Made by a program: the position numbers and the translations under genes | Origin: Candidatus Latescibacterota bacterium | GTDB lineage: Bacteria; Latescibacterota; UBA2968 | Length of the DNA: 64,000 bases | NCBI GenBank assembly: GCA_965204745.1 | Contig: OZ242010.1 | Span: forward strand, 5,248,001 to 5,312,000 | Reading direction: 5' to 3' | In this document: piece by piece, positions 1 through 64,000 of the stretch | How the letters are laid out: each line of letters opens with the position of its first letter | Numbering within the stretch: the stretch's first letter is position 1 | Notes under the pieces: generated by a model | Database searches by the model: none | What the model was told of the DNA's origin: nothing | What the model saw: the letters and a program-made list of their open reading frames with translations, nothing else

Positions 1-810
1 GCGGGCAAACACCTCGTCACGGACAAAATCATGTGCTTAAACGAGGCCGAAGCGCGAGGCATGATCCAAGCGTCCAAGCGCAATGGGGTGTTCTTGAGCG
101 TGTTTCAAAATCGGCGGTGGGATGGCGATTTTTTGACCTTGCAACGCCTGCTCGCATCCGGCGTCTTGGGCGATATTTACACTATCGAGTCCAACATCAC
201 GACCTTTGGCGGGCCGCACAGCGGGTGGCGCGCGTGGAAAAAATACGGCGGTGGGCGCGTCCTCGATTGGGGCGCGCATCTCATAGATCAGGCCCTTCGG
301 TTATACGGGCCGACAGTGGAAACCGTTTTTGCGGATTTGCAATACCGCTATCCCAAAGACAAAGCCGATGTCGAAACCCTAGCCCTCATCCACTTGCGAT
401 TTGCAAACGGGACGCGCTTTTTCATCGAATTGGGCAGCGCGTGGATGTACGCCAAGCCCCGGTTTCAGGTGCGCGGTTCTCGCGGCAGTTTCAGAAAATA
501 CGGGGTGGATCCCCAAGAGGCGGCGATGAAGGCAGGCGTTTTTGGCATGCCCATACCGGAAGACCCGGCGCGTTATCACCTGCGCGTGACAGACGACCAC
601 GGGCAAACCGTGGAACGATCCGTATCGCCCGAGTTCGGCGAGTACCGCACGTATTACGACAACGTGGGCGCGGCACTTGTGCGTGGGAAAGAATTGCTGG
701 TCAAACCCGAGGAATGTTTGGAAGCCATTCGCGTCATCGACGCCATCCGCCGCTCGGCAGAACGCGAAGAAGTGGTCGTGCTAAATGAAAACGAAGACCA
801 AAGCGAGTAA
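1..810 (+). CDS. Gfo/Idh/MocA family oxidoreductase, 5' truncated by the window edge
   Basis: Frame is open from base 1 (AGKHLVTDKIM). Motifs FQNRRWDGDF and GGGRVLDWGAHLIDQ are typical of Gfo/Idh/MocA. Confidence 0.9.
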   Translation, partial: AGKHLVTDKIMCLNEAEARGMIQASKRNGVFLSVFQNRRWDGDFLTLQRLLASGVLGDIYTIESNITTFGGPHSGWRAWKKYGGGRVLDWGAHLIDQALRLYGPTVETVFADLQYRYPKDKADVETLALIHLRFANGTRFFIELGSAWMYAKPRFQVRGSRGSFRKYGVDPQEAAMKAGVFGMPIPEDPARYHLRVTDDHGQTVERSVSPEFGEYRTYYDNVGAALVRGKELLVKPEECLEAIRVIDAIRRSAEREEVVVLNENEDQSE

Positions 811-827
811 TCAACGCAGTGCGTCGG

Positions 828-1033
828 ATTTTGGGGGCTGTTGGGCGGGGACTGACCACTTGGCGGTCAGGGGTTGGATGGGAACTGACCACTGACCCTT
901 ACCTCTTCGGGCGGGCACGGGAGCACCGCCCCTGCGGTCTCAATGTTTCGATTTTGGGGTGGCTAGGCGGGGACTGACCACTGACAACTGACCACTTGGT
1001 GGTCGGGGATTGGATGGGAACTGACCACTGACC
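828..1033. repeat. Two related intergenic units built from CTGACCA/CTGACAA heptamers, with a REP-like hairpin between them (about 910-937)
   Basis: GGGGACTGACCACT...GGATGGGAACTGACCACTGACC occurs twice. A related motif is at 59581, and the reverse-strand form (GTTGTCA)n is at 41097, 42241 and 45545. Confidence 0.75.
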
Positions 1034-1048
1034 AGAAAGGAAATTTCT

Positions 1049-1204
1049 ATGCTGTGGGGCATTGCGCTATTTGTCATTTTTACGATCTGTTATCTCGGGC
1101 AGTCCATCTCTTCTGGCCTGGGTGGAAAGCGCGGATGGTCCTTGCAATGGTTGTGCTGGCTCGTCGCGAGTTTGACCATGCTGATCTGCTACCTCATCGT
1201 ATAG
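1049..1204 (+). CDS. Small membrane protein, 51 aa, two predicted TM helices; not in the ORF track
   Basis: RBS AGAAAGGA precedes ATG 1049. Translation: MLWGIALFVIFTICYLGQSISSGLGGKRGWSLQWLCWLVASLTMLICYLIV*. It ends 10 nt before the next gene. Confidence 0.65.
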   Translation: MLWGIALFVIFTICYLGQSISSGLGGKRGWSLQWLCWLVASLTMLICYLIV

Positions 1205-1214
1205 GGGTGCCGCC

Positions 1215-1703
1215 GTGTTGTTCTGTGAATCGAAACGCCACCTCGACAAGCCCGATGAAGAATACATGTGTGATTTGGTGACACGCGGCGCAGACTGGGT
1301 GGTGCTGGCCTACGTATCCCGTCGCCCGTGGCAAGTCGCGGGCATCCATCTGCCAGCGGGTTCGCAAACACTGGCGTTTTACCAAACCGGGATCGAGCGC
1401 GTTTTGTGGCGCATGTGTGCCCCTTCAGGTGAACTGAAGGGGCATTTGTTTCATGTATGCCGAGATGTGCGCGTGGGGGAAAACGAGGTGAGCTATCTGG
1501 ACCTGCTCTTGGACATCTGGATCAACGCCGATGGCACTGCCCATGTCTTAGACCGAGACGAGGTCGCCGCCTGTCGCAAAGCGGGCAAATTATCCGCCGC
1601 GGACCTACAAATCATCGCAACAGAAGAAAAACGCATCGCGTCGCACTGGCCCAAATTCGTGCGCGAGTTGGAGGGAAAAATCATTGACTTTCTATTGGCC
1701 TAA
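1215..1703 (+). CDS. DUF402 domain protein
   Basis: YLDLLLDIWINADG..VLDRDEV matches the DUF402 acidic motif. Confidence 0.7.
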   Translation: MLFCESKRHLDKPDEEYMCDLVTRGADWVVLAYVSRRPWQVAGIHLPAGSQTLAFYQTGIERVLWRMCAPSGELKGHLFHVCRDVRVGENEVSYLDLLLDIWINADGTAHVLDRDEVAACRKAGKLSAADLQIIATEEKRIASHWPKFVRELEGKIIDFLLA

Positions 1704-1750
1704 TGTGATGCGATATGCAGATAGCAAATGATCCTTTTGACGTTCTGTAA

Positions 1751-2062
1751 TCATTCAGAGAAGCCATGACAACCATGCCATCGCAAAAGACCATCAAAAA
1801 AGCCATCACGCACAGCGCGCAAGGCTGTCTCGCAACCAACATCCATTATGCAACCAACTTTGCAGGCCGGCGCATGTCGTGCTGTTACAAAAGCGATTTG
1901 CGCTGTGCAAGCCTCTCGGCGTTTGAGAGCGGCATTTTTGAACTGCTGGGGCAGTTGTACCCCGCTCGCCTACTTTTTTTTGTTGTTAAAAAAAAGTAGG
2001 TCGCCGAAGGCATCGGAGGCAACCAACGAGGCTGTAAGGCCAAACGTTTTAGACAAGCACCG
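1751..2062 (+). repeat. About 310-bp dispersed non-coding repeat (MITE/RIME-like), copy 1
   Basis: Highly similar inverted copy at 14096-14403. Contains a TACTTTTTTTT..AAAAAAAAGTA hairpin. Confidence 0.85.
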
Positions 2063-2068
2063 TTGCGT

Positions 2069-2968
2069 TTATCTGCGTTCATCCGTGCTTTCTCCTCGCT
2101 TTTCGAGCATGGGCGCGAGTTCTTTGAGGTGGGTGAGAAAATCTTCGGCAATGGCCGGATGCTCGAGGGAAAGGGCCACCGTGGTCTTGAGGTAGGACAG
2201 GAGATCGCCGACTGTGTGCCACTCGCCTTCGATGGCACAGGCGTACACCACACGGGATTGGATCATCAGTTCAATGGCGTCTGTGAGTTGGTACTCGCCA
2301 TTCTCGGCCGGATTGATCTGTTCGAGGAAGTCGAAAATATCCGGTTCAAAAATGTATCGGCCTAGGGTGGCGAGATTGGATGGCGCGTTTGCCGGGTCGG
2401 GTTTTTCGACGAGGCCCTTGACGAGATACACATCGTTGATGCGCTTCGCCCGAATCACGCCGTAGTTGCCGATGTGTTCTGGCAGCACTTCTTTGACCGC
2501 GAGGATCGAACTGCTGTACCGGTTGTAGTGATCGATCATCTGCCCGATGCACGGGGTTTGCGACACCACGAGGTCGTCGCCGTACAGAACCGCAAAGGGT
2601 TCGTTGCCGACGTGTTTGCGGGCTTTGAGAACCGCGTGCCCGGTGCCCAACTGGTCTTTTTGCCGCACGTAGTGGATGTCGGCCAATTCTTCGATGCGCT
2701 CCAGGGTTTCGATCATGCCCGAGTCCGCGCGCTCGCGCAAGGCATGCGTGATTTCGATGTTGCGATCAAAGTGATCTTCAATCGCGCGTTTCCCCCGGCC
2801 CGTGATGATCAAAATGTCCTCAATGCCCGAATCCACGAGTTCCTCGATGATGTACTGAATCGCGGGTTTATCGACAATGGGCATCATTTCTTTGGGCAGG
2901 GCCTTGGTCGCGGGTAGCATGCGACTCCCGTGCCCCGCGGCTGAGATAACTGCTTTCCGAATTTGCAA
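2069..2968 (-). CDS. galU: UTP-glucose-1-phosphate uridylyltransferase
   Basis: IRKAVISAAGHGSRMLPATKALPKEM and RQKDQLGTGHAV motifs. TTG start at 2968 with GGAGG RBS. Confidence 0.92.
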   Translation of the reverse strand: MQIRKAVISAAGHGSRMLPATKALPKEMMPIVDKPAIQYIIEELVDSGIEDILIITGRGKRAIEDHFDRNIEITHALRERADSGMIETLERIEELADIHYVRQKDQLGTGHAVLKARKHVGNEPFAVLYGDDLVVSQTPCIGQMIDHYNRYSSSILAVKEVLPEHIGNYGVIRAKRINDVYLVKGLVEKPDPANAPSNLATLGRYIFEPDIFDFLEQINPAENGEYQLTDAIELMIQSRVVYACAIEGEWHTVGDLLSYLKTTVALSLEHPAIAEDFLTHLKELAPMLEKRGESTDERR

Positions 2969-3275
2969 CGCGCCCTCCAATGACCCGCCCCCGCCCCGAG
3001 AAGCGAAAGCGAGGGGGTAGGTCTCATTAAATTTCTTCAAGTGATCGACTTCCAAATTTCAGACCGCCCCCCAAAAATGTCAAGGGTATTTTCCGGTTTC
3101 GCGCTGTTTCGCGTTGCTTGACTTTATCGGGGCAACCATGTATCATTCAAGCGAACCGTTGTTTTGCCGCATCTGTCGGGGCGGTTTATTTTTTTATTGC
3201 ATCCCGAACCCGCACACCCCGTTTTTTAACCGATTTTGCCGGATAGCTCACGGCTTCCGGTGGGAGAGATGGTCT

Positions 3276-4295
3276 ATGGCTTTTTGGTTTTCGAGTTGGT
3301 TTTCAAACGACATTGGCATCGATTTGGGAACCGCCAATACACTGGTTTACGTCAAGGGGCAGGGCATTTTGATCGATGAACCCTCCATTGTCGCCCTCGA
3401 GCGGCAGTCGCGCAAGCCGCTGGCGATAGGCACGCAAGCCAAGGAAATGCTCGGCCGCGAAAAACCGGATATCGAGGTCGTGCGCCCCCTGCGCGATGGC
3501 GTGATCGCCGATTTTGACGTGACCGAGGAAATGCTGCGCTTTTTTATTGCCAAAGTGCAAAAGAACAAGTTGCTGGTCCGCCCGCGCGTGGTGATTTGCG
3601 TACCCTCTGGCGTCACGCCCGTAGAGATGCGTGCGGTCAGGGAAGCCGCGGACCGCGCAGGCGCCCGCGAGGTCTATTTGATAAAAGAACCCATGGCCGC
3701 GGCGATTGGCGTCGGCCTGCCCGTGGACGAGGCATTGGGGTCGATGGTCGTGGATATCGGCGGGGGGACGACCGAGATCGCGGTGATTGCCCTGTCCGGC
3801 ATCGTGACGTCCAAATCGATCAAAATCGCAGGCGACGAAATGACGGAAGTCATCGTGCAATTCCTCAAGCGCAAACACAATCTGCTGGTGGGAAGCCGCA
3901 GCGCAGAGCAAATCAAGTGCGCCATTGGCGCGGCCTGCGAGCTCAAAGAAGAATTGCAACACACCTGCCGCGGTTTGGAACAACTACAAGCCATTCCCAG
4001 AACCATTGTCGTGGATTCCAAAGAAATCAGCGAAGCCCTGGCCGAGTCCGTGACCGCGATTATCAACGCAGTGCGGCAAACACTCGAACAGACCCCGCCC
4101 GAACTGGCCGCGGATATCCTCGACCACGGCATCATCTTGACCGGCGGCGGCGCCTTGTTGCGCGGCCTGGATCAGCGGTTGAAAGAGGAGACCGGCCTGT
4201 CCGTGATCGTGGCCGACGCCCCCCTGGAATGCGTGGCGAACGGCACGGGGAAAGTCCTCGCAGACCTCAACAACTACAAGAGCGTTTTGGAATGA
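3276..4295 (+). CDS. mreB: Rod shape-determining protein MreB
   Basis: IGIDLGTANT, DIGGGTTE and LTGGGALL actin-fold motifs. Start placed at ATG 3276. Confidence 0.95.
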   Translation: MAFWFSSWFSNDIGIDLGTANTLVYVKGQGILIDEPSIVALERQSRKPLAIGTQAKEMLGREKPDIEVVRPLRDGVIADFDVTEEMLRFFIAKVQKNKLLVRPRVVICVPSGVTPVEMRAVREAADRAGAREVYLIKEPMAAAIGVGLPVDEALGSMVVDIGGGTTEIAVIALSGIVTSKSIKIAGDEMTEVIVQFLKRKHNLLVGSRSAEQIKCAIGAACELKEELQHTCRGLEQLQAIPRTIVVDSKEISEALAESVTAIINAVRQTLEQTPPELAADILDHGIILTGGGALLRGLDQRLKEETGLSVIVADAPLECVANGTGKVLADLNNYKSVLE

Positions 4296-4296
4296 C

Positions 4297-5103
4297 ATGC
4301 AGCGATTTTACAGTTTCTTGAGCAATCGCCGCGAGCAAGTCGTGCTAGGCATTGCGATTTTTATTTCACTGGTCTTGATGCTGTTCGATCCCGCAACGCA
4401 GATGCGCGTTGCAAACCGAGTCGCGTTTGGGCTGACGGCTTTGGGGCATCGGGTTTTTGCCTGGCCGATAGAACTCTCGTCCCTGCGCTACGAAAACGAG
4501 GTGCTGCGCGACCAGAATGCGCGCCTTTCTCTGGAGTTGCACAAACTCCGAGAAGCCCGTCTCGAAAACGTACGCCTCTACGAGTTGCTGCATTTCAGGT
4601 CCCAACAAGAGACCGCAGAATCCTATCGCATTGCCCGGGTGATCGCACGCAATCCCGCGCGCGTGTCCAGCACAGTGTTGATAGACGCGGGGCGCGATGA
4701 GGGCATCCAAGTCCGCATGCCCGTCGTAACCGCAGATGGCTTGGTGGGCCGCGTTTTGGCGGTGCACGACCACTCGGCTATCGTGCAGTTGCTCATCGAC
4801 CGCAACTGCCGGGTCAGCGCAGTGGTGCAGCGCGAAAGCCGAACCAACGGCATCGCGTCGTTTGAAGATGGCGCGTTCTACCTAAAAAATGTACCCCTCC
4901 GCGCCGATATCGAAGTCGGCGATTTGGTGGTGTCCTCCGGCTTGGGCGACCTGTTTCCCAAAGGGCTTTCCGTGGGGCAGGTCGTCGAGATCGGCGACGA
5001 AGCACAGGGGTTGTTCCGCGAGGTGATCCTCGCCCCCTCCGTGAATTTTCACAACTTGGAGGAGGTCTTTGTGCTCACGACCCGTTCGCAGATCAAAAAG
5101 TAG
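4297..5103 (+). CDS. mreC: Rod shape-determining protein MreC
   Basis: N-terminal TM, coiled coil, GLVGRV and VVSSGLGDLFPKGL motifs. Directly follows mreB. Confidence 0.92.
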   Translation: MQRFYSFLSNRREQVVLGIAIFISLVLMLFDPATQMRVANRVAFGLTALGHRVFAWPIELSSLRYENEVLRDQNARLSLELHKLREARLENVRLYELLHFRSQQETAESYRIARVIARNPARVSSTVLIDAGRDEGIQVRMPVVTADGLVGRVLAVHDHSAIVQLLIDRNCRVSAVVQRESRTNGIASFEDGAFYLKNVPLRADIEVGDLVVSSGLGDLFPKGLSVGQVVEIGDEAQGLFREVILAPSVNFHNLEEVFVLTTRSQIKK

Positions 5104-5183
5104 ACCGGCTCGCCTATTCGTTCCACCGCTGTTATTTGGGCGCTTGAACCGCATTCAAGCGCTTTTTTTGCCGAGAGGCGAGG

Positions 5184-6353
5184 ATGAAAGATCAAAACGC
5201 CCAAAGAGAACGCGCCCACCTGCTACGGCGCATTGCCAAATTGGAATCGGAATGCCGCACGTTGGAAGAGACGGCAAGCCAGTACAAGGCGATTTTGGAA
5301 ACCACGGTCGACGCGATCATTACCATAGACAGCCATGGCATCGTCCAATCATTCAATGTTGCAGCCGAGCGCGTTTTCGGCTATCGCGCCTCGGAAGTGA
5401 TCGGCAACAATGTGGCCATGCTGATGCCCGAACCCCATCGTAGCCGCCACGACAGCTACATCGCCCGGTACTTGGAAACGGCCGTGCCCAAAATTATAGG
5501 CTACGGGCGGCGGGTAAATGGCCTGCGGAAAGACGGGACGAAATTCCCCATGGATTTGGCAGTCGGTGCGGTGATCCTAAAAGACAAGCACTTGTTCACG
5601 GGCATTGTGCGCGACCTGACCGAGCAGGTGTTGTTGGAGGAGCAAGTGATACAATCCGTCAAGGAGGCGGCACTCGGGCATTTGGTCAGTGGAATAGCCC
5701 ACGAGGTGAACAATCCGGTGGGCATTATTGGCGTACATCTGACCAATATGATGCGCGAGGTGAAAAATCAGCCCGTGTCAGCGGATATGATCGATGCGAT
5801 AGAGACCATCCAACGGCAAAACGATAAAATTGCCCACATCATCTCCGATTTGCTGTCCTTTTCCCGTCAATCGTCTTTCGCGCCCCGATTGACCGATATC
5901 AACGAGACGGTGCGCCGTGCCGAGAGGCTGGTCAAAACGGCGCTGAAAGACCGCGCCATAGCGTATCGCGCCAAATTGAAAATCGGATTGCCCAAGTTGT
6001 GGTTCGACCCCATCAACATCGAGCAGGTGCTGATCAATTTGTTCGACAATGCAATAGACGCGATGCCCAAGGGCGGTATTTTGACGGTTTCAACGGCACG
6101 GGAGACGGACGCATCAGATCGCGACTGGGTGGTGATCCGCGTGGCGGATACGGGCGAGGGCATCTCCGAAGAGGATCTCGACCATGTGTTCGATCCCTTT
6201 TTTACCACCAAGGATGTGGGCAAAGGCACGGGCTTGGGTTTGTCGGTGAGTTACGGGTTGATCCAAAAGCACGAAGGAAAAATTGAGGTGAGCAGTCAAC
6301 CGGGCAAAGGCAGCGCGTTTCGGATTTGCCTTCCCATAGATGAAGCGGAGTGA
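5184..6353 (+). CDS. PAS-domain (FixL-like) sensor histidine kinase
   Basis: PAS domain with MPEPHRSRHDSYIARY, H-box IAHEVNNP, N-box NAIDAM, G-boxes DTGEG and GTGLGLS. Confidence 0.92.
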   Translation: MKDQNAQRERAHLLRRIAKLESECRTLEETASQYKAILETTVDAIITIDSHGIVQSFNVAAERVFGYRASEVIGNNVAMLMPEPHRSRHDSYIARYLETAVPKIIGYGRRVNGLRKDGTKFPMDLAVGAVILKDKHLFTGIVRDLTEQVLLEEQVIQSVKEAALGHLVSGIAHEVNNPVGIIGVHLTNMMREVKNQPVSADMIDAIETIQRQNDKIAHIISDLLSFSRQSSFAPRLTDINETVRRAERLVKTALKDRAIAYRAKLKIGLPKLWFDPINIEQVLINLFDNAIDAMPKGGILTVSTARETDASDRDWVVIRVADTGEGISEEDLDHVFDPFFTTKDVGKGTGLGLSVSYGLIQKHEGKIEVSSQPGKGSAFRICLPIDEAE

Positions 6354-6355
6354 GC
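6307..6355 (+). repeat. 49-bp exact direct repeat covering the kinase 3' end; second copy at 22135-22183
   Basis: AAGGCAGCGCGTTTCGGATTTGCCTTCCCATAGATGAAGCGGAGTGAGC is present at both sites. Confidence 0.95.
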
Positions 6356-6421
6356 GTTGTCAACGGGGGTATCCCCCTTTGGGTTAGATCTTATTTTTTT
6401 GCATAATCGGCGCGTTGAAGG

Positions 6422-6543
6422 GATGTATCCCAAAGTATGCAGTGCGCCTTTTTGTATGCACTTTGTTTAAGTTTCTATGAATCAGTGGGTTATGTGTATT
6501 TGAAGCAAATAATCGGCTATTAGATGTATCCCGTTGTATGCAC
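6422..6543 (+). promoter_or_regulatory. Candidate enhancer (UAS) repeats and IHF-like site
   Basis: GATGTATCCC-N3-GTATGCA at 6422 and 6523, with a further GTATGCAC at about 6454. AATCAGTGGGTTA (6480-6492) fits WATCARNNNNTTR. Confidence 0.5.
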
Positions 6544-6652
6544 TCGCGCCTCGATGTCGCCTTTGCAAAGTTCATGCGCGTCAAATTTTATCTTTTTGTT
6601 TCTCAAGCACTTGGATCAATTTCAAGTGCTTTTTTTTGTGCAAAAAAATTTC

Positions 6653-6668
6653 TGGCATACATTTTGCA
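6653..6668 (+). promoter_or_regulatory. Sigma-54 (-24/-12) promoter
   Basis: TGGCATACATTTTGCA has GG-N10-GC spacing and lies about 60 nt upstream of ATG 6731. Confidence 0.8.
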
Positions 6669-6730
6669 ATTAAAAGGGCGAAAGCAGTCCCAAATTTTCG
6701 CAGTGATTGACTTTAACAAGGAGAGACGTC

Positions 6731-7381
6731 ATGAAGAAACTTTTGTTCATCGTTGTATTCGGTCTGTTTTGGGGTGAGACACCTGCTCGGGATCCCCATT
6801 CCTTGCCCCTGTATGCAGGGAAAAATATCATCGCGATTGGACTCGCCAATGAGTCGAAAACCGTGGTTAAGTCGCTCAAGGTGATGCCCGATGCTGAGAA
6901 ATTTCCCCATGGGGTGCGCGTTGAGGAAACCGTCATTCCCGTGGATTTTACGTCAGAGACACTTGAACTGCGACTTCAGATCACCGTCGACCCGGGCCAT
7001 GAAGGCACTGTTGTCGCCTTGCCGCTCATCTTGATCGGTGACACGGGCCATCGTTGGTATGTCGCGCTTCCTGTAACCATTGAAGTCCGCCCAATCGCCA
7101 AAACCGAACTCCTGCCCAACCAACCCAACCCCTTCAACCCCGAGACGACCATTCATTATCGCCTGGCCGGAAGCGAAAAGCAAGAGACCCAACTCGTGAT
7201 CTACAATATCATAGGCCAAAAAATTCGCACGCTCGTTCAAGAATACCAAGAGCCGGGAGAATATGCGGTGCGTTGGGATGGCACCGACGATCACGGGCAA
7301 AAAGTTTCGAGTGGCATCTACATTTATCATCTGACATTCGGCGATTTTGCCCAGACGAGAAGGATGATGCTTCTCAAATGA
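6731..7381 (+). CDS. Secreted protein with C-terminal FlgD-Ig / T9SS-CTD-like domain
   Basis: Signal peptide MKKLLFIV. Tail reads NQPNPFNPETTIHY..IYNIIGQKIRTLV..WDGTDDHGQKVSSGIYIY..RRMMLLK. Confidence 0.8.
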   Translation: MKKLLFIVVFGLFWGETPARDPHSLPLYAGKNIIAIGLANESKTVVKSLKVMPDAEKFPHGVRVEETVIPVDFTSETLELRLQITVDPGHEGTVVALPLILIGDTGHRWYVALPVTIEVRPIAKTELLPNQPNPFNPETTIHYRLAGSEKQETQLVIYNIIGQKIRTLVQEYQEPGEYAVRWDGTDDHGQKVSSGIYIYHLTFGDFAQTRRMMLLK

Positions 7382-7415
7382 AGGACTTCCTCTCTCTTTC
7401 AATGGAGGCTTAGCG

Positions 7416-9215
7416 ATGAAACAGGTAATCTATCTGATGATGTGGCTGGTGATTGCCGCACCGGCAAAAAGCCTGGCCTATCAAAGCGTGCTCGTGGCTG
7501 GTTCCTCGGGCATCGTGGTAGATGGCAGTTTGGAGGACTGGCAAGTCTATAAATTGCCCGTGCAGAAACTCGAGTCCTGGCGAGCACTGCCCCATAACCT
7601 AGCGGGAACGCCAACCTCGGAACGGGATCTGTCTGCAACTTTGCAGGTGTTTGCAGACGCGGAGCATCTGTACTTCGCCGTTGTGGTGAGCGATGATGCG
7701 GTCGTTTTTGAACGGGCGGTCTTTGGACAAAACTGGTGGGATGATGCGGTCTGGCTAGAATTTGACGGCTGCTTTCTCGAGGTTACCCAGCGAGCTTCTG
7801 GCGAGGTGGTCGTCGAAAGTCTCTTGGAGATTGCAGGGAAAAAGATCAGCGTGCCCTATCTGGACAAAGCCCTGGGGGTTGACGCTGCCATCTCACCCAC
7901 GGCATCGGGGTACACCGTCGAAGCAAAAGTGCCGCGTCAGATCGTTCAACCCCGCGTTTTTGAAAAAGGTTCGCGCTTGGTGTTGAATGTGTCTGTTTTG
8001 GATCACGACGATGCGGGGATCCAGGAACACAGGTTGTCGCTCGGCGAGGAGATTTCGCCTTCCATTGTGCTCGGTCAAACGATCCACGCACCCGTTCGGC
8101 CTGAAAATGGCCCGAGGCGTCATCCGTCTGCCAAACAATCCCTGCCGCCAACAGGTGCGCCACTGCCCGCGAAATCGGGGTTCAATAACCAGGGGCAATT
8201 TGTGATTACCCTGTTGGGAGACACTGCATTTGATCGACTCGACTTGGCGCAGAGACACGCCATTGACACAGCGTCAATCCTCGCAAAATACCATGCCGCA
8301 ACACAGGTCGATCAACCCAATCCAAAGACCGAGATCTGGACGGGTGGGCTTGCGGGCATCTTGGCGGTTCAAGAAGGTCATTATCGGATCTTCTCGAATA
8401 GATTTCGGGCGATTCAAAAATTTGATGATCCATATATCTTAGGCTGGGCGTCGCTGTACATGACGGGATACAAACGCGGTTTTGCAAGAACGACGCCCAA
8501 ACTGCCCGACGCGGTCGCTCGGCTTCGCCTTGAGGAAGCCTTGCTGGTTGCAAACGAGACGCGAGACCACGCATTTTATTTTCAATTCCTGAGTGCTTTG
8601 CACAACGTGCAACAAAGGGCACAATTGCCCGTCGCTTCCATGCTCGAACAGGGGATTCGCCATGCGATGCGCCTTGTGGATCAATTTGGAACCGACAAAA
8701 TGGGACAGTTGGCAGCGCGGAATCGCCTCAAATACCGGCTGTTATTGCTCAAAGACCACCGGTTTTTTGATGTTCACACTCGATTCGCCAAACGGGAGAT
8801 TGTGAGTTATTCAGAAAATTTCAACCTCGGCTCTGACGAGCATCTCGATTTTCTCAATCAAGTCGGCAATATTTATCGCGAACTCGAAATGGATCGGGAT
8901 GCGTTGGAATTTTACGAAAAAATATCAGACCTCGGCCAAACACCCGCTCATGCCGTGACAGCGCGCATTGGTATGGCCCATGTTTATTTGGACATTGCGA
9001 AAAACAGAACGGCAATGGCAAAGTTGCGAGAGGCCGAGAAAATTTTGACCGATCCTCAAACCAGAGACGAGAGAGCCGTTTTGGCGCATCTCCACCTGAC
9101 CTTTGTTCGCGCCCATGATGAATGGTATGACTACAAAAGAGTCCGCGAGCACCTGAAACTTTTACAGGCGTATCTTCCGCCCGATCCTTCCAGGCAAGCG
9201 AGAACCACCCGCTAA
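7416..9215 (+). CDS. Secreted protein with CBM9-like (DOMON) N-domain and TPR-like C-terminus
   Basis: VDGSLEDW..DAEHLYFAVVVSDD..GYTVEAKVP pattern, then helical repeats such as VGNIYRELEMDRDALEFYEK. Confidence 0.65.
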   Translation: MKQVIYLMMWLVIAAPAKSLAYQSVLVAGSSGIVVDGSLEDWQVYKLPVQKLESWRALPHNLAGTPTSERDLSATLQVFADAEHLYFAVVVSDDAVVFERAVFGQNWWDDAVWLEFDGCFLEVTQRASGEVVVESLLEIAGKKISVPYLDKALGVDAAISPTASGYTVEAKVPRQIVQPRVFEKGSRLVLNVSVLDHDDAGIQEHRLSLGEEISPSIVLGQTIHAPVRPENGPRRHPSAKQSLPPTGAPLPAKSGFNNQGQFVITLLGDTAFDRLDLAQRHAIDTASILAKYHAATQVDQPNPKTEIWTGGLAGILAVQEGHYRIFSNRFRAIQKFDDPYILGWASLYMTGYKRGFARTTPKLPDAVARLRLEEALLVANETRDHAFYFQFLSALHNVQQRAQLPVASMLEQGIRHAMRLVDQFGTDKMGQLAARNRLKYRLLLLKDHRFFDVHTRFAKREIVSYSENFNLGSDEHLDFLNQVGNIYRELEMDRDALEFYEKISDLGQTPAHAVTARIGMAHVYLDIAKNRTAMAKLREAEKILTDPQTRDERAVLAHLHLTFVRAHDEWYDYKRVREHLKLLQAYLPPDPSRQARTTR

Positions 9216-9232
9216 ACGCGAGGAGTTTTGCA

Positions 9233-10312
9233 ATGAAAAAATACCTCTTCACCCTGTCCGTTGGCATCGGCATCGTGTTGTTTGGCACGGACATCGCGCT
9301 TGGCGACGATGTGAGCTGTCGCCGAAAGCGCGTGCCCATTGGATCTGATTGTTGGTTGGAATGGAGTTACACTTCCAGAGAGTGGACTGTTGATTGTGGG
9401 ACATTGCCCGAAATCGAAGTGGTCGCGGCGGCTCCTCCGCCCGCTGAAGATATTTATCACCATGTAGGCGCGCCCTGGTGGCATGTCGATCTTTTTGGAA
9501 ATCCATATCGCTGGGATCCCTCTGCGAGTTTGTGGGAACCAACACCTGTTTCCGCTGTGCCATTAGAAGTATTTCTCGATCTCGCGCCTGGCCAATCAAC
9601 CACGATTGATTGTGCGCCGAGAGGGTATTCGGATATACGCAAGCGCGATCTGATCGTTAAGACGGTACCCCTCTTTAACGATCTGGAGATTACGATTGAG
9701 AAAATAAGAAAAACCTCGCCCCACTATGGACACCATCACGCCCCCGACAACAGTAAGGATCTTTGTCGGGGTGCCACGAGTGTTGATGATGGCGTGACAA
9801 ATAAAGATGGTGTGTTCCAGTTTTTCTATCGCGGTCCAGAAGCCGCGGGCAGAACGGTTGTGACGGTCAATTGGCGAGATCTACGAGATGGTGGAGAAAC
9901 GGGATCCGTATCCATGACCTTTGAAAACAGACACGATGGCTTGGTAGAAATCACGGGTGGAACAGGGATATCTTTAACGGGCCATGATACCCACCATCGC
10001 GCCGGAGACATCCACTGGGTCACCCCGACCACAAAGACCCGCATCGCTTCTCTTGCGAGACTCTATCATGCAGAATACAATGAGAATCTGATGGTGAATG
10101 ACGGCTCTTTGAGATATGGCGGTTTGTATGATTTCAATGAAACTTGGAGACCACCTCATTGGGGGCATCGGGATGGCACGAATGTGGATATTTATCCAAC
10201 TACAGTGAGTGCTGCGAAGTGGAAATTTCTCATACGAAAGATAGATGAACTAGGAAGTACCTACTTAAATAAAATCAACACGGACGATCCACATCTTCAC
10301 TTTAAGCAATGA
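9233..10312 (+). CDS. Secreted MepA-like (LAS) Zn murein endopeptidase domain protein
   Basis: Signal peptide. VNDGSLRYGG..PPHWGHRDGTNVDI gives H-x6-D, and C-terminal PHLHF gives HxH. Confidence 0.7.
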   Translation: MKKYLFTLSVGIGIVLFGTDIALGDDVSCRRKRVPIGSDCWLEWSYTSREWTVDCGTLPEIEVVAAAPPPAEDIYHHVGAPWWHVDLFGNPYRWDPSASLWEPTPVSAVPLEVFLDLAPGQSTTIDCAPRGYSDIRKRDLIVKTVPLFNDLEITIEKIRKTSPHYGHHHAPDNSKDLCRGATSVDDGVTNKDGVFQFFYRGPEAAGRTVVTVNWRDLRDGGETGSVSMTFENRHDGLVEITGGTGISLTGHDTHHRAGDIHWVTPTTKTRIASLARLYHAEYNENLMVNDGSLRYGGLYDFNETWRPPHWGHRDGTNVDIYPTTVSAAKWKFLIRKIDELGSTYLNKINTDDPHLHFKQ

Positions 10313-10355
10313 GACAAGGCTGTTTTCGTGAAACCCCAAAAGAAAGGAGCACGCA

Positions 10356-11264
10356 ATGAAAGCGGTAATCTTTGCAACCTTGGTGCTGGTGCTCGCGGCC
10401 GGTTCAGGCCGGGCAGAGCGCAAGCCACTCGATAAAATTCACCGGGAGATCAAGCCCGGTGCCACAGTCATCAAAGTGCCAAATCCAAGGCGGCGTGATG
10501 GCTATGATCTCGCTGAAAAAAAGCATGAAGTGACCTACGACGAGGCGACCGGGCTTTATACCTACCGGTTTTGGCAGACCTATGTCGATTTGCTTTATGA
10601 ACCTTCTAACCGACTGGATGTGACCGTGGCATGCACAGTGACATATAATAGCGAAAAGGATGAATACACCTATACGTACCACCTCGTCAATAGCAAGGAC
10701 AGTGTACAGTCCTTAGAGATATTCGCTTTAGATATAGATCGCAACCTCGTGCTTCGGACTGAATCTGAACCATGGCGTTATCACTCTACGAGTGAGCCGC
10801 CACCCGGTTCACCCAAATGGGCATTTTGGGGATCAATGGGCGGACACATCCCACCGGGTGAATCAATTTCTCTGACGCTTGTAAGTAAACTCGGTCCGGT
10901 CATTGCAACCTGTTATTCCAAAGGTTATGGTCAAACTGTTCAGTCGTCTATTGGACCAATAGATGAACTTGCAGTTTATCCGCCGAATGTAGAGGGGCTG
11001 AAAGGTCAGACCCTTGCGCCCGGCAGTTTGGGGGATAGCAGTCCCAAAGCGCAGTTTGAAGCCTTTCTCGCTATTGCCGAGACCTGGGGATGGGTCAACA
11101 AGGACAAAAAGGACGCGGCATTGCTCCACATTTCTAAGGGCTTAGACCAGACCGCGTTCATCGCGTTGAAGAACGAACTGAATTTGGTTCAGGGCAAGGT
11201 GGAAGGTGAAGTGACTGCCTTCTTGGAGCATTTGGGCAAGGACCAAGGGTTCAGCGATGAGTGA
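10356..11264 (+). CDS. Secreted hypothetical protein, paralog A
   Basis: RBS AAAGGAG and a signal peptide. Paralogs start at 11275 and 23681. Confidence 0.8.
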   Translation: MKAVIFATLVLVLAAGSGRAERKPLDKIHREIKPGATVIKVPNPRRRDGYDLAEKKHEVTYDEATGLYTYRFWQTYVDLLYEPSNRLDVTVACTVTYNSEKDEYTYTYHLVNSKDSVQSLEIFALDIDRNLVLRTESEPWRYHSTSEPPPGSPKWAFWGSMGGHIPPGESISLTLVSKLGPVIATCYSKGYGQTVQSSIGPIDELAVYPPNVEGLKGQTLAPGSLGDSSPKAQFEAFLAIAETWGWVNKDKKDAALLHISKGLDQTAFIALKNELNLVQGKVEGEVTAFLEHLGKDQGFSDE

Positions 11265-11274
11265 GGAGCACGCA

Positions 11275-11643
11275 ATGAAAGCGATGATAGTTGCAACCTT
11301 GGTGCTGGTGCTCGCGGCCGGTTCAGGCCGGGCAGACCGCAAGCCGCTCGATAAAATTCACCGGGAGATCAAGCCCGGTGCCACAGTCATCAAAGTGCCA
11401 AATCCAAGGCGGCGTGATGGCTATGATCTCGCTGAAAAAAAGCATGAAGTGACCTACAACGAGACGACCGGGCTTTATACCTATCGGTATTGGCAGACCT
11501 ATGTCGATTTGCTTTATGAACCATTCAATCGACTCGATGTGACCGTGAGGTTTTGTTTCGCGGCAAGTTCAATTTTAGTGGCATATAAAAATCTTGCCCT
11601 TCAATTCATGGGGCAGACCTGTAGGCTTGCCCATTTTGTATAG
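11275..11643 (+). pseudogene. Truncated tandem copy (paralog B) of the 10356 gene
   Basis: Near-identical to paralog A up to ..NRLDVTV (about 11548), then unrelated sequence. Confidence 0.8.
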
Positions 11644-11655
11644 GAAGGTCGCGCT

Positions 11656-13977
11656 ATGGTGCGGAGTTATTTCACTTTGGCGATTCGGAATCTGATCAGA
11701 CACAAGATGATCTCGGTCATCAACATCGTCGGCATGTCCATTGCGATGGCGTTTGTCATTCTCGCGTTTTTGTTTGTCGAGCACGAATGGACGTATGACC
11801 GCTTTCACGCGCATGCACACCGCATTTACCGGCTGGGACTGCAAAACAGATCTGACATGAATTGCAACACGCCAGGCCCTCTCGGCCCTGCTGTTGCACG
11901 GGCGTTTCCCGATGTACAGGTCGCGAGAGTCTATCACACCGGAGGCATAACGCGCTACGGGGCGCGATCTTTTCGCGTGAAACTGAAATACGTGGATGCC
12001 GCATTTTTGGACATCTTCACCTTTCCGCTGTCGATGGGCGATGCGGCGAGTGCCCTGCGCGATTTGCGTTCTGTTGTCCTCACAGAGGAGATGGCTCAAA
12101 AATTGGGGCTGGGTGCTCAACCCATCGGTAAGGTCGTGACCATCGCGGAAAAGGGCTATCTCGTTTCGGGGATTGCAACCGATATTCCCGAAAATTCCAG
12201 CCTTGCATTTGATGGCCTACTGCCGTTTGATGCCGCGGAAAATCCCAATCTCAAGTCGTGGCGTGCAAGGGATAATACCAGTACTTATGTGCTGTTGCCC
12301 GAACGCGCCGAACGCGCCCAAATAGAGGCGCGCCTGCAAGATGTCATTCGGGAAAGATGGGAAGATACCCAACTGTTTTTGCAACCCCTTGGGGATGTTC
12401 ATTTCAATCGACAAATACGGGGGATCGAGAGGGTCAGCAATCCCATTTATTTTGTCGTGATTTTGGGCATCGCGCTGATCGTCGTGCTCATTGCGAGCGT
12501 CAACTTTATCGCCCTGTCTATCGGTCGTTCCTCAATCCGCGCCAAAGAAGTGGGCATTCGCAAATTGATCGGCGCAGGCAGAAGGCAGGTGATCGTTCAG
12601 CATTTGGCCGAGTCCATTTTGGGGGCGTTGCTCGCGATGTGGCTCGGCATTGGCGTGGCGGAACTGCTGTTGCCCAGTTTCAATGCGTTTGTCGGCATGA
12701 AATTGTCGCTGTTGGAACACGGCAACTCGTCCAAGCTCTTGGTCATTGGGATGCTCTCGGTGGTCGTCGGCGCGATGGCAGGGCTGTATCCGGCCTTTGT
12801 TTTCTCGCGCTTTCAAGCGGTGGAAATTTTGACCGCACGCACCAAGCGTTTGTCCCCCGGCGTTCTGATTCGCACGATGGGCGTTTTTCAGTTTGCAATG
12901 TCCATGGCGTTGATCATGGGCGCGCTTGCAATGGTGGCACAAATTGAGTTTCTCAAAAACAAATACGTCGGCTTCGATACCGAGAACCTCGTGGTGATTC
13001 AGGGGTATGGCCCAGAGGGAGTGCTCGATTCAAAAAAATTATATCTCTATCAAGACGGGATTTCATCCTATCCCGCTGTTATAGAGGCGACGCGAGCGGG
13101 ACATGAGTTGAGCAATCGGAGTAGCATAAGGGGATATGTGAAGGCAGAGGGAAAGCAAATTGCGGTAGAAAGTATCGGTGTTGGACATAACTACTTAAGG
13201 ACCGTGGGGCTCGATCTCCTTGAAGGCAGAGACTTTTCAAAGACGATGGAAACCGATATGGATAGGTCGATCATCGTCAATGAAACATTCGTCAAACGGT
13301 TTGGATGGCAACGGGGTGCCGGCAAAACAGTGCTGACGACATTCTCTTTGGGCGAGACAAAAATTATTGGGGTCGTGAGGGATTTTCATTTTCGGTCATT
13401 GCACGTTGAGGTGGCACCTGTTGCTTTGATTTTACGACCTGTGTGTGACAGACTTCTCGTGCGAATCGCGCCCGACGAGATTGCCAGCACAGTCGCTATG
13501 CTCAAAACCGAGTGGGAAAAAGTCGCACCCGATATCCCTTTTCGATTGGCCTTTCTCGAGGATAACCTCGCCAGTCAATACGAAAAAGACCAACGGTGGT
13601 TCCACCTCATTGTCTTTTCTGCGGTTCTCGCCGTGTGCCTGGCTTGTTTGGGGGCGTTTGGCCTGACCGCCCTCTCTGTGGCGCGAAAAACCCATGAGAT
13701 CGGGATTCGCAAAGTCCTGGGGGCTTCTGTGCCTCAGTTGATGATGTTGCTCTCGCGCGATTTCATCGTCTTGCTCCTCATCGCCAACGCGCTGGCTTGG
13801 CCTGTGGCCTATTACTTCCTAGGCGAATGGCTTCGAGCATTTGCCTATCAAATTGATTTGACCCTGCCGCTTTTTACCGGCGGCATGCTGACCCTTGCTG
13901 TCGTGCTCATCACAGTCAGCATTCAGACGTACAGAACCGCAACCCGCGATCCAGTTCAAACGCTCCGCCATGAATGA
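11656..13977 (+). CDS. ABC transporter permease (MacB-PCD/FtsX, duplicated type); no adjacent ATPase
   Basis: RAKEVGIRKLIGA and HEIGIRKVLGAS motifs, multiple TM segments, C-terminal DPVQTLRHE. Confidence 0.9.
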   Translation: MVRSYFTLAIRNLIRHKMISVINIVGMSIAMAFVILAFLFVEHEWTYDRFHAHAHRIYRLGLQNRSDMNCNTPGPLGPAVARAFPDVQVARVYHTGGITRYGARSFRVKLKYVDAAFLDIFTFPLSMGDAASALRDLRSVVLTEEMAQKLGLGAQPIGKVVTIAEKGYLVSGIATDIPENSSLAFDGLLPFDAAENPNLKSWRARDNTSTYVLLPERAERAQIEARLQDVIRERWEDTQLFLQPLGDVHFNRQIRGIERVSNPIYFVVILGIALIVVLIASVNFIALSIGRSSIRAKEVGIRKLIGAGRRQVIVQHLAESILGALLAMWLGIGVAELLLPSFNAFVGMKLSLLEHGNSSKLLVIGMLSVVVGAMAGLYPAFVFSRFQAVEILTARTKRLSPGVLIRTMGVFQFAMSMALIMGALAMVAQIEFLKNKYVGFDTENLVVIQGYGPEGVLDSKKLYLYQDGISSYPAVIEATRAGHELSNRSSIRGYVKAEGKQIAVESIGVGHNYLRTVGLDLLEGRDFSKTMETDMDRSIIVNETFVKRFGWQRGAGKTVLTTFSLGETKIIGVVRDFHFRSLHVEVAPVALILRPVCDRLLVRIAPDEIASTVAMLKTEWEKVAPDIPFRLAFLEDNLASQYEKDQRWFHLIVFSAVLAVCLACLGAFGLTALSVARKTHEIGIRKVLGASVPQLMMLLSRDFIVLLLIANALAWPVAYYFLGEWLRAFAYQIDLTLPLFTGGMLTLAVVLITVSIQTYRTATRDPVQTLRHE

Positions 13978-14095
13978 ACGCGATACAAAACGCAGACTGG
14001 GCCTTATCACGTCGCTTCCCATGAGTAGTAATACCAATTTGATTTTAGGTTGTCCGTATCCTGCCTCACATCAAGGAATGAGGAACAGACTCAGG

Positions 14096-14403
14096 CGGTG
14101 CTTGAGCGTTTGGTCCTACAGCCTCGTTGGTTGCCTTTGATGCCTTCGGCGACTTACTTTTTTTCAACAGCAAAAAAAAGTAAGCGAAAAATGCCGCTCT
14201 CAAACGCCGAGGGGCTTGCACAGCGCGAGCGGGGTACAACTGCCCCAGCAGTTCAATCGCTTTTGTAATCGCACGACATGCGCCAGCCTGCAAAGTGGGT
14301 TGCATAATGGATGTTGGTTGCGAAACGGACTTGCGCGCTGTGCGTGATGGCTTTATCGAATGGTCTTTTGCGAGGGCATGGTTGCCATGGCTTCTTTGAA
14401 TGA
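14096..14403 (-). repeat. About 310-bp dispersed repeat, copy 2 (inverted)
   Basis: Reverse complement aligns with 1751-2062. Confidence 0.85.
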
Positions 14404-14462
14404 ATGTGTAACCCCAAGGGATCAATCGCTGGTAATGCGAATAAAGCGTTGAATCCATTTAT

Positions 14463-14700
14463 TGGGACCTACCCCCCTGGCCCCCGTTACTCGCTACGCT
14501 TCGTTGTAGGCTACGCCTGTGCCTGTGAGGAAGGGGGGAATGGCGAGAGGTTGTGCGAGGGGTTTGGGTTTCCAGGGCGTGATCTATTCGCTCAAAGCCA
14601 TCAGAACAGCCAGGGAGACAAACCTTCAAAAAGCCATGCGCTCCCCCTTTCCTTGTAGGAAAGGGGGCCGGGGGGATAGGTCCTACGAGGAAGGGGAAGA
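14463..14700. repeat. Composite REP-like element with GACCTACCCCC..CCCCTTCC..GGAAGGGG hairpins in inverted arrangement
   Basis: Same family at 43826-44115, 45740-45810 and 58849-59252. Confidence 0.8.
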
Positions 14701-14726
14701 ACCTCTCTCGTTGCGGAGAGGCACCG

Positions 14727-14800
14727 GATGACTCGTCCATGTCTTTGGGCGATTGGTCTCGGCTTGATTCCTACTCGCTTTCTACTCTTAATTCGCATTG
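14727..14800. repeat. About 75-bp dispersed repeat; inverted copy at 45571-45644
   Basis: GATGACTCGTCCATGTCTTTGG...CTACTCGCTTTCTACTCTTAATTCGCATTG. Confidence 0.75.
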
Positions 14801-14875
14801 GTAGCAGATCGCATCACATCAGGACAACAGCAATTCACTTTGGTATCATAATTCTACAACCGAAAGGAGTACGCG

Positions 14876-17224
14876 ATGGCCCTGTTCATTCGCATCGGAT
14901 TGATCGCGCTGATCTATCTCGCTCATTTTGGATCGGTCAGAGGCGAAACGTCGATTGACGTGCAGTTTCAAGCGGTTGAGAAAGAGGTTGGTGAGGTGAG
15001 TCACACGGAAAGCATTGAGGCTTTTGAGGTGATTCTTTCACGCGATTCGGATTACGCCCCGGCATACCACGCATTGGCGAATCTGTATCTACAGATCAAT
15101 ACCGTGAATAGCCGACAGCGCGCTATGCAGATGATTCAGAAAGCGATGATGATCGATCCCAACAACGCGGTCTATGGCCTGACACACGGAAAAATTTTAT
15201 GGACGCAAGGCTTTCGATTTCGGGCATTGAACCAATACGAGGAGGTGATCAAAAAACATCCGGAGAATCAGGAAGCTCTCGATGGTGTGGGTATGTATTG
15301 GGTCTATGATTTCCTGGCACAAAAGGACAATCGCCGTAAAAGAACTTTTAAGCAATATGCCCAGCAATCAAAACGAGCAGCAGAGGAGGTGTTGCGAGAA
15401 AGTATGGCTTTGGATGCGATGAATCAGAACCCGTATTATTTGTTGGGCATACTTTACTTTGAAGACGAGGAATGGGAGGCGTTTCACGCCTTGATGCAAG
15501 AACTTTACGCGCACTATCCAAAAGATAAAAATGTGTTGTTGTTTTGTGGTCTGGCTGCATATCAGATCGGCGAATACAACAAGTCGCATGAATTTTATGA
15601 ACGCGCTTATGATTTGATGAGTCTTGAAGAACGCGAGTTGTTGGAATCCATTGATCTGCTCAAGCCCGCAGATGATTCTATCCCGCGCTATGCGCTGACC
15701 GAGTCTGATGAGGGCTTGGCGCGTGACGTATTTTGGAAGAGCCAGGATCCGCTCTATTTGACTGATTTCAACGAAAGAAAGCTGGAACACTTCGGTCGCC
15801 TGGCTTATAGCAATTTGCGGTTTAGGCGATTTTCGGCTGATGTGGAGGGTTGGCAGACGGATATGGGGAAGACCTATATCAAATTCGGAAGATATAAACG
15901 TAGATTTTCAACATATAAAAAAGACTGGGATTCTCGCGAGTCCATGACTACTGCCCTGTTCGAGTTCTGGTATTACGAGAAATTTAAGGTCAAGTTTTGT
16001 GGCAGTACGGATGATATTTGGCATTTTTGCGGTGGTTCTTGGGTCTATGTCAGTCAACGTCTTCCAATCAAAGTCAGTGCCTTCAGAGAACACCGCGAAG
16101 GGCTTGATTTTGCTTTGAGACGAACTTCATTTTCATTTTCCTCTCGTCCCTTTGAAGAAGCCTCGCATCGCACCTTCCGCAAAACAGCACAGCGGTTTGT
16201 CGATCCCTATCTCAACCGAAAATACACCCTGCCCTATCAGGTTGCCGCCTTTGAGGAACGAGACAGTGTGCGCGTGGAACTCAGCTATATGATCCCCAAA
16301 GATCGCCTCAAAGAGAACGCCGAGACAGGGAAAATAAGTTTCTGGGATGGCGTGTTCTTATTCGACGAGCAGTGGCAAGACGTGTATAAACATCGCAAAT
16401 CCGTGACCTTCGCCTTGCCACCGCCCAAGCCAGTGCAAAATGCAGGCGCGAGGCATCGCAACGATCATCTGCTGGTCTCGCGCATGGTGACCGTCCCGCA
16501 GGGGAACTATCTCATGGCCGTGGAATTGTTGGATCAGACATCCGGAGCCATCGGTGTGGCACGCCATCGAGATCGGTTTGTAGCTGACAGCGCGACCTTT
16601 CACTTGAGCGATCTACTGGTCGGCAGTGACATTCGACCGCGACATGCATTCCCAGAAGGCCGGGACGATCTGATCATCACGCCTAATCCGGTTCGCACGT
16701 TTTCGCAGTCCGAATCGATCTTTATCTATCTGGAATTGTACGCCCTTCAACGCAACTTCTTTGGTCGCACGAGTTACGAGATCGCCTACACCATCGGCAA
16801 GCCAGAGGTGGATACGCTATCGCCCACCCTGTTCGCGTCTCAAAGCGTGATTGATACGATAGGCAAAACGCAGATTGATCTGCGTCAGGAATCGGATCAA
16901 CGCCCGCAGCAACTAACGCAGGCGTCGGATGATGAAGGGATTGGCACCGATAGGGATATGTGGGGCGAGACAAAGGTCTATACGAGTGGTGGGCAAGTCC
17001 ATCACGTCGCCGCCGAAAAGCTAAAGGTCAAGCGATCCTCTGATGGCGACCTAACCCGCACCGTGACCGCGAATTACGAAGGGGAGCGCGCGACGGATTT
17101 CACGTATTTGCAGATCGATGTGGCGCAAGTGCCCACAGGGATTTACCAACTGACCATCTCGGCACGGGACAAACACACGGGACAGACCGATGAGAAATAC
17201 ATTTACTTTCGCATTACCGATTAA
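14876..17224 (+). CDS. GWxTD domain protein with N-terminal TPRs, copy 1
   Basis: Signal peptide, TPRs (YAPAYHALANLY) and FWKSQDP..EHFGRLAYS..GWQTDMGKTYIKFG. Confidence 0.88.
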   Translation: MALFIRIGLIALIYLAHFGSVRGETSIDVQFQAVEKEVGEVSHTESIEAFEVILSRDSDYAPAYHALANLYLQINTVNSRQRAMQMIQKAMMIDPNNAVYGLTHGKILWTQGFRFRALNQYEEVIKKHPENQEALDGVGMYWVYDFLAQKDNRRKRTFKQYAQQSKRAAEEVLRESMALDAMNQNPYYLLGILYFEDEEWEAFHALMQELYAHYPKDKNVLLFCGLAAYQIGEYNKSHEFYERAYDLMSLEERELLESIDLLKPADDSIPRYALTESDEGLARDVFWKSQDPLYLTDFNERKLEHFGRLAYSNLRFRRFSADVEGWQTDMGKTYIKFGRYKRRFSTYKKDWDSRESMTTALFEFWYYEKFKVKFCGSTDDIWHFCGGSWVYVSQRLPIKVSAFREHREGLDFALRRTSFSFSSRPFEEASHRTFRKTAQRFVDPYLNRKYTLPYQVAAFEERDSVRVELSYMIPKDRLKENAETGKISFWDGVFLFDEQWQDVYKHRKSVTFALPPPKPVQNAGARHRNDHLLVSRMVTVPQGNYLMAVELLDQTSGAIGVARHRDRFVADSATFHLSDLLVGSDIRPRHAFPEGRDDLIITPNPVRTFSQSESIFIYLELYALQRNFFGRTSYEIAYTIGKPEVDTLSPTLFASQSVIDTIGKTQIDLRQESDQRPQQLTQASDDEGIGTDRDMWGETKVYTSGGQVHHVAAEKLKVKRSSDGDLTRTVTANYEGERATDFTYLQIDVAQVPTGIYQLTISARDKHTGQTDEKYIYFRITD

Positions 17225-17298
17225 ATGACCATTCACTAGCTGGCGGGCGAAGGCCGAATAGCCGAATATCATTATCACACAACCGAAAGGAGTACGCG

Positions 17299-19650
17299 AT
17301 GGCCCTGTTCATTCGCATCGGATTGATCGCGCTGATCTGCCTCTCCTACTTTGGCTCGGTCAGAGGCGAAACGTCGATTGACGTGCAGTTTCAAGCCGCA
17401 GTGGATCAGATCGGCGTGGTGAGTCGTGCGGAAAGCATCAAAGCGTTTCGCGCCATTCTTTCACGCGATTCGGATTACGCCCCTGCATACCACGCATTGG
17501 CGAATCTGTATTTACAGATCAATACCGTGAATAGCCGCCAGCGCGCTATGCGGATGATTCAGCGAGCAATCGCGCTTGACCCCAACAACGCGGTCTATCG
17601 CCTGACGCGCGGAAAAATCTGGTGGACACAGGGGTTTCGATTTCGGGCATTGAACCAATACGAGGACGTGAACCAAAAGCATTCAGAGAATTCGGAAGCC
17701 CTCGATGGTGCGGGTATGTATTGGGTCTATGATTTTTTGGCACTGAAAGATGAACGTCTAAGTTTGAGGGACTATGCCCAAGAAGCCGAACGAAAAGCAG
17801 AGGAGGTGTTGCGAGAAAGTATGGCTTTGGATTCGGCCAACCAAAAACCGTATTATTTGTTGGGCATCCTTTACTTTGAAGACGAGGAATGGGAGGCGTT
17901 TCACGCCTTGATGCAAGACCTTTACGCGCACTATCCAAGGGATAAAAATGTGTTGTTGTTTTGCGGTCTGGCTGAATATCAGATCGGCGAATACAACAAG
18001 TCGCATGAATTTTATGAACGCGCTTATGACTTGATGAGTGCTGAAGAGCGCGAGTTGTTGGAATCCATTGATCTGCTCAAACCCGCAGATGAGGCTATCC
18101 CGCGCTATGCGCTAGCCGCGTCAGATGAGGGCTTGGCGCGTGACGTATTTTGGAAGAGCCAGGATCCGCTCTATTTGACTGATTTCAACGAGAGAAAGCT
18201 GGAACACTTTGGTCGCCTGGCTTATAGCAATTTGCGGTTTAGGCGATTTTCGGCTGATGTAGAGGGCTGGCAGACGGATATGGGGAAGACCTATATCAAA
18301 TTCGGAAGATATAAACGTAGATTTTCAACGTACAAAAAAGACTGGGATTCTCGCGAGTCCATGACTACCGCCCTGTTCGAGTTCTGGTATTACGAGAAAT
18401 TTAAGGTCAAGTTTTGTGGCAGTACGGCTGATATCTGGCATTTTTGCGGTGGTTCTTGGGTCTATGTCAGTCAACGCCTTCCAATCAAAGTCAGTGCCTT
18501 CAGAGAACACCGCGAAGGGCTTGATTTTGCTTTGAGACGAACTTCATTTTCATTTTCCTCTCGTCCCTTTGAAGAAGCCTCGCATCGCACCTTCCGCAAA
18601 ACAGCACAGCGGTTTGTCGATCCCTATCTGAACCGAAAATACACCCTGCCCTATCAGATCGCCGCCTTTGAAGAACGCGACAGTGTGCGCGTGGAACTCA
18701 GCTATATGATCCCCAAAGATCGCCTCAAAGAGAATGCCGAGACAGGCGAAATAAGTTTCTGGGATGGCGTGTTCTTATTCGACGAGCAGTGGCAGGACGT
18801 GTATAAACATCGCAAATCCGTGACCTTCGCCTTGCCATCGCCCAAGCCAGTTCAAAACGCAGGCGCGAGGCATCGCAACGATCATCTGTTGGTCTCGCGC
18901 ATGGTGACCGTCCCGCAGGGGAACTATCTCATGGCGGTAGAACTGTTGGATCAGACATCCGGAGCCATCGGTGTGGCACGCCATCGAGATCGGTTTGTAG
19001 CTGACAGCGCGACCTTTCACTTGAGCGATCTCTTGGTCGGCAGTGACATTCAACCGCGACATGCATTTCCAGAAGGCCGGGACGATCTGATCATCACGCC
19101 TAATCCGGTTCGCACGTTTTCGCAGTCCGAATCGATCTTTATCTATCTGGAATTGTACGCCCTTCAACGCAACTTCTTTGGCCGCACGAGTTACGAGATC
19201 GCCTACACCATCGGCAAGCCGGCGGTGGATACGCTATCGCCCACCCTGTTCGCGTCTCAAAGCGTGATCGATACGATAGGCAAAACGCAGATTGATCTGC
19301 GTCAGGAATCGGATCAACGCCCGCAGCAACTATCGCAGGCGTCGGATGATGAAGGGATTGGCACTGATAGGGATATGTGGGGCGAGACAAAGGTCTATAC
19401 GAGTGGCGGGCAAGTCCATCACGTCGCCGCCGAAAAGCTAAAGGTCAAGCGATCCTCTGATGGCGACCTAACCCGCACCGTGACCGCGAATTACGAAGGG
19501 GAGCGCGCGACGGATTTCACGTATTTGCAGATCGATGTGGCACAAGTGCCCGCGGGGATTTACCAACTGACCGTCTCGGCACGGGACAAACACACGGGAC
19601 AGACCGATGGGAAATACATCTATTTTCGCATTACCGACCCCATTCGCTAA
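17299..19650 (+). CDS. GWxTD domain protein, copy 2
   Basis: Tandem paralog with the same RBS (GAAAGGAG) and the same motifs. Confidence 0.88.
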   Translation: MALFIRIGLIALICLSYFGSVRGETSIDVQFQAAVDQIGVVSRAESIKAFRAILSRDSDYAPAYHALANLYLQINTVNSRQRAMRMIQRAIALDPNNAVYRLTRGKIWWTQGFRFRALNQYEDVNQKHSENSEALDGAGMYWVYDFLALKDERLSLRDYAQEAERKAEEVLRESMALDSANQKPYYLLGILYFEDEEWEAFHALMQDLYAHYPRDKNVLLFCGLAEYQIGEYNKSHEFYERAYDLMSAEERELLESIDLLKPADEAIPRYALAASDEGLARDVFWKSQDPLYLTDFNERKLEHFGRLAYSNLRFRRFSADVEGWQTDMGKTYIKFGRYKRRFSTYKKDWDSRESMTTALFEFWYYEKFKVKFCGSTADIWHFCGGSWVYVSQRLPIKVSAFREHREGLDFALRRTSFSFSSRPFEEASHRTFRKTAQRFVDPYLNRKYTLPYQIAAFEERDSVRVELSYMIPKDRLKENAETGEISFWDGVFLFDEQWQDVYKHRKSVTFALPSPKPVQNAGARHRNDHLLVSRMVTVPQGNYLMAVELLDQTSGAIGVARHRDRFVADSATFHLSDLLVGSDIQPRHAFPEGRDDLIITPNPVRTFSQSESIFIYLELYALQRNFFGRTSYEIAYTIGKPAVDTLSPTLFASQSVIDTIGKTQIDLRQESDQRPQQLSQASDDEGIGTDRDMWGETKVYTSGGQVHHVAAEKLKVKRSSDGDLTRTVTANYEGERATDFTYLQIDVAQVPAGIYQLTVSARDKHTGQTDGKYIYFRITDPIR

Positions 19651-19690
19651 CTTCCGCATATCATTATCACACAACCGAAAGGAGTACGCG

Positions 19691-22039
19691 ATGGCCCTGT
19701 TCATTCGCATCGGATTGATCGCACTGATCTGTCTCGCTCATTTTGGATTGGTCAGAGGCGAAACGTCGATTGACGCGCAGTTTCAAGCCGCAGTGGATCA
19801 GATCGGCGTGGTGAATCGAGAGGAGAGTGTCAAGGCTTTTGAGGTGATTATTTCACGCGATGCAGATTACGCCCCTGCATATCACGCATTGGCGAATCTG
19901 TATTTACAGATCAATACCGTGAATAGCCGACAGCGCGCTATGCAGATGATTCAGAAAGCGATGATGATCGATCCCAACAACGCGGTCTATGGCCTGACAC
20001 ACGGAAAAATTTTATGGACGCAAGGCTTTCGATTTCGGGCATTGAACCAATACGAGGAGGTGATGAAAAAACATCCGGAGAATCAGGAAGCCCTCGATGG
20101 TGTGGGTATGTATTGGGTCTATGATTTCCTGGCACAAAAGGACAATCGCCGAAAAAGAACTTTTAAGCAATATGCCCAGCAATCAAAACGAGCAGCAGAG
20201 GAGGTGTTGCGAGAAAGCATGGCTTTGGATGCGATGAATCAGAATCCGTATTATTTGTTGGGCATCCTTTACTTTGAGGACGAGGAATGGGAGGCGTTTC
20301 ACGCCTTGATGCAAGAACTTTACGCGCACTATCCAAGGGATAAAAATGTGTTGTTGTTTTGCGGTCTAGCTGAATATCAGATCGGCGAATACAACAAGTC
20401 GCATGAATTTTATGAACGTGCTTATGACTTGATGAGTCTTGAAGAACGCGATCTACTCGAATCCATTGATCTGCTCAAGCCCGCAGATGATTCTATCCCG
20501 CGCTATGCGATGACCGAGTCTGATGAGGGCTTGGCGCGTGACGTATTTTGGAAGAGCCAGGATCCGCTCTATTTGACTGATTTCAACGAAAGAAAGCTGG
20601 AACACTTTGGTCGCCTGGCTTATAGCAATTTGCGGTTCAGGCGATTTTCGGCTGATGTGGAGGGCTGGCAGACGGATATGGGGAAGACCTATATCAAATT
20701 CGGAAGATATAAACGTAGATTTTCAACTTATATAAAGTCGTGGAGTTCTCGCGAGTCCATGACTACCGCCCTGATCGAGTTCTGGTATTACGAGAAATTT
20801 AAGGTCAAGTTTTGTGGCAGTACGGCTGATATCTGGAATTTTTGCGGTGGTTCTTGGGTCTATGTCAGTCAACGCCTTCCAAGATCAAAAAGTGCCTTTG
20901 AGGAGCATCGCATAGGGCTTGATTTTGCTTTGAGACGAACTTCATTTTCATTTTCCTCTCGTCCCTTTGAAGAAGCCTCGCATCGCACCTTCCGCAAGAC
21001 AGCACAGCGCTTTGTCGATCCCTATCTCAACCGAAAATACACCCTGCCCTATCAGGTTGCCGCTTTTGAAGAACGCGACAGCGTGCGCGTGGAACTCAGC
21101 TATATGATCCCAAAAGATCGCCTCAAAGAGAACGCCGAGACGGGCGAAATAAGTTTCTGGGATGGCGTGTTCTTATTCGACGAGCAGTGGCAAGATGTGT
21201 ATAAACATCGCAAATCCGTGGCCTTCGCCTTGCCATCGCCCAAGCCAGTTCAAAACGCAGGCGCGAGGCATCGCAACGATCATCTGTTGGTCTCGCGCAT
21301 GGTGACCGTCCCGCAGGGGAACTATCTCATGGCGGTAGAACTGTTGGATCAGACATCCGGAGCCATCGGTGTGGCACGCCATCGAGATCGGTTTGTAGCT
21401 GACAGCGCGACCTTTCACTTGAGCGATCTCTTGGTCGGCAGTGACATTCGACCGCGACATGCATTCCCAGAAGGCCGGGACGATCTGATCATCACGCCTA
21501 ATCCGGTTCGCACGTTTTCGCAGTCCGAATCGATCTTTATCTATTTGGAATTGTACGCCCTTCAACGCAACTTCTTTGGCCGCACGAGTTACGAGATTGC
21601 CTACACCATCGGCAAGCCGGAGGTGGATACGCTATCGCCCACCCTGTTCGCGTCTCAAAGCGTGATCGATACGATAGGCAAAACGCAGATTGATCTGCAT
21701 CAGGAATCGGATCAACGCCCGCAGCAGCTATCGCAGGCGTCGGATGATGAAGGGATTGGCACCGATAGGGATATGTGGGGCGAGACAAAGGTCTATACGA
21801 GTGGTGGGCAAGTCCATCACGTCGCCGCTGAAAAGCTAAAGGTCAAGCGATCCTCTGATGGCGACCTAACCCGCACCGTGACCGCGAATTACGAAGGGGA
21901 GCGCGCGACGGATTTCACGTATTTGCAGATCGATGTGGCACAAGTGCCCGTGGGGATTTACCAACTGACCGTCTCGGCACGGGACAAACAGACGGGACAG
22001 ACCGATGAGAAATACATTTACTTTCGCGTTGTGGAGTAA
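19691..22039 (+). CDS. GWxTD domain protein, copy 3
   Basis: Tandem paralog. Start set at ATG 19691 by homology to copies 1 and 2. Confidence 0.88.
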   Translation: MALFIRIGLIALICLAHFGLVRGETSIDAQFQAAVDQIGVVNREESVKAFEVIISRDADYAPAYHALANLYLQINTVNSRQRAMQMIQKAMMIDPNNAVYGLTHGKILWTQGFRFRALNQYEEVMKKHPENQEALDGVGMYWVYDFLAQKDNRRKRTFKQYAQQSKRAAEEVLRESMALDAMNQNPYYLLGILYFEDEEWEAFHALMQELYAHYPRDKNVLLFCGLAEYQIGEYNKSHEFYERAYDLMSLEERDLLESIDLLKPADDSIPRYAMTESDEGLARDVFWKSQDPLYLTDFNERKLEHFGRLAYSNLRFRRFSADVEGWQTDMGKTYIKFGRYKRRFSTYIKSWSSRESMTTALIEFWYYEKFKVKFCGSTADIWNFCGGSWVYVSQRLPRSKSAFEEHRIGLDFALRRTSFSFSSRPFEEASHRTFRKTAQRFVDPYLNRKYTLPYQVAAFEERDSVRVELSYMIPKDRLKENAETGEISFWDGVFLFDEQWQDVYKHRKSVAFALPSPKPVQNAGARHRNDHLLVSRMVTVPQGNYLMAVELLDQTSGAIGVARHRDRFVADSATFHLSDLLVGSDIRPRHAFPEGRDDLIITPNPVRTFSQSESIFIYLELYALQRNFFGRTSYEIAYTIGKPEVDTLSPTLFASQSVIDTIGKTQIDLHQESDQRPQQLSQASDDEGIGTDRDMWGETKVYTSGGQVHHVAAEKLKVKRSSDGDLTRTVTANYEGERATDFTYLQIDVAQVPVGIYQLTVSARDKQTGQTDEKYIYFRVVE

Positions 22040-22184
22040 GACGCGCCAAGCGAGGATGATCGAAGTGCCATTGGGCTGTTGGGCTACGCCTGTGCGTGCG
22101 CTTTTGGCGTGATGACTTTATTTTTTTTGCGGGCAAGGCAGCGCGTTTCGGATTTGCCTTCCCATAGATGAAGCGGAGTGAGCA

Positions 22185-23534
22185 ATGGCCCAAACGAAAA
22201 TTCTATTGGTGGACGACGAGGTCGATCTGTTGCGCGGTTATCACAAGTTTTTGACCGCCGAGGGGTATGCGGTTGTCACCGCCGCATCGGGACAGGAGGG
22301 CCTCGCGCAGTTCAATGCCGAAGCCCCGGATGTGACCGTTGTGGATTTGAAGATGCCCGGCATGGATGGCATGGCGGTGCTCAAACGCATTTTGGCACGC
22401 GACCCGGATGCGGCGGTGATCGCGTTCACCGGCCATGGTAGCATCGACAAGGCCGTCGCGGCACTCAAGGCCGGCGCATCCGATTTTATCCAGAAGCCGT
22501 TTGATCTCGCCGCATTCGCCATAGCGATAGAACAGGCATTGAAGACGCGGCGGTTGAAGGCGGAAAACCGGGCGTTGAAGCAGGTGTTGGCAACGCAACC
22601 GCGGTTTGAGAACATCATCGGCAAGAGCGAGGCGATGGCGCGGGTTTTTGACCTGATGCGGAAAGTCAGCGATTTGGATGCCCCTGTGCTGATCACGGGC
22701 GAGAGTGGAACCGGGAAGGAACTGGTGGCACGCGGGATTCACGCCCACAGCCGGCGGCGTGCCGAGCCGTTTGTCGCGCTCAACTGCGGGGGCTTGCCCG
22801 ATCACTTGGTCGAAAGCGAGTTGTTCGGGCATGTCAAGGGGGCGTTCACCGATGCGAGACAGGATCGCACGGGTTTAATCGAACATGCGCGTGGGGGGAC
22901 GTTTTTCCTCGATGAAATCGGCGACTTGCCGATGCCGCTTCAGGTGAAATTTCTGCGCGTGTTGGAGGATCACCAAATTCGCAAGGTGGGCAGCAACCGC
23001 GAGGTGTCTATCGACATCCGTCTCATCTGTGCGACCCATCGGGATCTCAAGGAATTGATAGCAACCGGCGCGTTTCGGGGGGATTTGTTTTACCGGATCA
23101 ACACCATCGAGATTCACCTGCCGGCACTGCGCCAGCGTCCGGGCGATATCGAGCTTCTCGCCACGCACTTTTTGACCCACTTCGCCGAGGCTCAGGGCAA
23201 GGCGATAACCGGGCTATCGCCCGATGCGCTCGCCGTGTTGCGCGCCTATTCTTGGCCTGGCAATGTGCGGGAATTGATACATGCGATGGAACAGGTCGTC
23301 GCCCTATCCGACGGTGCGGTGATCCAGCGCGCGGATTTACCCGAAACCATCGCGCTCAAGACAGTCGAAGTCGGAGGGCCTTTGCAAGCGCGAGTCGCAG
23401 CTTATGAAAAGCAGGTGATTCGAGATGCGCTCGAGGAACACGCGGGCAATATCACGCGTACAGCCAAGGCATTGGGGTTGACGCGCAGTGGCTTGCAAAA
23501 GAAGATCGGCCGTTTGGGCGTGAGAGAGCCGTGA
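22185..23534 (+). CDS. Sigma-54-dependent NtrC/AtoC family response regulator
   Basis: REC domain ([15 protein letters not shown]), Walker [23 protein letters not shown] and a C-terminal HTH. Confidence 0.95.
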
Positions 23535-23680
23535 ACAGGGGATGCTTTATTTTGGTCAGATAATTGGCGCGTTGAAAAACGAACTGAATTTGGTTCAGGG
23601 CAAGGTGGAAGGCGAAGTGACTGCCTTCTTGGAGCATCTGGGCAAGGACCAAGGGTTCAGCGATGAGTGAGGAGCACGCC

Positions 23681-24598
23681 ATGAAAGCGATGATAGTTGC
23701 AACCTTGGTGCTGGTGCTCGCGGCCGGTTCAGGCCGGGCAGAGCGCAAGCCGCTCGACAAAATTCACCGAGAGATCAAGCCCGGTGCGACAGTCATAAAA
23801 GTGCCAAATCCAAGGCGGCGTGATGGCTATGATCTCGCTGAAAAAAAGCATGAAGTGACCTACAACGAGACGACCGGGCTTTATACCTATCGGTATTGGC
23901 AGACCGACAGCACCTATGTCGATTTGCTTTATGAACCTTCTAACCGACTGGATGTGACCGTGGCATGCACAGTGGTCTATGATGGCGAAAAGGATGAATA
24001 CACCTATACGTACCACCTCGTCAATAGCAAGGACAGTGTACAGTCCTTAGAGATATTCGCTTTAGATATAGATCGCAACCTCGTGCTTCGGACTGAATCT
24101 GAACCATGGCGTTATTACTCTACCAATGAGCCGCCGCCCGGTTCACCCAAATGGGCATTTTGGGGATCAAGAGGCAGGTACGTTCTTCCAGGCGAGTCAA
24201 TTTCTCTGACGCTCACGAGCAAATTCGGTCCGGTCATTGCAACCTGTTATTCTCAAGGTCGTGCTCAACCTGTTCAGCCATCTATTGGAGCAATAGATGA
24301 ACTTGCAGTTTATCCGCCGAATGTAGAGGGGCTGAAAGGTCAAACGCTCGCGCCCGGCAGTTTGGGGGATAGCAGTCCCAAAGCGCAGTTTGAAGCCTTT
24401 CTCGATATTGCCGAGACCTGGGGATGGGTCAACAAGGACAAAAAGGACGCGGCATTGCTCCACATTTCTAAGGGCTTAGACCAGACCGCTTTCATCGCGT
24501 TGAAGAGCGAACTGAATCTGGTTCAAGGCAAGGTGGAAGGCGAAGTGACTGCCTTCTTGGAGCATCTGGGTAAGGATCAAGGGTTCAGCGATGAATGA
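23681..24598 (+). CDS. Secreted hypothetical protein, paralog C of the 10356 gene
   Basis: Near-identical to 10356-11264 with a divergent central patch. Preceded by an orphan 3' end of another copy (about 23569-23670). Confidence 0.8.
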   Translation: MKAMIVATLVLVLAAGSGRAERKPLDKIHREIKPGATVIKVPNPRRRDGYDLAEKKHEVTYNETTGLYTYRYWQTDSTYVDLLYEPSNRLDVTVACTVVYDGEKDEYTYTYHLVNSKDSVQSLEIFALDIDRNLVLRTESEPWRYYSTNEPPPGSPKWAFWGSRGRYVLPGESISLTLTSKFGPVIATCYSQGRAQPVQPSIGAIDELAVYPPNVEGLKGQTLAPGSLGDSSPKAQFEAFLDIAETWGWVNKDKKDAALLHISKGLDQTAFIALKSELNLVQGKVEGEVTAFLEHLGKDQGFSDE

Positions 24599-24656
24599 GG
24601 CGTACATCAAAAAGCAGATGGCTGTTGTCTAACAGGCTCTCAAGGAGGGAAAGGTC

Positions 24657-27044
24657 ATGGTGAAAAATTACTTCATCGTTGGGATTCGCTATTTGATGCG
24701 GCACAGGCTCTACACCTTCATCAATCTGTTTGGGCTGGGGTTGGGGATCGCCTGCTGTCTCATGATGGCTTTGTTCGTCAAACGCGAATGGTCGGTTGAT
24801 CGCTTTCACAAAAACAAGGACGAACTCTTTCGCGTGGTGAAGCAACGGTTGCTCCCAAATGGCGAAGCGGTCGCATTCGGGACATTTGATACGCTATATC
24901 CGCCTTGGGTTGTCAACGCCTTGAAAGACGACATACCGGACGTGAGATACGCCAGTCGGTTTATGAGTGCCACCGGACAGATTACAGTAGAAAAAAACAC
25001 ATTTCGGAGGTCAGTCGGATTTGTCGATCCCGATTTTCTTGAGATGTTCACGTTTCCATTTTTGGCAGGCGATCCGGCAACCGCTTTTGTCCGTCCCGAT
25101 GGCGTGGTGCTGGCCGAAAGCCTTGCGCGGCAACTATTCGGTCATGTCACCGAGAATTACAGCACGCTGATAGGACAAGCTGTGGTGTTGCAGAAAAAGT
25201 CGTTTGTGGTGACAGGCGTCATGGCGGATGTGCCTGCGACATCGAGTCTTCAGTTCAAGCTGTTGGTTTTGGCTGAAAGCGCGGAAAGCCTTACTGGTTT
25301 TCGCAGTTTTGCGACAATGGGTTATGCTACTGGGTCTGTTAGATATGGGTCTCTCTACGTGCAAATAGACGAGGTGCCGGGCGTGCTTGACAAGTTCAAT
25401 CGCTGGGAGGAGAAAGGCAGGTTGCGAGATGATGACTTTAGACTCCTGTTGCAACCCTTGAAGGAGGTGTACTCGAATACAGAAATTCCCAATAAATACG
25501 AATCCCAAGGCAGTCAGACAGGGGTTTATATTTTGTGGGGCATCGGTTGGATTGTGTTGCTGATTGCGTGCAGCAATTTTGTGTCCCTCTCTGTTGCCGC
25601 ATCATCCGGACGCATCCGGGAAGTGGGCTTGCGGAAGGTGTTGGGCGCCAGTCAAGGACAGATTGCACGCCAATTCTGGAGCGAAACCCTCTTGTTGAGT
25701 GTTCTCGGCTTGGGTTTGGGCCTCGTGCTCGCCGAACTGTTTTTGCCCGCGTTCAACAGCTTTGTCCAGCGCGACTTGCAAATCCCCTATTTTGACGATG
25801 GCGCGTTCTTGTTTTTGTTGATTTTGTTTGTCGTTGGGCTTGTTGCCGGCGGCTATCCTGCTGTGATGCTGTCCCGGTTTCAGCCTGCCTCCGTCCTCCA
25901 GCGCGGGGGCAACCTCGGGGGGCAAAACCGTTTCACGCGCCTGTTGCTCGTGTTGCAATACACCGCGTCTATGGTGCTTCTCATCTGTACGGGTATCATC
26001 GTCCAGCAACAGGAGTATCTCAAAAACAAAAACTTGGGATACAACGAGGAACAAATCCTTATCATTGGGGGGCCTGGGAATCGAGAACTGATTCAAAGGT
26101 ATAAACGGGAGATTTTAAGGGATCCGCGCATCGCTGGCGTTGCCATCAGCGACCGCACCTTTACCAATGGCTGGTCTTCAAGGACGTGCCATTTGTCAGA
26201 TGGTTCGACAGTTAATACGCGCATCATTGGCGTGGATGCCGATTACCTCTCTACATTGGAAATCTCTCTGCTCGAAGGCCGCAATTTTTCCGAAGACCGG
26301 GCACAAGACCGGGATCAAGCGGTCTTAATCAACGAAACACTGGCAACGCGCTTAGGCGCAGAGGGAAAGGTGGGACAAATTCTGAACATCGAAGGCGGGA
26401 GCCTTAAGGATCCCGTGATCATCGGCATCGTGCGCGATTTTCACACCGATGCCCTGTACAAACCGATCCAACCCGTGGTCTTGCTGATGAGCCAATTCAA
26501 TAATCGGCCGGCGTTTTTCGTTCGCATGCGTGCCGATCACCTGTCCGAAACACTGGATATGCTCAAAGACACCTGGAAAGCCGTTGTCCCGTCAAGCCGC
26601 TTTCAATTTTCATTTTTAGATCGCAACCTGCATCGGCAGTATGAACGCGAAGAACGCTGGCGTGAGATCGTCAGCTATTCGGCCTTGTTTGCCATCGTCA
26701 TCTCGTGCTTGGGGCTGTTCGGCTTGGCTTCGCTGGCGGTTGTGCAACGCACCAAAGAGGTGGGCATTCGCAAAGCGTTGGGTGCGTCCGAGGGGAACTT
26801 GGTCTGGCTGTTGTCCAAAGATTTTGCCAAACTGCTTTTGCTCGCCAATGCCATCGCTTGGCCTGCGGCCTATTGGATCATGGACGAGTGGTTGACCACC
26901 ACATTTGCCTATCACATGGACTTGGGCATCGGCGTTTTTGTTCTCGTTGGCGCGTTGACTTATGGCATTGCCCAACTGACCATTTTGGGCCACATCCTCA
27001 AAGTGATCCGCCAAAACCCAGTCCGGGCACTCCGATATGAGTAA
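24657..27044 (+). CDS. ABC transporter permease (MacB-PCD/FtsX), second orphan copy
   Basis: RIREVGLRKVLGAS, RTKEVGIRKALGAS and NPVRALRYE. Confidence 0.9.
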   Translation: MVKNYFIVGIRYLMRHRLYTFINLFGLGLGIACCLMMALFVKREWSVDRFHKNKDELFRVVKQRLLPNGEAVAFGTFDTLYPPWVVNALKDDIPDVRYASRFMSATGQITVEKNTFRRSVGFVDPDFLEMFTFPFLAGDPATAFVRPDGVVLAESLARQLFGHVTENYSTLIGQAVVLQKKSFVVTGVMADVPATSSLQFKLLVLAESAESLTGFRSFATMGYATGSVRYGSLYVQIDEVPGVLDKFNRWEEKGRLRDDDFRLLLQPLKEVYSNTEIPNKYESQGSQTGVYILWGIGWIVLLIACSNFVSLSVAASSGRIREVGLRKVLGASQGQIARQFWSETLLLSVLGLGLGLVLAELFLPAFNSFVQRDLQIPYFDDGAFLFLLILFVVGLVAGGYPAVMLSRFQPASVLQRGGNLGGQNRFTRLLLVLQYTASMVLLICTGIIVQQQEYLKNKNLGYNEEQILIIGGPGNRELIQRYKREILRDPRIAGVAISDRTFTNGWSSRTCHLSDGSTVNTRIIGVDADYLSTLEISLLEGRNFSEDRAQDRDQAVLINETLATRLGAEGKVGQILNIEGGSLKDPVIIGIVRDFHTDALYKPIQPVVLLMSQFNNRPAFFVRMRADHLSETLDMLKDTWKAVVPSSRFQFSFLDRNLHRQYEREERWREIVSYSALFAIVISCLGLFGLASLAVVQRTKEVGIRKALGASEGNLVWLLSKDFAKLLLLANAIAWPAAYWIMDEWLTTTFAYHMDLGIGVFVLVGALTYGIAQLTILGHILKVIRQNPVRALRYE

Positions 27045-27444
27045 CCAAAATGTCCGATCATTCCGTTTCAATCCCATGCCGCTGCTGGCGAAGGAACGCT
27101 TACGACGGCGATAACCAAGCGGTAAGCCTAAAATCTCCTGCCAGCGTAAAATCCACAGGAATAGATGGTTACAACCAACTATCACTTGGGCGGCAAGCTC
27201 TGCCGATCAAGTAAAAAACGGACGTGGAGGCGTTGTAAGACGGACAAGAGGCTATAAGTGCTTGGACGCTGACCCGATGAAGCGTCAACTTAATCGTATG
27301 CGATTGAGTCGATTTCATACGATTTGAGAGAGCGGTGCGAATGCAACATGACAACACCCGTCTTGTATCTTACCTCACTCGCGTTGGAATAGGCGATTAG
27401 ATTTTCTAAGGCGAGGACCTGATCGACACGGGCACGTTCTCATT

Positions 27445-27870
27445 TCAAGATTCTTCTTCTAACACCTCAAGTAGCCTCCGAACTTTCCTCAGAGGCTCTT
27501 TTTTTTGCAATCGAAGAAGCACTGAAAGCGCGGCCCTGCCCTCTTTAGCCTCCAATAGCGTTTTCAGTTCCCCGAGTTGTTGTCTGGTAAGCACATCGGT
27601 CATGTTGCTTATGAGATCATTCAAACTGGGGTCGTCTTCTTGGAGGCAAATGATGGTCTTTTCAGCACTGGAATTGACACCCAAAAGCGCATCTACTGAA
27701 ACACCTAATGCAACCGCGATAGCAGAGAGCGTGTCGGTTCGAGGTACTTTTGTCTCTGCTTCAATTCGAGATACGGTCGCTTGGTCTATATTGGCGGCAT
27801 TTGCCAAGTTTATCTGAGACCAATTTTTGTGGCGTCTCAAGTCTCTTATTTTTCTTCCGATTGTAGGCAT
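27445..27870 (-). CDS. XRE family HTH transcriptional regulator
   Basis: IGRKIRDLRRHKNWSQINLANAANIDQATVSRIE. Confidence 0.88.
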   Translation of the reverse strand: MPTIGRKIRDLRRHKNWSQINLANAANIDQATVSRIEAETKVPRTDTLSAIAVALGVSVDALLGVNSSAEKTIICLQEDDPSLNDLISNMTDVLTRQQLGELKTLLEAKEGRAALSVLLRLQKKEPLRKVRRLLEVLEEES

Positions 27871-28078
27871 AAAAAAAAATATAAAAAATCATTTGCTTTT
27901 GTATGTATTTAGACATATATTCCGTGTATAAAATCGGATTTATGCACAAAGACATATCCAAAAACTGCTGAATGTAACGCCTGTTTATAGAGATGAAACC
28001 TTTATGGCATTCGCCATCAAACAGCCTGAATCTGAGAATGAAATTAAGCTACGGGGCTTTGGGTTTGTAATACCAAAT

Positions 28079-28228
28079 GGCGTTGTTGCATAAATGTTAT
28101 CGTGGCTAAGTTCATCCCTTTCCCGCGAGATTTAAGCCCCTCTTTCTATGGGATAGGACACGGGTTTCGCGATCCTCATCATGCGATTGAGCACCGCACA
28201 TCTCAACCGCGCTTCCGTTTTTTGCTTG
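28079..28228 (-). mobile_element. Remnant end of an IS5-family (IS903-group) element
   Basis: GGCGTTGTTGCATAAAT resembles the IS903 terminal IR. The minus strand encodes QKTEARLRCAVLNRMMRIAKPVSY..*, like the C-terminus of IS903-group transposases. Confidence 0.7.
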
Positions 28229-28878
28229 ACAAAACCCACTTGGCTATTTTTTTTAGCCACCCGTGGTGTAAAATTTTCAACGCAGTATAACTTTTGGAGT
28301 TCACCATGACGACCTATCGCCCTTTTAGCTCCGTTCTTCTGCTCTGCACCCTGCTCGTTGTCTGTGGCGAATCCGCCGCGCAGAATACCGCTTCAAGCGA
28401 TGCGGACCTGAGCGGCCTGACGCTCTCGGCAGGGACGCTGGCTCCGGCCTTTGCCCGCGACTCTCTCGCCTACACCGCGACCGTGGCGAACAGCATCGAC
28501 AGCCTGACCGTTATGCCGACGAGCAACCACAACGGCGCCACGATCACGGTGAACGGCACTTCGGTATCGAGTGGCAGTGCGAGCAGTGCCATCTCCCTCA
28601 GTGTGGGCGAAAACACCATTACCATAGTGGTCACAGCAGAAGATGGGAAGATGACGAAAACCTACACAGTGACCGTTGAGCGCGGCGTGAACATCCCCGA
28701 CGCCAACTTGCGTGCTGTCATTGAGGGCGCACTAGAAAAATTGAGCGGTGCGATCATTACCCCAAGTGAGATGGCGACCCTGACGACCCGCCTTGATGCT
28801 GCGTATCAGAACATTAGTGATTTGACCGGGCTGGAGTATGCAACCCGCCTGGATTCTCTGATTCTTCACCACAACCGC

Positions 28879-29445
28879 ATCTCTGATATCTCGGCCCTGT
28901 CGGGCTTAACCAGCCTGAAAGAGCTGGATCTTTGGAGCAACCGCATCTCTGATATCTCGGCCCTGTCGGGCTTAACCAGCCTGACAGCTCTGAATCTTTG
29001 GAGGAACAGCATCTCTGATATCTCGGCCCTGTCGGGCTTAACCAGCCTGACATTGCTGACTCTTTCCGGCAACCGTATCTCTGATATCTCGGCCCTGTCG
29101 GGCTTAACCAGCCTGAAAGGGCTGGATCTTCAACGCATCAACATCTCTGATATCTCTGCCCTGTCGGGCTTAACCAGCCTGACATTCCTGCGGCTTGAAG
29201 ACAACAGCATCTTTGATATCTCGGCCCTGTCGGGCTTAACCAGCCTGAAATATCTGTATATTAACAACAACCACATCTCTGATATCTCGGCTCTGTCGGG
29301 CTTAACCAGCCTGATAGAGCTGTATCTTCACGACAACCACATCTCTGATATCTCGGCTCTGTCGGGCTTAACCAGCCTGAAATATCTGTATCTTGACAAC
29401 AACCGCATCTCTGATATCTCGGCCCTGTCGGGCTTAACCAGCCTG
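28879..29445 (+). repeat. LRR array 1: 9 copies of a 39-bp constant block at 66-bp period
   Basis: ATCTCTGATATCTC(G/T)GCCCTGTCGGGCTTAACCAGCCTG separated by 27-nt variable segments. Confidence 0.95.
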
Positions 29446-30259
29446 AGCGCTCTGTATATTAAGGGTAATCCCTTGAGCTATCCTTCCTTCATTACCCACA
29501 TCCCGGCTCTAAAGCACCGAGGCGTCAATGTATACTATCATTTTCGACCCCTGGCCAGTTTGGTAAAAATCTCGGGCGATGACCAAACCGGCACGGCTGG
29601 TTCTCGCCTGTCCGATCCGCTCATCGTTGAAGTCCGGGGTGAGAACGACGTTGCCTTTGCCGGGGTGCCGGTCACTTTTTCGGTCACGGCGGGCGGTGGG
29701 TCGCTCAGTACCACAACCGATACAACCGATGCCAATGGTCGCGCCTCGACAAGGTTGACGCTGGGTGCTACGGGCGCAGACACGGTTGTAGCGGCTATCG
29801 ACGTCTCGAACATTGACAAGTCCGTGACCTTCACCACGGCAACAGGTGGGACAGCGGACCTGAAAGGCTTGACACTCTCGGCAGGGACGCTGGTTCCGGC
29901 CTTCGCCCGCGACTCTCTCTCCTACACGGCGACCGTGGCGAACAGCACAACCAGTCTGACCGTCACGCCGACGAGCAATCACAACGGTGCCACGATCACA
30001 GTGAACGGCACTTCGGTATCGAGTGGCAGTGCGAGTAGTGCCATTTCCCTCAGTGTGGGCGAAAACACCATTACCATAGTGGTTGCCGCAGAGGATGGGA
30101 TCACGACGAAAACCTACACAGTGACCGTTGGGCACGGCGTGAACATCCCCGACGCCAACTTGCGTGTTGCCATTGAGGGCGCACTGAAAAAAACGAGCGG
30201 TGCGATCATTACCCCAAGTGAGATGGCGACCCTAACCCACCTTTATGCTAGGGGGATTA

Positions 30260-31077
30260 GGTTCTGTTGACATTTTGTTTTAGAGCGATGAGCGTGGCCG
30301 CAAAAGCGAGAAAGCCTCGATAACTCGTGCTGAGTTTCTCAAAGCGAGCGAATATCCTGCGATACTGCTTCATTTTTCCAATCAACCGCTCAATCAAATT
30401 GCGTTGCTTATACCGATGGCGATCATAATCACGCGGGGTCTTGCGATAAGACCGGGGCGGAATCACGGCAACCTGTCCATGGTGAGAAAGGACGTCCAGA
30501 AACGCTTGTGAATCATAGCCCTTATCCGCGATGACAGATCGGCTCTCATACCCAGCGATTAACGCTTCGGCTTGCGTGATATCGTGGGTTTGTCCCGGTG
30601 TGAGTCGAAACCGGAGCGGGAGGCCACGCGCATCTGTGCAGAGATGGATTTTGGTGCTGAACCCGCCTCGGCTCTTGCCGAGGGCTTGCGCGGCTTGCCC
30701 CCCTTTTTTTTTGAGGCACCCGCTGCACAGGCATGAGCACGCACGACAGTGCTGTCAATGATCAGACATGCCAAGTCTGGATCAGACGTAAAATGCTGGT
30801 GCATGCGTTCCCACACGCCATACCGGCACCAGCGAGCAAAGCGTTTATAGACTGTGTTCCACTTCCCGTACTGTGCGGGCAACTGACGCCACTGACCACC
30901 CGAGCGCATCACCCACAGAACCGCTTCAATGAAGCGTTTGCAACCGGCTTCCTCGCCGACATAGACGCGAGGGCATTCGCGGATGAATGCGAGAATTTTA
31001 GGCCACTGATTCGGAGAAAGAATAAGGTTTGACATACACACAGAGTAACTCAAAATATCCCAAATGTCAACAGAACC
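30260..31077 (-). mobile_element. IS5 family (IS427-like) insertion sequence, 818 bp, two-ORF transposase
   Basis: TIRs GGTTCTGTTGACATTT / AAATGTCAACAGAACC with a TA duplication. orfA from 31035 includes WRQLPAQYGKWNTVYKRF and IIDST. An A9G6 slippery run lies at about 30698-30712. orfB includes YKQRNLIER. Confidence 0.93.
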
Positions 31078-31141
31078 TAGTGATATGACCGGGCTTGAGT
31101 ATGCAATCAGCCTGGATACGCTGAATCTTCGCACCACCAAC

Positions 31142-31531
31142 ATCTCTGATATCTCTGCCCTGTCGGGCTTAACCAGCCTGAAAGTGCTGATTATTAGCGA
31201 CAACGGCAACACCACCCCCCTCTCTGATATCTCTGCCCTGTCGGGCTTAACCAGCCTGAAAAAGCTGATTATTGGCGGCTACAGCAACACCAACATCTCT
31301 GATATCTCTGCCCTGTCGGGCTTAACCAGCCTGACATTTCTGAATCTTGCCGCCAACAACATCTCTGATATCTCTGCCCTGTCGGGCTTAACCAGCCTGA
31401 CATCTCTGGGTCTTCACTACAACCGCATCTCTGATATCTCTGCCCTGTCGGGCTTAACCAGCCTGACAGGTCTGAATCTTTCCTACAACCGCATCTCTGA
31501 TATCTCTGCCCTGTCGGGCTTAACCAGCCTG
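31142..31531 (+). repeat. LRR array 2: 6 constant blocks, variable segments 27-39 nt
   Basis: Same 39-bp block. Two variable segments are lengthened by whole NNC codons. Confidence 0.95.
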
Positions 31532-32431
31532 ACAGGTCTGGACATTAGGGCTAATCCCTTGAGCTATCCCTCCCTCACTACCCACATCCCGGCTCTCCAG
31601 AGCCGAGGCGTTTATGTAAGCTACGATACCCGCACCGTGACCAGTTTTATAAAAACCTCGGGCGATGACCAAACCGGCACGGCTGGTTCTAGCCTGTCCT
31701 ATCCGTTCAGAGTTCAAGTGTGGAGTCAGGGCAACTTTCCCGGGTTTGCCGGGGTGCCGGTCGCCTTTTCGGTCACGGCGGGCGGTGGGTCGCTCAGTAC
31801 CACAACCGATACCACCGATGCCTATGGTCGCGCCTCGACGAGGTTGACGCTGGGTGCTGCGGGCGCGAATACAGTTAAGGCAATTATCGACGTCTCGGAC
31901 ATTGACAAGTCCGTGACCTTCACCGCCACGGCAATAGATGTGACAACGGACCTGAAATTGACACTCTCGGCAGGGACCCTGAAATTGACACTCTCGGCAG
32001 GGACGCTGGTTCCGGCCTTCGATGGTTCTCTCTCCTACACGGCGACCGTGGCGAACAGCATCGACAGACTGACCGTTACGCCGACGAGCGATCACAACGG
32101 CGCCACGATCACGGTGAACGGCACTTCGGTATCGAGTGGCAGTGCGAGCAGTGCCATTTCCCTCAGTGTGGGCGAAAACACCATTACCATAGTGGTTGCC
32201 GCAGAAGATGGGACGACGAAAACCTACACAGTGACCGTTGAGCGCGGCGCGAACATCCCCGACGCCAACTTGCGTGCTGCCATTGAGGGCGCACTGAAAA
32301 AATCAAGCGGTGCGATCATTACCCCAAGTGAGATGGCGACCCTAACCCACCTTTATGCTAGGGGGATTAGTGATATGACCGGGCTTGAGTATGCAATCAG
32401 CCTGGATACGCTGTCTCTTCAACGCAGCGGC

Positions 32432-32935
32432 ATCTCTGATATCTCTGCCCTGTCGGGCTTAACCAGCCTGACAACGCTGAATCTTTACCGCAACACCAAC
32501 CTCTCTGATATCTCTGCCCTGTCGGGCTTAACCAGCCTGACAACGCTGAATCTTCAATTAAACCCCATCTCTGATATCTCTGCCCTGTCGGGCTTAACCA
32601 GCCTGAAAGAGCTGGTTCTTGTCAGCAACAACCTCTCTGATATCTCTGCCCTGTCGGGCTTAACCAGCCTGACAACGCTGAATCTTTTCGGCCCCAGCCT
32701 CTCTGATATCTCTGCCCTGTCGGGCTTAACCAACTTGGAACTTCTGGATATTGGCGGCGCCAACCTCTCTGATATCTCTGCCCTGTCGGGCTTAACTAGC
32801 CTGACAACGCTGTGGCTTCCCGGCAACCGCATCTCTGATATCTCTGCCCTGTCGGGCTTAACCAGCCTGAGAGATCTGTCTCTTCACCGCAACCGCATCT
32901 CTGATATCTCTGCCCTGTCGGGCTTAACCAGCCTG
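32432..32935 (+). repeat. LRR array 3: 8 constant blocks
   Basis: Same 39-bp block, with first codon ATC or CTC. Confidence 0.95.
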
Positions 32936-34730
32936 AAAGATCTGGAACTTAGGTTTAATCCCTTGAACTATCCTTCCCTCTCAACCCACATCCCGGCTCT
33001 CCAGAGCCGAGGCGTTGATGTATTCTATGATACCCGCACTTTGACCAGTTTGGTAAAAATCTCGGGCGACGACCAAACCGGCACGGCTGGTTCTCGCCTG
33101 TCCGATCCGTTCATCGTTGAAGTCCGGGATCAGAACGATGTTGCCTTTGCCGGGGTGCCGGTCACTTTTTCGGTCACGGCGGGTGGAGGGTCGCTCAGTA
33201 CCACAACCGATACCACAGACGCCAATGGTCGCGCTTCGACGAGGTTGACGCTGGGTGCTGTGGGCGCGAATACAGTTAAGGCAATTATCGACGTCGCGGA
33301 TATTGACAAGTCCGTGACCTTCACCGTGACGGCCGCGCAGGTGACGGGGCCTGTCACAGTGGTGACAGAACCGGGGCAAGTGACGGGTGTGACAGTCGCG
33401 CCTGGCGAGGGCTATTTGGGCGTGTCGTGGGATGCGGTGAACGGGGCGACCGGTTACAAAGTGCAGTGGAAATCCGGGGATGCGGTGTACGCCTCCGACC
33501 GTCAGCAAGTCATCGACAACGGTGGCAAGACGAGTGCGACAATCGCCGGTCTGACCGCAGGCACGGAATACACTGTGCGCGTCATCGCCACCCTGACCAA
33601 CGCCGACGATGGCCCGCCCTCGGTGGACGTGACGGGGACGCCCAGTGACAGACCGCCCTCGCCGCCCCCTGCTCCGCCCGACCCCACCCCAGACTATCTG
33701 CCATCCTTCAAAGGTTCAACTGTGACCGCGCAACGCTATCGGACGGGGACAGCCATCAACATCACCTTGCCGCAGGCAACCGGCGGCGATGAGGCACTGA
33801 CCTACGCCCTAACGCCCGCTCTGCCTTCGGGGTTGAGCTTTGACGCAAAAACGCGGGAACTGTCTGGCACGCCGGGCGAGATAATGGACGAAACCGAATA
33901 CACGCTAACTGCAACCGATACAGATGGCGATGCGACGACATTGACCTTCACGCTCGTGGTCGCAGCGGATCGGCTACCATCCTTCAGCGATGCGACGCGG
34001 GTTGCCGCACAACGCCATGAGCAAGGCACGACCATTGCGCCGCTGACCCTGCCCACTGCCACCGGTGGCGATGAGGCACTGACCTACGCCCTAACGCCCG
34101 CTCTGCCTTCGGGACTGACCTTTGACGCAAAAACGCGCGTGTTGTCCGGTACCCCACAAGAGGCACTGGACGCAACCGAATATACATTGACTGCAACCGA
34201 TTCAGATGGCGATGTAGCGACATTGACGTTCACGCTCGCGGTCATAGCGGACCGACTGCCTGCCTTTGGCGATGGGACACGGGTTGCCGCGCAACGCTAC
34301 TTCATCGGGGACAACGTCCACATGACCCTGCCCGAAGCCACCGGCGGCGATGGCACGCTGGTCTATATCCTACTGCCGTTCCTACCGAGCGGGTTGCGAT
34401 TCGACTCGGCCACGCACACGATCTCCGGCACGCCGAGCAGGGTGCTGACCGAGACCGAATACACTTTGTCGGCGTTTGATGCAGATGGCGATTTCGCCTC
34501 GCTGACGTTCACCCTTGAAGTGCAACCACTGACCGCCGACTTCAATGGCGATGGTCAGGTTAATTTTGCCGACTTCATGTCCTTTTTCGGCAAGTTTGGG
34601 ACGCGCCGAGGCGATGCGGAGTACGATGCGCGGTACGATCTCGACAGCGATGGCGAAATTGGAGCTTCCGATGGCCAGATCTTCATCGACCAATTCGGCA
34701 CTGGCGGTTGACGCACGAAAAACGATGTTC

Positions 34731-34775
34731 AAAAAAAAGCCCGGGTTCGCAAGGAACTCGGGCTTGTTGTTTTTG
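34731..34775 (+). terminator. Intrinsic terminator hairpin
   Basis: AAGCCCGGGTTC-GCAAG-GAACTCGGGCTT followed by a T-rich tail. Confidence 0.75.
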
Positions 34776-34809
34776 GTCTGCGCGTCGATTCGCGCTTGGC
34801 GTATTAGTG

Positions 34810-34935
34810 CCCACGCCCGATTTTGATGGCGATGGGCAGGTGACTTTCGCCGACTTCTTGACCTTTGCGGGCAAGTTCGGCACGGGACAAACAGACGGGA
34901 CAGACCGATGGGAAATACATTTACTTTCGCGTTGT
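34810..34935 (+). pseudogene. Fused remnants: dockerin-like tail joined to the 3' end of a GWxTD gene
   Basis: PDFDGDGQVTFADFLTFAGKFGT, then 34877-34935 matches 21974-22032 at 58/59 nt. Confidence 0.8.
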
Positions 34936-34973
34936 AGCGGATGGATCAGAGCAAAATGAATGAAAGGTTCAGG

Positions 34974-35162
34974 TCACTTGACCGCCGCCACCAGTGCGAA
35001 TGCGCGGGGATCGCCTTTTTTGCTCGCCAAGCGCGTGGCTCGGCGGATGATCTGGCGCGTTTGTCGGGTCGCGTCTTGTGCCCAGCGCGTCATCGCGGCA
35101 TAAGCCACCTCGGGATTGTCTTTGAGAATATCGCTCAGATTCCCGCCCACGGAGTGGCGCAC
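34974..35162 (-). pseudogene. C-terminal fragment resembling AlkC-like HEAT-repeat DNA alkylation repair proteins
   Basis: VRHSVGGNLSDILKDNPE resembles the family VRRSVANxLNDIxKDxP. An in-frame stop lies immediately upstream. Confidence 0.45.
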
Positions 35163-35270
35163 TTAATCTGCGGTTGATTTTGGGCGGGAATGTGGTATAT
35201 TGTGGTGCGGCTGCCCTTGGACGCTTTGAGCAAGCGGCCTATCCCTCACCCATATTTCAAAGGTCATATT

Positions 35271-38200
35271 ATGAAACTCTCCGAATACGCGATTGACAAA
35301 CCCATTACCACAGTGATGGCCGCGCTGAGTCTCGTGGTCATCGGATTTATCTCCCTGTTCAGATTGCCCCTCGAATACGCGCCGGACTTGCAGTATCCCA
35401 GAATGTACGTGGGGTTTTCGTATCCCTCGTCGTCGCCGGAAGAGATCGAGCGGAAAATCACCAAGCCCATCGAAGAAATGATGGGCACGATTTCCGGGAT
35501 CGAGTCCATCCGAGCGCGGTCTTATGGCAGTCGGGGGTACGTGTTCATGGAATTTGACTATGGCACGGACATGGAACTCAAGTCGATTCAAGTGCGCGAC
35601 CGCATCGATCAGGTTCGCAACTTACTGCCCGAAGACTTGGAGACCATCGAAACGCGCCGATGGGATTCGTCCGATTGGGAAATTTTGGACTACAACATGA
35701 CGTGGCTAGGCGACGATCCCTCGGAACTCGCCACCGTGTATAAAACCACCATCTTGCCCCGCTTACAACGCATTCCCGGGGTGGGCAATGTGGAAATGGA
35801 AGGCGCGGATGAAAAAATCCTCAGAGTCGATGTGGATCAAAACCGCATGCACGCGCATGGCTTGGACATTCGCACCCTCAACAGAACGATTCGGACGAAC
35901 AACATCAACATCTCGGGCGGGTACGTCACCGATGGCGGCAAACGCCTCGCGGTGCGCGCGGTCGGCGAATTTGACGAAGTCGATCAAATCCGCGATCTCG
36001 ACTTGCCCAATGGCCTCGAGATAAAAGACGTGGCGCAGGTGAGTTACGACTATCCGGAAAAGCGGTACTTCGAACGCTTGGACGGGCGAGACGCGGTCTC
36101 GATGGAAATTCGCAAAACCTCCACCGCCAATCTGGTCGAAACGTGCAGGCTGGTCAGGGCAGAAATCGAAGCCCTACAAGACGACATCGGGCGCGACAAA
36201 TTGCGCCTGCATCTGCGCCGCGACCAATCCGAAGCCGTGATCGCGGGCATCGCGGACCTGGGGCAATCGGCTATCTTGGGGGGCATGCTGGCGATTTGCA
36301 TCATCTTTGTCTTCTTGCGAAACTTCCGCAGCACGCTCATCGTCGGCTCTGCCATTCCCATTTCCGTCTTGTGCGTTTTCGTGATCATGTATTTGATGCG
36401 GCAGGTTTTTGGATCGACCATCACCTTGAACATGATCTCGATGATGGGCCTGATGGTCGCCATTGGGATGCTGGTCGATCCCGCTGTGGTGGCATTGGAG
36501 AATATCTATCGCAGGCGCTTTGACGAAGGCGACGGCGTGCGCGACGCGGCGATAGAGGGCAGCAGGGAAATCGGCATCCCGGTGCTGGCGGCCGCGCTGA
36601 CGACGATCTGCGTGTTCGTCCCCCTCATTTTTATCTCTGGCTCGTACAACACCATGTGGATGCGCGACTTTGCCATCACCGTTTGCATTTCCGTGGTCGC
36701 GGCCATGTGCGTGGCCTTGAGCCTCATTCCGCTGGCGTGTTCGCGGGCCTTTGCCTCTGCTGGCAACCGCGTGGATCTCGCGTTGAAACTCGGCTTGGGC
36801 GCGCTGTTTTGCGCGGGCGCGATCTACCTCATCCACCGGGAGGGCCTCGCGGAATCGGGCGCGTGGATCGCGGAAAACGCGCTGTGGCTTTTGGGCGGGC
36901 TCGCCACCGTGGCCATAAGCGTTTGGCTCGCACTCGGCGCGGCCGTCGCAACGCTGGCCTTTTTCTATTTTCGCCTGCGGCACCTCGGCCTCAAGGGCGT
37001 GTACGCGCGCGTCATCGGCACGACCCTGCACTATCGTTGGACCACGGTTGTGGTCGCCACGTTCATCTTGTTCAGCGGCATCTACATCTTCACCAAAATC
37101 GAAGTCCAACGCTACCGCTATCAACCCAACCGCATGGTGGGCTATACGGTGGAAATCCCGCGCACGTACGACATCGACGACGCGCTCGTCCTCTACAAAC
37201 AAATCGAAGCCATCCTGTTGCCGCACAAGGAAGAACTCGACATCGAAGCCATCAAAACCCGGTTCAGCACTCGGCGCGGCAATACGATCTATCTGTACCT
37301 CAAACCCGCTGAAGAAAGCGCGTACAGCACGGATGAAGTTCAAAAAAAGGTGACCGTGCTGTTGCCCAAAGACATCCCCGGCGTGCGCTTTAAGTCGGGC
37401 TTCAGGCGCAGGGGCAGCAGTGGCACGGGCGTGGGCATCGAAATCAAGGGCAGAAACCAGGAAGTGCTGGCGATTTTGGCCGAAGACATCCGCCTGCGAA
37501 TGGACGACATCGCGGGCATCCACACCGTCGAGACCAGCTTGGAAAGCGGCACCGAGGAAATTCGCGTGTCCGTGAACCGCACGCGGGCGCAGCAATTTGG
37601 CCTGTCGTCCCAACAAATTGCCAGCACGGTCGCCACGGCCTTGGGCGCGCGCGGGAACAGCAAGTTCAAAACGCCGGATGGGGAAATCGACATCGCCTTG
37701 CAACTGCGAGAAGAGGACCGCGCCACGCTGGACCAACTCAAAACCCTGTCTTTTGAAAGCGACCAAGGCAGCATGATTTCATTTGCCAGCCTCGCGGACT
37801 TTGAATTGACCAAAGGCCCGCAGTCTATCGAACGCCAAGATCGCATGTCCACCGTGACCGTCTTCGCCAATACCGAGGCGTCCGAGGTGCAAAAGGTCGG
37901 CTTTGAAATGCGCGACCGCATGGACGCCATCCCCTTGCCCAAGGGGTATAGCTGGCAGATGGATCGCCGGTTTCGGTACATGGCGGCTGAAGAGGGGGAA
38001 AGTAATTTCACGATGGTTTTTGCCGCGCTGCTCATCTACCTGATCATGGCGTCCCTGTTTGAATCCTACATCCACCCGTTCACGATCATGTTTTCCATCA
38101 GCTTTGCGTTTATCGGCGTGGCGCTGGGGCTTTACATTTTTGGCGTGGTGCTCGACAGCAACGCGACTTATGGGTTGCTCATCTTGTTCGGCATTGTGGT

Positions 38201-38537
38201 CAACAACGGCATTGTGCTCATCGACCACATCAACCGGTATCGCAAGCAGGGCCTGTATCGCAGAGACGCGATTTTGCGCGGGGGGCAAGATCGCCTGCGC
38301 CCCATTTTGATGACCGCCACCACGACCATTTTGGGCCTCGCGCCGCTGGTGATCCCGATGATCTACGGCAATGTGGAAGGCAATGCGCGCCGCTGGGGCC
38401 CCATCGGCTTGGTGATCATCTCCGGCCTGTCGATTTCCACGGTCCTCACTGTGGTCATCCTGCCGACCATCTACTCCCTGATGGACGATCTCTCCGGCTA
38501 CGCAAAGCGCGTCGTCGCCGTGGCAAAACGGGCATGA
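35271..38537 (+). CDS. RND family (AcrB/AcrD/AcrF) efflux permease
   Basis: AIDKPITT.., GMLVDPAVVALENI, GIVVNNGIVLID and RLRPILMTATTTILG. Confidence 0.92.
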   Translation: MKLSEYAIDKPITTVMAALSLVVIGFISLFRLPLEYAPDLQYPRMYVGFSYPSSSPEEIERKITKPIEEMMGTISGIESIRARSYGSRGYVFMEFDYGTDMELKSIQVRDRIDQVRNLLPEDLETIETRRWDSSDWEILDYNMTWLGDDPSELATVYKTTILPRLQRIPGVGNVEMEGADEKILRVDVDQNRMHAHGLDIRTLNRTIRTNNINISGGYVTDGGKRLAVRAVGEFDEVDQIRDLDLPNGLEIKDVAQVSYDYPEKRYFERLDGRDAVSMEIRKTSTANLVETCRLVRAEIEALQDDIGRDKLRLHLRRDQSEAVIAGIADLGQSAILGGMLAICIIFVFLRNFRSTLIVGSAIPISVLCVFVIMYLMRQVFGSTITLNMISMMGLMVAIGMLVDPAVVALENIYRRRFDEGDGVRDAAIEGSREIGIPVLAAALTTICVFVPLIFISGSYNTMWMRDFAITVCISVVAAMCVALSLIPLACSRAFASAGNRVDLALKLGLGALFCAGAIYLIHREGLAESGAWIAENALWLLGGLATVAISVWLALGAAVATLAFFYFRLRHLGLKGVYARVIGTTLHYRWTTVVVATFILFSGIYIFTKIEVQRYRYQPNRMVGYTVEIPRTYDIDDALVLYKQIEAILLPHKEELDIEAIKTRFSTRRGNTIYLYLKPAEESAYSTDEVQKKVTVLLPKDIPGVRFKSGFRRRGSSGTGVGIEIKGRNQEVLAILAEDIRLRMDDIAGIHTVETSLESGTEEIRVSVNRTRAQQFGLSSQQIASTVATALGARGNSKFKTPDGEIDIALQLREEDRATLDQLKTLSFESDQGSMISFASLADFELTKGPQSIERQDRMSTVTVFANTEASEVQKVGFEMRDRMDAIPLPKGYSWQMDRRFRYMAAEEGESNFTMVFAALLIYLIMASLFESYIHPFTIMFSISFAFIGVALGLYIFGVVLDSNATYGLLILFGIVVNNGIVLIDHINRYRKQGLYRRDAILRGGQDRLRPILMTATTTILGLAPLVIPMIYGNVEGNARRWGPIGLVIISGLSISTVLTVVILPTIYSLMDDLSGYAKRVVAVAKRA

Positions 38538-38554
38538 GCACATTCTCGCAACGC

Positions 38555-38593
38555 AAAACGCCGTGCAGAAACGACCCTGCACGGCGTTTTTTT
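38555..38593 (+). terminator. Intrinsic terminator
   Basis: AAAACGCCGTGCAG..CTGCACGGCGTTTTTTT. Confidence 0.8.
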
Positions 38594-38667
38594 CGCGCTT
38601 GTAATATCCGAGTCTTTTCCATAAGTTGGGGCGTTCAATGATTAGCTCAATTTTCAGGAGGGGCGAC

Positions 38668-39552
38668 ATGGTCTTTGGAGAAGGGGATTATCGGTACGAA
38701 GAAGTGGATGATTGGGCGAAATTGCCCGAGGGCTGGGTGTTCACGCAGGTGTCGGACGCCGCGGTGGATTCGCAGGGGCGCATTTACGCATTTACGCGCG
38801 GGGTTCACCCGGTGATCGTGTTTGACAAAGCCGGCAATTTCATCACGTCTTGGGGATATGGCGATTTTGGGATTTCCCCGAACCTGATCAGCCAATCGCA
38901 CGGCATTTTCATCGACCCAGAAGACAAGGTGTTTTTGACCGATTCTTACCAGCACATCGTTAGGCGTTATACCCGCTTGGGTGAGTTGGAACGCGAATGG
39001 GGCAACCGCGGCGTGCCCTCTCCGGCCTTTCGCCGCGGGGAATACAACATGCCCACCGGCGTCGCGTTCGCGCCCGATGGCGAGTCGTTTTACGTGTCGG
39101 ACGGCTACGCCAATATGCTCGTCCACAAGTACTCGCGCGGCGGCGAGCACTTGGCAACGTGGGGCGAAGCCGGGCATGGCCCCGGGCAATTCTCATTGGT
39201 TCACAACATCGGTTGCGATAAGACGGGGCGGGTTTTGGTGTGTGACCGCGAGAACAGTCGCATTCAGGTTTTCGATCCAGAGGGCAAATTCATCGAGGCC
39301 TGGACCGATTTGATGATGCCGGGCGACGTGTGGATCACCGATGACAATGCGATTTACGTGGCCGAGCAAGGCGGCGGCGGGCGCGTCAGCGTTTGGTCTC
39401 CGGACGGCGAATTGATCTGCCGATTTGCAGACCCGAGCGCGGTGCAATCCCCGCACGGCCTGTGCGTGGATGACGAGGGTAGCATCTACGTCGCCGAAAT
39501 CGGCACAGAGGGGCAGGGACAGCGGTTGCAGAAATTTGCGAGGGTCAGGTGA
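38668..39552 (+). CDS. NHL-repeat beta-propeller protein (PAL-like family)
   Basis: YVSDGYAN, GHGPGQFSLVH and VCDRENSRIQVFD. RBS AGGAGG. Confidence 0.85.
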   Translation: MVFGEGDYRYEEVDDWAKLPEGWVFTQVSDAAVDSQGRIYAFTRGVHPVIVFDKAGNFITSWGYGDFGISPNLISQSHGIFIDPEDKVFLTDSYQHIVRRYTRLGELEREWGNRGVPSPAFRRGEYNMPTGVAFAPDGESFYVSDGYANMLVHKYSRGGEHLATWGEAGHGPGQFSLVHNIGCDKTGRVLVCDRENSRIQVFDPEGKFIEAWTDLMMPGDVWITDDNAIYVAEQGGGGRVSVWSPDGELICRFADPSAVQSPHGLCVDDEGSIYVAEIGTEGQGQRLQKFARVR

Positions 39553-39588
39553 TACACTCCCCGTTGCGGGGAAGGGCCATATTAGTTT

Positions 39589-39627
39589 AAGGCGAGAGAT
39601 CAGATCGATCTCTCGCCTTTTATTTTT
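39589..39627 (+). terminator. Intrinsic terminator
   Basis: AAGGCGAGAGATC..GATCTCTCGCCTTTTATTTTT. Confidence 0.75.
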
Positions 39628-39724
39628 GGCTTTCAGCAACAGGAGCCCAGTGCCTCGTCAGGGTTTTCTTTCCGCAGAAAGTTTGTTTGTCTCGGCAACT
39701 CTTGAACGAAAAATTATCGCTGCG

Positions 39725-41092
39725 TCAAATAAACCCAATCGCCCGCCAGTAGCGCAGGGTTAGGGGAAGCAGTACCGCGAGCGTGAGCGCGGAAATCAGG
39801 GACATGACGAGGACAAATTGTCCCATTCGGGCGTAGCGAAATCCGTACGCAATAATAAAGGGCGCGCTTTGATAGGGGATGAAAACCACGCCCGTGCCGA
39901 TAGCCAGGCTGAGCGCGACGGGCAGGGGCGATAGGCCGAGTTGCGGGCCGAGGTCGAGCAAAACCGGAGCGAGCACCCCGCCGACCGCAGCGGTATCCAT
40001 CAAAAAATCAAAGGGCACAGCCAAGCAGGCCATGAGCGCGAGTTGGGCAGTCGGGGTGTCGAGGGTTTGGAGATGGGGGATGAACGCGGACGCGAGCGCG
40101 CGGTTGAGGCCAGACTGTTCGAGTGCATGACCTATCGCAAAGATCGAGGAAATGAAGATGAGCAGGGGAAAATTGACTTTTTTGAGGGTGTCAAAAGGCA
40201 GAGGGCCCCAGCCGGGCAAATAGCAGAGGAGCACGAGGCCCAGGCCCACATAGACCGGATGGATGCCGTGCATCGCGTCCGTCGTCCACATGACCATCCC
40301 GGCGATGAGAATGCCGAGCACCTTTTTCTCGGCTCGGGTGATCCGTGCGGGCACATCCGCGGGCGGGCGACGCGAGAGATCGGGTTGTCGCGCAGGGCGA
40401 AACAGCAACGAGATGAGGCCGTAGAGCAAGGCAACGCGCAACAGCCCGATGATGGGAAAGAGATAATACGCCCACGCGCTCCAATAGACCGAGAGGTCGC
40501 GCGATTCGAGCACGCCGAGGATGACCAAATTGGGCACGCTGGCCGTCAGAATGCCCGTGCCGCTGTAATACGTGGCGCAAGTCAGGGAGAGGACGAGGCC
40601 CGCGCTGACCTTTGAACCGGGCACTTCCCCAAGGGTTTTGAGCAGGGCAACGACTATCGGCATCATGATGAGGACGCGCACGACCCCAGAGGGAATCAGC
40701 AATGCCATAGCCACGCCGAGGATGTGCAGGCCCAAGACGAGTTGCCAATACCTATCCACGCGGTTGAGCACGAATTGAGCCAGTCGCGCGCCCAGCGGGG
40801 TTTCCGTGATGCCCAAGCTCAAGGCCATGCCCGCAAAAACGAGCCACACGGCTTTGCCGGAAAAACCTTGAAACGCGGTTTCAAAGGGCAGAACATCCAA
40901 AAGCGGAAAGAGCGCGAGGACGAAAATGGCGGTGTAGGAGATCGGGACGGGTTCAAACGTCCAGAAGATAACGGTCAGCGCAGTCAACGCGAGGGCCAAC
41001 CGTGCGGATGGGATGAGGTCGCCGGGCAAGAGGAGGATGAGCAGGAACAGGACAGGCCCGAGGATGAGGCCGATGGTTTGGGAGTGAGGCAT
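39725..41092 (-). CDS. SLC13/DASS family anion transporter
   Basis: Polytopic protein with FWTFEPVP, GILTASVPNLV and FIPYQSAP. Confidence 0.8.
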   Translation of the reverse strand: MPHSQTIGLILGPVLFLLILLLPGDLIPSARLALALTALTVIFWTFEPVPISYTAIFVLALFPLLDVLPFETAFQGFSGKAVWLVFAGMALSLGITETPLGARLAQFVLNRVDRYWQLVLGLHILGVAMALLIPSGVVRVLIMMPIVVALLKTLGEVPGSKVSAGLVLSLTCATYYSGTGILTASVPNLVILGVLESRDLSVYWSAWAYYLFPIIGLLRVALLYGLISLLFRPARQPDLSRRPPADVPARITRAEKKVLGILIAGMVMWTTDAMHGIHPVYVGLGLVLLCYLPGWGPLPFDTLKKVNFPLLIFISSIFAIGHALEQSGLNRALASAFIPHLQTLDTPTAQLALMACLAVPFDFLMDTAAVGGVLAPVLLDLGPQLGLSPLPVALSLAIGTGVVFIPYQSAPFIIAYGFRYARMGQFVLVMSLISALTLAVLLPLTLRYWRAIGFI

Positions 41093-41308
41093 AGTCAGTT
41101 GTCAGTTGTCAGTCCCATCAGTCGTAGGGACGGGTTGAGGTGTAGGCCAAGAAAAAAATCATATAAGCCGTATTGGAAGTTCCGAGAAGACATATAGGGC
41201 TAAAGACGCGCCACATTCGCCCCTGTTTTTTGCTTGACTCTTTTGGCAGAAGTCCTATATATCGCAAAACCCAATGCCTCTCACTCCCCCTTCAATGAGG
41301 TGATTGCC

Positions 41309-42142
41309 TTGCCTACGACAATCGTTTCCAAAGATGCCTTGCATCGCTATCTCGAAGACGTGGCCGCGTCTCAACCGCTCTCTGCACGAGAGGAAGTGCG
41401 GCTCTCTGCGCGCATTCGCAAGGGCGACCGCGAAGCGCGTGCAAAACTCATCGAAGCCAATCTGCGCTTTGTCATCACTGTGGCGTACGAATATCAAAAT
41501 CAAGGCGTGCCGATTGTCGATCTCATCAGCGCGGGCAATGTCGGGCTGATCACCGCGGCAGAGCGTTTTGACGGCAGCCGAGGGTTTAAGTTTATCTCTT
41601 ACGCTGTCTGGTGGATTCGCCAGTCCATTTTGCAAACCTTGGCAGAACATTCCCGCGTGGTGCGCCTGCCGCTCAACCGCGTGGATTTGCTCAGGCGCAT
41701 CGCGCGTTGCGCGACCGGGCAGACGTCGATGCGATCTCTGGAAGAGATCGCCGAAGAATTGGGCATTCCAGTCGAGCAGGTGACGGAGACCCTCACCAGT
41801 GGGCAGCGCGTTTTGTCGTTGGATGCGTCTTTTGGCGGCGAGGATGAAAACAGCCTCCTCGACCTGATGGCCGATGACTCGCAAGAGTCGCCCGATGCGC
41901 TGATCATGCGAAATACCCTCAAAAAGGAAATCACCCGCGCATTGAGCACGCTTGAGGAACGCGAGCGCGAGGTTATCTGCCTCTATTTTGGGTTGGAATC
42001 CGGCGTGGAAATGACGCTCGAAGAAATCGGCAGGCGATACCGCCTCACGCGCGAACGGGTGCGGCAGATCAAGGAAAAAGCACTCCGCAAATTGCGCCAT
42101 CCCACCAGAGGCAGGAAGCTGATGCCTTATACGGAAAAGTGA
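41309..42142 (+). CDS. RNA polymerase sigma-70 factor (RpoD/RpoS-like, lacks region 1.1)
   Basis: ANLRFVITVA, RGFKFISYAVWWIRQ and TLEEIG..LTRERVRQIKEKALRKLR. TTG start inferred from a GAGGTG RBS. Confidence 0.92.
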   Translation: MPTTIVSKDALHRYLEDVAASQPLSAREEVRLSARIRKGDREARAKLIEANLRFVITVAYEYQNQGVPIVDLISAGNVGLITAAERFDGSRGFKFISYAVWWIRQSILQTLAEHSRVVRLPLNRVDLLRRIARCATGQTSMRSLEEIAEELGIPVEQVTETLTSGQRVLSLDASFGGEDENSLLDLMADDSQESPDALIMRNTLKKEITRALSTLEEREREVICLYFGLESGVEMTLEEIGRRYRLTRERVRQIKEKALRKLRHPTRGRKLMPYTEK

Positions 42143-42174
42143 AAGGCACGGTGTACCTGCGATAGCCGTTCAAA

Positions 42175-42312
42175 GGCAAGAGGCAAGACGGAAGAGGCAA
42201 GAGGCAAGACGGGAGAAGGCCACCGCGCTGTTCCTCTCAAGTTGTCAGTTGTCAGTTGTCAGTCCGCCCCGCCCACCCCCTGTTGTAGGGGCGATGCCCC
42301 CGTGCTCGTCCA
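42175..42312. repeat. Heptamer tandem repeats (GGCAAGA, GTTGTCA) plus a GTAG-type REP
   Basis: GTAGGGGCGATGCCCC..TGCTCGTCC at about 42285, with an inverted relative at about 59443-59469. Confidence 0.7.
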
Positions 42313-42390
42313 AAGATACAAGGGGGAATGAGGTCTCCCCTCCCCGAAATGGGAGGGGCATAACATTGTGCATTCCAACAACGACGGGCA

Positions 42391-43761
42391 TCATGAATTT
42401 GATGCCCGTTTCAATTTGTCCACCCAGGCGCGGAATCGCTCGCCGCGTTCTTCAAAATTCCGAAATTGGTCGTAACTCGCAGACGCAGGCGATAGCAAGA
42501 CCACATCCCCGGGTTGTGCCAAGCGGGTCGCGCATGCCATTGCCGCGGCCAAATTTTCGACCCGATGGATGGCGGTCACACCCTTTGTCGCGTCTGCGAT
42601 GGCGTCACCGGTTTCGCCCATCACAATCAGGTGCGCCACTTGTTCTGCTATCGCGGGTCCCAACTCGTCAAACGCGATGCCCTTATCGTATCCCCCGGCG
42701 ATGAGCACGATGGGCTTGTCAAATGCCTCGAGTGCTGTTTGCGTGCGGTCCGGGGTTGTGGCGATTGAATCGTTCACATAGAGAACGCCGTCGATCTCGG
42801 CCACCTGTTCCAATCTGTGGGGCACGCCTTCAAACATGTGCAGTGTTTCGGCGATGTCCGTCTCGGCTACGCCGCATAATAGCGCCGCGCCCGTGGCTGC
42901 GAGTGCGTTGGCGAGGTTGTGCTGACCGCGCAAGGACAACTCATTTGCAGAACAGATTGTTCGCGCCGAGCCCCGGAGCGCGTGTTGGATTTTGCCATCG
43001 CGCACAAAGACCTGCCCATCGCCTTCAATGGCAAAGACCACGCGTTGCCCATTGCCCGGCCAGCGAGACACTTCGGCGTCTTCCCCATTGACGACGGCCC
43101 AATCGCCGCGGCTTTGGTGCGCGGTGATCTGCTGTTTGGCCTTGCGATACGCTTTTAATGACCCGTGAACGTCGAGGTGATTGGGCGCGAAATTGGTGAG
43201 CACGGCAATGTGCGGGCTCCACGGCAACTCGCCCAGTCGGTCGAGTTGAAAGCTCGACAACTCCAGCACAACCGGGATGGTGGCATCGCCATGCAGGATG
43301 TCCAGCGCGTCCAACAATGACCCGCCGATGTTGCCGCCGATTAGGGCGCGCCCATCCTCGCGCTTGAGCATGTCGCCCAAGAGCGACGTGGTGGTGGTCT
43401 TGCCACTGCTGCCCGTGATGCCGATCACCGGCGCGGGACAGCGTTCGACAAACAGACAGATTTCAGACGTGATGGGCACACCTGCGGATTCCGCGACCTG
43501 CAAAAACCGCGATGACCGGGGCACTGCGGGATTGGCGACGATCAAATCCGCGTTCCGAAAATCCGCCTCCTCGTGCCCGCCCAACACAAATGCCACGGGC
43601 AACCCATCCAGCGTGCGCACGGATGCGCCCAGTTCCCTCTCCGACCGCAAATCCGTCACTGTGACCACGGCGCCTTCGCGCACCAAAAACCGCACGGCCC
43701 CCACACCCCCGCCAAACACGCCCAACCCCATCACCAAAACGCGCTGGCCCTTTAAGTTCAT
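42391..43761 (-). CDS. murD: UDP-N-acetylmuramoyl-L-alanine--D-glutamate ligase
   Basis: IGITGSSGKTTT, ELSSFQL, GVPHRLE, NDSIAT and LLSPASASYDQF. Confidence 0.95.
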   Translation of the reverse strand: MNLKGQRVLVMGLGVFGGGVGAVRFLVREGAVVTVTDLRSERELGASVRTLDGLPVAFVLGGHEEADFRNADLIVANPAVPRSSRFLQVAESAGVPITSEICLFVERCPAPVIGITGSSGKTTTTSLLGDMLKREDGRALIGGNIGGSLLDALDILHGDATIPVVLELSSFQLDRLGELPWSPHIAVLTNFAPNHLDVHGSLKAYRKAKQQITAHQSRGDWAVVNGEDAEVSRWPGNGQRVVFAIEGDGQVFVRDGKIQHALRGSARTICSANELSLRGQHNLANALAATGAALLCGVAETDIAETLHMFEGVPHRLEQVAEIDGVLYVNDSIATTPDRTQTALEAFDKPIVLIAGGYDKGIAFDELGPAIAEQVAHLIVMGETGDAIADATKGVTAIHRVENLAAAMACATRLAQPGDVVLLSPASASYDQFRNFEERGERFRAWVDKLKRASNS

Positions 43762-43793
43762 GGGAATCTCCTCTGATCGAAAAAAAGTCACTA

Positions 43794-44227
43794 GGTTCTG
43801 TTGACATTTAGGAGCAAAGCAACATCGGGACCTACCCCCCTAGCCCCCCTTCCTTAGAGGAAGGGGGGAACGCGGATGGGTTTTGCGAGGGGGACCTACC
43901 CCCTAGCCCCGTTACTCGCTACGCTTCGTTGTAGGCTACGCCTGTGCCTGCGAGGAAGGGGGAATGACGAGAGGTTTTGCGAGGGGATGGTGTGAGGGAT
44001 TTTTAATCGCTTTATGCCCTCGGTCAATGCCATCAGAGCAACTAGAGATATAAGCCATCAAAGGGACTTTACTCCCCTTTCCTCGTAGGAAAGGGGCCGG
44101 GGGATAGGTCCCCTCGCGCAACGCCATCAGAGCAACCTAAGCCATCAAAGGACCAAACGCATTAAATGAGCAAGCAACACATTTGCTAATCTGTGCGTAA
44201 CATAAAAAATAAAATGTCAACACGACC
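43794..44227. mobile_element. MITE-like non-autonomous element with the IS5 TIRs, 434 bp
   Basis: TA|GGTTCTGTTGACATTT ... AAATGTCAACACGACC|TA. The interior is REP-like hairpins with no transposase. Confidence 0.8.
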
Positions 44228-44579
44228 TAAAAATTAAAATAGTGATAGAAAAATAAAAAATCAAATTGGTATAACCTGCTTTTCTCTTTGCCCCACCTGA
44301 ACGCCCCAATCCGCGCAATCTGTTTAATCCGCGATTCAGACGAGGTGTTGCCTCTCCTTTTATCCCTTGCCAAAGGTCATCTCGGGTATTAAGTTGGTCG
44401 ATGAACTTTGACATACATCCCATCGCATGCGCGGCGTGCGGTCAATGGCGAGCAACGATCCCTCGCAGAAAGGAGGCTTATGGACGGAAATCCCAAGCGA
44501 GCAGTTGCAGCATCACGCGAGTAGTTGTAGCATCAGGTCTGTTTATTTTTTGTCTCATTCACCCCCGGAGGAAATTCCC

Positions 44580-45446
44580 ATGACGTATCGACATCCACTC
44601 TTTGCCCTGCTCTTCCTCGTTGTGTGTTTTGCCGGCTATGGCGCAAGCGATGCCGGCCATCACAAAATGCACGAAAAAAAAACCGTCACCATCCCCGACG
44701 CCAATCTGCGCGCGGTGATCGCGGATTCTTTGAAAAAGGCGAGTGATGAGGCGATCACCACGGCTGATATGGCCATGGTGACGCGCCTCGTCGCGCCGAA
44801 TGCAGGCATTGGCGATTTGACCGGATTAGAGCACGCCACCAATCTGGCACATTTGGACCTCGGCGACGCGCGCGTGGAGGAAAAGCGCGCCAATAGCAAC
44901 GACATATCCGACCTGTCGCCCCTGTCTGGCCTCACCAAGTTGAGGGTGCTGGACCTCGACCGCGCCACCTCGGTTATGGACCTCGCGCCGCTGGCCGGGC
45001 TGATGAACCTGCGAACCCTGCGCCTCAGCAACAACGAGGTAGCCGATCTGTCGCCCTTGTCTGGCGCGACCAAGTTGAGAATCCTGACGCTTGCCGGAAA
45101 CAAAAAAATCATGGACATCGAGCCGCTAGCAGGCGCGACCATGTTGCGGAACCTCAATCTGAACAACACCGGCATCTCGGACCTCGCATCCCTGTCCGGG
45201 ATGGCGGAACTGGTATCGCTGAATCTCAACAGCACCAAAATTATGGACCTCGCGCCCCTCTCGGGCTTGGCGAAGCTGAAAACCTTGAATATCAACAACA
45301 ACAAGGTCGGCGACATCTCGCCCGTGGCGGGCTTGAGCGCACTGAGCACCCTGAACCTCAGAAACAACCCATTGGACGAAGCGGCGATCAACACGCATGT
45401 TCCGGCCCTGAAGAAACGCGGGGTCAAAGTGGGCATCGAAGAATAA
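44580..45446 (+). CDS. Secreted internalin-like LRR protein
   Basis: Signal peptide, IPDANLRAVI cap and DLSPLSGLTKL repeats. Confidence 0.88.
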   Translation: MTYRHPLFALLFLVVCFAGYGASDAGHHKMHEKKTVTIPDANLRAVIADSLKKASDEAITTADMAMVTRLVAPNAGIGDLTGLEHATNLAHLDLGDARVEEKRANSNDISDLSPLSGLTKLRVLDLDRATSVMDLAPLAGLMNLRTLRLSNNEVADLSPLSGATKLRILTLAGNKKIMDIEPLAGATMLRNLNLNNTGISDLASLSGMAELVSLNLNSTKIMDLAPLSGLAKLKTLNINNNKVGDISPVAGLSALSTLNLRNNPLDEAAINTHVPALKKRGVKVGIEE

Positions 45447-45817
45447 ATGTCCGCAACATCTCAACCATGACCAGCGGGGTTCGTGTCTGTCGCACGAACC
45501 CCGTTGCGGTTGAGAGGCGAAATCGAACGCCATCACGGAGGGAAGTTGTCAGTTGTCAGTTGTCAGTTGTCAATGCGAATTAAGAGTAGAAAGCGAGTAA
45601 GAAGCAAGCCGCAACCCATCATCCAAAGACATGAACGAGTCATCCATTATAGAATCGCCCTTGAATTTGTCTTAAAACGAACGATGGATGCCCCTCCTCC
45701 TGCTCTTCCCCGCAACGGAGAGATGTTATTCCCCCCTTGTATCTTCCTCGTAGGCACAGGCGTAGCCTACAACGAAGCGTAGCGAGTAACGGGGCCAGGG
45801 GGGTAGGTCGTAAAAAG

Positions 45818-45852
45818 TAAAGCCCGAGTTCACTGTGAACCCGGGCTTTTGT
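45818..45852 (-). terminator. Terminator hairpin related to the one at 34731
   Basis: AAAGCCCGAGTTC-ACTGT-GAACCCGGGCTTT. Confidence 0.7.
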
Positions 45853-45878
45853 TTGTTTGCATCTTTCGTCGTTCAGCC

Positions 45879-46045
45879 TTAGGTACCAAAGCTATCGGCG
45901 GAGATGAAGCAATCGTCGAATCCAATCTCGCCATCGCCATCGCCATCGCACCGGGGGTCATATCGCTCCTGGCCGAGTCGCGAGCCGAACTTGCTGGCAA
46001 AGGTCAAGAAGTCGGCGAAATTCACATCGCCATCGCCATCTTCAT
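45879..46045 (-). pseudogene. Orphan dockerin/EF-hand tail fragment
   Basis: DGDGDVNFADFLTFASKFGSRLGQERYDPRCDGDGDGEIGF is homologous to the C-terminus of the 28306-34711 gene. Confidence 0.7.
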
Positions 46046-46069
46046 CTGTGGCGGTCAGGGAACAGGCTT

Positions 46070-49000
46070 TCATTGGAAGTGGGAGTCGGGATAGAGGCTT
46101 CGGATGTAGGGTTCAATGGCTTGAGCGGTCGTGCGCGTAGCATTTTGCTCAATGACGTTCCCTCTGAGGAGGGCCTCGTTCCGGAAGAAGAGGACGTATC
46201 GAATGATCAGGATTATATCCGAGAACAGCCTCACATCGCCATCGCCATCCACATCGAGAATGTTCTGATTGACCAACGTGTCGAGGTAGGGTTCAATTTC
46301 TTGAGCGGTCGTGCGCGTGGCAGTTGGCTCGATGACGTTCCCTCTGAGGAGGGCCTCTTCCCGGAAGAAGAGGACATATCGAATGACCAGGATTATATCC
46401 GAGAACAATCTCACCCGGCCATCGCCATCCACATCCAAGTTGGCACTCGAGGTTTCGTCATCGATAATCGTCCCTGTGCCTTGCGCCGTGCTTATGGTCG
46501 CATTGGTCGCACTGCTCAGCGTCACGATCACGGTCTCGTTCTGCTCATCATCCGAGTCGTCGGTCACAGAAACAGGGATGGTCTGGATGGTATCGCCTAC
46601 CGTGAAGGTCAGGGTCCCCGCGGTAAGCGCGGTGTAATCCGTCCCCGAAGTCGCGGTGCCCGTGCCCGCGTCTGCATACCCCACTGTCACTTGTGCCGTG
46701 TGCGCCGGGCGTAGGTACACCCGAAAGGTTAGGGTCGCGCCGGTCGCGCCTTCAATCACGCTTGGCGAACCGATACTCAGCGCAGGCATGCCATCGTCAT
46801 CGATAATCGTCCCTGTGCCTTGCGCCGTGCTTATGGTCGCATTGGTCGCACTGCTCAGCGTCACGATCACGGTCTCGTTCGGCTCATCATCCCCGTCGTC
46901 GCTCACAGAAACAGCGATAGTCTGGCTGGTCGTGCCCGCCGCGAAGGTCAGGGTTCCTGCGGTAAGTGTGGAGTAATCCGTCCCCGAAGTCGCGGTGCCC
47001 GTGCCCGCGTCTGCATACGCCACCGTCACCTCCTTGCCGCTCACCGCATTCAATCTAACGGTGAACGTCAGGGCAGTGCCCTCAACCGCACTCGGCGAAC
47101 TGATCGAGAGCCTCGGTTGCGGGTCATCATCGGTGATCGTTATTGCAGTCGGGAGGACCACACTGCCCTGGGCGTTGGCTGATACAACGGACACGGTCAC
47201 GTCGCGATTAAGTTCGTCTCGGGTGTTGTCCACCGCTGTGATGACCACCGTATCCGACGCGTTCGCGGTTTGCCCTGCCGCGATGGTGATCGTCGAATCC
47301 ATCCCCACCGTGTAAGCACCGGTCACAGGGCGCACCGTGATCGTCGTCGCCGTGCTCCACGACCGTGTCAGCGTCGCGGTCACGGTACTCATCCCGCCGC
47401 TTTCCGAGATCGACGAGGGCGTCAGGGTCAACGTCACTACCGCGGGTTGGAGTTGAAATTGCACGGTGGTGTCCATGCCGGCATACTTCAAGACCGGATA
47501 CTGATCCGCCGCGCCAAAGGTCCACGGATCGTCTTTGCCCACTGCGTCGCCCGTGTTGGTATCGCTGTCCACATTTAGGTTCCAGTTGTAGTAGGTGTCG
47601 CTGTTGGTGGCACCGTAAGTGCTCGGGCTCTGGAGATCGCGGGTGGTCTTGCCCCCGGCAATGCCGCTCCGGTCACTGTCCCAGTAGCTATTGGTCACTG
47701 TGCCAGATGTGCTACCCACCAACCCGCCTTTCGTGCCGTCACCAGTGACCTGACCTGTCGCATAACTGGCCGTCACTTCACCGCTACTCTCGAGGCGCCC
47801 CACCAACCCGCCTTTCGTGCCGCTCCCAGTAACCGTGACCGCGCCCGTCGCATAGGACGCGATAATCGTCCCGCCGTTCTGCCACCCCACCAGACCACCG
47901 ACCCAGAAATTGGCCCCACTCCCTAAGGCCGTCACAGCCGCAACGGAATAGCTAGCACTGATGCGGCGGTTGGCACCGGTATGAGAATGCCCCACCAGAC
48001 CGCCCAAGCCGTAACTGCCAGACCCCCGAACGCGACCGGTGACATAACAACCCGTGATGGCACCCCCGCGCTGATTGCCGGTGAGTCCTCCCACGGCGAG
48101 GTTGCCTCTGACATCCACATTGCGGAGCCCAAGACCGGAAACAGTGCCCGTGATATCCCGGAACAGCCCAACATCATTCTGACCGCCACGGTTGATATAC
48201 AGGTTGGAGATCGTCTTGTTATTGCCCTTGAGCGTACCGGTGTAAGTCCCGAGGGGTTGCCAACCCGCGCTGCCATTCCAGTAGGTGGCGTCTGCTGAGG
48301 TGATTTCGTCGTCGCCATTCTCGTCAAAGTTGAGGTTGTTGAGCAGTTCGTAGCCGGTGCAGGTCCCAGAAGGGCAACCCATCCGGACATTGCTGGTGGT
48401 GTCGCGGTTGGGAAAGGCGGCGTTGTAGTTCATGGTATCACTATCGGCGACGATCCCATCGCCGTTGAGATCCCAGCGGATGGCATGCAGTTGTGCCAGC
48501 GTCTTAATGTCGATGAGGCCATCGCCATCCCTGTCGTAATTGATCCCCGGGGGCGTGCCCATGACCTCGTCCGAGGGCGTGCTATCGGTCCCACCTGCCA
48601 GGGTGGCAAGGACGCGCACTGTGTAGGGCGTCCCTATCGTCAGGTTCTCTATCGTGTAGGTCGTGGTGCTGCCTCCAGAGACCGTCTCCTGGCGAGAAGA
48701 GGTGTTGTAGCTTTGTCCACCGGACTTCCACTGCACCTTGTAGCCCGTCGCGCCGGTTGCCTCGGTCCAAGCCACAATGAGTTGGCCCGGCCCAGGCGTC
48801 ACGCGCACATTGGTGGGTTTATTTGTCGCCAAGGTCACCATGACTGCGTCCGAAGGAGCGCTGTCGGCTACATTGATATTGGTACTCGTGGCGATGACGC
48901 GAATCGTGTAAGTCGTCCCTGCGGTCAGCCCAGAAATTTTGTGGATCGTGGTGCTCCCGCCAGCGATTGTGGCTTGCCCGTGCGTGGCCAACGCCAGATC

Positions 49001-52000
49001 GGCGGTGGGATAAGTCGCTACCCCGGATTTCCACTGCACCTTATACCCAGTTGCATCGTTCACCGCATTCCAAGTCACGGTCAGCGTGTCCACCTTCGCC
49101 GCCACCATCACAGCCGGACTGCCCAGCAAGGCGGGAACGCCGGTCTGCTCTGCCGAGGGCATGCCATCGGGCGCACCGGTCTTGGTGGCAATGACACGCA
49201 CTGTGTAGGTCGTCTCGGCGAGCAAGTTGGGGATCTTGTAGCGCGTCCCTGTGACGATCCCCTGACGTGAGGCGGCGTAGCTCTGCGCGCCGGCTTTCCA
49301 CTGCACCTTGTACCCCGTCGCATAACTCGCCGCAGTCCAACGCACGTCCAAGGTGTCCGCTTTTGGCGTTACTGTCACACTTGTCGGAATGCCCGGCGGT
49401 TGCAAGTTATACTGCACGGTGGTGTCCATGCCGGCATATTTCAAGACCGGATACTGATTCGCCGCGCCAAAGGTCCACGGATCGTCGTTGCCGGGTTGTC
49501 CGTCGAGGTTGGCGTTCCAGCCGTAGTAGGTGTCGTTGCTGGTGGCACCGTAGGTGGTGGGGCTTATGAGCGCGCTGGTCGTCAGTCCGGTAACGCCGCT
49601 ACCGCCGGCGCTGGTTGTGCAACCGTTGCTGCCGCCGGATGTACAGCCGCTGGTTTGGGTGTCCCAGTAGCTTGCGGTGCCGCCCGTGCCGGAGCCTATC
49701 AACCCGCCGATGGTTGTTAGCGTTCCGCTGGAGCGAGTAACCACGCCGGTGGAGTAGGAGTTCGTTACGGTGCCGCCTTGGCTTGCTCCCAGCAGTCCGC
49801 CGACGTGCTCAGGGCCGCTGACGGATGCGGTGGAGTAGCTTGAGGTAATCGCGTTGGGCGTCCATCCGACCAGTCCGCCGGCGGTCCTAGTCGTCGCCGA
49901 AATGTTGCCGGTGGAGTAGCAGGCGACGACTGTGCCGCGCAGGGCGCCGACCAGAGCGCCGGCATATTCGCCTCCCGCAACACTGGCGTTGGTTATGCCG
50001 ACGGACTCGATGCGGGAGGCGGTGTCGACGTTGCCGAATAATCCCACTTCAACGACGGAGGGTCGGTTGATGGTCAGGTTGTCGATAGTGTAGCCGTTGC
50101 CCTTGAAATCGCCGGTGTATCTGGCGGCGTCTGTGCCAATGGGTAGCCAGCCGTCGCCGTTGTTCCAGTAGGTGGCGTCTGCTTGGGTGATTTCGCCATC
50201 GCCATTCTCGTCAAAGTCGAGGTTGTTGAGCAGTTCGTAGCCGGTGCAGGTCCCGGAAGGGCAACCCATCCGGCCGCTACTGGTGGTGACGCGGTTGGGA
50301 AAGGCGGCGTTGTAGGTCATGGTATCATTATCGGCGACGACCCCATCGCCGTTGAGATCCCAGCGGATGGCATGCAGTTGCGCCAGCGTCTTAATGTCGA
50401 TGAGGCCATCGCCATCGCTGTCGTAATTGATCGCTTGGGGCGTGCCCATGACCTCGTCCGAGGGCGTGCTATCGGTCCCACCTGCCAGGGTAGCAGTGAC
50501 GCGCACCGTGTAGGTCGTGCCAAAGGTCAGGTTCTCTATCGTGTGGGTCGTAGTGCTCATCCCAGAGACCGTCGTCTGGCGATCAGATGTGTTGTAGCTT
50601 TGTACACCGGACTTCCACTGTATCTTGTATCCCGTCGCGCCGGTTGCCTCGGTCCAAGCCACAATGAGTTGGCCCGGCCCCGGCGTCACGCGCACATTGG
50701 TGGGCTTGGTGGTCGCCGAGGTCACCATGACTTCCTCCGAAGGGGCACTGTTGCCGGCCGTTGTGGTGTGCGTGGCGATGACGCGAATCGCGTAGGTCGT
50801 CCCTGGGGTCAGCCCAGAAATTTTGTGGATCGTGGTGCGCCCGCCAGCGATAGTGGCTTGCCCATGCGTGGCGGACTCCTCATCGGCGGCGGGATAAGTC
50901 TCTGACCCGGATTTCCACTGCACCTTATACCCGGTTGCGAGGGGCACCGCATTCCAGGTCACGGTCAACGTGTCCACCTTCGCACTCACCTCCACACCCG
51001 TTGGGCTACCCAGCGTGAGAAGGGTGATCACTTCCTCCGAGGGGGCACTGTCGGCTACATTGGTACGCGTGGCGATGACGCGAATCGCGTAGGTCGTCCC
51101 TGGGGTCAGCCCAGAAATTTTGTGGATCGTGGTGCGCCCGCCAGAGATTGTGGCTTGCCCGTGCGTGGCGGACTCCTCATCGGCGGCGGAATAAGTCTCT
51201 GACCCGGATTTCCACTGCACTTTGTAGCCGGTTGCTCCGTTCGCCGCATTCCAAGTCACGGTCAGCGTGTCCACCTTCGCATTCACCTCCACACCCGTCG
51301 GGCTACCCAGCAGGGGAACGCCGGTCTGCTCTGCCGAGGGCCGGCCATCGCGGACACCGGTCTTGGTGGCAATGACACGCACTGTGTAAGTCGTCCCGCC
51401 GATCAAGTTGGCGATCTTGTAGCGCGTATCCGTGGTGATGGCCTCACGCGAGACGGCGTAGTTCTGCGCGCCGGCTTTCCACTGCACCTTGTATCCCGTC
51501 GCATTACTCGGCGCAGTCCAACGCACGTCCAAGGTGTCCCTTTGCACCGTCACGGTTACACTTGTCGGAATGCCCGGCGGTTGCATTGCAAATTGTGCGG
51601 TGGTGTCCATGCCGGCATATTTCAACACCGGATACTGATCCGCCGCGCCAAAGGTCCACGGGTTGTCACTGCCAGGCCTGCCATCGACATCCACATTCCA
51701 GTTGGCGTAGATGCCGTTGTAATCCGTTTCTGACCGCAACGCGCTGGTGGTCTGGCTCGTGCCGCGAGCACTGGATGAGCGACCACTACTTTCCCTATCC
51801 CAGTAACTATGGGACACTCCGGATTGTGCAAACCCGATCAATCCGCCTAGTTGGCTGGAGTCATGTCTGCGCCCAGTGACTGTCCCCGTGGCATAGCTGG
51901 TACTAACCGAACTAGGAGAAATGTCCAACCTCCCCACCAAACCGCCGACCCTGAAATTTCCAGTCACCGGCCCGATAGCGTAGGACGCTATCACCGTAGC

Positions 52001-55000
52001 CTTTAGTCTGCCCACCAAACCGCCGGCCCCGTCATGAATCCGCCCTCCGGAGACCTCAGCATTGGCATAGCTGGCCGCGATGACGGTATTATTACCGTTT
52101 GATTCACCCGCTAAACCGCCCACATCGTGACCAGTACCCTCAACGCGACCCGTGACATAACAGCCCAGGATGCGACCACCCACCTGATTACCGACCAACC
52201 CACCCACTTGATTTCTGCCTCTTACATTGACACTTTTCAGCCCCAGACCGGAAATGTTGCCGCTGACACGGCCGAACAGCCCAACATCATCCTGACCACG
52301 GTTGATGTGCAGGTTGGAGATGGTCTTGTTATTGCCCTTGAACGTGGTTGAGTAGGTGCCTCCGATGGGCGACCAGTTGGGGTAGGTGTCGGCAGAGGTG
52401 ACGCTCCCGCTCCCGTCGGTGTCGAAATTTAGGTTGTTGAGCAGTTCGTAGCCGGTGCATGTCCCGGAAGGACAACCCATCCGGACGTTGCTGGTGGTGT
52501 CGCGGTTGGGAAAGGCGGCGTTGTAGTTCGTGATATCACTATCGGCGACGATCCCATCGCCGTTGAGATCCCAGCGGATGGCATGCAGTTGCGCCAGCGT
52601 CTCAATGTCGATGAGGCTATCGCCATCGCTGTCGTAATTGAACCCTTGGGGCGTGCCCATGACCTCGTCCGAGGGCGTGCTATCCATCCCACCTGCCAGG
52701 GTAGCAAGGACGCGCACGGTGTAGGTCGTGCCAAAAGTCAGGTTCTCTATCGTATAGGTCGTGGTGCTCCCTCCAGAGACCGTCTCCTGGCGAGAAGAGG
52801 TGTTGTAGGTCTGTTGTCCGGACTTCCACTGCACCTTGTATCCCGTCGCACCGGTTGCCTCGGTCCAAGCCACAATGAGTTGGACCGGCCCCGGCGTCAC
52901 GCGCACATTGGTGGGTTTGGTTGTCGCCGAGGTCACCATGACTTCCTCCGAGGGGGCACTGTCGGCTAAATTGATATTGGTACTCGTGGCGATGACGCGA
53001 ATCGTGTAGGTCGTCCCTGCGGTCGGCCCAGAAATTTTGTAGGTCGTGGTGCGCCCGTCAGAGATTGTGGCTTGCCCGTGCGTGGCGGCCTGAGAATCGG
53101 AGGTGGGATAAGTCGTTGCCCCGGATTTCCACTGCACCTTATACCCGGTGGCATCGTCCACCACATTCCAAGTCACGGTCAGCGTGTCCACCTTCGCCGC
53201 CACCATCACAGCCGGACTGCCCAGCAAGGCGAGAACGCCGGTCTGCTCTGCCGAGGGTGTGCTATCGGGCGCACCGGTCTTGGTGGCAATGACACGCACT
53301 GTGTAGGTCGTCTCGCCGAGCAAGTTGGGGATCTTGTAGCGCGTCCCCGTGACGATCCCCTGACGCGAGGCGGCGTAGCTCTGATCGCCGGATTTCCACT
53401 GCACCTTGTACCCCGTCGCATAACTCGACGCACGCCAACGCACATCCTAAGGTGTCCACTTTTGGCGTTACGGTCACACTTGTCGGAATGCCCGGCGGTT
53501 GCAAGTTATACTGCACGGTGGTGTCCATGCCGGCATATTTCAACACGGGATATTGATCTGTCTTGCCAAAGGTCCACGGCTCGTCGTTGCCGGGTTGTCC
53601 GTCGAGGTTGGCGTTCCAAGTGGAGAAGATGAGGGTGTAGCCGGTGGGGGATTGGAGCGCGCTGGTCGTCTGGCCGGTAACGCCGCTACCGCCGGCGCTG
53701 GTTGTGCAACCGTTGCTACCGCCGGATGTACAGCCGCTGGTTTGGGTGTCCCAGTAGCTTGCGGTGCCGCCCGTGCCGGAGCCTATCAACCCGCCGACGA
53801 GTGGAGAACTGCCGGTGCCGATAACCGTGCCGATGGAGTAGGAGTTCGTTACGGTGCCGCCTTGGCTTGCTCCCAGCAGTCCGCCGACGTGCTCAGGGCC
53901 GCTGACGGATGCGGTGGAGTAGCTTGAGGTAATCGCGTTGGGCGTCCATCCGACCAGTCCGCCGGCGGTCCTAGTCGTCGCCGAAACGCTGCCGGTGGAG
54001 TAGCAGGCGACGACTGTGCCGCGCAGGGCACCGACCAGAGCGCCGGCATATTCGCCTCCCGCAACACTGGCGTTGGTTATGCCGACGGACTCGATGCGGG
54101 AGGCGGTGTCGGCATTGCCGAATAATCCCACTTCAACGACGGCGGGTCGGTTGATGGTCAGGTTGTCGATAGTGTAGCCGTTGCCCTTGAAATCGCCGGT
54201 GTATCTGGCGGCGTTTGTGCCGATGGGTAGCCAGCCGTCGCCGTTGTTCCAGTAGGTGGCGTCTGCTGAAGTGATTTCGCCGTCGCCATTCTCGTCAAAG
54301 TCGAGGTTGTTGAGCAGTTCGTAGCCGGTGCAGGTCCCGGAAGGGCAACCCATCCGGACGTTGCTGGTGATGTCTCGGTTGGGAAAGGCGGCGTTGTAGG
54401 CGGTCGTATCGCTGGTTGAGGCACTTGCGTCTATGGCACCATCGCCGTTGAGATCCCAGCGGATGGCATGCAGTTGCGCCAGCGTCTCAATGTCGATGAG
54501 GCCATCGCCATCGCCATCGTAATCGATCCCTTGGGGCGTGCCCATGACCTCGTCCGAAGGCGTGCTATCGGTCCCACCTGCCAGGGTAGCAGTGACGCGC
54601 ACCGTGTAGGTCGTGCCAAAAGTCAGGTTCTCTATCGTGTAGGTCGTGGTGCTTCCTCCAGAGACCGTCTCCTGGCGATCAGATGTGTTGTATGCCTGTT
54701 GCCCGGACTTCCACTGTATCTTGTATCCCGTCGCGCCAGTTGCCTCGGTCCAAGCCACAAGGAGTTGGAAATGCCCCGGCGTCACGCGCACATTGGTGGG
54801 CTTGTTTGTCGCCGCAGTTACCATGACTTCCTCCGAAGGGTCACTGTCGGCGATATTGAGATTGGTACTCGTGGCGATGACGCGAATCGTGTAAGTCGTC
54901 CCTGCGGTCACATTGGAGATTTTGTAGGTCGTGGTGCTCCCGCCTGCGATGGTGGCTTGCCCGTGCGTGGCGGCGGACGTCAGATCGGAGGTGGGATAAG

Positions 55001-58000
55001 TCGCTACCCCGGATTTCCACTGCACCCTATACCCGGTTGCGTTGGACACCGCATTCCAAGTCACGGTCAGCGTGTCCACCTTCGCACTCGCCATCACAGG
55101 CGGACTGTCCAGCGTGGACACGATAAAGATGGATTGCTCTGCTGAGGGTGTGCCATCGCGGGCACCGGTCTTGGTGGCAATGACACGCACTGTGTAGGTC
55201 GTCCCAAACGTCAAGTTGGGAATCTTGTGGCGCGTCCCCGTGGTGGTGGCCTCACGCGAGGCGGTATCGTAGCTCTGCGTGCCGGATTTCCACTGCACCT
55301 TGTACCCCGTCGCATAACTCGCCGCAGTCCAACGCACGTCCAAGGTGTCCGCTTTTTGCGTTACTGTCACACTTGTCGGAATGCCCGGCGGTTGCATTGC
55401 AAATTGCGCGGTGGTGTCCATGCCGGCATACTTCAAGACCGGATACTGATCCGTCTTGCCAAAGGTCCACGGATCATCGCCGCCCGGTTGCCTGTCCAGG
55501 TTCAGGTCCCAATTCATTATGTAGATGCCGGTATAACCCGTGGGGCCTTGGAGACCGGCGGTGGTCTGGGGAGCACCGCGTCCGGTGTCGCTACGTTTAG
55601 AGGTGGTACTATCGTAGTAGCTATGGGTAATTGTTGAACTACTGTTGAGACCGACCAGGCCACCAACCTGTGAAGGAGCACTGACCGGGCCGATGGCATA
55701 GCTACCGGTTATCGTGCTGGAATAGAAGTTGGCACCGACCAGGCCACCGGTTCTATAGTTGCCGCTGACTACGCCGGTGGCATAGCTGGCGCGTATGATG
55801 GCCTTCGGGCTACCAAAGTTGCCGTGGAAGCCCACCAGGCCGCCGACGTAAGTAGTGCCGCTGACTGCGCCGGTAGCATAGCTAGCGGTTATCGTGCCGC
55901 GACTCCAGCCCACCAAGCCGCCGATGCTTATATTAGACCCAGTGACGTCCACCTCGGAACGACAGGCGGTAATGGTCGAGCTACCGTGCCGCAGCCAGCC
56001 CACCAAGCCGCCGCTTCGTGCATACCCGCTGACCTGTCCGGTAACGCGGATGTGCATGAGATGGAGCCTGTTGCCTTCGCCAACAAGGACTGCGGTTTCA
56101 GAATTGCCGGTCACATTGGCGTTCACCAGGCTCAAATTGCGGATCGTACCGTCCGCGGCAAAGCCGAACAGCCCGATGTCGTCGGCAGAGCGGTTGATAA
56201 ACAGGTTGGAGATGGTATAGTCGTTGCCGTGGAAGGTGCCGGTGTATTTCGTCGCACTGTTGCCGATGGGCGCCCAGCCTGCGCCGCTGTTCCAGTAGGT
56301 GGCGTCTGCTACGGTGATTTCGTTGTCGTTGTTCTCGTCGAAGTTGAGGTTGTTGAGCAGTTCGTAGCCGGTGCAGGTTCCGGAAGGGCAACCCATCCGG
56401 CCGCTACTGGTGGTAACGCGGTTGGGAAAGGCGGCGTTGTAGTTCATGGTATCATTATCGGCGACGACCCCATCGCCGTTGAGATCCCAGCGGATGGCAT
56501 GCAGTTGCGCCAGCGTCTTAATGTCGATGAGGCCATCGCCATCGCTGTCGTAATTGATCGCGTAGGGCGTGCCCATGACCTCGTCCGAGGGCGTGCTATC
56601 GGTCCCACCTGCCAGGGTAGCAGTGACGCGCACCGTGTAGGTCGTGCCAAAAGTCAGGTTCTCTATCGTGTAGGTCGTGGTGCTTCCTCCAGAGACCGTC
56701 TCCTGGCGATCAGATGTGTTGTAGCTTTGTCCACCGGACCTCCACTGCACCTTGTATCCCGTCGCGCCGGTTGCCTCGGTCCAAGCCACAATGAGTTGGG
56801 CCGGCCCCGGCGTCACGCGCACATTGGTGGGTCTGGTGGTCGCCAAGGTCACCATGACTGCGTCCGAGGGGACACTGTCGGCTAAATTGATATTGGTACT
56901 CGTGGCGATGACGCGAATCGTGTAGGTCGTCCCTGTGGTCAGCCCAGAAATTTTGTGGATCGTGGTGCCCCCGCCAGCGATGGTGGCTTGCCCGTGCGTG
57001 GCGGACTGCTCATCGGAGGTGGGATAAGTCGCTACCCCGGATTTCCACTGTACCTTATACCCGGTTGCGTTGGACACCACATTCCAAGTCACGGTCAGCG
57101 TGTCCACCTTCGCCGCCACCATCACAGCCGGACTGCCCAGCAAGGCGGGAACGCCGGTCTGCTCTGCCGAGGGTGTGCCATCGGGCGCACCGGTCTTGGT
57201 GGCAATGACACGCACTGTGTAGGTCGTCTCGCCGAGCAAGTTGGCGATCTTGTAGCGCGTCCCTGTGACGGTCTCCTCACGCGAGGCGGCGTAGCTCTGA
57301 TCGCCGGATTTCCACTGCACCTTGTACCCTGTCGCATAACTCGCCGCAGTCCAACGCACGTCCAAGGTGTCCGCTTTTGGCGTCACGGTCACACTGGTCG
57401 GCCTGCCCGGCGGTTGCAAGTTATACTGCACGGTGGTGTCCATGCCGGCATATTTCAAGACCGGATACTGATCCGCCGCGCCAAAGGTCCACGGATCATC
57501 GTCGCCGGGTTGTCCGTCGATGTTGGCGTTCCAGGTGGAGAAGATGAGGGTGTAGTCGGTGGGGGATTGGAGCGCGCTGGTCGTCTGGCCGGTAACGCCG
57601 CTACCGCCGGCGCTGGTTGTGCAACCGTTGGTGCCGCCGGATGTACAGCCGCTGGTTTGGGTGTCCCAGTAGCTTGCGGTGCCGCCCGTGCCGGAGCCTA
57701 TCAACCCGCCGATGAGTGGAGAACTGCCGGTGCCGATAACCGTGCCGATGGAGTAGGAGTTCGTTACGGAGCCGCCTTGGCTTGCTCCCAGCAGTCCGCC
57801 GACGTGCTCAGGGCCGCTGACAGATGCGGTGGAGTAGCTTGAGGTAATCGCGTTGGGCGTCCATCCGACCAGTCCACCGGCGACCCTAGTCGTCGCCGAA
57901 ACGTTGCCGGTGGAGTAGCAGGCGACGACTGTGCCGCGCAGGGCGCCGACCAGAGCGCCGGCATATCCGCTTCCTGCAACACTGGCGTTGGTTACGCCGA

Positions 58001-58520
58001 CGGACTCGATGCGGGAGGCGGTGTCAGTGGTGCCGAATAATCCCACTCCAGAGACGGCGGGGCGGTTGATGGTCAGGTTGTCGATAGTGTAGCCGTTGCC
58101 CTTGAAATCGCCGGTGTATCTGGCGGCGTCTGTGCCGATGGGGACCCAGCCGTCGCCGTCGTTCCAGTAGGTGGCGTCTGCTGAGGTGATTTCGCCATCG
58201 CTGTTCTCGTCAAAGTTGAGGTTGTTGAGCAGTTCGTAGCCGGTGCAGGTCCCGGAAGGGCAACCCATCCGGCCGCTACTGGTGGTGACGCGGTTGGGAA
58301 AGGCGGCGTTGTAGGCGGTCGTATCGCTGGTCGTGGCACTTGCGTCTATGGCACCATCGCCGTTGAGATCCCAGCGCATGGCATTGAGCTGGGCGAGGTT
58401 GGCTACATCAATGTAGCCGTCGTTGTTCATGTCGTAGTCGGTTTGGGCAAAAGCCGGCCCCGATGCCACCAGCATGGCCAGCGCGACCAGGGCCAACAAG
58501 TGAGCGTAGCGGGGCATCAT
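46070..58520 (-). CDS. Giant secreted adhesin-like protein: 6 GLUG-type modules, FN3 arrays, Calx-beta x2, dockerin-like tail; +1 frameshift near 53447
   Basis: Signal peptide MMPRYAHLLALVALAMLVASGPAFA, FN3 ATGYKVQWKSG and GGLVG repeats. The two ORFs join after removing one base, giving about 4150 codons. Confidence 0.85.
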
Positions 58521-58536
58521 TTTGTCCCCCTCTCGA

Positions 58537-58553
58537 GGGGGGGGGGGGGGGGG
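58537..58553. repeat. G17 homopolymer (C17 on the coding strand) just upstream of the adhesin RBS
   Basis: Read directly from the sequence. Confidence 0.9.
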
Positions 58554-58848
58554 TACACTGTACTGATCATCGTAACAGGCTGTTTTGCAATAAAATAGAA
58601 CCGCACTCCAAGACGAGGATGGGCGATATGAACGCCACTTTTCGCGGTGGGACAGGCTGGAAAAACATAGCGCCAAATGAGGTTCAAACAGCGGCTGAAA
58701 ATGGCGGTGATCATCTGAAGCCTCCTTTGCAAAGCTGTCGCACAGACCGGGTGCGACTTTTTCTTCGCGTTCAAAATCGCAATGGTGAACGGGAAAAATA
58801 TAGGGAATCGCGCTCTTGTTTGTCAAGCGGTAAAATGACGATGGGAAT

Positions 58849-59252
58849 TGGGACCTACCCCCTGGCCCCCTTCCTAAGAGGAAGGGGGAATGGCGAGAGG
58901 TTGTGCGAGGGATTGTGTGTAAGGGTTTTTGGATTTTCATGGCGTGATCCATTCGCCCAAAGCCATCAAAACAGCCCTGGATGCAAACCTTCAAGAAAGC
59001 CATGCGCTCCCCCTTTCCTTGTAGGAAAGGGGGCCGGGGGGATAGGTCCTGCGATGAAGGGGGAATGGCGAAAGGTTTTGCGAGGGATTGCGCGAGGGGG
59101 GTTTGGGGTTCTATGGCGTGATCCATTCGCCCAAAGCCATCAAAACAGCCCTGGATGCAAACCTTTAAGAAAGCCATGCGCTCCCCCTTTCCGCGTAGGC
59201 ACAGGCGTAGCCTACAATGAGCGAAGCGAATAACGGGGGCCGGGGGGATAGG
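58849..59252. repeat. Tandem composite REP-like elements (two ~180-bp units)
   Basis: ATGGCGTGATCCATTCGCCCAAAGCCATCAAAACAGCCCTGGATGCAAACC occurs twice. Related to 14463-14700. Confidence 0.85.
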
Positions 59253-59550
59253 GCTATGGCGACAGGGCGTGCGAAGGACACAGCGGAGTGGGAACGATGA
59301 AGCGGTGGTGGGGCGGTGGGTGGATCTCGCCTCTTACTTCTTGCCTCTTACTTGGGGATAGGGCTTGCGGTAGGGTGGTGTGGGGTAATCCGCGCAATCT
59401 GCGTAATCCGTTTAATCCGCGATTCAGACACGGCGGGGCGGATGGACAAGCACAGGGCATCGCCCCTACACACACTGCTCGTTTTTTGTGTTTTTGTGCC
59501 TTTGAACTGGCTGTTGCCAGTTGTACCCCGCTCGTGGCTAAACTTCCATC

Positions 59551-60543
59551 TCACCTCTTGCTGGGCGGATGGGGAAACGGGCGGGGACTGACCACTGCAT
59601 TTGCCTCTCCCGTCTTGCCTCTCCCGTCTTGCCTCTTCCCTCTCTCCTCTGCCCATGCCCGCAGGGGAATGTCATCTCCATTTTTTGTGAGCCAGTATTG
59701 AGACGAGGGGTGAAACTCGGATTCCGGGCCGAGGGGGTCGCCGCCGGATGCCAGCGCGCCGAGCAACTGTTGTCGAATGGGCGAACTGCGTTGGATGAGT
59801 GCCTCGTCTTGCGCGATGTAATCCGTTGGGCGCAGCCAGCGGTAGTGGTAGCCCACATGCATGATCTTCCGGGTTTTCCGCGACAAGTTCGGCCCGACGC
59901 AGTGCCAGACCGCTGTGCGCCACAACACGGCAGACCCGGCGCACAACTTGAGTTCCACGGCCTCTTCGGGGCTGACCACGCGCCCGGCGTCGCGCAGTTC
60001 CTCGGGCTTGCGCTTGTGGCTACCCGGCACCAACCACAAGTTGCCGCAGTTGGACTCGGTCATGTCGTAGAGCACGTAAAAAATCTTGATCTCCATGAAC
60101 GGCAACCGCCCGTCCAGCGAGGGCGCGAGAAACAGGGTGTCGCTCGCCAAATCCGGATGCCACGCGACATTGCGATACCCGGCTTCTTGATCCGCGCCCT
60201 TGCCCACGCCCACGTCGCCGGGCGTCATGCCTTCGGGATACGGCGGGCGATAATCCAAATGCGTGGTTCTGATCTGGATGTTCCACCCAATCGCATCCAC
60301 CACCAAAGGCAACATGCGCGGGTGGTCGATCAAGTCGAGAAACGCCTCGTGTTGCGACAAGGCATTCCGCACGGCAAACGGATCACTGGGGCACAAACCC
60401 TCGGCCGCCCGAACCCGCTCGGCCACCTCGTCAATCGCCAACAAGAGCCGATCCACCTCGGCCTGCGCCAAAAAATCCTCGAAAACGACAAATCCCTTTT
60501 CCTCAAAATCCCGCGCCTGCTCCTCGGTCATTGCAAGGGCCAT
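59551..60543 (-). CDS. Phytanoyl-CoA dioxygenase (PhyH) family Fe(II)/2OG oxygenase
   Basis: FEEKGFVVFEDFL, WHPD, LWLVPGSHK, WHCVGPN and RKIM. Confidence 0.88.
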   Translation of the reverse strand: MALAMTEEQARDFEEKGFVVFEDFLAQAEVDRLLLAIDEVAERVRAAEGLCPSDPFAVRNALSQHEAFLDLIDHPRMLPLVVDAIGWNIQIRTTHLDYRPPYPEGMTPGDVGVGKGADQEAGYRNVAWHPDLASDTLFLAPSLDGRLPFMEIKIFYVLYDMTESNCGNLWLVPGSHKRKPEELRDAGRVVSPEEAVELKLCAGSAVLWRTAVWHCVGPNLSRKTRKIMHVGYHYRWLRPTDYIAQDEALIQRSSPIRQQLLGALASGGDPLGPESEFHPSSQYWLTKNGDDIPLRAWAEERGKRQDGRGKTGEANAVVSPRPFPHPPSKR

Positions 60544-60571
60544 CGCGTTCCCCCTTCATTGCGAAAATGGA

Positions 60572-60928
60572 TTATTCATCCGCATCGGGCACCTTGCAGC
60601 AATTAGGCAACTGCTGATAGGCTGTGGAATCGGCCTGTTTGTCGTTGGCCGCATACCCCGATTGGACGATTGCCTGCTCCAATGCGGGCACATCGGTCAC
60701 TTTGGCGTCGAATGTCACCGTTGCGGTTTTGGCATTCAGCTCGACGCGCACATCTTGCACGCCCTCGACCTGTTTCACCGCTGTTTCCACGGTGTTGACG
60801 CACACCGCGCATTGCAGCGTCGGCAACTTCACTTCGGCGGTTGTGGCTTCCGACTTTGCCGAACAGCCGATATGGGCCGCGGCGCCGATTGCACACGCGA
60901 TCACCCAGGCAAAAATGCGAACCTTCAT
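60572..60928 (-). CDS. Heavy-metal-associated (HMA) domain protein, probable lipoprotein
   Basis: Signal ending IGC, LQCAVC (CxxC) and C-terminal LPNCCK. Confidence 0.88.
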   Translation of the reverse strand: MKVRIFAWVIACAIGAAAHIGCSAKSEATTAEVKLPTLQCAVCVNTVETAVKQVEGVQDVRVELNAKTATVTFDAKVTDVPALEQAIVQSGYAANDKQADSTAYQQLPNCCKVPDADE

Positions 60929-60965
60929 GATACACCTCCAAAAAAATATGGGTTGAGGCGCGGTC

Positions 60966-63900
60966 TCATTTTTCGCGCCCTTCGTTGAACTGCCTCTCCT
61001 TCCACAAGGCGTAAATCGCGGGGATCACCAAAAGCGTCAGGATCGTGGAGGACACCATCCCGCCGACCATCGGCGCGGCGATGCGTTTCATCGCCTCGGC
61101 GCCCGTGCCTGTGGACCACATGATCGGCAACAGGCCGACCATTGTCGAGAACACCGTCATCAACTTGGGCCGCACGCGCTCCACCGCGCCTGCGATGATG
61201 GCCCGGTTCAAGTCTGCCCGCGTCAGTGTCTCGCGTTCGTACGCCTGATTCAGATAGATCAGCATCACCACCCCGGTTTCGGCGGCCAGGCCGGCCAGTG
61301 CGATGAACCCGACGCCGACGGCAATGCTCATCTCGTAATCCAAAATATACAGCAACCATATCCCGCCGACCAGTGCAAAAGGCAGGGATAGCATGACGAT
61401 CAGGCTCTCGGCCACGGTTTTGAAATTCAGGTACAGCAGAATGAAAATGATCGCAAGGGTGACGGGTATGACCACCTTCAGCTTTTGCTCGGCGCGTAGC
61501 ATGTACTCGTACTGCCCGCTCCAGATCACGGTGTAGCCGGGGGGCATTGCCACCTGCTCCAAGACCGCCTGCCGCGCTTTTTCGACATAAGTGCCCACAT
61601 CCACGTCTCGGATATCCACGTAGATCCACGCATTGAGGCGGGCGTTCTCGCTCTTGATGCTCGGCGGGCCTTTCCGAATGCGGAGCGCAGCCAATTCGCC
61701 AAGGGGGATTTGCGCGCCCGTGGGCGTGGGGACGAAGACGCGCCGCAGTGCGGGCAAATTGTCGCGCAATTCCCGGCCGTAGCGCAAATTTATCGGGTAG
61801 CGCGCCAAGCCCTCGACAGCATGCGTGATGTTCTGCCCGCCGAGTGCGGTCACGATAATGTCCTGCACGTCTCCCACTGTGAGCCCGTAACGCGCAACGG
61901 CCTGTCGGTCGATTTCAAAATCGAGATAATTGCCGCCGGCAACGCGCTCGGCAAACGCGCTTTGCGTGCCCGGCAGGCCGCGCATGACCGCCTCGATTTG
62001 TTTGCCCAATGCCTGCAACGTGTCGAGGTTGTCGCCCACGACCTTGATGCCCACCGGGGTTTTGATGCCGGTCGAGAGCATGTCGATGCGCGTCTTGATC
62101 GGCATGGTCCACGCATTGGTCAGGCCGGGGAATTGGACCGCGCGGTCCAGTTCTCGAATCAATTTTTGCGGGGTCATGCCCTCGCGCCATTCGGATTCGG
62201 GTTTGAGCATAATGGTGGTTTCGATCATCGACAAAGGCGCGGGGTCCGTTGCGGTTTCTGCGCGTCCGATTTTGCCGAATACGTGTTCGACTTCCGGAAA
62301 CGTGCGGATGATTTTGTCGGTCTGTTGCAACAAGGCCCGCGCTTTGGTGATCGACACGCCGGGCAAGGTCGTGGGCATGTACAGCAGGTCGCCTTCGTAC
62401 AGGGGGGGCATAAATTCCGAGCCGATTTTTTCGAGTGGAAACAGCGCGTCCAATTTGACCAGCGCCTTGTGGGTCAGGCTTTGCGGATGGGTTGCAAAAC
62501 GCGAGACGACGAGATCGCGGAACGGGAACGCGGTCGCGAACAACGCGGCGCAGCCCAAGGCGACGGTCAGCAGTCGATGGTGCAACACCCAGTCGATCAT
62601 GGGGCGGTACAGAAAAATCAATCCCCGGTTGATGGGATTTTCCGCTTCGGGGCGGATTTTGCCGCGCACGAAAAAGGTCATCAGCACGGGCACGACGGTA
62701 ATCGCCAAGCATGCCGCCGCTACCATCGCATAAGTTTTGGTGTACGCGAGCGGTTTGAACAGCCGGCCTTCCTGCGCCTCGAGGGAAAAGACCGGCAAAA
62801 ACGACAGCGCGATGATCAGCATGGAAAAGAATAGGGAGGGCCCCACTTCTTTGGACGCGGCGATGACGATGTCCAGGTGCGGCTTTTTCCCGGCGTCGCG
62901 CTCGAGGTGCTTGTGAGCGTTTTCGATCATCACGATAGCCGCATCCACCATCGCGCCGATAGCTATGGCGATGCCGCCGAGGGACATGATATTCGAGTTG
63001 ACGCCCTGATGGTGCATGGCGATGAACGCGATCAATATCCCCATCGGCAAGGTGAACACCGCGACAAACGCGCTGCGAAAATGCAGGAGAAAGACCATGC
63101 ACACCACGGCCACGACCGCGATCTCTTCTAGCAGCTTTTGTCGCAAGTGATCGACCGCGCGCAAGATCAGCGCGGAGCGGTCATAATTGGGGATGACGAC
63201 CACGCCCTTGGGCAGGCCGGGTTTGAGCGTCTCGAGTTTTTGTTTGACCCGCTCGATCACTTTGAGGGCGTTTTCCCCGTAGCGCATGACCACGATGCCG
63301 CCGACCACTTCGCCCTCGCCATTCCACTCGGCCAAGCCCCGCCTGAGTTCCGGGCCCACTTGCACGGTCGCAATGTCTTTGACGCGAATGGGCGTGCCCT
63401 TGTCATCCACGCCGAGCGCGATGTGCTCGATGTCTGCCACAGAGCGGATGTAGCCCAAGCCGCGCACCATAAATTCCGTTTCGGCCAGTTCGACGAGCCG
63501 CCCGCCCACGTCGTCGTTGCTGCGCTGAATGGCCATCCGCACCTCTTGCAACGGGATGTTGTACGCCAGCAGGCGATGGGGATCCACCACGACTTGATAC
63601 TGTTTGACAAATCCCCCGACGGACGCCACTTCCGCGACGCCCTGCACGCTGCTCAATTCGTAGCGCAAGTACCAGTCTTGGATGGAGCGCAACTCCGACA
63701 AATCGCGCGTGCCCGTGGTGTCCAACACCGCGTATTGATAGACCCAACCCACGCCGGTCGCATCGGGCCCCAGCACGGGCGTGACCCCACGCGGCAATCT
63801 GCCGGACGCGGCATTGAGGTATTCCAATACCCGGCTGCGCGCCCAATACATGTCCGTGCCATCCTCAAAAATCACATAGACGTAAGACAGGCCAAAAAAC

Positions 63901-64000
63901 GAGTACCCGCGCACGGTCTTGGCATGAGGCACGGACAACATCGCGGTGGTCAGGGGATAGGTCACTTGGTCTTCGACCACCTGCGGCGCTTGCCCCGGGT
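60966..64000 (-). CDS. cusA: CusA/CzcA family heavy-metal efflux RND permease, 5' truncated by the window edge
   Basis: LGPDATGVGWVYQY, AIGAMVDAAIVMIEN, APLSMIET and MPIKTRIDML. Confidence 0.93.
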   Translation of the reverse strand, partial: PGQAPQVVEDQVTYPLTTAMLSVPHAKTVRGYSFFGLSYVYVIFEDGTDMYWARSRVLEYLNAASGRLPRGVTPVLGPDATGVGWVYQYAVLDTTGTRDLSELRSIQDWYLRYELSSVQGVAEVASVGGFVKQYQVVVDPHRLLAYNIPLQEVRMAIQRSNDDVGGRLVELAETEFMVRGLGYIRSVADIEHIALGVDDKGTPIRVKDIATVQVGPELRRGLAEWNGEGEVVGGIVVMRYGENALKVIERVKQKLETLKPGLPKGVVVIPNYDRSALILRAVDHLRQKLLEEIAVVAVVCMVFLLHFRSAFVAVFTLPMGILIAFIAMHHQGVNSNIMSLGGIAIAIGAMVDAAIVMIENAHKHLERDAGKKPHLDIVIAASKEVGPSLFFSMLIIALSFLPVFSLEAQEGRLFKPLAYTKTYAMVAAACLAITVVPVLMTFFVRGKIRPEAENPINRGLIFLYRPMIDWVLHHRLLTVALGCAALFATAFPFRDLVVSRFATHPQSLTHKALVKLDALFPLEKIGSEFMPPLYEGDLLYMPTTLPGVSITKARALLQQTDKIIRTFPEVEHVFGKIGRAETATDPAPLSMIETTIMLKPESEWREGMTPQKLIRELDRAVQFPGLTNAWTMPIKTRIDMLSTGIKTPVGIKVVGDNLDTLQALGKQIEAVMRGLPGTQSAFAERVAGGNYLDFEIDRQAVARYGLTVGDVQDIIVTALGGQNITHAVEGLARYPINLRYGRELRDNLPALRRVFVPTPTGAQIPLGELAALRIRKGPPSIKSENARLNAWIYVDIRDVDVGTYVEKARQAVLEQVAMPPGYTVIWSGQYEYMLRAEQKLKVVIPVTLAIIFILLYLNFKTVAESLIVMLSLPFALVGGIWLLYILDYEMSIAVGVGFIALAGLAAETGVVMLIYLNQAYERETLTRADLNRAIIAGAVERVRPKLMTVFSTMVGLLPIMWSTGTGAEAMKRIAAPMVGGMVSSTILTLLVIPAIYALWKERQFNEGREK

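Follow-up and report, generated by a model that had tools for sequence, protein, structure and literature searches.

A hairpin unit of 24-35 nt dispersed through the extragenic DNA of Latescibacterota as a probable mini mobile element

A 64,000 nt stretch of Candidatus Latescibacterota contig OZ242010.1 (positions 5,248,001 to 5,312,000; hereafter 'the window') contains two inverted copies of a 310 bp repeat, A and B, whose arms are 90-98% alike. Both carry an identical 27 nt hairpin unit, at two different points, the point occupied in one being vacant in the other, without a target duplication at either (Table 1). The question raised by this locus is whether so short a sequence moves by itself or is only carried and reshuffled by the repeats that host it. 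A preliminary description of this DNA had favoured a very small mobile element that targets T^TCG and preserves reading frames through its length of 27 nt; the small size, dispersal and filled/empty polymorphism of the hairpin are upheld by the analysis reported here, the details of target and frame are not. The most probable reading, to which we attach a probability of about 0.65, is that this hairpin represents a non-autonomous mini mobile element of Latescibacterota, of the same kind as REPs and the small dispersed repeats of cyanobacteria, moved in trans.

The 27 nt sequence, TGAACTGCTGGGGCAGTTGTACCCCGC, has exactly two perfect matches in the window, as the preliminary description had it, and no further matches were found there with up to three mismatches, nor in any of 100 shuffled versions. 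The 29 nt variant described as keeping both the ends and the stem, TGAACTGGCTGTTGCCAGTTGTACCCCGC, was likewise recovered, with TCG directly 3' of it, and the pattern TGAAC-N8-18-GTTGTACC matches the window three times where 0.04 matches are expected. Searching the whole window, with filters off, using a covariance model (R1) built from 46 distinct units of the hairpin family found these same three copies at 44.2-49.4 bits; the next-best match, at 14.4 bits, is the opposite-strand reading of the palindromic stem of copy 3, and all others score 10.1 bits or less. All three copies are intergenic. The identity common to the surroundings of copies 1 and 2 is limited to 32 nt, consisting of T, the 27 nt unit and TCGC. 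Copy 1 has the stem AACTGC/GCAGTT and the loop TGGG, while the stem of copy 3, AACTGGC/GCCAGTT, has one G:C pair more; folded as single-stranded DNA, the 29 nt form (-7.1 kcal/mol, z -4.33) does better than the 27 nt hairpin, whose fold is of modest strength (-5.3 kcal/mol, z -1.2). The flank context of copy 3, TTTGTGCCTT^TCGTGGCTAA, is also filled in OZ251458, by units of 28 and 29 nt, and in OX638329, by one of 35 nt, and is empty at one further locus (L041), which reads GCCTT-TT-GTGGC. Rfam 15 gave no match in the window at gathering score and none at E ≤ 1 between 1500 and 2300, and a tRNA scan found nothing at the units. Matches to CTTGTACCCCGT at 49307, 53405 and 55299 were considered as further units and rejected, being part of a repeated coding domain.

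Table 1. Positions of hairpin units, host repeats and empty sites in the window, and of a 23-mer that splits units in three other genomes (positions there are those of the loci named)
Feature	Position	Strand	Description
Unit copy 1	1939..1967	+	27 nt hairpin (1939-1965) and conserved TC (1966-1967); site 2 of 310 bp repeat copy A; 46.3 bits
Unit copy 2	14227..14255	-	Identical 27 nt (14229-14255) and TC (14228-14227); site 1 of repeat copy B; 44.2 bits
Unit copy 3	59503..59533	+	29 nt variant (59503-59531) and TC; outside the 310 bp repeat; 49.4 bits
310 bp repeat copy A	1701..2060 (about 1751-2046 as the ~300 bp inverted copy)	+	Hosts unit copy 1; multi-copy non-coding repeat of the lineage; no Rfam match
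310 bp repeat copy B	14107..14403	-	Hosts unit copy 2
Empty site 1, copy A	1898..1899	+	AAGCGAT-TT-GCGCTG; usual TT empty state
Empty site 2, copy B	14186..14187	-	GGCATTTT-TC-GCTTAC; unusual TC empty state
23-mer CATGCTCGATTTACTCGCCTTCA splitting units	L023:4990-5060; L073; L077:6150-6240	-; -; +	Three genomes

The neighbourhoods of these copies contain other small structures. A terminator-like hairpin (CTCTCGGCGTTTGAGAG CGGCATTTTT) occupies positions 1913-1939, with site 2 at the end of its T-run, and a perfect A/T-rich palindrome, CCTACTTTTTTTT..AAAAAAAAGTAGG, lies 3' of site 2 at 1970-2000; when a unit is present at this site, an upstream GAGCGG can pair with the CCGCTC tail of the unit. 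Copy 3 is adjoined by 8-9 nt repeats (TAATCCGC-like, 59350-59420), in a spacer (59180-59700) composed almost entirely of small repeats, and short G/A-rich repeats (GGCAAGA, GACGG) occur in inverted orientation 17 kb apart, at 42171-42219 and 59606-59651. Larger repeats are also found in the window. Between 48100 and 58500 there are six tandem units of approximately 1.9-2.2 kb with internal sub-repeats of around 300 nt, in very long minus-strand open reading frames (ORFs), one of which, of 1971 aa, spans 53262..59177. Three arrays of a repeat with a 66 nt period (28743-29570, 31076-31656 and 32366-33060) would correspond to 22 aa if coding, and three direct repeats of about 2.4 kb, 87-95% alike, extend over 14844-20457; as the first of these coincides with an ORF of 782 aa (14876..17224), they are probably tandem paralogous genes.

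The genome-wide motif search that had been proposed was conducted with the pattern TGAACTG-N2-14-CAGTTGTACCCCGC on one genome per species, and returned at least 95 loci. Those listed are all in Latescibacterota metagenome-assembled genomes; at least 13 assemblies contribute 15 contigs, among which are several closed chromosomes, and three chromosomes carry at least 26, 22 and 18 unit loci, respectively. All of these are minimum figures. The loci were picked by an exact pattern, so that the constant parts of the unit look more conserved than they would otherwise. The window represents a different but related species, the best match among the listed loci being OZ251458 (L043 and L070), which is syntenic with it and 81-92% identical across several kb. 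Applying a looser pattern and a stem test to the window and the 95 listed loci (approximately 0.87 Mb) identified 108 distinct units, compared with about one in shuffled DNA. That the unit might be an artefact of assembly or sequencing, or a chance hairpin, deserves practically no credence: the derivation of all sources from metagenomes speaks for it and nothing else does, while the unit recurs in at least 15 contigs of independent assemblies, several of them closed chromosomes, as well as in the window, where zero chance matches are expected. Across the collection, a few chance matches are expected (by hand arithmetic on 21 fixed bases), against at least 95 loci, those listed being all from a single phylum.

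Units share a common anatomy. TG is followed by a stem of 6-8 bp, opening with AACTG and closing with CAGTT around a loop of 3-8 nt, then by a fixed 3' tail, GTACCCCGC, and then by TC. The two commonest lengths are 27 nt (50 of the 108 units) and 35 nt (40 units), the remainder being of 24 nt (two), 26 nt (five), 28 nt (one), 29 nt (nine) and 34 nt (one). The stem comprises 6 bp in the 27 nt form (AACTGC/GCAGTT), 7 bp in the 29 nt form and 8 bp in the 35 nt form (AACTGGCC/GGCCAGTT), and compensatory stem variants are found (GACC/GGTC, GGTC/GACC and AACGG/CCGTT). When the 46 distinct units were aligned, 96.5% of cells were paired and changes on both sides were present in three of eight pairs; the covariation score of 0.202 compares with 0.085 in shuffles, none of 500 of which reached 0.202, and registers slid along the alignment were at most 50% paired. 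By contrast with these fixed parts the loop is free to vary, TGGG, TAAG, TCGG, TGGC, TATC, TTGG and TTTC being among its sequences, and the suggested pairing of GGGG in the loop with the 3' CCCC is not conserved, given such loops as TAAG, TATC, TTTC, TGGC and TCGG. TC lies directly 3' of 97 of the 108 units. Taking one representative per flank context (n = 26, see below), the first base 3' of the unit is T in 23, the second is C in 24 and the third is C or G in 22, and the base immediately 5' is never C. The fixed 3' TC means that the conserved unit really ends ..CCCCGCTC.

Much of the evidence on gain and loss comes from the 310 bp repeat itself. BLAST searches of the window and the 95 loci found it at 61 places, corresponding to 53 distinct copies, from the alignment of which the state of both sites was read; counting by script over 47 of these rows gave the same result. 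Seven of the 53 copies are filled at site 1, namely window copy B, five in OZ251458 (L043, L061, L064, L070 and L080-) and one in OX638329 that has the 35 nt form (L035); this site is empty in 43, of which 42 read TT and one TC. Site 2 is filled in 38, including one with the 35 nt form in OZ220741 (L067), and empty in 12. Both sites are filled in two copies and neither in seven (six clear cases and a truncated copy, L013+9789), so the exchange of position between copies A and B, for which misassembly or internal rearrangement had been named as possible causes, is not peculiar to the window, but recurs across genomes. In the three remaining, fused copies (L014, L053 and L052) a single unit has the left flank of site 1 on one side and the right flank of site 2 on the other; these are the product of recombination between two direct units. 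Across the family, the flanks diverge by 10-15%, and the constant parts of the unit are intact in every unit found in the 53 copies.

A tree of this repeat was constructed from 47 copies with indel columns excluded (rows L013+9789, L067, L014, L053, L052 and L035 being omitted). Window copies A and B are sisters on it (SH-aLRT 89), yet they are unlike at both sites. The empty site 2 of copy B equals the filled site minus exactly 27 nt, with only a 1 nt repeat bounding the stretch removed, and is the sole TC among the 12 empty copies of site 2, making it a candidate excision footprint; the simplest history of copy B is one in which a unit was gained at site 1 and precisely lost at site 2. Unit states are maximally scattered over the tree, with six changes for six filled copies and ten for ten empty ones, but as the tree is poorly resolved, with one well-supported branch, this scatter is not usable as a count of gains or losses. 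At the locus orthologous to copy A in OZ251458 (L043), defined by synteny on both sides, site 1 is filled and followed by TC where the window has TT; the 5' parts of these orthologous copies differ in subtype, such that replacement of the whole repeat is possible.

Such patterns could also arise were the unit a fixed module of a few larger repeats, spread by duplication of its hosts, with no transposition of its own; its presence or absence would then go back to a few ancient events, reshuffled by deletion and by gene conversion between paralogous repeats. Scattering of filled and empty states is what recombination would produce, and the fused copies display unit-unit recombination directly; on the other hand, the exact loss of 27 nt from site 2 of copy B, with its bounding repeat of a single nucleotide, is unlike slippage.

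The same repeat family contains a second polymorphism. A dispersed repeat of around 60 nt with the core GTAGGCACAGGCGTAGCC is present in the window at 14473-14533, 43899-43958, 45743-45802 and 59182-59220, and this core also constitutes a 24 nt presence/absence module of the 310 bp repeat (GTCGCCG[CACGCCGTAGGCACAGGCGTAGCC]AACGCATC versus GTCGCCGAAGGCATC). There is a one-base change beside this insert, as with the hairpin unit.

The diversity of surroundings also bears on the module explanation. On the basis of their flanks, the 108 units from the window and the listed loci, representing at least 13 Latescibacterota genomes, fall into 26 context clusters, and hence the unit is not confined to the 310 bp family; confinement to it was what the preliminary description had named as counting against mobility. 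The 310 bp repeat cluster accounts for 38 of the 108, and 12 lie in arrays of octamers such as TTCGTCTA; among the other contexts are five more families of repeats, a GTAG-type palindrome (GTAGGGGCRGGT..ACCYGCCCCTAC) that has the unit in its loop, and 13 contexts that each occur once (C14-C26). The majority of host contexts being repeats in their own right, many copies may owe their spread to the host instead of to movement of their own. This abundance of repeats, with over a third of all units in one of them, is what a host-borne module would be expected to show, as is the tendency of loop subtypes to track contexts, for instance the TATC loop with CGTGTCG^CCGTGG in OY282377. Nevertheless, that explanation would need a separate origin for each of at least 26 contexts, and has no ready place for the single-copy ones.

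A comparison of filled and empty sites in related genomes, as had been suggested, provided unit-free paralogues: empty-like matches were identified for 65 units in nine context clusters. The usual rule is that an empty site X-TT-Y corresponds to a filled site X-TGAAC..CCCCGC-TC-Y. It is valid at both sites of the 310 bp repeat, as well as in five or more other contexts (AGA-TT-CTTCG, CAAA-TT-ACTCGCG, CGAT-TT-ACTCGCC, GCCTT-TT-GTGGC and TCTA-TT-CGTCTA), and at the loop of the GTAG-type palindrome the joint is similar, not identical, with TTG or TTCT compared with TC. The proposed target T^TCG does not describe these sites, which usually read TT when empty and T..TC when filled, with C or G at the third position; the TC empty site of window copy B is the exception. 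Filling a site thus amounts to the addition of 27 nt together with a change of T to C or, equivalently, to 28 nt in exchange for one T, or 29 nt in exchange for TT, and no contiguous insertion can turn a TT empty site into a filled one. Contiguous insertion fits only three TC empty sites (site 2 of window copy B, site 1 of L080+4815 and one OX638317 copy), no more than expected from random change of T to C, and four units that have TT rather than TC directly 3'. Target-site duplications are absent from the flanks of all 108 units, as they are from copies A and B, in accordance with the preliminary description; the sole fixed flank bases are TC, on one side. A test of whether the target lies in a hairpin loop in minimum free energy folds was positive in two of nine contexts, compared with 319 of 1500 control TT sites.

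This T/C signature may be read in three ways. The element might need an existing ^TC and saturate such sites, leaving as empty the TT sites that are not targets; the C might arrive with the element; or a contiguous 27 nt insertion before TT might be followed by conversion of TT to TC through exchange among units, in which case the four TT-flanked units would be the young ones. The same change from TT to T..TC in at least seven unrelated contexts cannot be the result of hitch-hiking within larger repeats.

There is further evidence that units behave independently of their hosts. In five clusters (C1, C2, C3, C6 and C7), variants of 26/27, 29 and 35 nt occupy an identical position in different genomes, and on occasion in a single genome, which requires repeated insertion or replacement at that point. 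One variant tends to dominate within a genome, such as the 35 nt form in at least five contexts of OX638329. This uniformity would fit gene conversion among the copies of a host-borne module; the difference in length at one point between genomes speaks against such a module. Units also take part in nested structures. They are present inside octamer arrays and in the GTAG-type palindrome loop, and the 23-mer CATGCTCGATTTACTCGCCTTCA splits units between CAGT and TACCCC, both of the 35 nt type (L073) and of the 27 nt type (L077); at a third locus (L023), a complete 35 nt unit lies within this 23-mer, itself within another unit. Such nesting of unit in 23-mer in unit again runs counter to a fixed module passively duplicated with its hosts, which on the evidence as a whole we consider rather unlikely.

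The 23-mer also exists outside any unit, in a TTCTGCG-type array (L026, minus strand). The GTAG-type palindrome, which is canonical-looking, is found at ten places in the window and the 95 loci, some with a unit in the loop, its hosts being OX638329, OZ253501, CBDDPH01, JAJEAX01 and OX638317 (for example L037, L050, L016, L009 and L084). Its presence is a hint of a classical REP/RAYT system, alongside the units, in these genomes.

In relation to genes, units are extragenic. Of 97 units, 38% fall within an ORF of 150 aa or longer, as against 90% of 3000 random positions; the frames were read from stop to stop, and most of the units so covered are in the first 50 or so codons, ahead of the probable start. 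A crude gene caller placed 28 units 'inside' gene calls that are not trusted. The earlier suggestion that 27 nt would preserve reading frames is not borne out, as units are also 24, 26, 28, 29, 34 and 35 nt long and lie outside genes, and no in-frame insertion of nine amino acids is supported, the apparent ORF through copy A being stopped in copy B and in the OY282377 copies. Units are mostly single, with 11 neighbouring pairs within 300 nt among the 108, seven direct and four inverted. Relative to neighbouring genes, 20 have the same orientation and 21 the opposite one, which argues against a role at the level of RNA. The types of spacer follow the background: convergent, divergent and tandem spacers hold 13, 12 and 41 units, respectively, and amount to 26, 29 and 63 kb. 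Taking the lagging strand to be the one indicated by local GC skew, the bias between strands (51 against 34) was not significant (p = 0.08).

It could also be proposed that units are selected cis-elements, whether DNA sites for a host protein or RNA hairpins that stop or stabilise transcripts, and that their mobility is incidental. Several sit between a stop codon and a terminator-like hairpin; the intact constant parts and varying loop of the units in the 53 repeat copies have the signature of a protein-recognised hairpin; and REPs are reported to be binding sites for IHF and gyrase and to have effects on mRNA. Yet there is no preference in orientation with respect to genes or among types of spacer, Rfam gave no match and no T-run follows the hairpin, and a function would leave the arrival of units at new sites unexplained. 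As the primary explanation a cis-acting role is very improbable, but it is compatible with mobility.

The reading we prefer, mobilization in trans, takes the same features as its starting point: a fixed stem base and tail, a free loop and the lack of any orientation relative to transcription give the unit the look of a DNA hairpin recognised by a protein. Hairpin and tail would form the recognition site of a protein encoded elsewhere in the genome, most likely one that cuts and joins single-stranded DNA, of the HUH/Y1 type represented by RAYT or the TnpA of IS200/IS605; such an enzyme is put first because the known users of such hairpin sites are Y1 HUH proteins. Its action would be to cut the unit out and reinsert it at TT dinucleotides in T-rich DNA outside genes. 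Either the C that follows the unit would enter with it, the true unit ending ..CCCCGCTC and taking the place of TT, or the target would need to have this C already. As no contiguous insertion converts TT to the filled state, a simple IS608-like cut-and-paste would be unfit unless the target needs an existing C.

Candidates for the enzyme were sought among ORFs of the window and 95 loci (approximately 0.87 Mb, or 1-5% of each genome) that passed a pre-filter for an HxH motif and a later tyrosine. None of the 206 HxH-containing ORFs in this small part of each genome matched the Pfam family Y1_Tnp, and neither a RAYT, which the preliminary description had named as a candidate to look for and which in REP systems is flanked by the repeats (a REPtron), nor TnpA or TnpB was found in the same sequence. 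Other Pfam matches encountered in this search were to an IS3-type DDE integrase (rve), a Cas10/Cmr2 palm fragment and DprA, at L055:8345-9280, L026:8977-10035 and L001:7932-9155.

A more speculative reading, which we hold to be quite unlikely, takes the units as a family of ultra-small elements (26-35 nt) that, along with two or more other mini-modules (the 23-mer and the 24 nt module), moves otherwise than by classical Y1 cut-and-paste. TT would be replaced by unit plus TC through short-patch replacement or a templated one-base edit, carried out by an enzyme new to transposition, and the outcome would be layered, nested intergenic mosaics.

It is not yet settled how the smallest bacterial repeats, such as REPs and small dispersed repeats, reach new sites, and the present family offers unusually clean material, with numerous closed chromosomes from related species and precise filled/empty pairs in more than seven contexts. 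Stem-length variants mark independent events, nesting orders events in time, and the constant one-base signature at the joint constrains the chemistry by which the unit moves. The layering of several mini-modules in the intergenic DNA of this uncultured phylum also matters for annotation and assembly.

In its working, the unit most resembles REPs and cyanobacterial small dispersed repeats. REPs are defined by a GTAG or GTGG tetranucleotide 0-2 nt 5' of the foot of a hairpin, and the prevailing view is that a single-copy enzyme, RAYT (TnpA-REP), moves both these and REPINs in trans. RAYT and the TnpA of IS200/IS605 are Y1 HUH enzymes, the cleavage of which is guided by four bases at the hairpin foot, as in Escherichia coli, where GTAG directs cutting at CT. 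The likeness extends to short extragenic hairpins in many copies (REPs of 21-65 nt, compared with 24-35 nt for the unit), fixed bases at the foot of the stem with a free loop, restriction to a lineage, variant families in one genome and mosaics with other small motifs, as in BIMEs. By contrast, the foot of the unit is GTAC on the complementary strand (..GGGGTAC|AACTG..) and NNTG on the given strand, rather than GT[AG]G, and it has a long fixed tail (GTACCCCGC followed by TC), on one side only. Being mostly single, with four of 11 pairs inverted, units are not the inverted doublets that characterise REPINs, and in this they also differ from BIMEs. Nor is the change of site from TT to T..TC known to be reported for REPs. 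A search of the main texts of one literature collection for the unit motif returned one unrelated match and no paper carrying it, and in a second, for Latescibacter- together with RAYT, REPIN or REP, none of the matches listed contained the Latescibacter- term.

IS200/IS605 elements resemble the unit in combining a hairpin with adjacent fixed bases, in inserting without duplication and in their single-strand logic; the unit differs in being one hairpin, without left and right ends, and in its TT empty sites, which are unlike an unchanged target. MITEs, such as Correia elements and Nezha, are similarly non-autonomous, multi-copy and intergenic; the unit is 3-10 times smaller and has neither terminal inverted repeats nor target-site duplications. 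It differs from CRISPR repeats in being dispersed and mostly single, rather than forming regularly spaced arrays.

In Nostoc and other cyanobacteria, the small dispersed repeats SDR4-6 are reportedly hairpin units of 21-27 nt, said to insert precisely, without target duplication, and often inside other repeats; we know of no enzyme that moves them. The unit shares with them its hairpin, its precise presence or absence, the lack of target duplication and nesting. It belongs to another phylum and appears to differ in sequence, such that common descent is not implied, and is distinct in reaching lengths of 35 nt, in its stem-length variants and in the constant change of an adjacent base. What sets the unit apart among systems of this kind is the signature at its joint, the occurrence of stem-length variants at identical sites and its layered nesting with other mini-modules.

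Follow-up and report, generated by a model that had tools for sequence, protein, structure and literature searches.

An LRR gene in the window (the whole stretch of 64,000 nucleotides analysed here, from a Candidatus Latescibacterota bacterium) contains 23 repeat units, each combining a nearly invariant DNA block with a segment whose variation is restricted to codon positions 1-2. These units probably represent a young, partly homogenised repeat family, in which the scaffold is under purifying selection and five codons of the concave face are under diversifying selection. The original prediction had read the pattern as a DGR-like, repeat-by-repeat diversifier and had named recent repeat expansion plus strong positive selection as the alternative; the evidence presented below favours the latter.

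The region is a single gene of ~1,860 codons, and its predicted product is a multi-domain protein, secreted or surface-located, that contains three LRR domains of the internalin type (Table 1). It is interrupted by an IS5-family element with inverted ends GGTTCTGTTGACA and a target duplication of 2-3 bp, which contributes the stop and the last three codons of the 5' ORF. The element is present in eight genome copies at ≥98% identity, including the one in the LRR gene. Since a paralogous copy of the junction is uninterrupted, the two ORFs are halves of one gene. In the 5' ORF, a hydrophobic signal-like segment at the N-terminus is followed by a Cadherin-like domain, LRR array 1, Big_1 and another Cadherin-like domain. 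The 3' ORF continues with LRR array 2, Big_1, a Cadherin-like domain, LRR array 3, Big_1, fn3, three He_PIG domains and a dockerin-like C-terminus (21.8 bits, slightly below the 22.9-bit cut-off). A Big_1 domain follows each LRR array, and the tails of modules 1 and 2 differ by dS 0.14 and dN 0.12.

Table 1. Coordinates of the LRR gene, its parts and the control gene in the window
Feature	Position	Strand	Remark
5' half of LRR gene	28294..30270	+	658-aa ORF
LRR array 1	28852..29445	+	9 units x 66 bp (30-bp variable segment + 36-bp block)
Module 1 tail: C-cap, Big_1, Cadherin-like	29446..30256	+	
IS5-family insertion sequence, ~0.82 kb	30257..31080	-	splits LRR gene
3' half of LRR gene	31064..34711	+	1215-aa ORF, without signal segment
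LRR array 2	31115..31531	+	6 units; two with 4 and 3 extra NNC codons
Paralogous junction copy without IS (site occupied by IS in module 1/2)	32345..32365	+	
LRR array 3	32405..32935	+	8 units; one with 1 extra codon
Control: small, older LRR gene	44427..45446	+	no constant DNA block

The arrays are built of tandem 22-residue units (consensus LxxLxLxxNxIxDIxxLxxLxx) and score 215 and 181 bits with the LRR_4 profile, for which the cut-off is 27. The domain of array 3 is similar to the InlA chain 2omz_A (E = 1.8e-62), and InlB and InlH match too. The variable residues occupy the x positions of the internalin-type motif LxxLxLxxNxI and, judging by this homology and by established LRR structure, would be located on the concave face. 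This agrees with the original placement of the variation at codon positions 1-2 of the xxLxLxx ligand face.

The 39-bp block occurs 23 times in the window (arrays of 9, 6 and 8 units) against 0 expected from 100 shuffles. Only seven variants of it, 1-3 bases apart, are present among the 23 units (10, 5, 3, 2, 1, 1 and 1 copies). Within the variable segment the third base is specific to each column, so that columns 4, 6, 7, 8 and 9 read NNT, NNC, NNC, AAC and NNC. Codons after CTT/ATT end in C in 91 of 100 cases, 21 of the 23 codons located between CTG and CTT have T as their third base, and the second codon has G or T there in 22 of 23 units; counting by program returned exactly the numbers that had been obtained by hand. 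Two further details were confirmed: the ladder Asn is substituted in five units (ATC, ACC, AGC, CCC, GCC), and three units have extra codons (1, 3 and 4), every one of them NNC. The small LRR gene that had been proposed as a control lacks a constant block at the DNA level, and just four of its units fit the motif used.

Codon usage does not account for the third-base pattern. Genome-wide, in 2,801 long ORFs, AAC, GAC, TAC and CAC make up 0.52, 0.49, 0.56 and 0.62 of their synonymous pairs, and CTT represents 0.08 of Leu codons. We compiled all unique in-register units of the genome having a block with at most four mismatches (69 units). The two-fold Y-ending codons in this set are 40 T and 0 C at column 4 versus 93 C and 4 T at columns 6, 7 and 9 (Fisher p = 2e-30; as the units share descent, column p-values overstate independence). 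If the null model is conditioned on both the amino acid and the base that follows, z still ranges from 4.7 to 25.

Codons of this kind are what a DGR, whether active or surviving as a lost fossil, would produce if adenine-specific mutagenic retrohoming from an AAY-rich template had diversified each unit. The NNT/NNC/NNC/AAC/NNC series is expected from AAT/AAC template codons, the residue set of the variable columns (N, S, D, G, Y, T, R, H) resembles DGR output, and the variable codon combinations are in linkage equilibrium. As in the DGR of Bordetella phage BPP-1 type, hypervariability affects codon positions 1-2 of ligand-binding residues, and the NNY codons are stop-proof and rich in N, S, D, G and Y. 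Nevertheless, a DGR is contradicted on four defining features, and we consider it highly improbable. The closed 5.48-Mb genome codes for a single RVT_1 match, a reverse transcriptase (RT) of the retron Ec67 RT-Toprim type (NF038237, 708 bits; PADLOC RT-Toprim_I-C, 725 bits). Its motif is QGSPCSP, whereas the hallmark of DGR RTs is IGxxxSQ. Genome-wide, there is no match to the PF05635 profile, which we take to represent Avd-like proteins. The implied template has 0 matches in the genome at ≤1 mismatch, while all 16 matches at ≤4 mismatches are coding units within arrays. In addition, no AAY run adjoining a block was found in the genome. Thus, the search that the original prediction called for, directed at a DGR-type RT/avd and an AAC-rich template copy, yielded nothing in the closed genome.

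The variation itself follows codon position rather than adenine. Among the 13 sites whose entropy reaches 1 bit or more, only four have A as the commonest base, contrary to the expectation that the variable columns would be A in the consensus. Six adenines of the unit are near-invariant, one of them being the third base of TTA, which is kept in 69/69 units even though A>G is synonymous there. Column 1 reads ACA, GAA, AGA, ATA or AAA, and in this assessment its A at positions 1 and 3 is taken as fixed against a variable position 2; column 2 has G or T as its third base, and column 4 occasionally has G there. Residue repertoires also differ by column (chi-square 215, p = 4.5e-22). A C-terminal variable region (VR) in a C-type-lectin/Ig-fold target is the usual DGR arrangement, but here the scaffold is an LRR represented by ~120 units in many genes.

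The genus does contain a genuine DGR, which provides a contrast. In congener G016 (locus L019) it consists of a CLec-type target, an Avd-like ORF, an RT with IGNLTSQ and a TR, and 17 of 17 TR/VR mismatches fall at TR adenines, which serves as a positive control. Its presence lends the DGR reading some support, but its target is a C-type-lectin-like gene and not the LRRs. Moreover, the LRR family was matched in 18/18 congeners searched, 12 of which have no RVT_1 match. We therefore rejected a DGR as the diversifier on the absence of the DGR-type RT, the Avd-like gene and the template together with variation that does not follow adenine. The NNY codon signature alone should not be taken as evidence for a DGR.

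The family comprises at least 120 units across 11 loci of the genome, which is a single closed contig and sponge-symbiont-like, its closest named relatives being Candidatus Poribacteria MAGs. Third-base states of the units are lineage-specific, with column 1 being NNC in the nearest congener (G018) versus NNA in G000. Other features are shared. In five other species CTT occupies column 5 in 78 of 80 units, and column 4 has 51 T and 5 C, compared with 46 T and 34 C at column 12. The frame CTG NNT CTT NNC NNC AAC NNC ATC is kept across the genus even where synonymous sites of the block are randomised. Inheritance from a founder does not account for this genus-wide synonymous conservation of CTG NNT CTT NNC, in which some sites of the strand segment are much better conserved than sites of the block. 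These sites, with the rare CTT in each repeat, could bear on co-translational folding or on repeat recombination. Residue repertoires correlate between genomes as well (r = 0.71-0.95 for five of six columns).

Evolutionary rates separate the variable columns from the scaffold. Parsimony counts on the tree of the 69 units give 233 non-synonymous versus 21 synonymous changes for the five variable columns (omega 4.3, a lower bound; 2.2-5.5 per column) and 29 versus 55 for the scaffold codons (omega 0.19). Nearest-neighbour unit pairs show 125 differences at variable positions 1 and 2 versus 27 at third positions of the block. It might be argued that there is no positive selection at all, the exposed codons drifting neutrally and the excess arising from constrained synonymous sites. 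Omega of ~1-3 in orthologous comparisons, ~0.85 in the module tails themselves, the synonymous conservation of the strand segment and context-dependent codon bias are all in line with this. However, two-fold third bases of the variable columns show, in the pooled set, the same degree of mixing as at scaffold columns 12, 13 and 21, the tree-based omega is a lower bound, and saturation at dS ~0.2 is unreachable neutrally. Neutral drift is therefore very unlikely to explain the data.

The tempo of the changes is uneven. The synonymous divergence is ~0.04 within arrays (block pS 0.043) and 0.1-0.3 between modules. All-pairs comparison within the gene, with the three extra-codon units included out of register, gives pN 0.63 at variable codons versus block pS 0.04-0.09, and Jukes-Cantor arithmetic turns this into a naive ratio of 15-31, a very large value if selection were the only cause. 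Positional homology is absent between arrays of paralogous modules (6.65 versus 6.73 differences of 10). As they are saturated while their tails are only pS 0.13-0.32 apart, diversification must have been fast and episodic. Recent pairs behave differently. In a 1,979-nt tandem duplicate (5.4% different overall) 4 of 50 variable position-1/2 sites have changed, all by single bases with no wholesale replacement. In orthologous arrays of two congener genomes (G015 and G010; 94-96% identical, unit number differing by one) 7 of 80 variable sites differ versus 10 of 136 other third positions. Accordingly, neither the recent duplicates nor the orthologous arrays show acceleration at the variable codons, which evolve there near the neutral rate (omega roughly 1-3), so that a constant-rate model misfits. 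In G016, 198-bp higher-order repeats have identical variable segments. There is no constitutive hypermutation of these codons, which also speaks against the DGR-like diversifier; with this, the observations that the original prediction listed as contrary to it have largely been made.

A burst-like tempo might point to an RT-independent mechanism, codon-aware or templated, that episodically hits the first two bases of concave-face codons. The naive ratio, the saturated arrays and the fixed genus-wide frame would fit such a mutator, as would the lack of detectable donor cassettes matching the variable segments in a within-column shuffle test (nearest other unit at 2.95 versus 2.75 +/- 0.18). To our knowledge, however, no chemistry tells codon positions apart without a template, and the genome has no template. 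Column repertoires conserved between species point to selection instead, recent duplicates and orthologues lack acceleration, and 10 neighbouring ORFs scanned in the window are transporters and regulators rather than DNA-modifying enzymes. We regard this mechanism as unlikely, if somewhat less so than neutral drift. Should Poribacteria-like symbionts run such diversification of LRR concave-face codons after all, a prospect that we hold to be slim, the conserved frame would either guide an unknown mutator or represent a selected, stop-proof codon architecture allowing safe exploration of positions 1-2. The outcome would be a germline VLR-like binder repertoire of >100 units per genome.

Another possibility is that the diversity is old and maintained by balancing selection, and that the units only seem young because frequent fine-scale gene conversion among the ~120 of them homogenises all neutral sites, including third bases. 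Several observations suit this scenario: linkage equilibrium among variable columns, shared residue repertoires across species, the lineage-specific third bases of column 1, variable codons that are stable in orthologous arrays, and one variable segment found on two block types 8-9 bases apart. The last case, however, is the sole clear mosaic among 127 units, and conversion tracts would need to stop between adjacent bases. Furthermore, block synonymous divergence between modules (0.10-0.53) is similar to that of the non-repeat tails, and therefore little extra homogenisation between arrays is needed. This scenario seems to us improbable, yet it is the least so of the alternatives considered.

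Our preferred explanation, selection acting on a young repeat family, needs only ordinary point mutation as the source of variation. The 23 units belong to a recently expanded family. Its scaffold codons would be under purifying selection, whereas amino-acid replacements at five to six codons of the LxxLxLxxNxI strand, all exposed to solvent, would be driven to fixation by diversifying selection. Because selection acts on amino acids, it is codon positions 1-2 that turn over, and each column would have retained the third base that it had in its founder (A, K, T, C, C, C), aided to some extent by a bias of this genome towards C ahead of codons that begin with A. Uniformity of the block within arrays would be maintained by unit duplication or gene conversion. 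The bursts are likewise probably due to selection rather than to an unknown mutator, and the ligand is perhaps a host or other external surface molecule.

Use of an LRR scaffold for binders that differ on the concave face recalls lamprey VLRs. Those are assembled somatically from donor cassettes, whereas the genes described here are germline and have no detectable cassettes.

Conserved repeats combined with diversifying selection on binding-surface codons constitute a regime that has been described in the relevant passages of two publications (PMC4986451, PMC10392669). The LRR gene shows the same combination, namely seven block variants in 23 units and dN/dS >1 at a few codons. In fungal NLRs (Podospora HNWD and related), the WD, ANK and TPR repeats have high internal DNA conservation and a few hypervariable binding-surface codons under positive diversifying selection; repeat number changes, and family members exchange sequence (passages of PMC4986451). 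The LRR gene shares the DNA-conserved repeats with few hypervariable binding-surface codons. However, fungal NLRs are eukaryotic intracellular receptors with no LRR type among those treated in these passages, and RIP has been proposed there as a mutator (PMC4986451), for which no equivalent is known here. The gene thus adds a clear-cut bacterial LRR case to a regime known best from fungal immune receptors, and it comes from a lineage of symbionts in which eukaryote-like repeat proteins are suspected to mediate host interaction.

Among bacterial proteins, a cell-surface LRR of Flavobacterium psychrophilum has units of ~22 residues, each constant in part and hypervariable at several positions of one face, and its loci contain many paralogues with signs of recombination; the corresponding passages describe no codon-position analysis (PMC10392669). 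Both systems are secreted or surface proteins with similar units and many paralogues, but in F. psychrophilum, according to the same passages, the genes are small and in tandem, with a T9SS signal and many broken fragments, as opposed to giant multi-domain genes at 11 loci here. In Poribacteria, pfam12799 LRR proteins with signal peptides are reported as abundant beside Ig-like, fn3 and cadherin domains, a context resembling that of our gene; 'hypervariable' is absent from the main text of this source, and its relevant passages contain no codon-level pattern (PMC3909097). The InlA match involves an entire LRR domain. Compared with Listeria InlA/InlB, the arrays repeat their block almost unchanged at the DNA level and are set among Cadherin-like, Big_1, fn3 and He_PIG domains with a dockerin-like end. 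The 22-residue LRR type is nonetheless the same, and one InlA unit contains the identical ISDISALSGLTSL string.

The LRR gene of the window carries 66-bp units grouped in three arrays (9, 6 and 8 units), each unit consisting of a variable strand segment (LxxLxLxxNxI) followed by a near-constant block. The codon-position pattern described for these units in the original prediction is accurate. The constant block occurs 23 times in the window and not once in 100 shuffles, and a recount over the 23 units returned exactly the values counted by hand: 91 of 100 codons after CTT or ATT end in C, T is the last base of 21 of the 23 codons flanked by CTG and CTT, and the second codon has G or T as its third base in 22 of 23 units. 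The 39-bp block is present in seven variants. Whole extra NNC codons are found in three units, and the ladder Asn is lost in five. Numbering the codons within the unit, we distinguished five variable columns (2, 4, 6, 7 and 9) from the scaffold.

The two ORFs covering the arrays are two halves of a single gene (see the table), and the paralogous module has an intact copy, at 32345-32365, of the junction that bears the insertion sequence (IS). Including the window copy, the source genome has eight IS copies at ≥98% identity, with 100% identity along the entire length for three of the other seven, which indicates recent activity of the element; there is also one copy at 94% and several fragments. 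One IS copy, at 5.227 Mb, adjoins another LRR locus. By their match to InlA (E = 1.8e-62), the LRR domains belong to the internalin type. Variation falls on the x positions of LxxLxLxxNxI, which established LRR structure places on the strand of the concave face and its neighbouring loop; the variable residues are assigned to this face by homology. Arrays 1 and 2 are each followed by a non-repeat tail (C-cap, Big_1 and Cadherin-like domains), with which they form modules 1 and 2. The tails of modules 1 and 2 (29446-30249 and 31532-32350) differ by dS of 0.14 and dN of 0.12 (omega 0.85), while the comparisons of either with tail 3 include a non-homologous end and were not used. Fast evolution is a feature of the whole protein, beyond the LRR face alone. 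A 27-bp tandem duplication (31951-32008, 2.1 copies, 96% match) doubles LKLTLSAGT at the start of the module 2 Cadherin-like domain. None of the 10 neighbouring ORFs scanned codes for a recombinase, polymerase or deaminase.

Features of the LRR gene, its neighbourhood and the reverse transcriptase (RT) loci
Feature	Location	Strand	Details
Sigma-54-dependent response regulator; MacB/FtsX-type permease; XRE-family HTH protein	window 22185-27870	XRE-family protein on opposite strand	XRE-family protein immediately upstream of gene
LRR gene, first ORF	window 28294-30270		
IS5-family element	window ~30257-31080 (~0.82 kb)	minus	NF033580; transposase in two frames; splits LRR gene
LRR gene, second ORF	window 31064-34711		
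Protein part 1			N-terminal hydrophobic segment, then Cadherin-like domain
Protein part 2			LRR array 1, Big_1, Cadherin-like
Protein part 3			LRR array 2, Big_1, Cadherin-like
Protein part 4			LRR array 3, Big_1, fn3, three He_PIG
Protein part 5			Dockerin-like end, score slightly under Pfam cut-off
AcrB-family transporter	window, within 35190-38537		Downstream neighbour
Retron Ec67-family RT-Toprim, 578 aa	L001:1369-3105 (source genome, about 5010687-5012423)		NF038237, 708 bits; PADLOC RT-Toprim_I-C
Canonical DGR of congener G016	L019:1-2500		CLec/FGE-type target with C-terminal variable region (VR) 660-773
Avd-like ORF	L019:918-1316		
RT of the DGR	L019:1246-2373		IGNLTSQ motif
Template repeat (TR)	L019:2374-2487		

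To explain the pattern, a diversifier resembling a diversity-generating retroelement (DGR) and acting repeat by repeat had been proposed. This did not hold up. The source genome is a single contig of 5.48 Mb (97.65% complete), and its sole match to the RT profile RVT_1 is a retron Ec67 / RT-Toprim type I-C protein, presumably an anti-phage system. PF05635, taken as the Avd-like family, has no match in this genome. The template implied by the pattern has none either at up to one mismatch; at up to four mismatches there are 16 matches, every one of them an ordinary in-array unit. Nowhere in the genome does a run of AAY codons adjoin a block. The pattern itself contradicts adenine mutagenesis, as the variable sites are not tied to A. 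Six adenines per unit are nearly invariant, including the one that ends the TTA codon and could change to G without altering the amino acid (conserved in 69 of 69 units; this set comprises the unique, in-register units of the whole genome with up to four mismatches in the block). Of the 13 variable sites, no more than 4 have A as their most frequent base. In column 1 it is position 2 that varies, with A kept at positions 1 and 3, and the same column reads NNC in congener G018. An RVT_1 match is absent from 12 of 18 congeners, among them six of the nine genomes from which units were read.

A DGR does occur in the genus and served as a positive control. We classified four of six same-genus RT loci (L018 and L022 were left out): L016 and L017 are group-II-intron-like, L021 has no NCBIfam match, and L019 is a DGR. 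All 17 mismatches between its TR and VR fall at TR adenines (17 of 33 TR adenines are changed), and its target is not an LRR protein.

Codon usage was considered as a cause of the third-position pattern and rejected: in 2,801 long ORFs genome-wide, AAC, GAC, TAC and CAC constitute 0.52, 0.49, 0.56 and 0.62 of their respective pairs, and CTT, at 0.08 of Leu codons in the same ORFs, is rare here. At two-fold Y-ending codons of the 69 units, column 4 has 40 T and no C, whereas columns 6, 7 and 9 together have 93 C and 4 T (Fisher p = 2e-30), although such statistics overstate independence because the units share ancestry. The source genome does show a context bias in that C is preferred before codons starting with A. 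Across the genome, T makes up 10-17% of two-fold Y-ending codons before AAC and 38-74% before CTT. This strong dependence of codon choice on context is consistent with avoidance of TpA across codon borders. With a null conditioned on both the amino acid and the next base, z = 4.7-25 still remains. The strand segment keeps its synonymous sites throughout the genus, window arrays included. We compared 80 units from five other species (L005, L006, L008, L010 and L011). Their block two-fold sites are randomised (46 T and 34 C in column 12, 42 T and 35 C in column 21), whereas the strand sites of the same units are conserved (51 T and 5 C in column 4, 28 C and 1 T in column 6), and 78 of the 80 have CTT in column 5. 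The context bias accounts for the C that precedes AAC and ATC, but not for the T of column 4 or the rare CTT. A conserved wobble-read codon pair at each strand may be imagined, but this is speculation.

Changing positions 1 and 2 while leaving synonymous third positions alone must involve either reading of a template or selection on amino acids. Hypermutation of the region as a whole is excluded, since hardly any C/T exchange is seen at third positions of variable codons, with 0 cases among the 38 two-fold codons of the gene. Signs of selection are strong. When the 69 units are placed on a tree (66 sites, recombination ignored, units being non-independent samples), 233 non-synonymous and 21 synonymous changes map to the five variable columns; the resulting omega of 4.3 is a minimum, given saturation. 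For the scaffold the counts are 29 and 55 (omega 0.19). Nearest-neighbour pairs of units show differences at 125 variable position-1/2 sites versus 27 block third-position sites. Moreover, residue repertoires are specific to individual columns (chi-square 215, p = 4.5e-22) and are conserved between the source genome and nine other genomes (r = 0.71-0.95 in five of six columns; 0.27 in column 9). A mutator acting equally on all sites would not yield repertoires that are column-specific and conserved between genomes.

Constitutive hypermutation is also absent. At 2.232/2.234 Mb, the two copies of a tandem duplicate of 1,979 nt have diverged at 106 sites (5.4%), and in the five unit pairs captured 4 of 50 variable position-1/2 sites differ. 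Within this recent 2-kb duplicate (2232239-2234700), two adjacent units have AAC then GGC in column 9 of one copy and GGC then AAC in the other, which looks like exchange rather than four independent mutations. Orthologous arrays of congeners G015 and G010 (94-96% identical) differ at 7 of 80 variable sites versus 10 of 136 other third positions, by best-match pairing in which two of eight pairings are non-positional. For positional orthologues of three species (82-87% identity) the differing fractions are 0.36-0.49 of variable sites and 0.23-0.34 of scaffold third positions.

Some observations within the gene fit less easily. Over all pairs, pN is 0.63 at variable codons, while block pS is 0.043 within and 0.092 between arrays, giving by our own arithmetic a naive ratio of 15-31. 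Arrays of paralogous modules have no positional homology even though their tails differ by just pS 0.13-0.32, and therefore diversification was fast but episodic. Our preferred reading is that bursts of diversification followed duplication of units or modules. A serious variant invokes gene conversion on a fine scale together with long-term balancing selection. Donor cassettes were not apparent: combinations of variable codons are no nearer to any other unit than after within-column shuffling. Concerted evolution of blocks between modules was also considered, but block pS is about equal to tail pS, so that homogenisation between arrays is not demonstrated.

Two exact-pattern scans of metagenome contigs for strain-level copies gave no match. 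Sixteen sequencing runs from seven studies, several labelled sponge and others marine metagenome, contain 0.06-0.37 of the stretch's words. Four of the runs offered only short Logan contigs (~100-490 nt), with 27-28% of the pieces fitting two places, and among the matches listed for them no contig spans an array or an empty IS site. Other letters do occur in variable columns (e.g. 28854-28868 and 29120-29138) and are indistinguishable from paralogous units; the pieces are from paralogues and probably from other species too.

Poribacteria are described as having abundant pfam12799 LRR proteins with signal peptides (PMC3909097), and the main text of that paper does not use the word 'hypervariable'. 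In fungal NLRs, WD, ANK and TPR repeats are reported to be highly conserved internally, to change in number and to be under diversifying selection at a small number of codons of the binding surface (PMC4986451), the same evolutionary regime as here. The LRR loci of F. psychrophilum are a related bacterial case (PMC10392669). Titles and abstracts among the literature matches listed contain no report of an LRR protein as a DGR target. Given these parallels, we regard the gene as a striking bacterial LRR instance of a known regime and not as a new mechanism.

The family is widespread. By a protein-motif scan the source genome has 127 units at 11 loci. One of these loci (2878809-2884800) represents a second LRR sub-family of 18 units with the block SDIAALSGLTNL, in which 7-8 of the 36 bases are different from those of the window's block; here too columns 6 and 7 read NNC, and the third base of column 4 is mostly G or C. 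DNA of the first ORF has matches in all 18 same-genus genomes and in 10 of 12 sister-family genomes. Among named organisms, the closest relatives are Candidatus Poribacteria MAGs and one Phycisphaerae MAG (42-49% amino-acid identity). The frame CTG NNT CTT NNC NNC AAC NNC ATC is common to 128 units with other blocks, read from nine loci of nine congeners. At locus L004 of congener G016, the LRR array is built of recent 198-bp, three-unit higher-order repeats, with variable segments identical in 4-6 copies and a few differences in the blocks.
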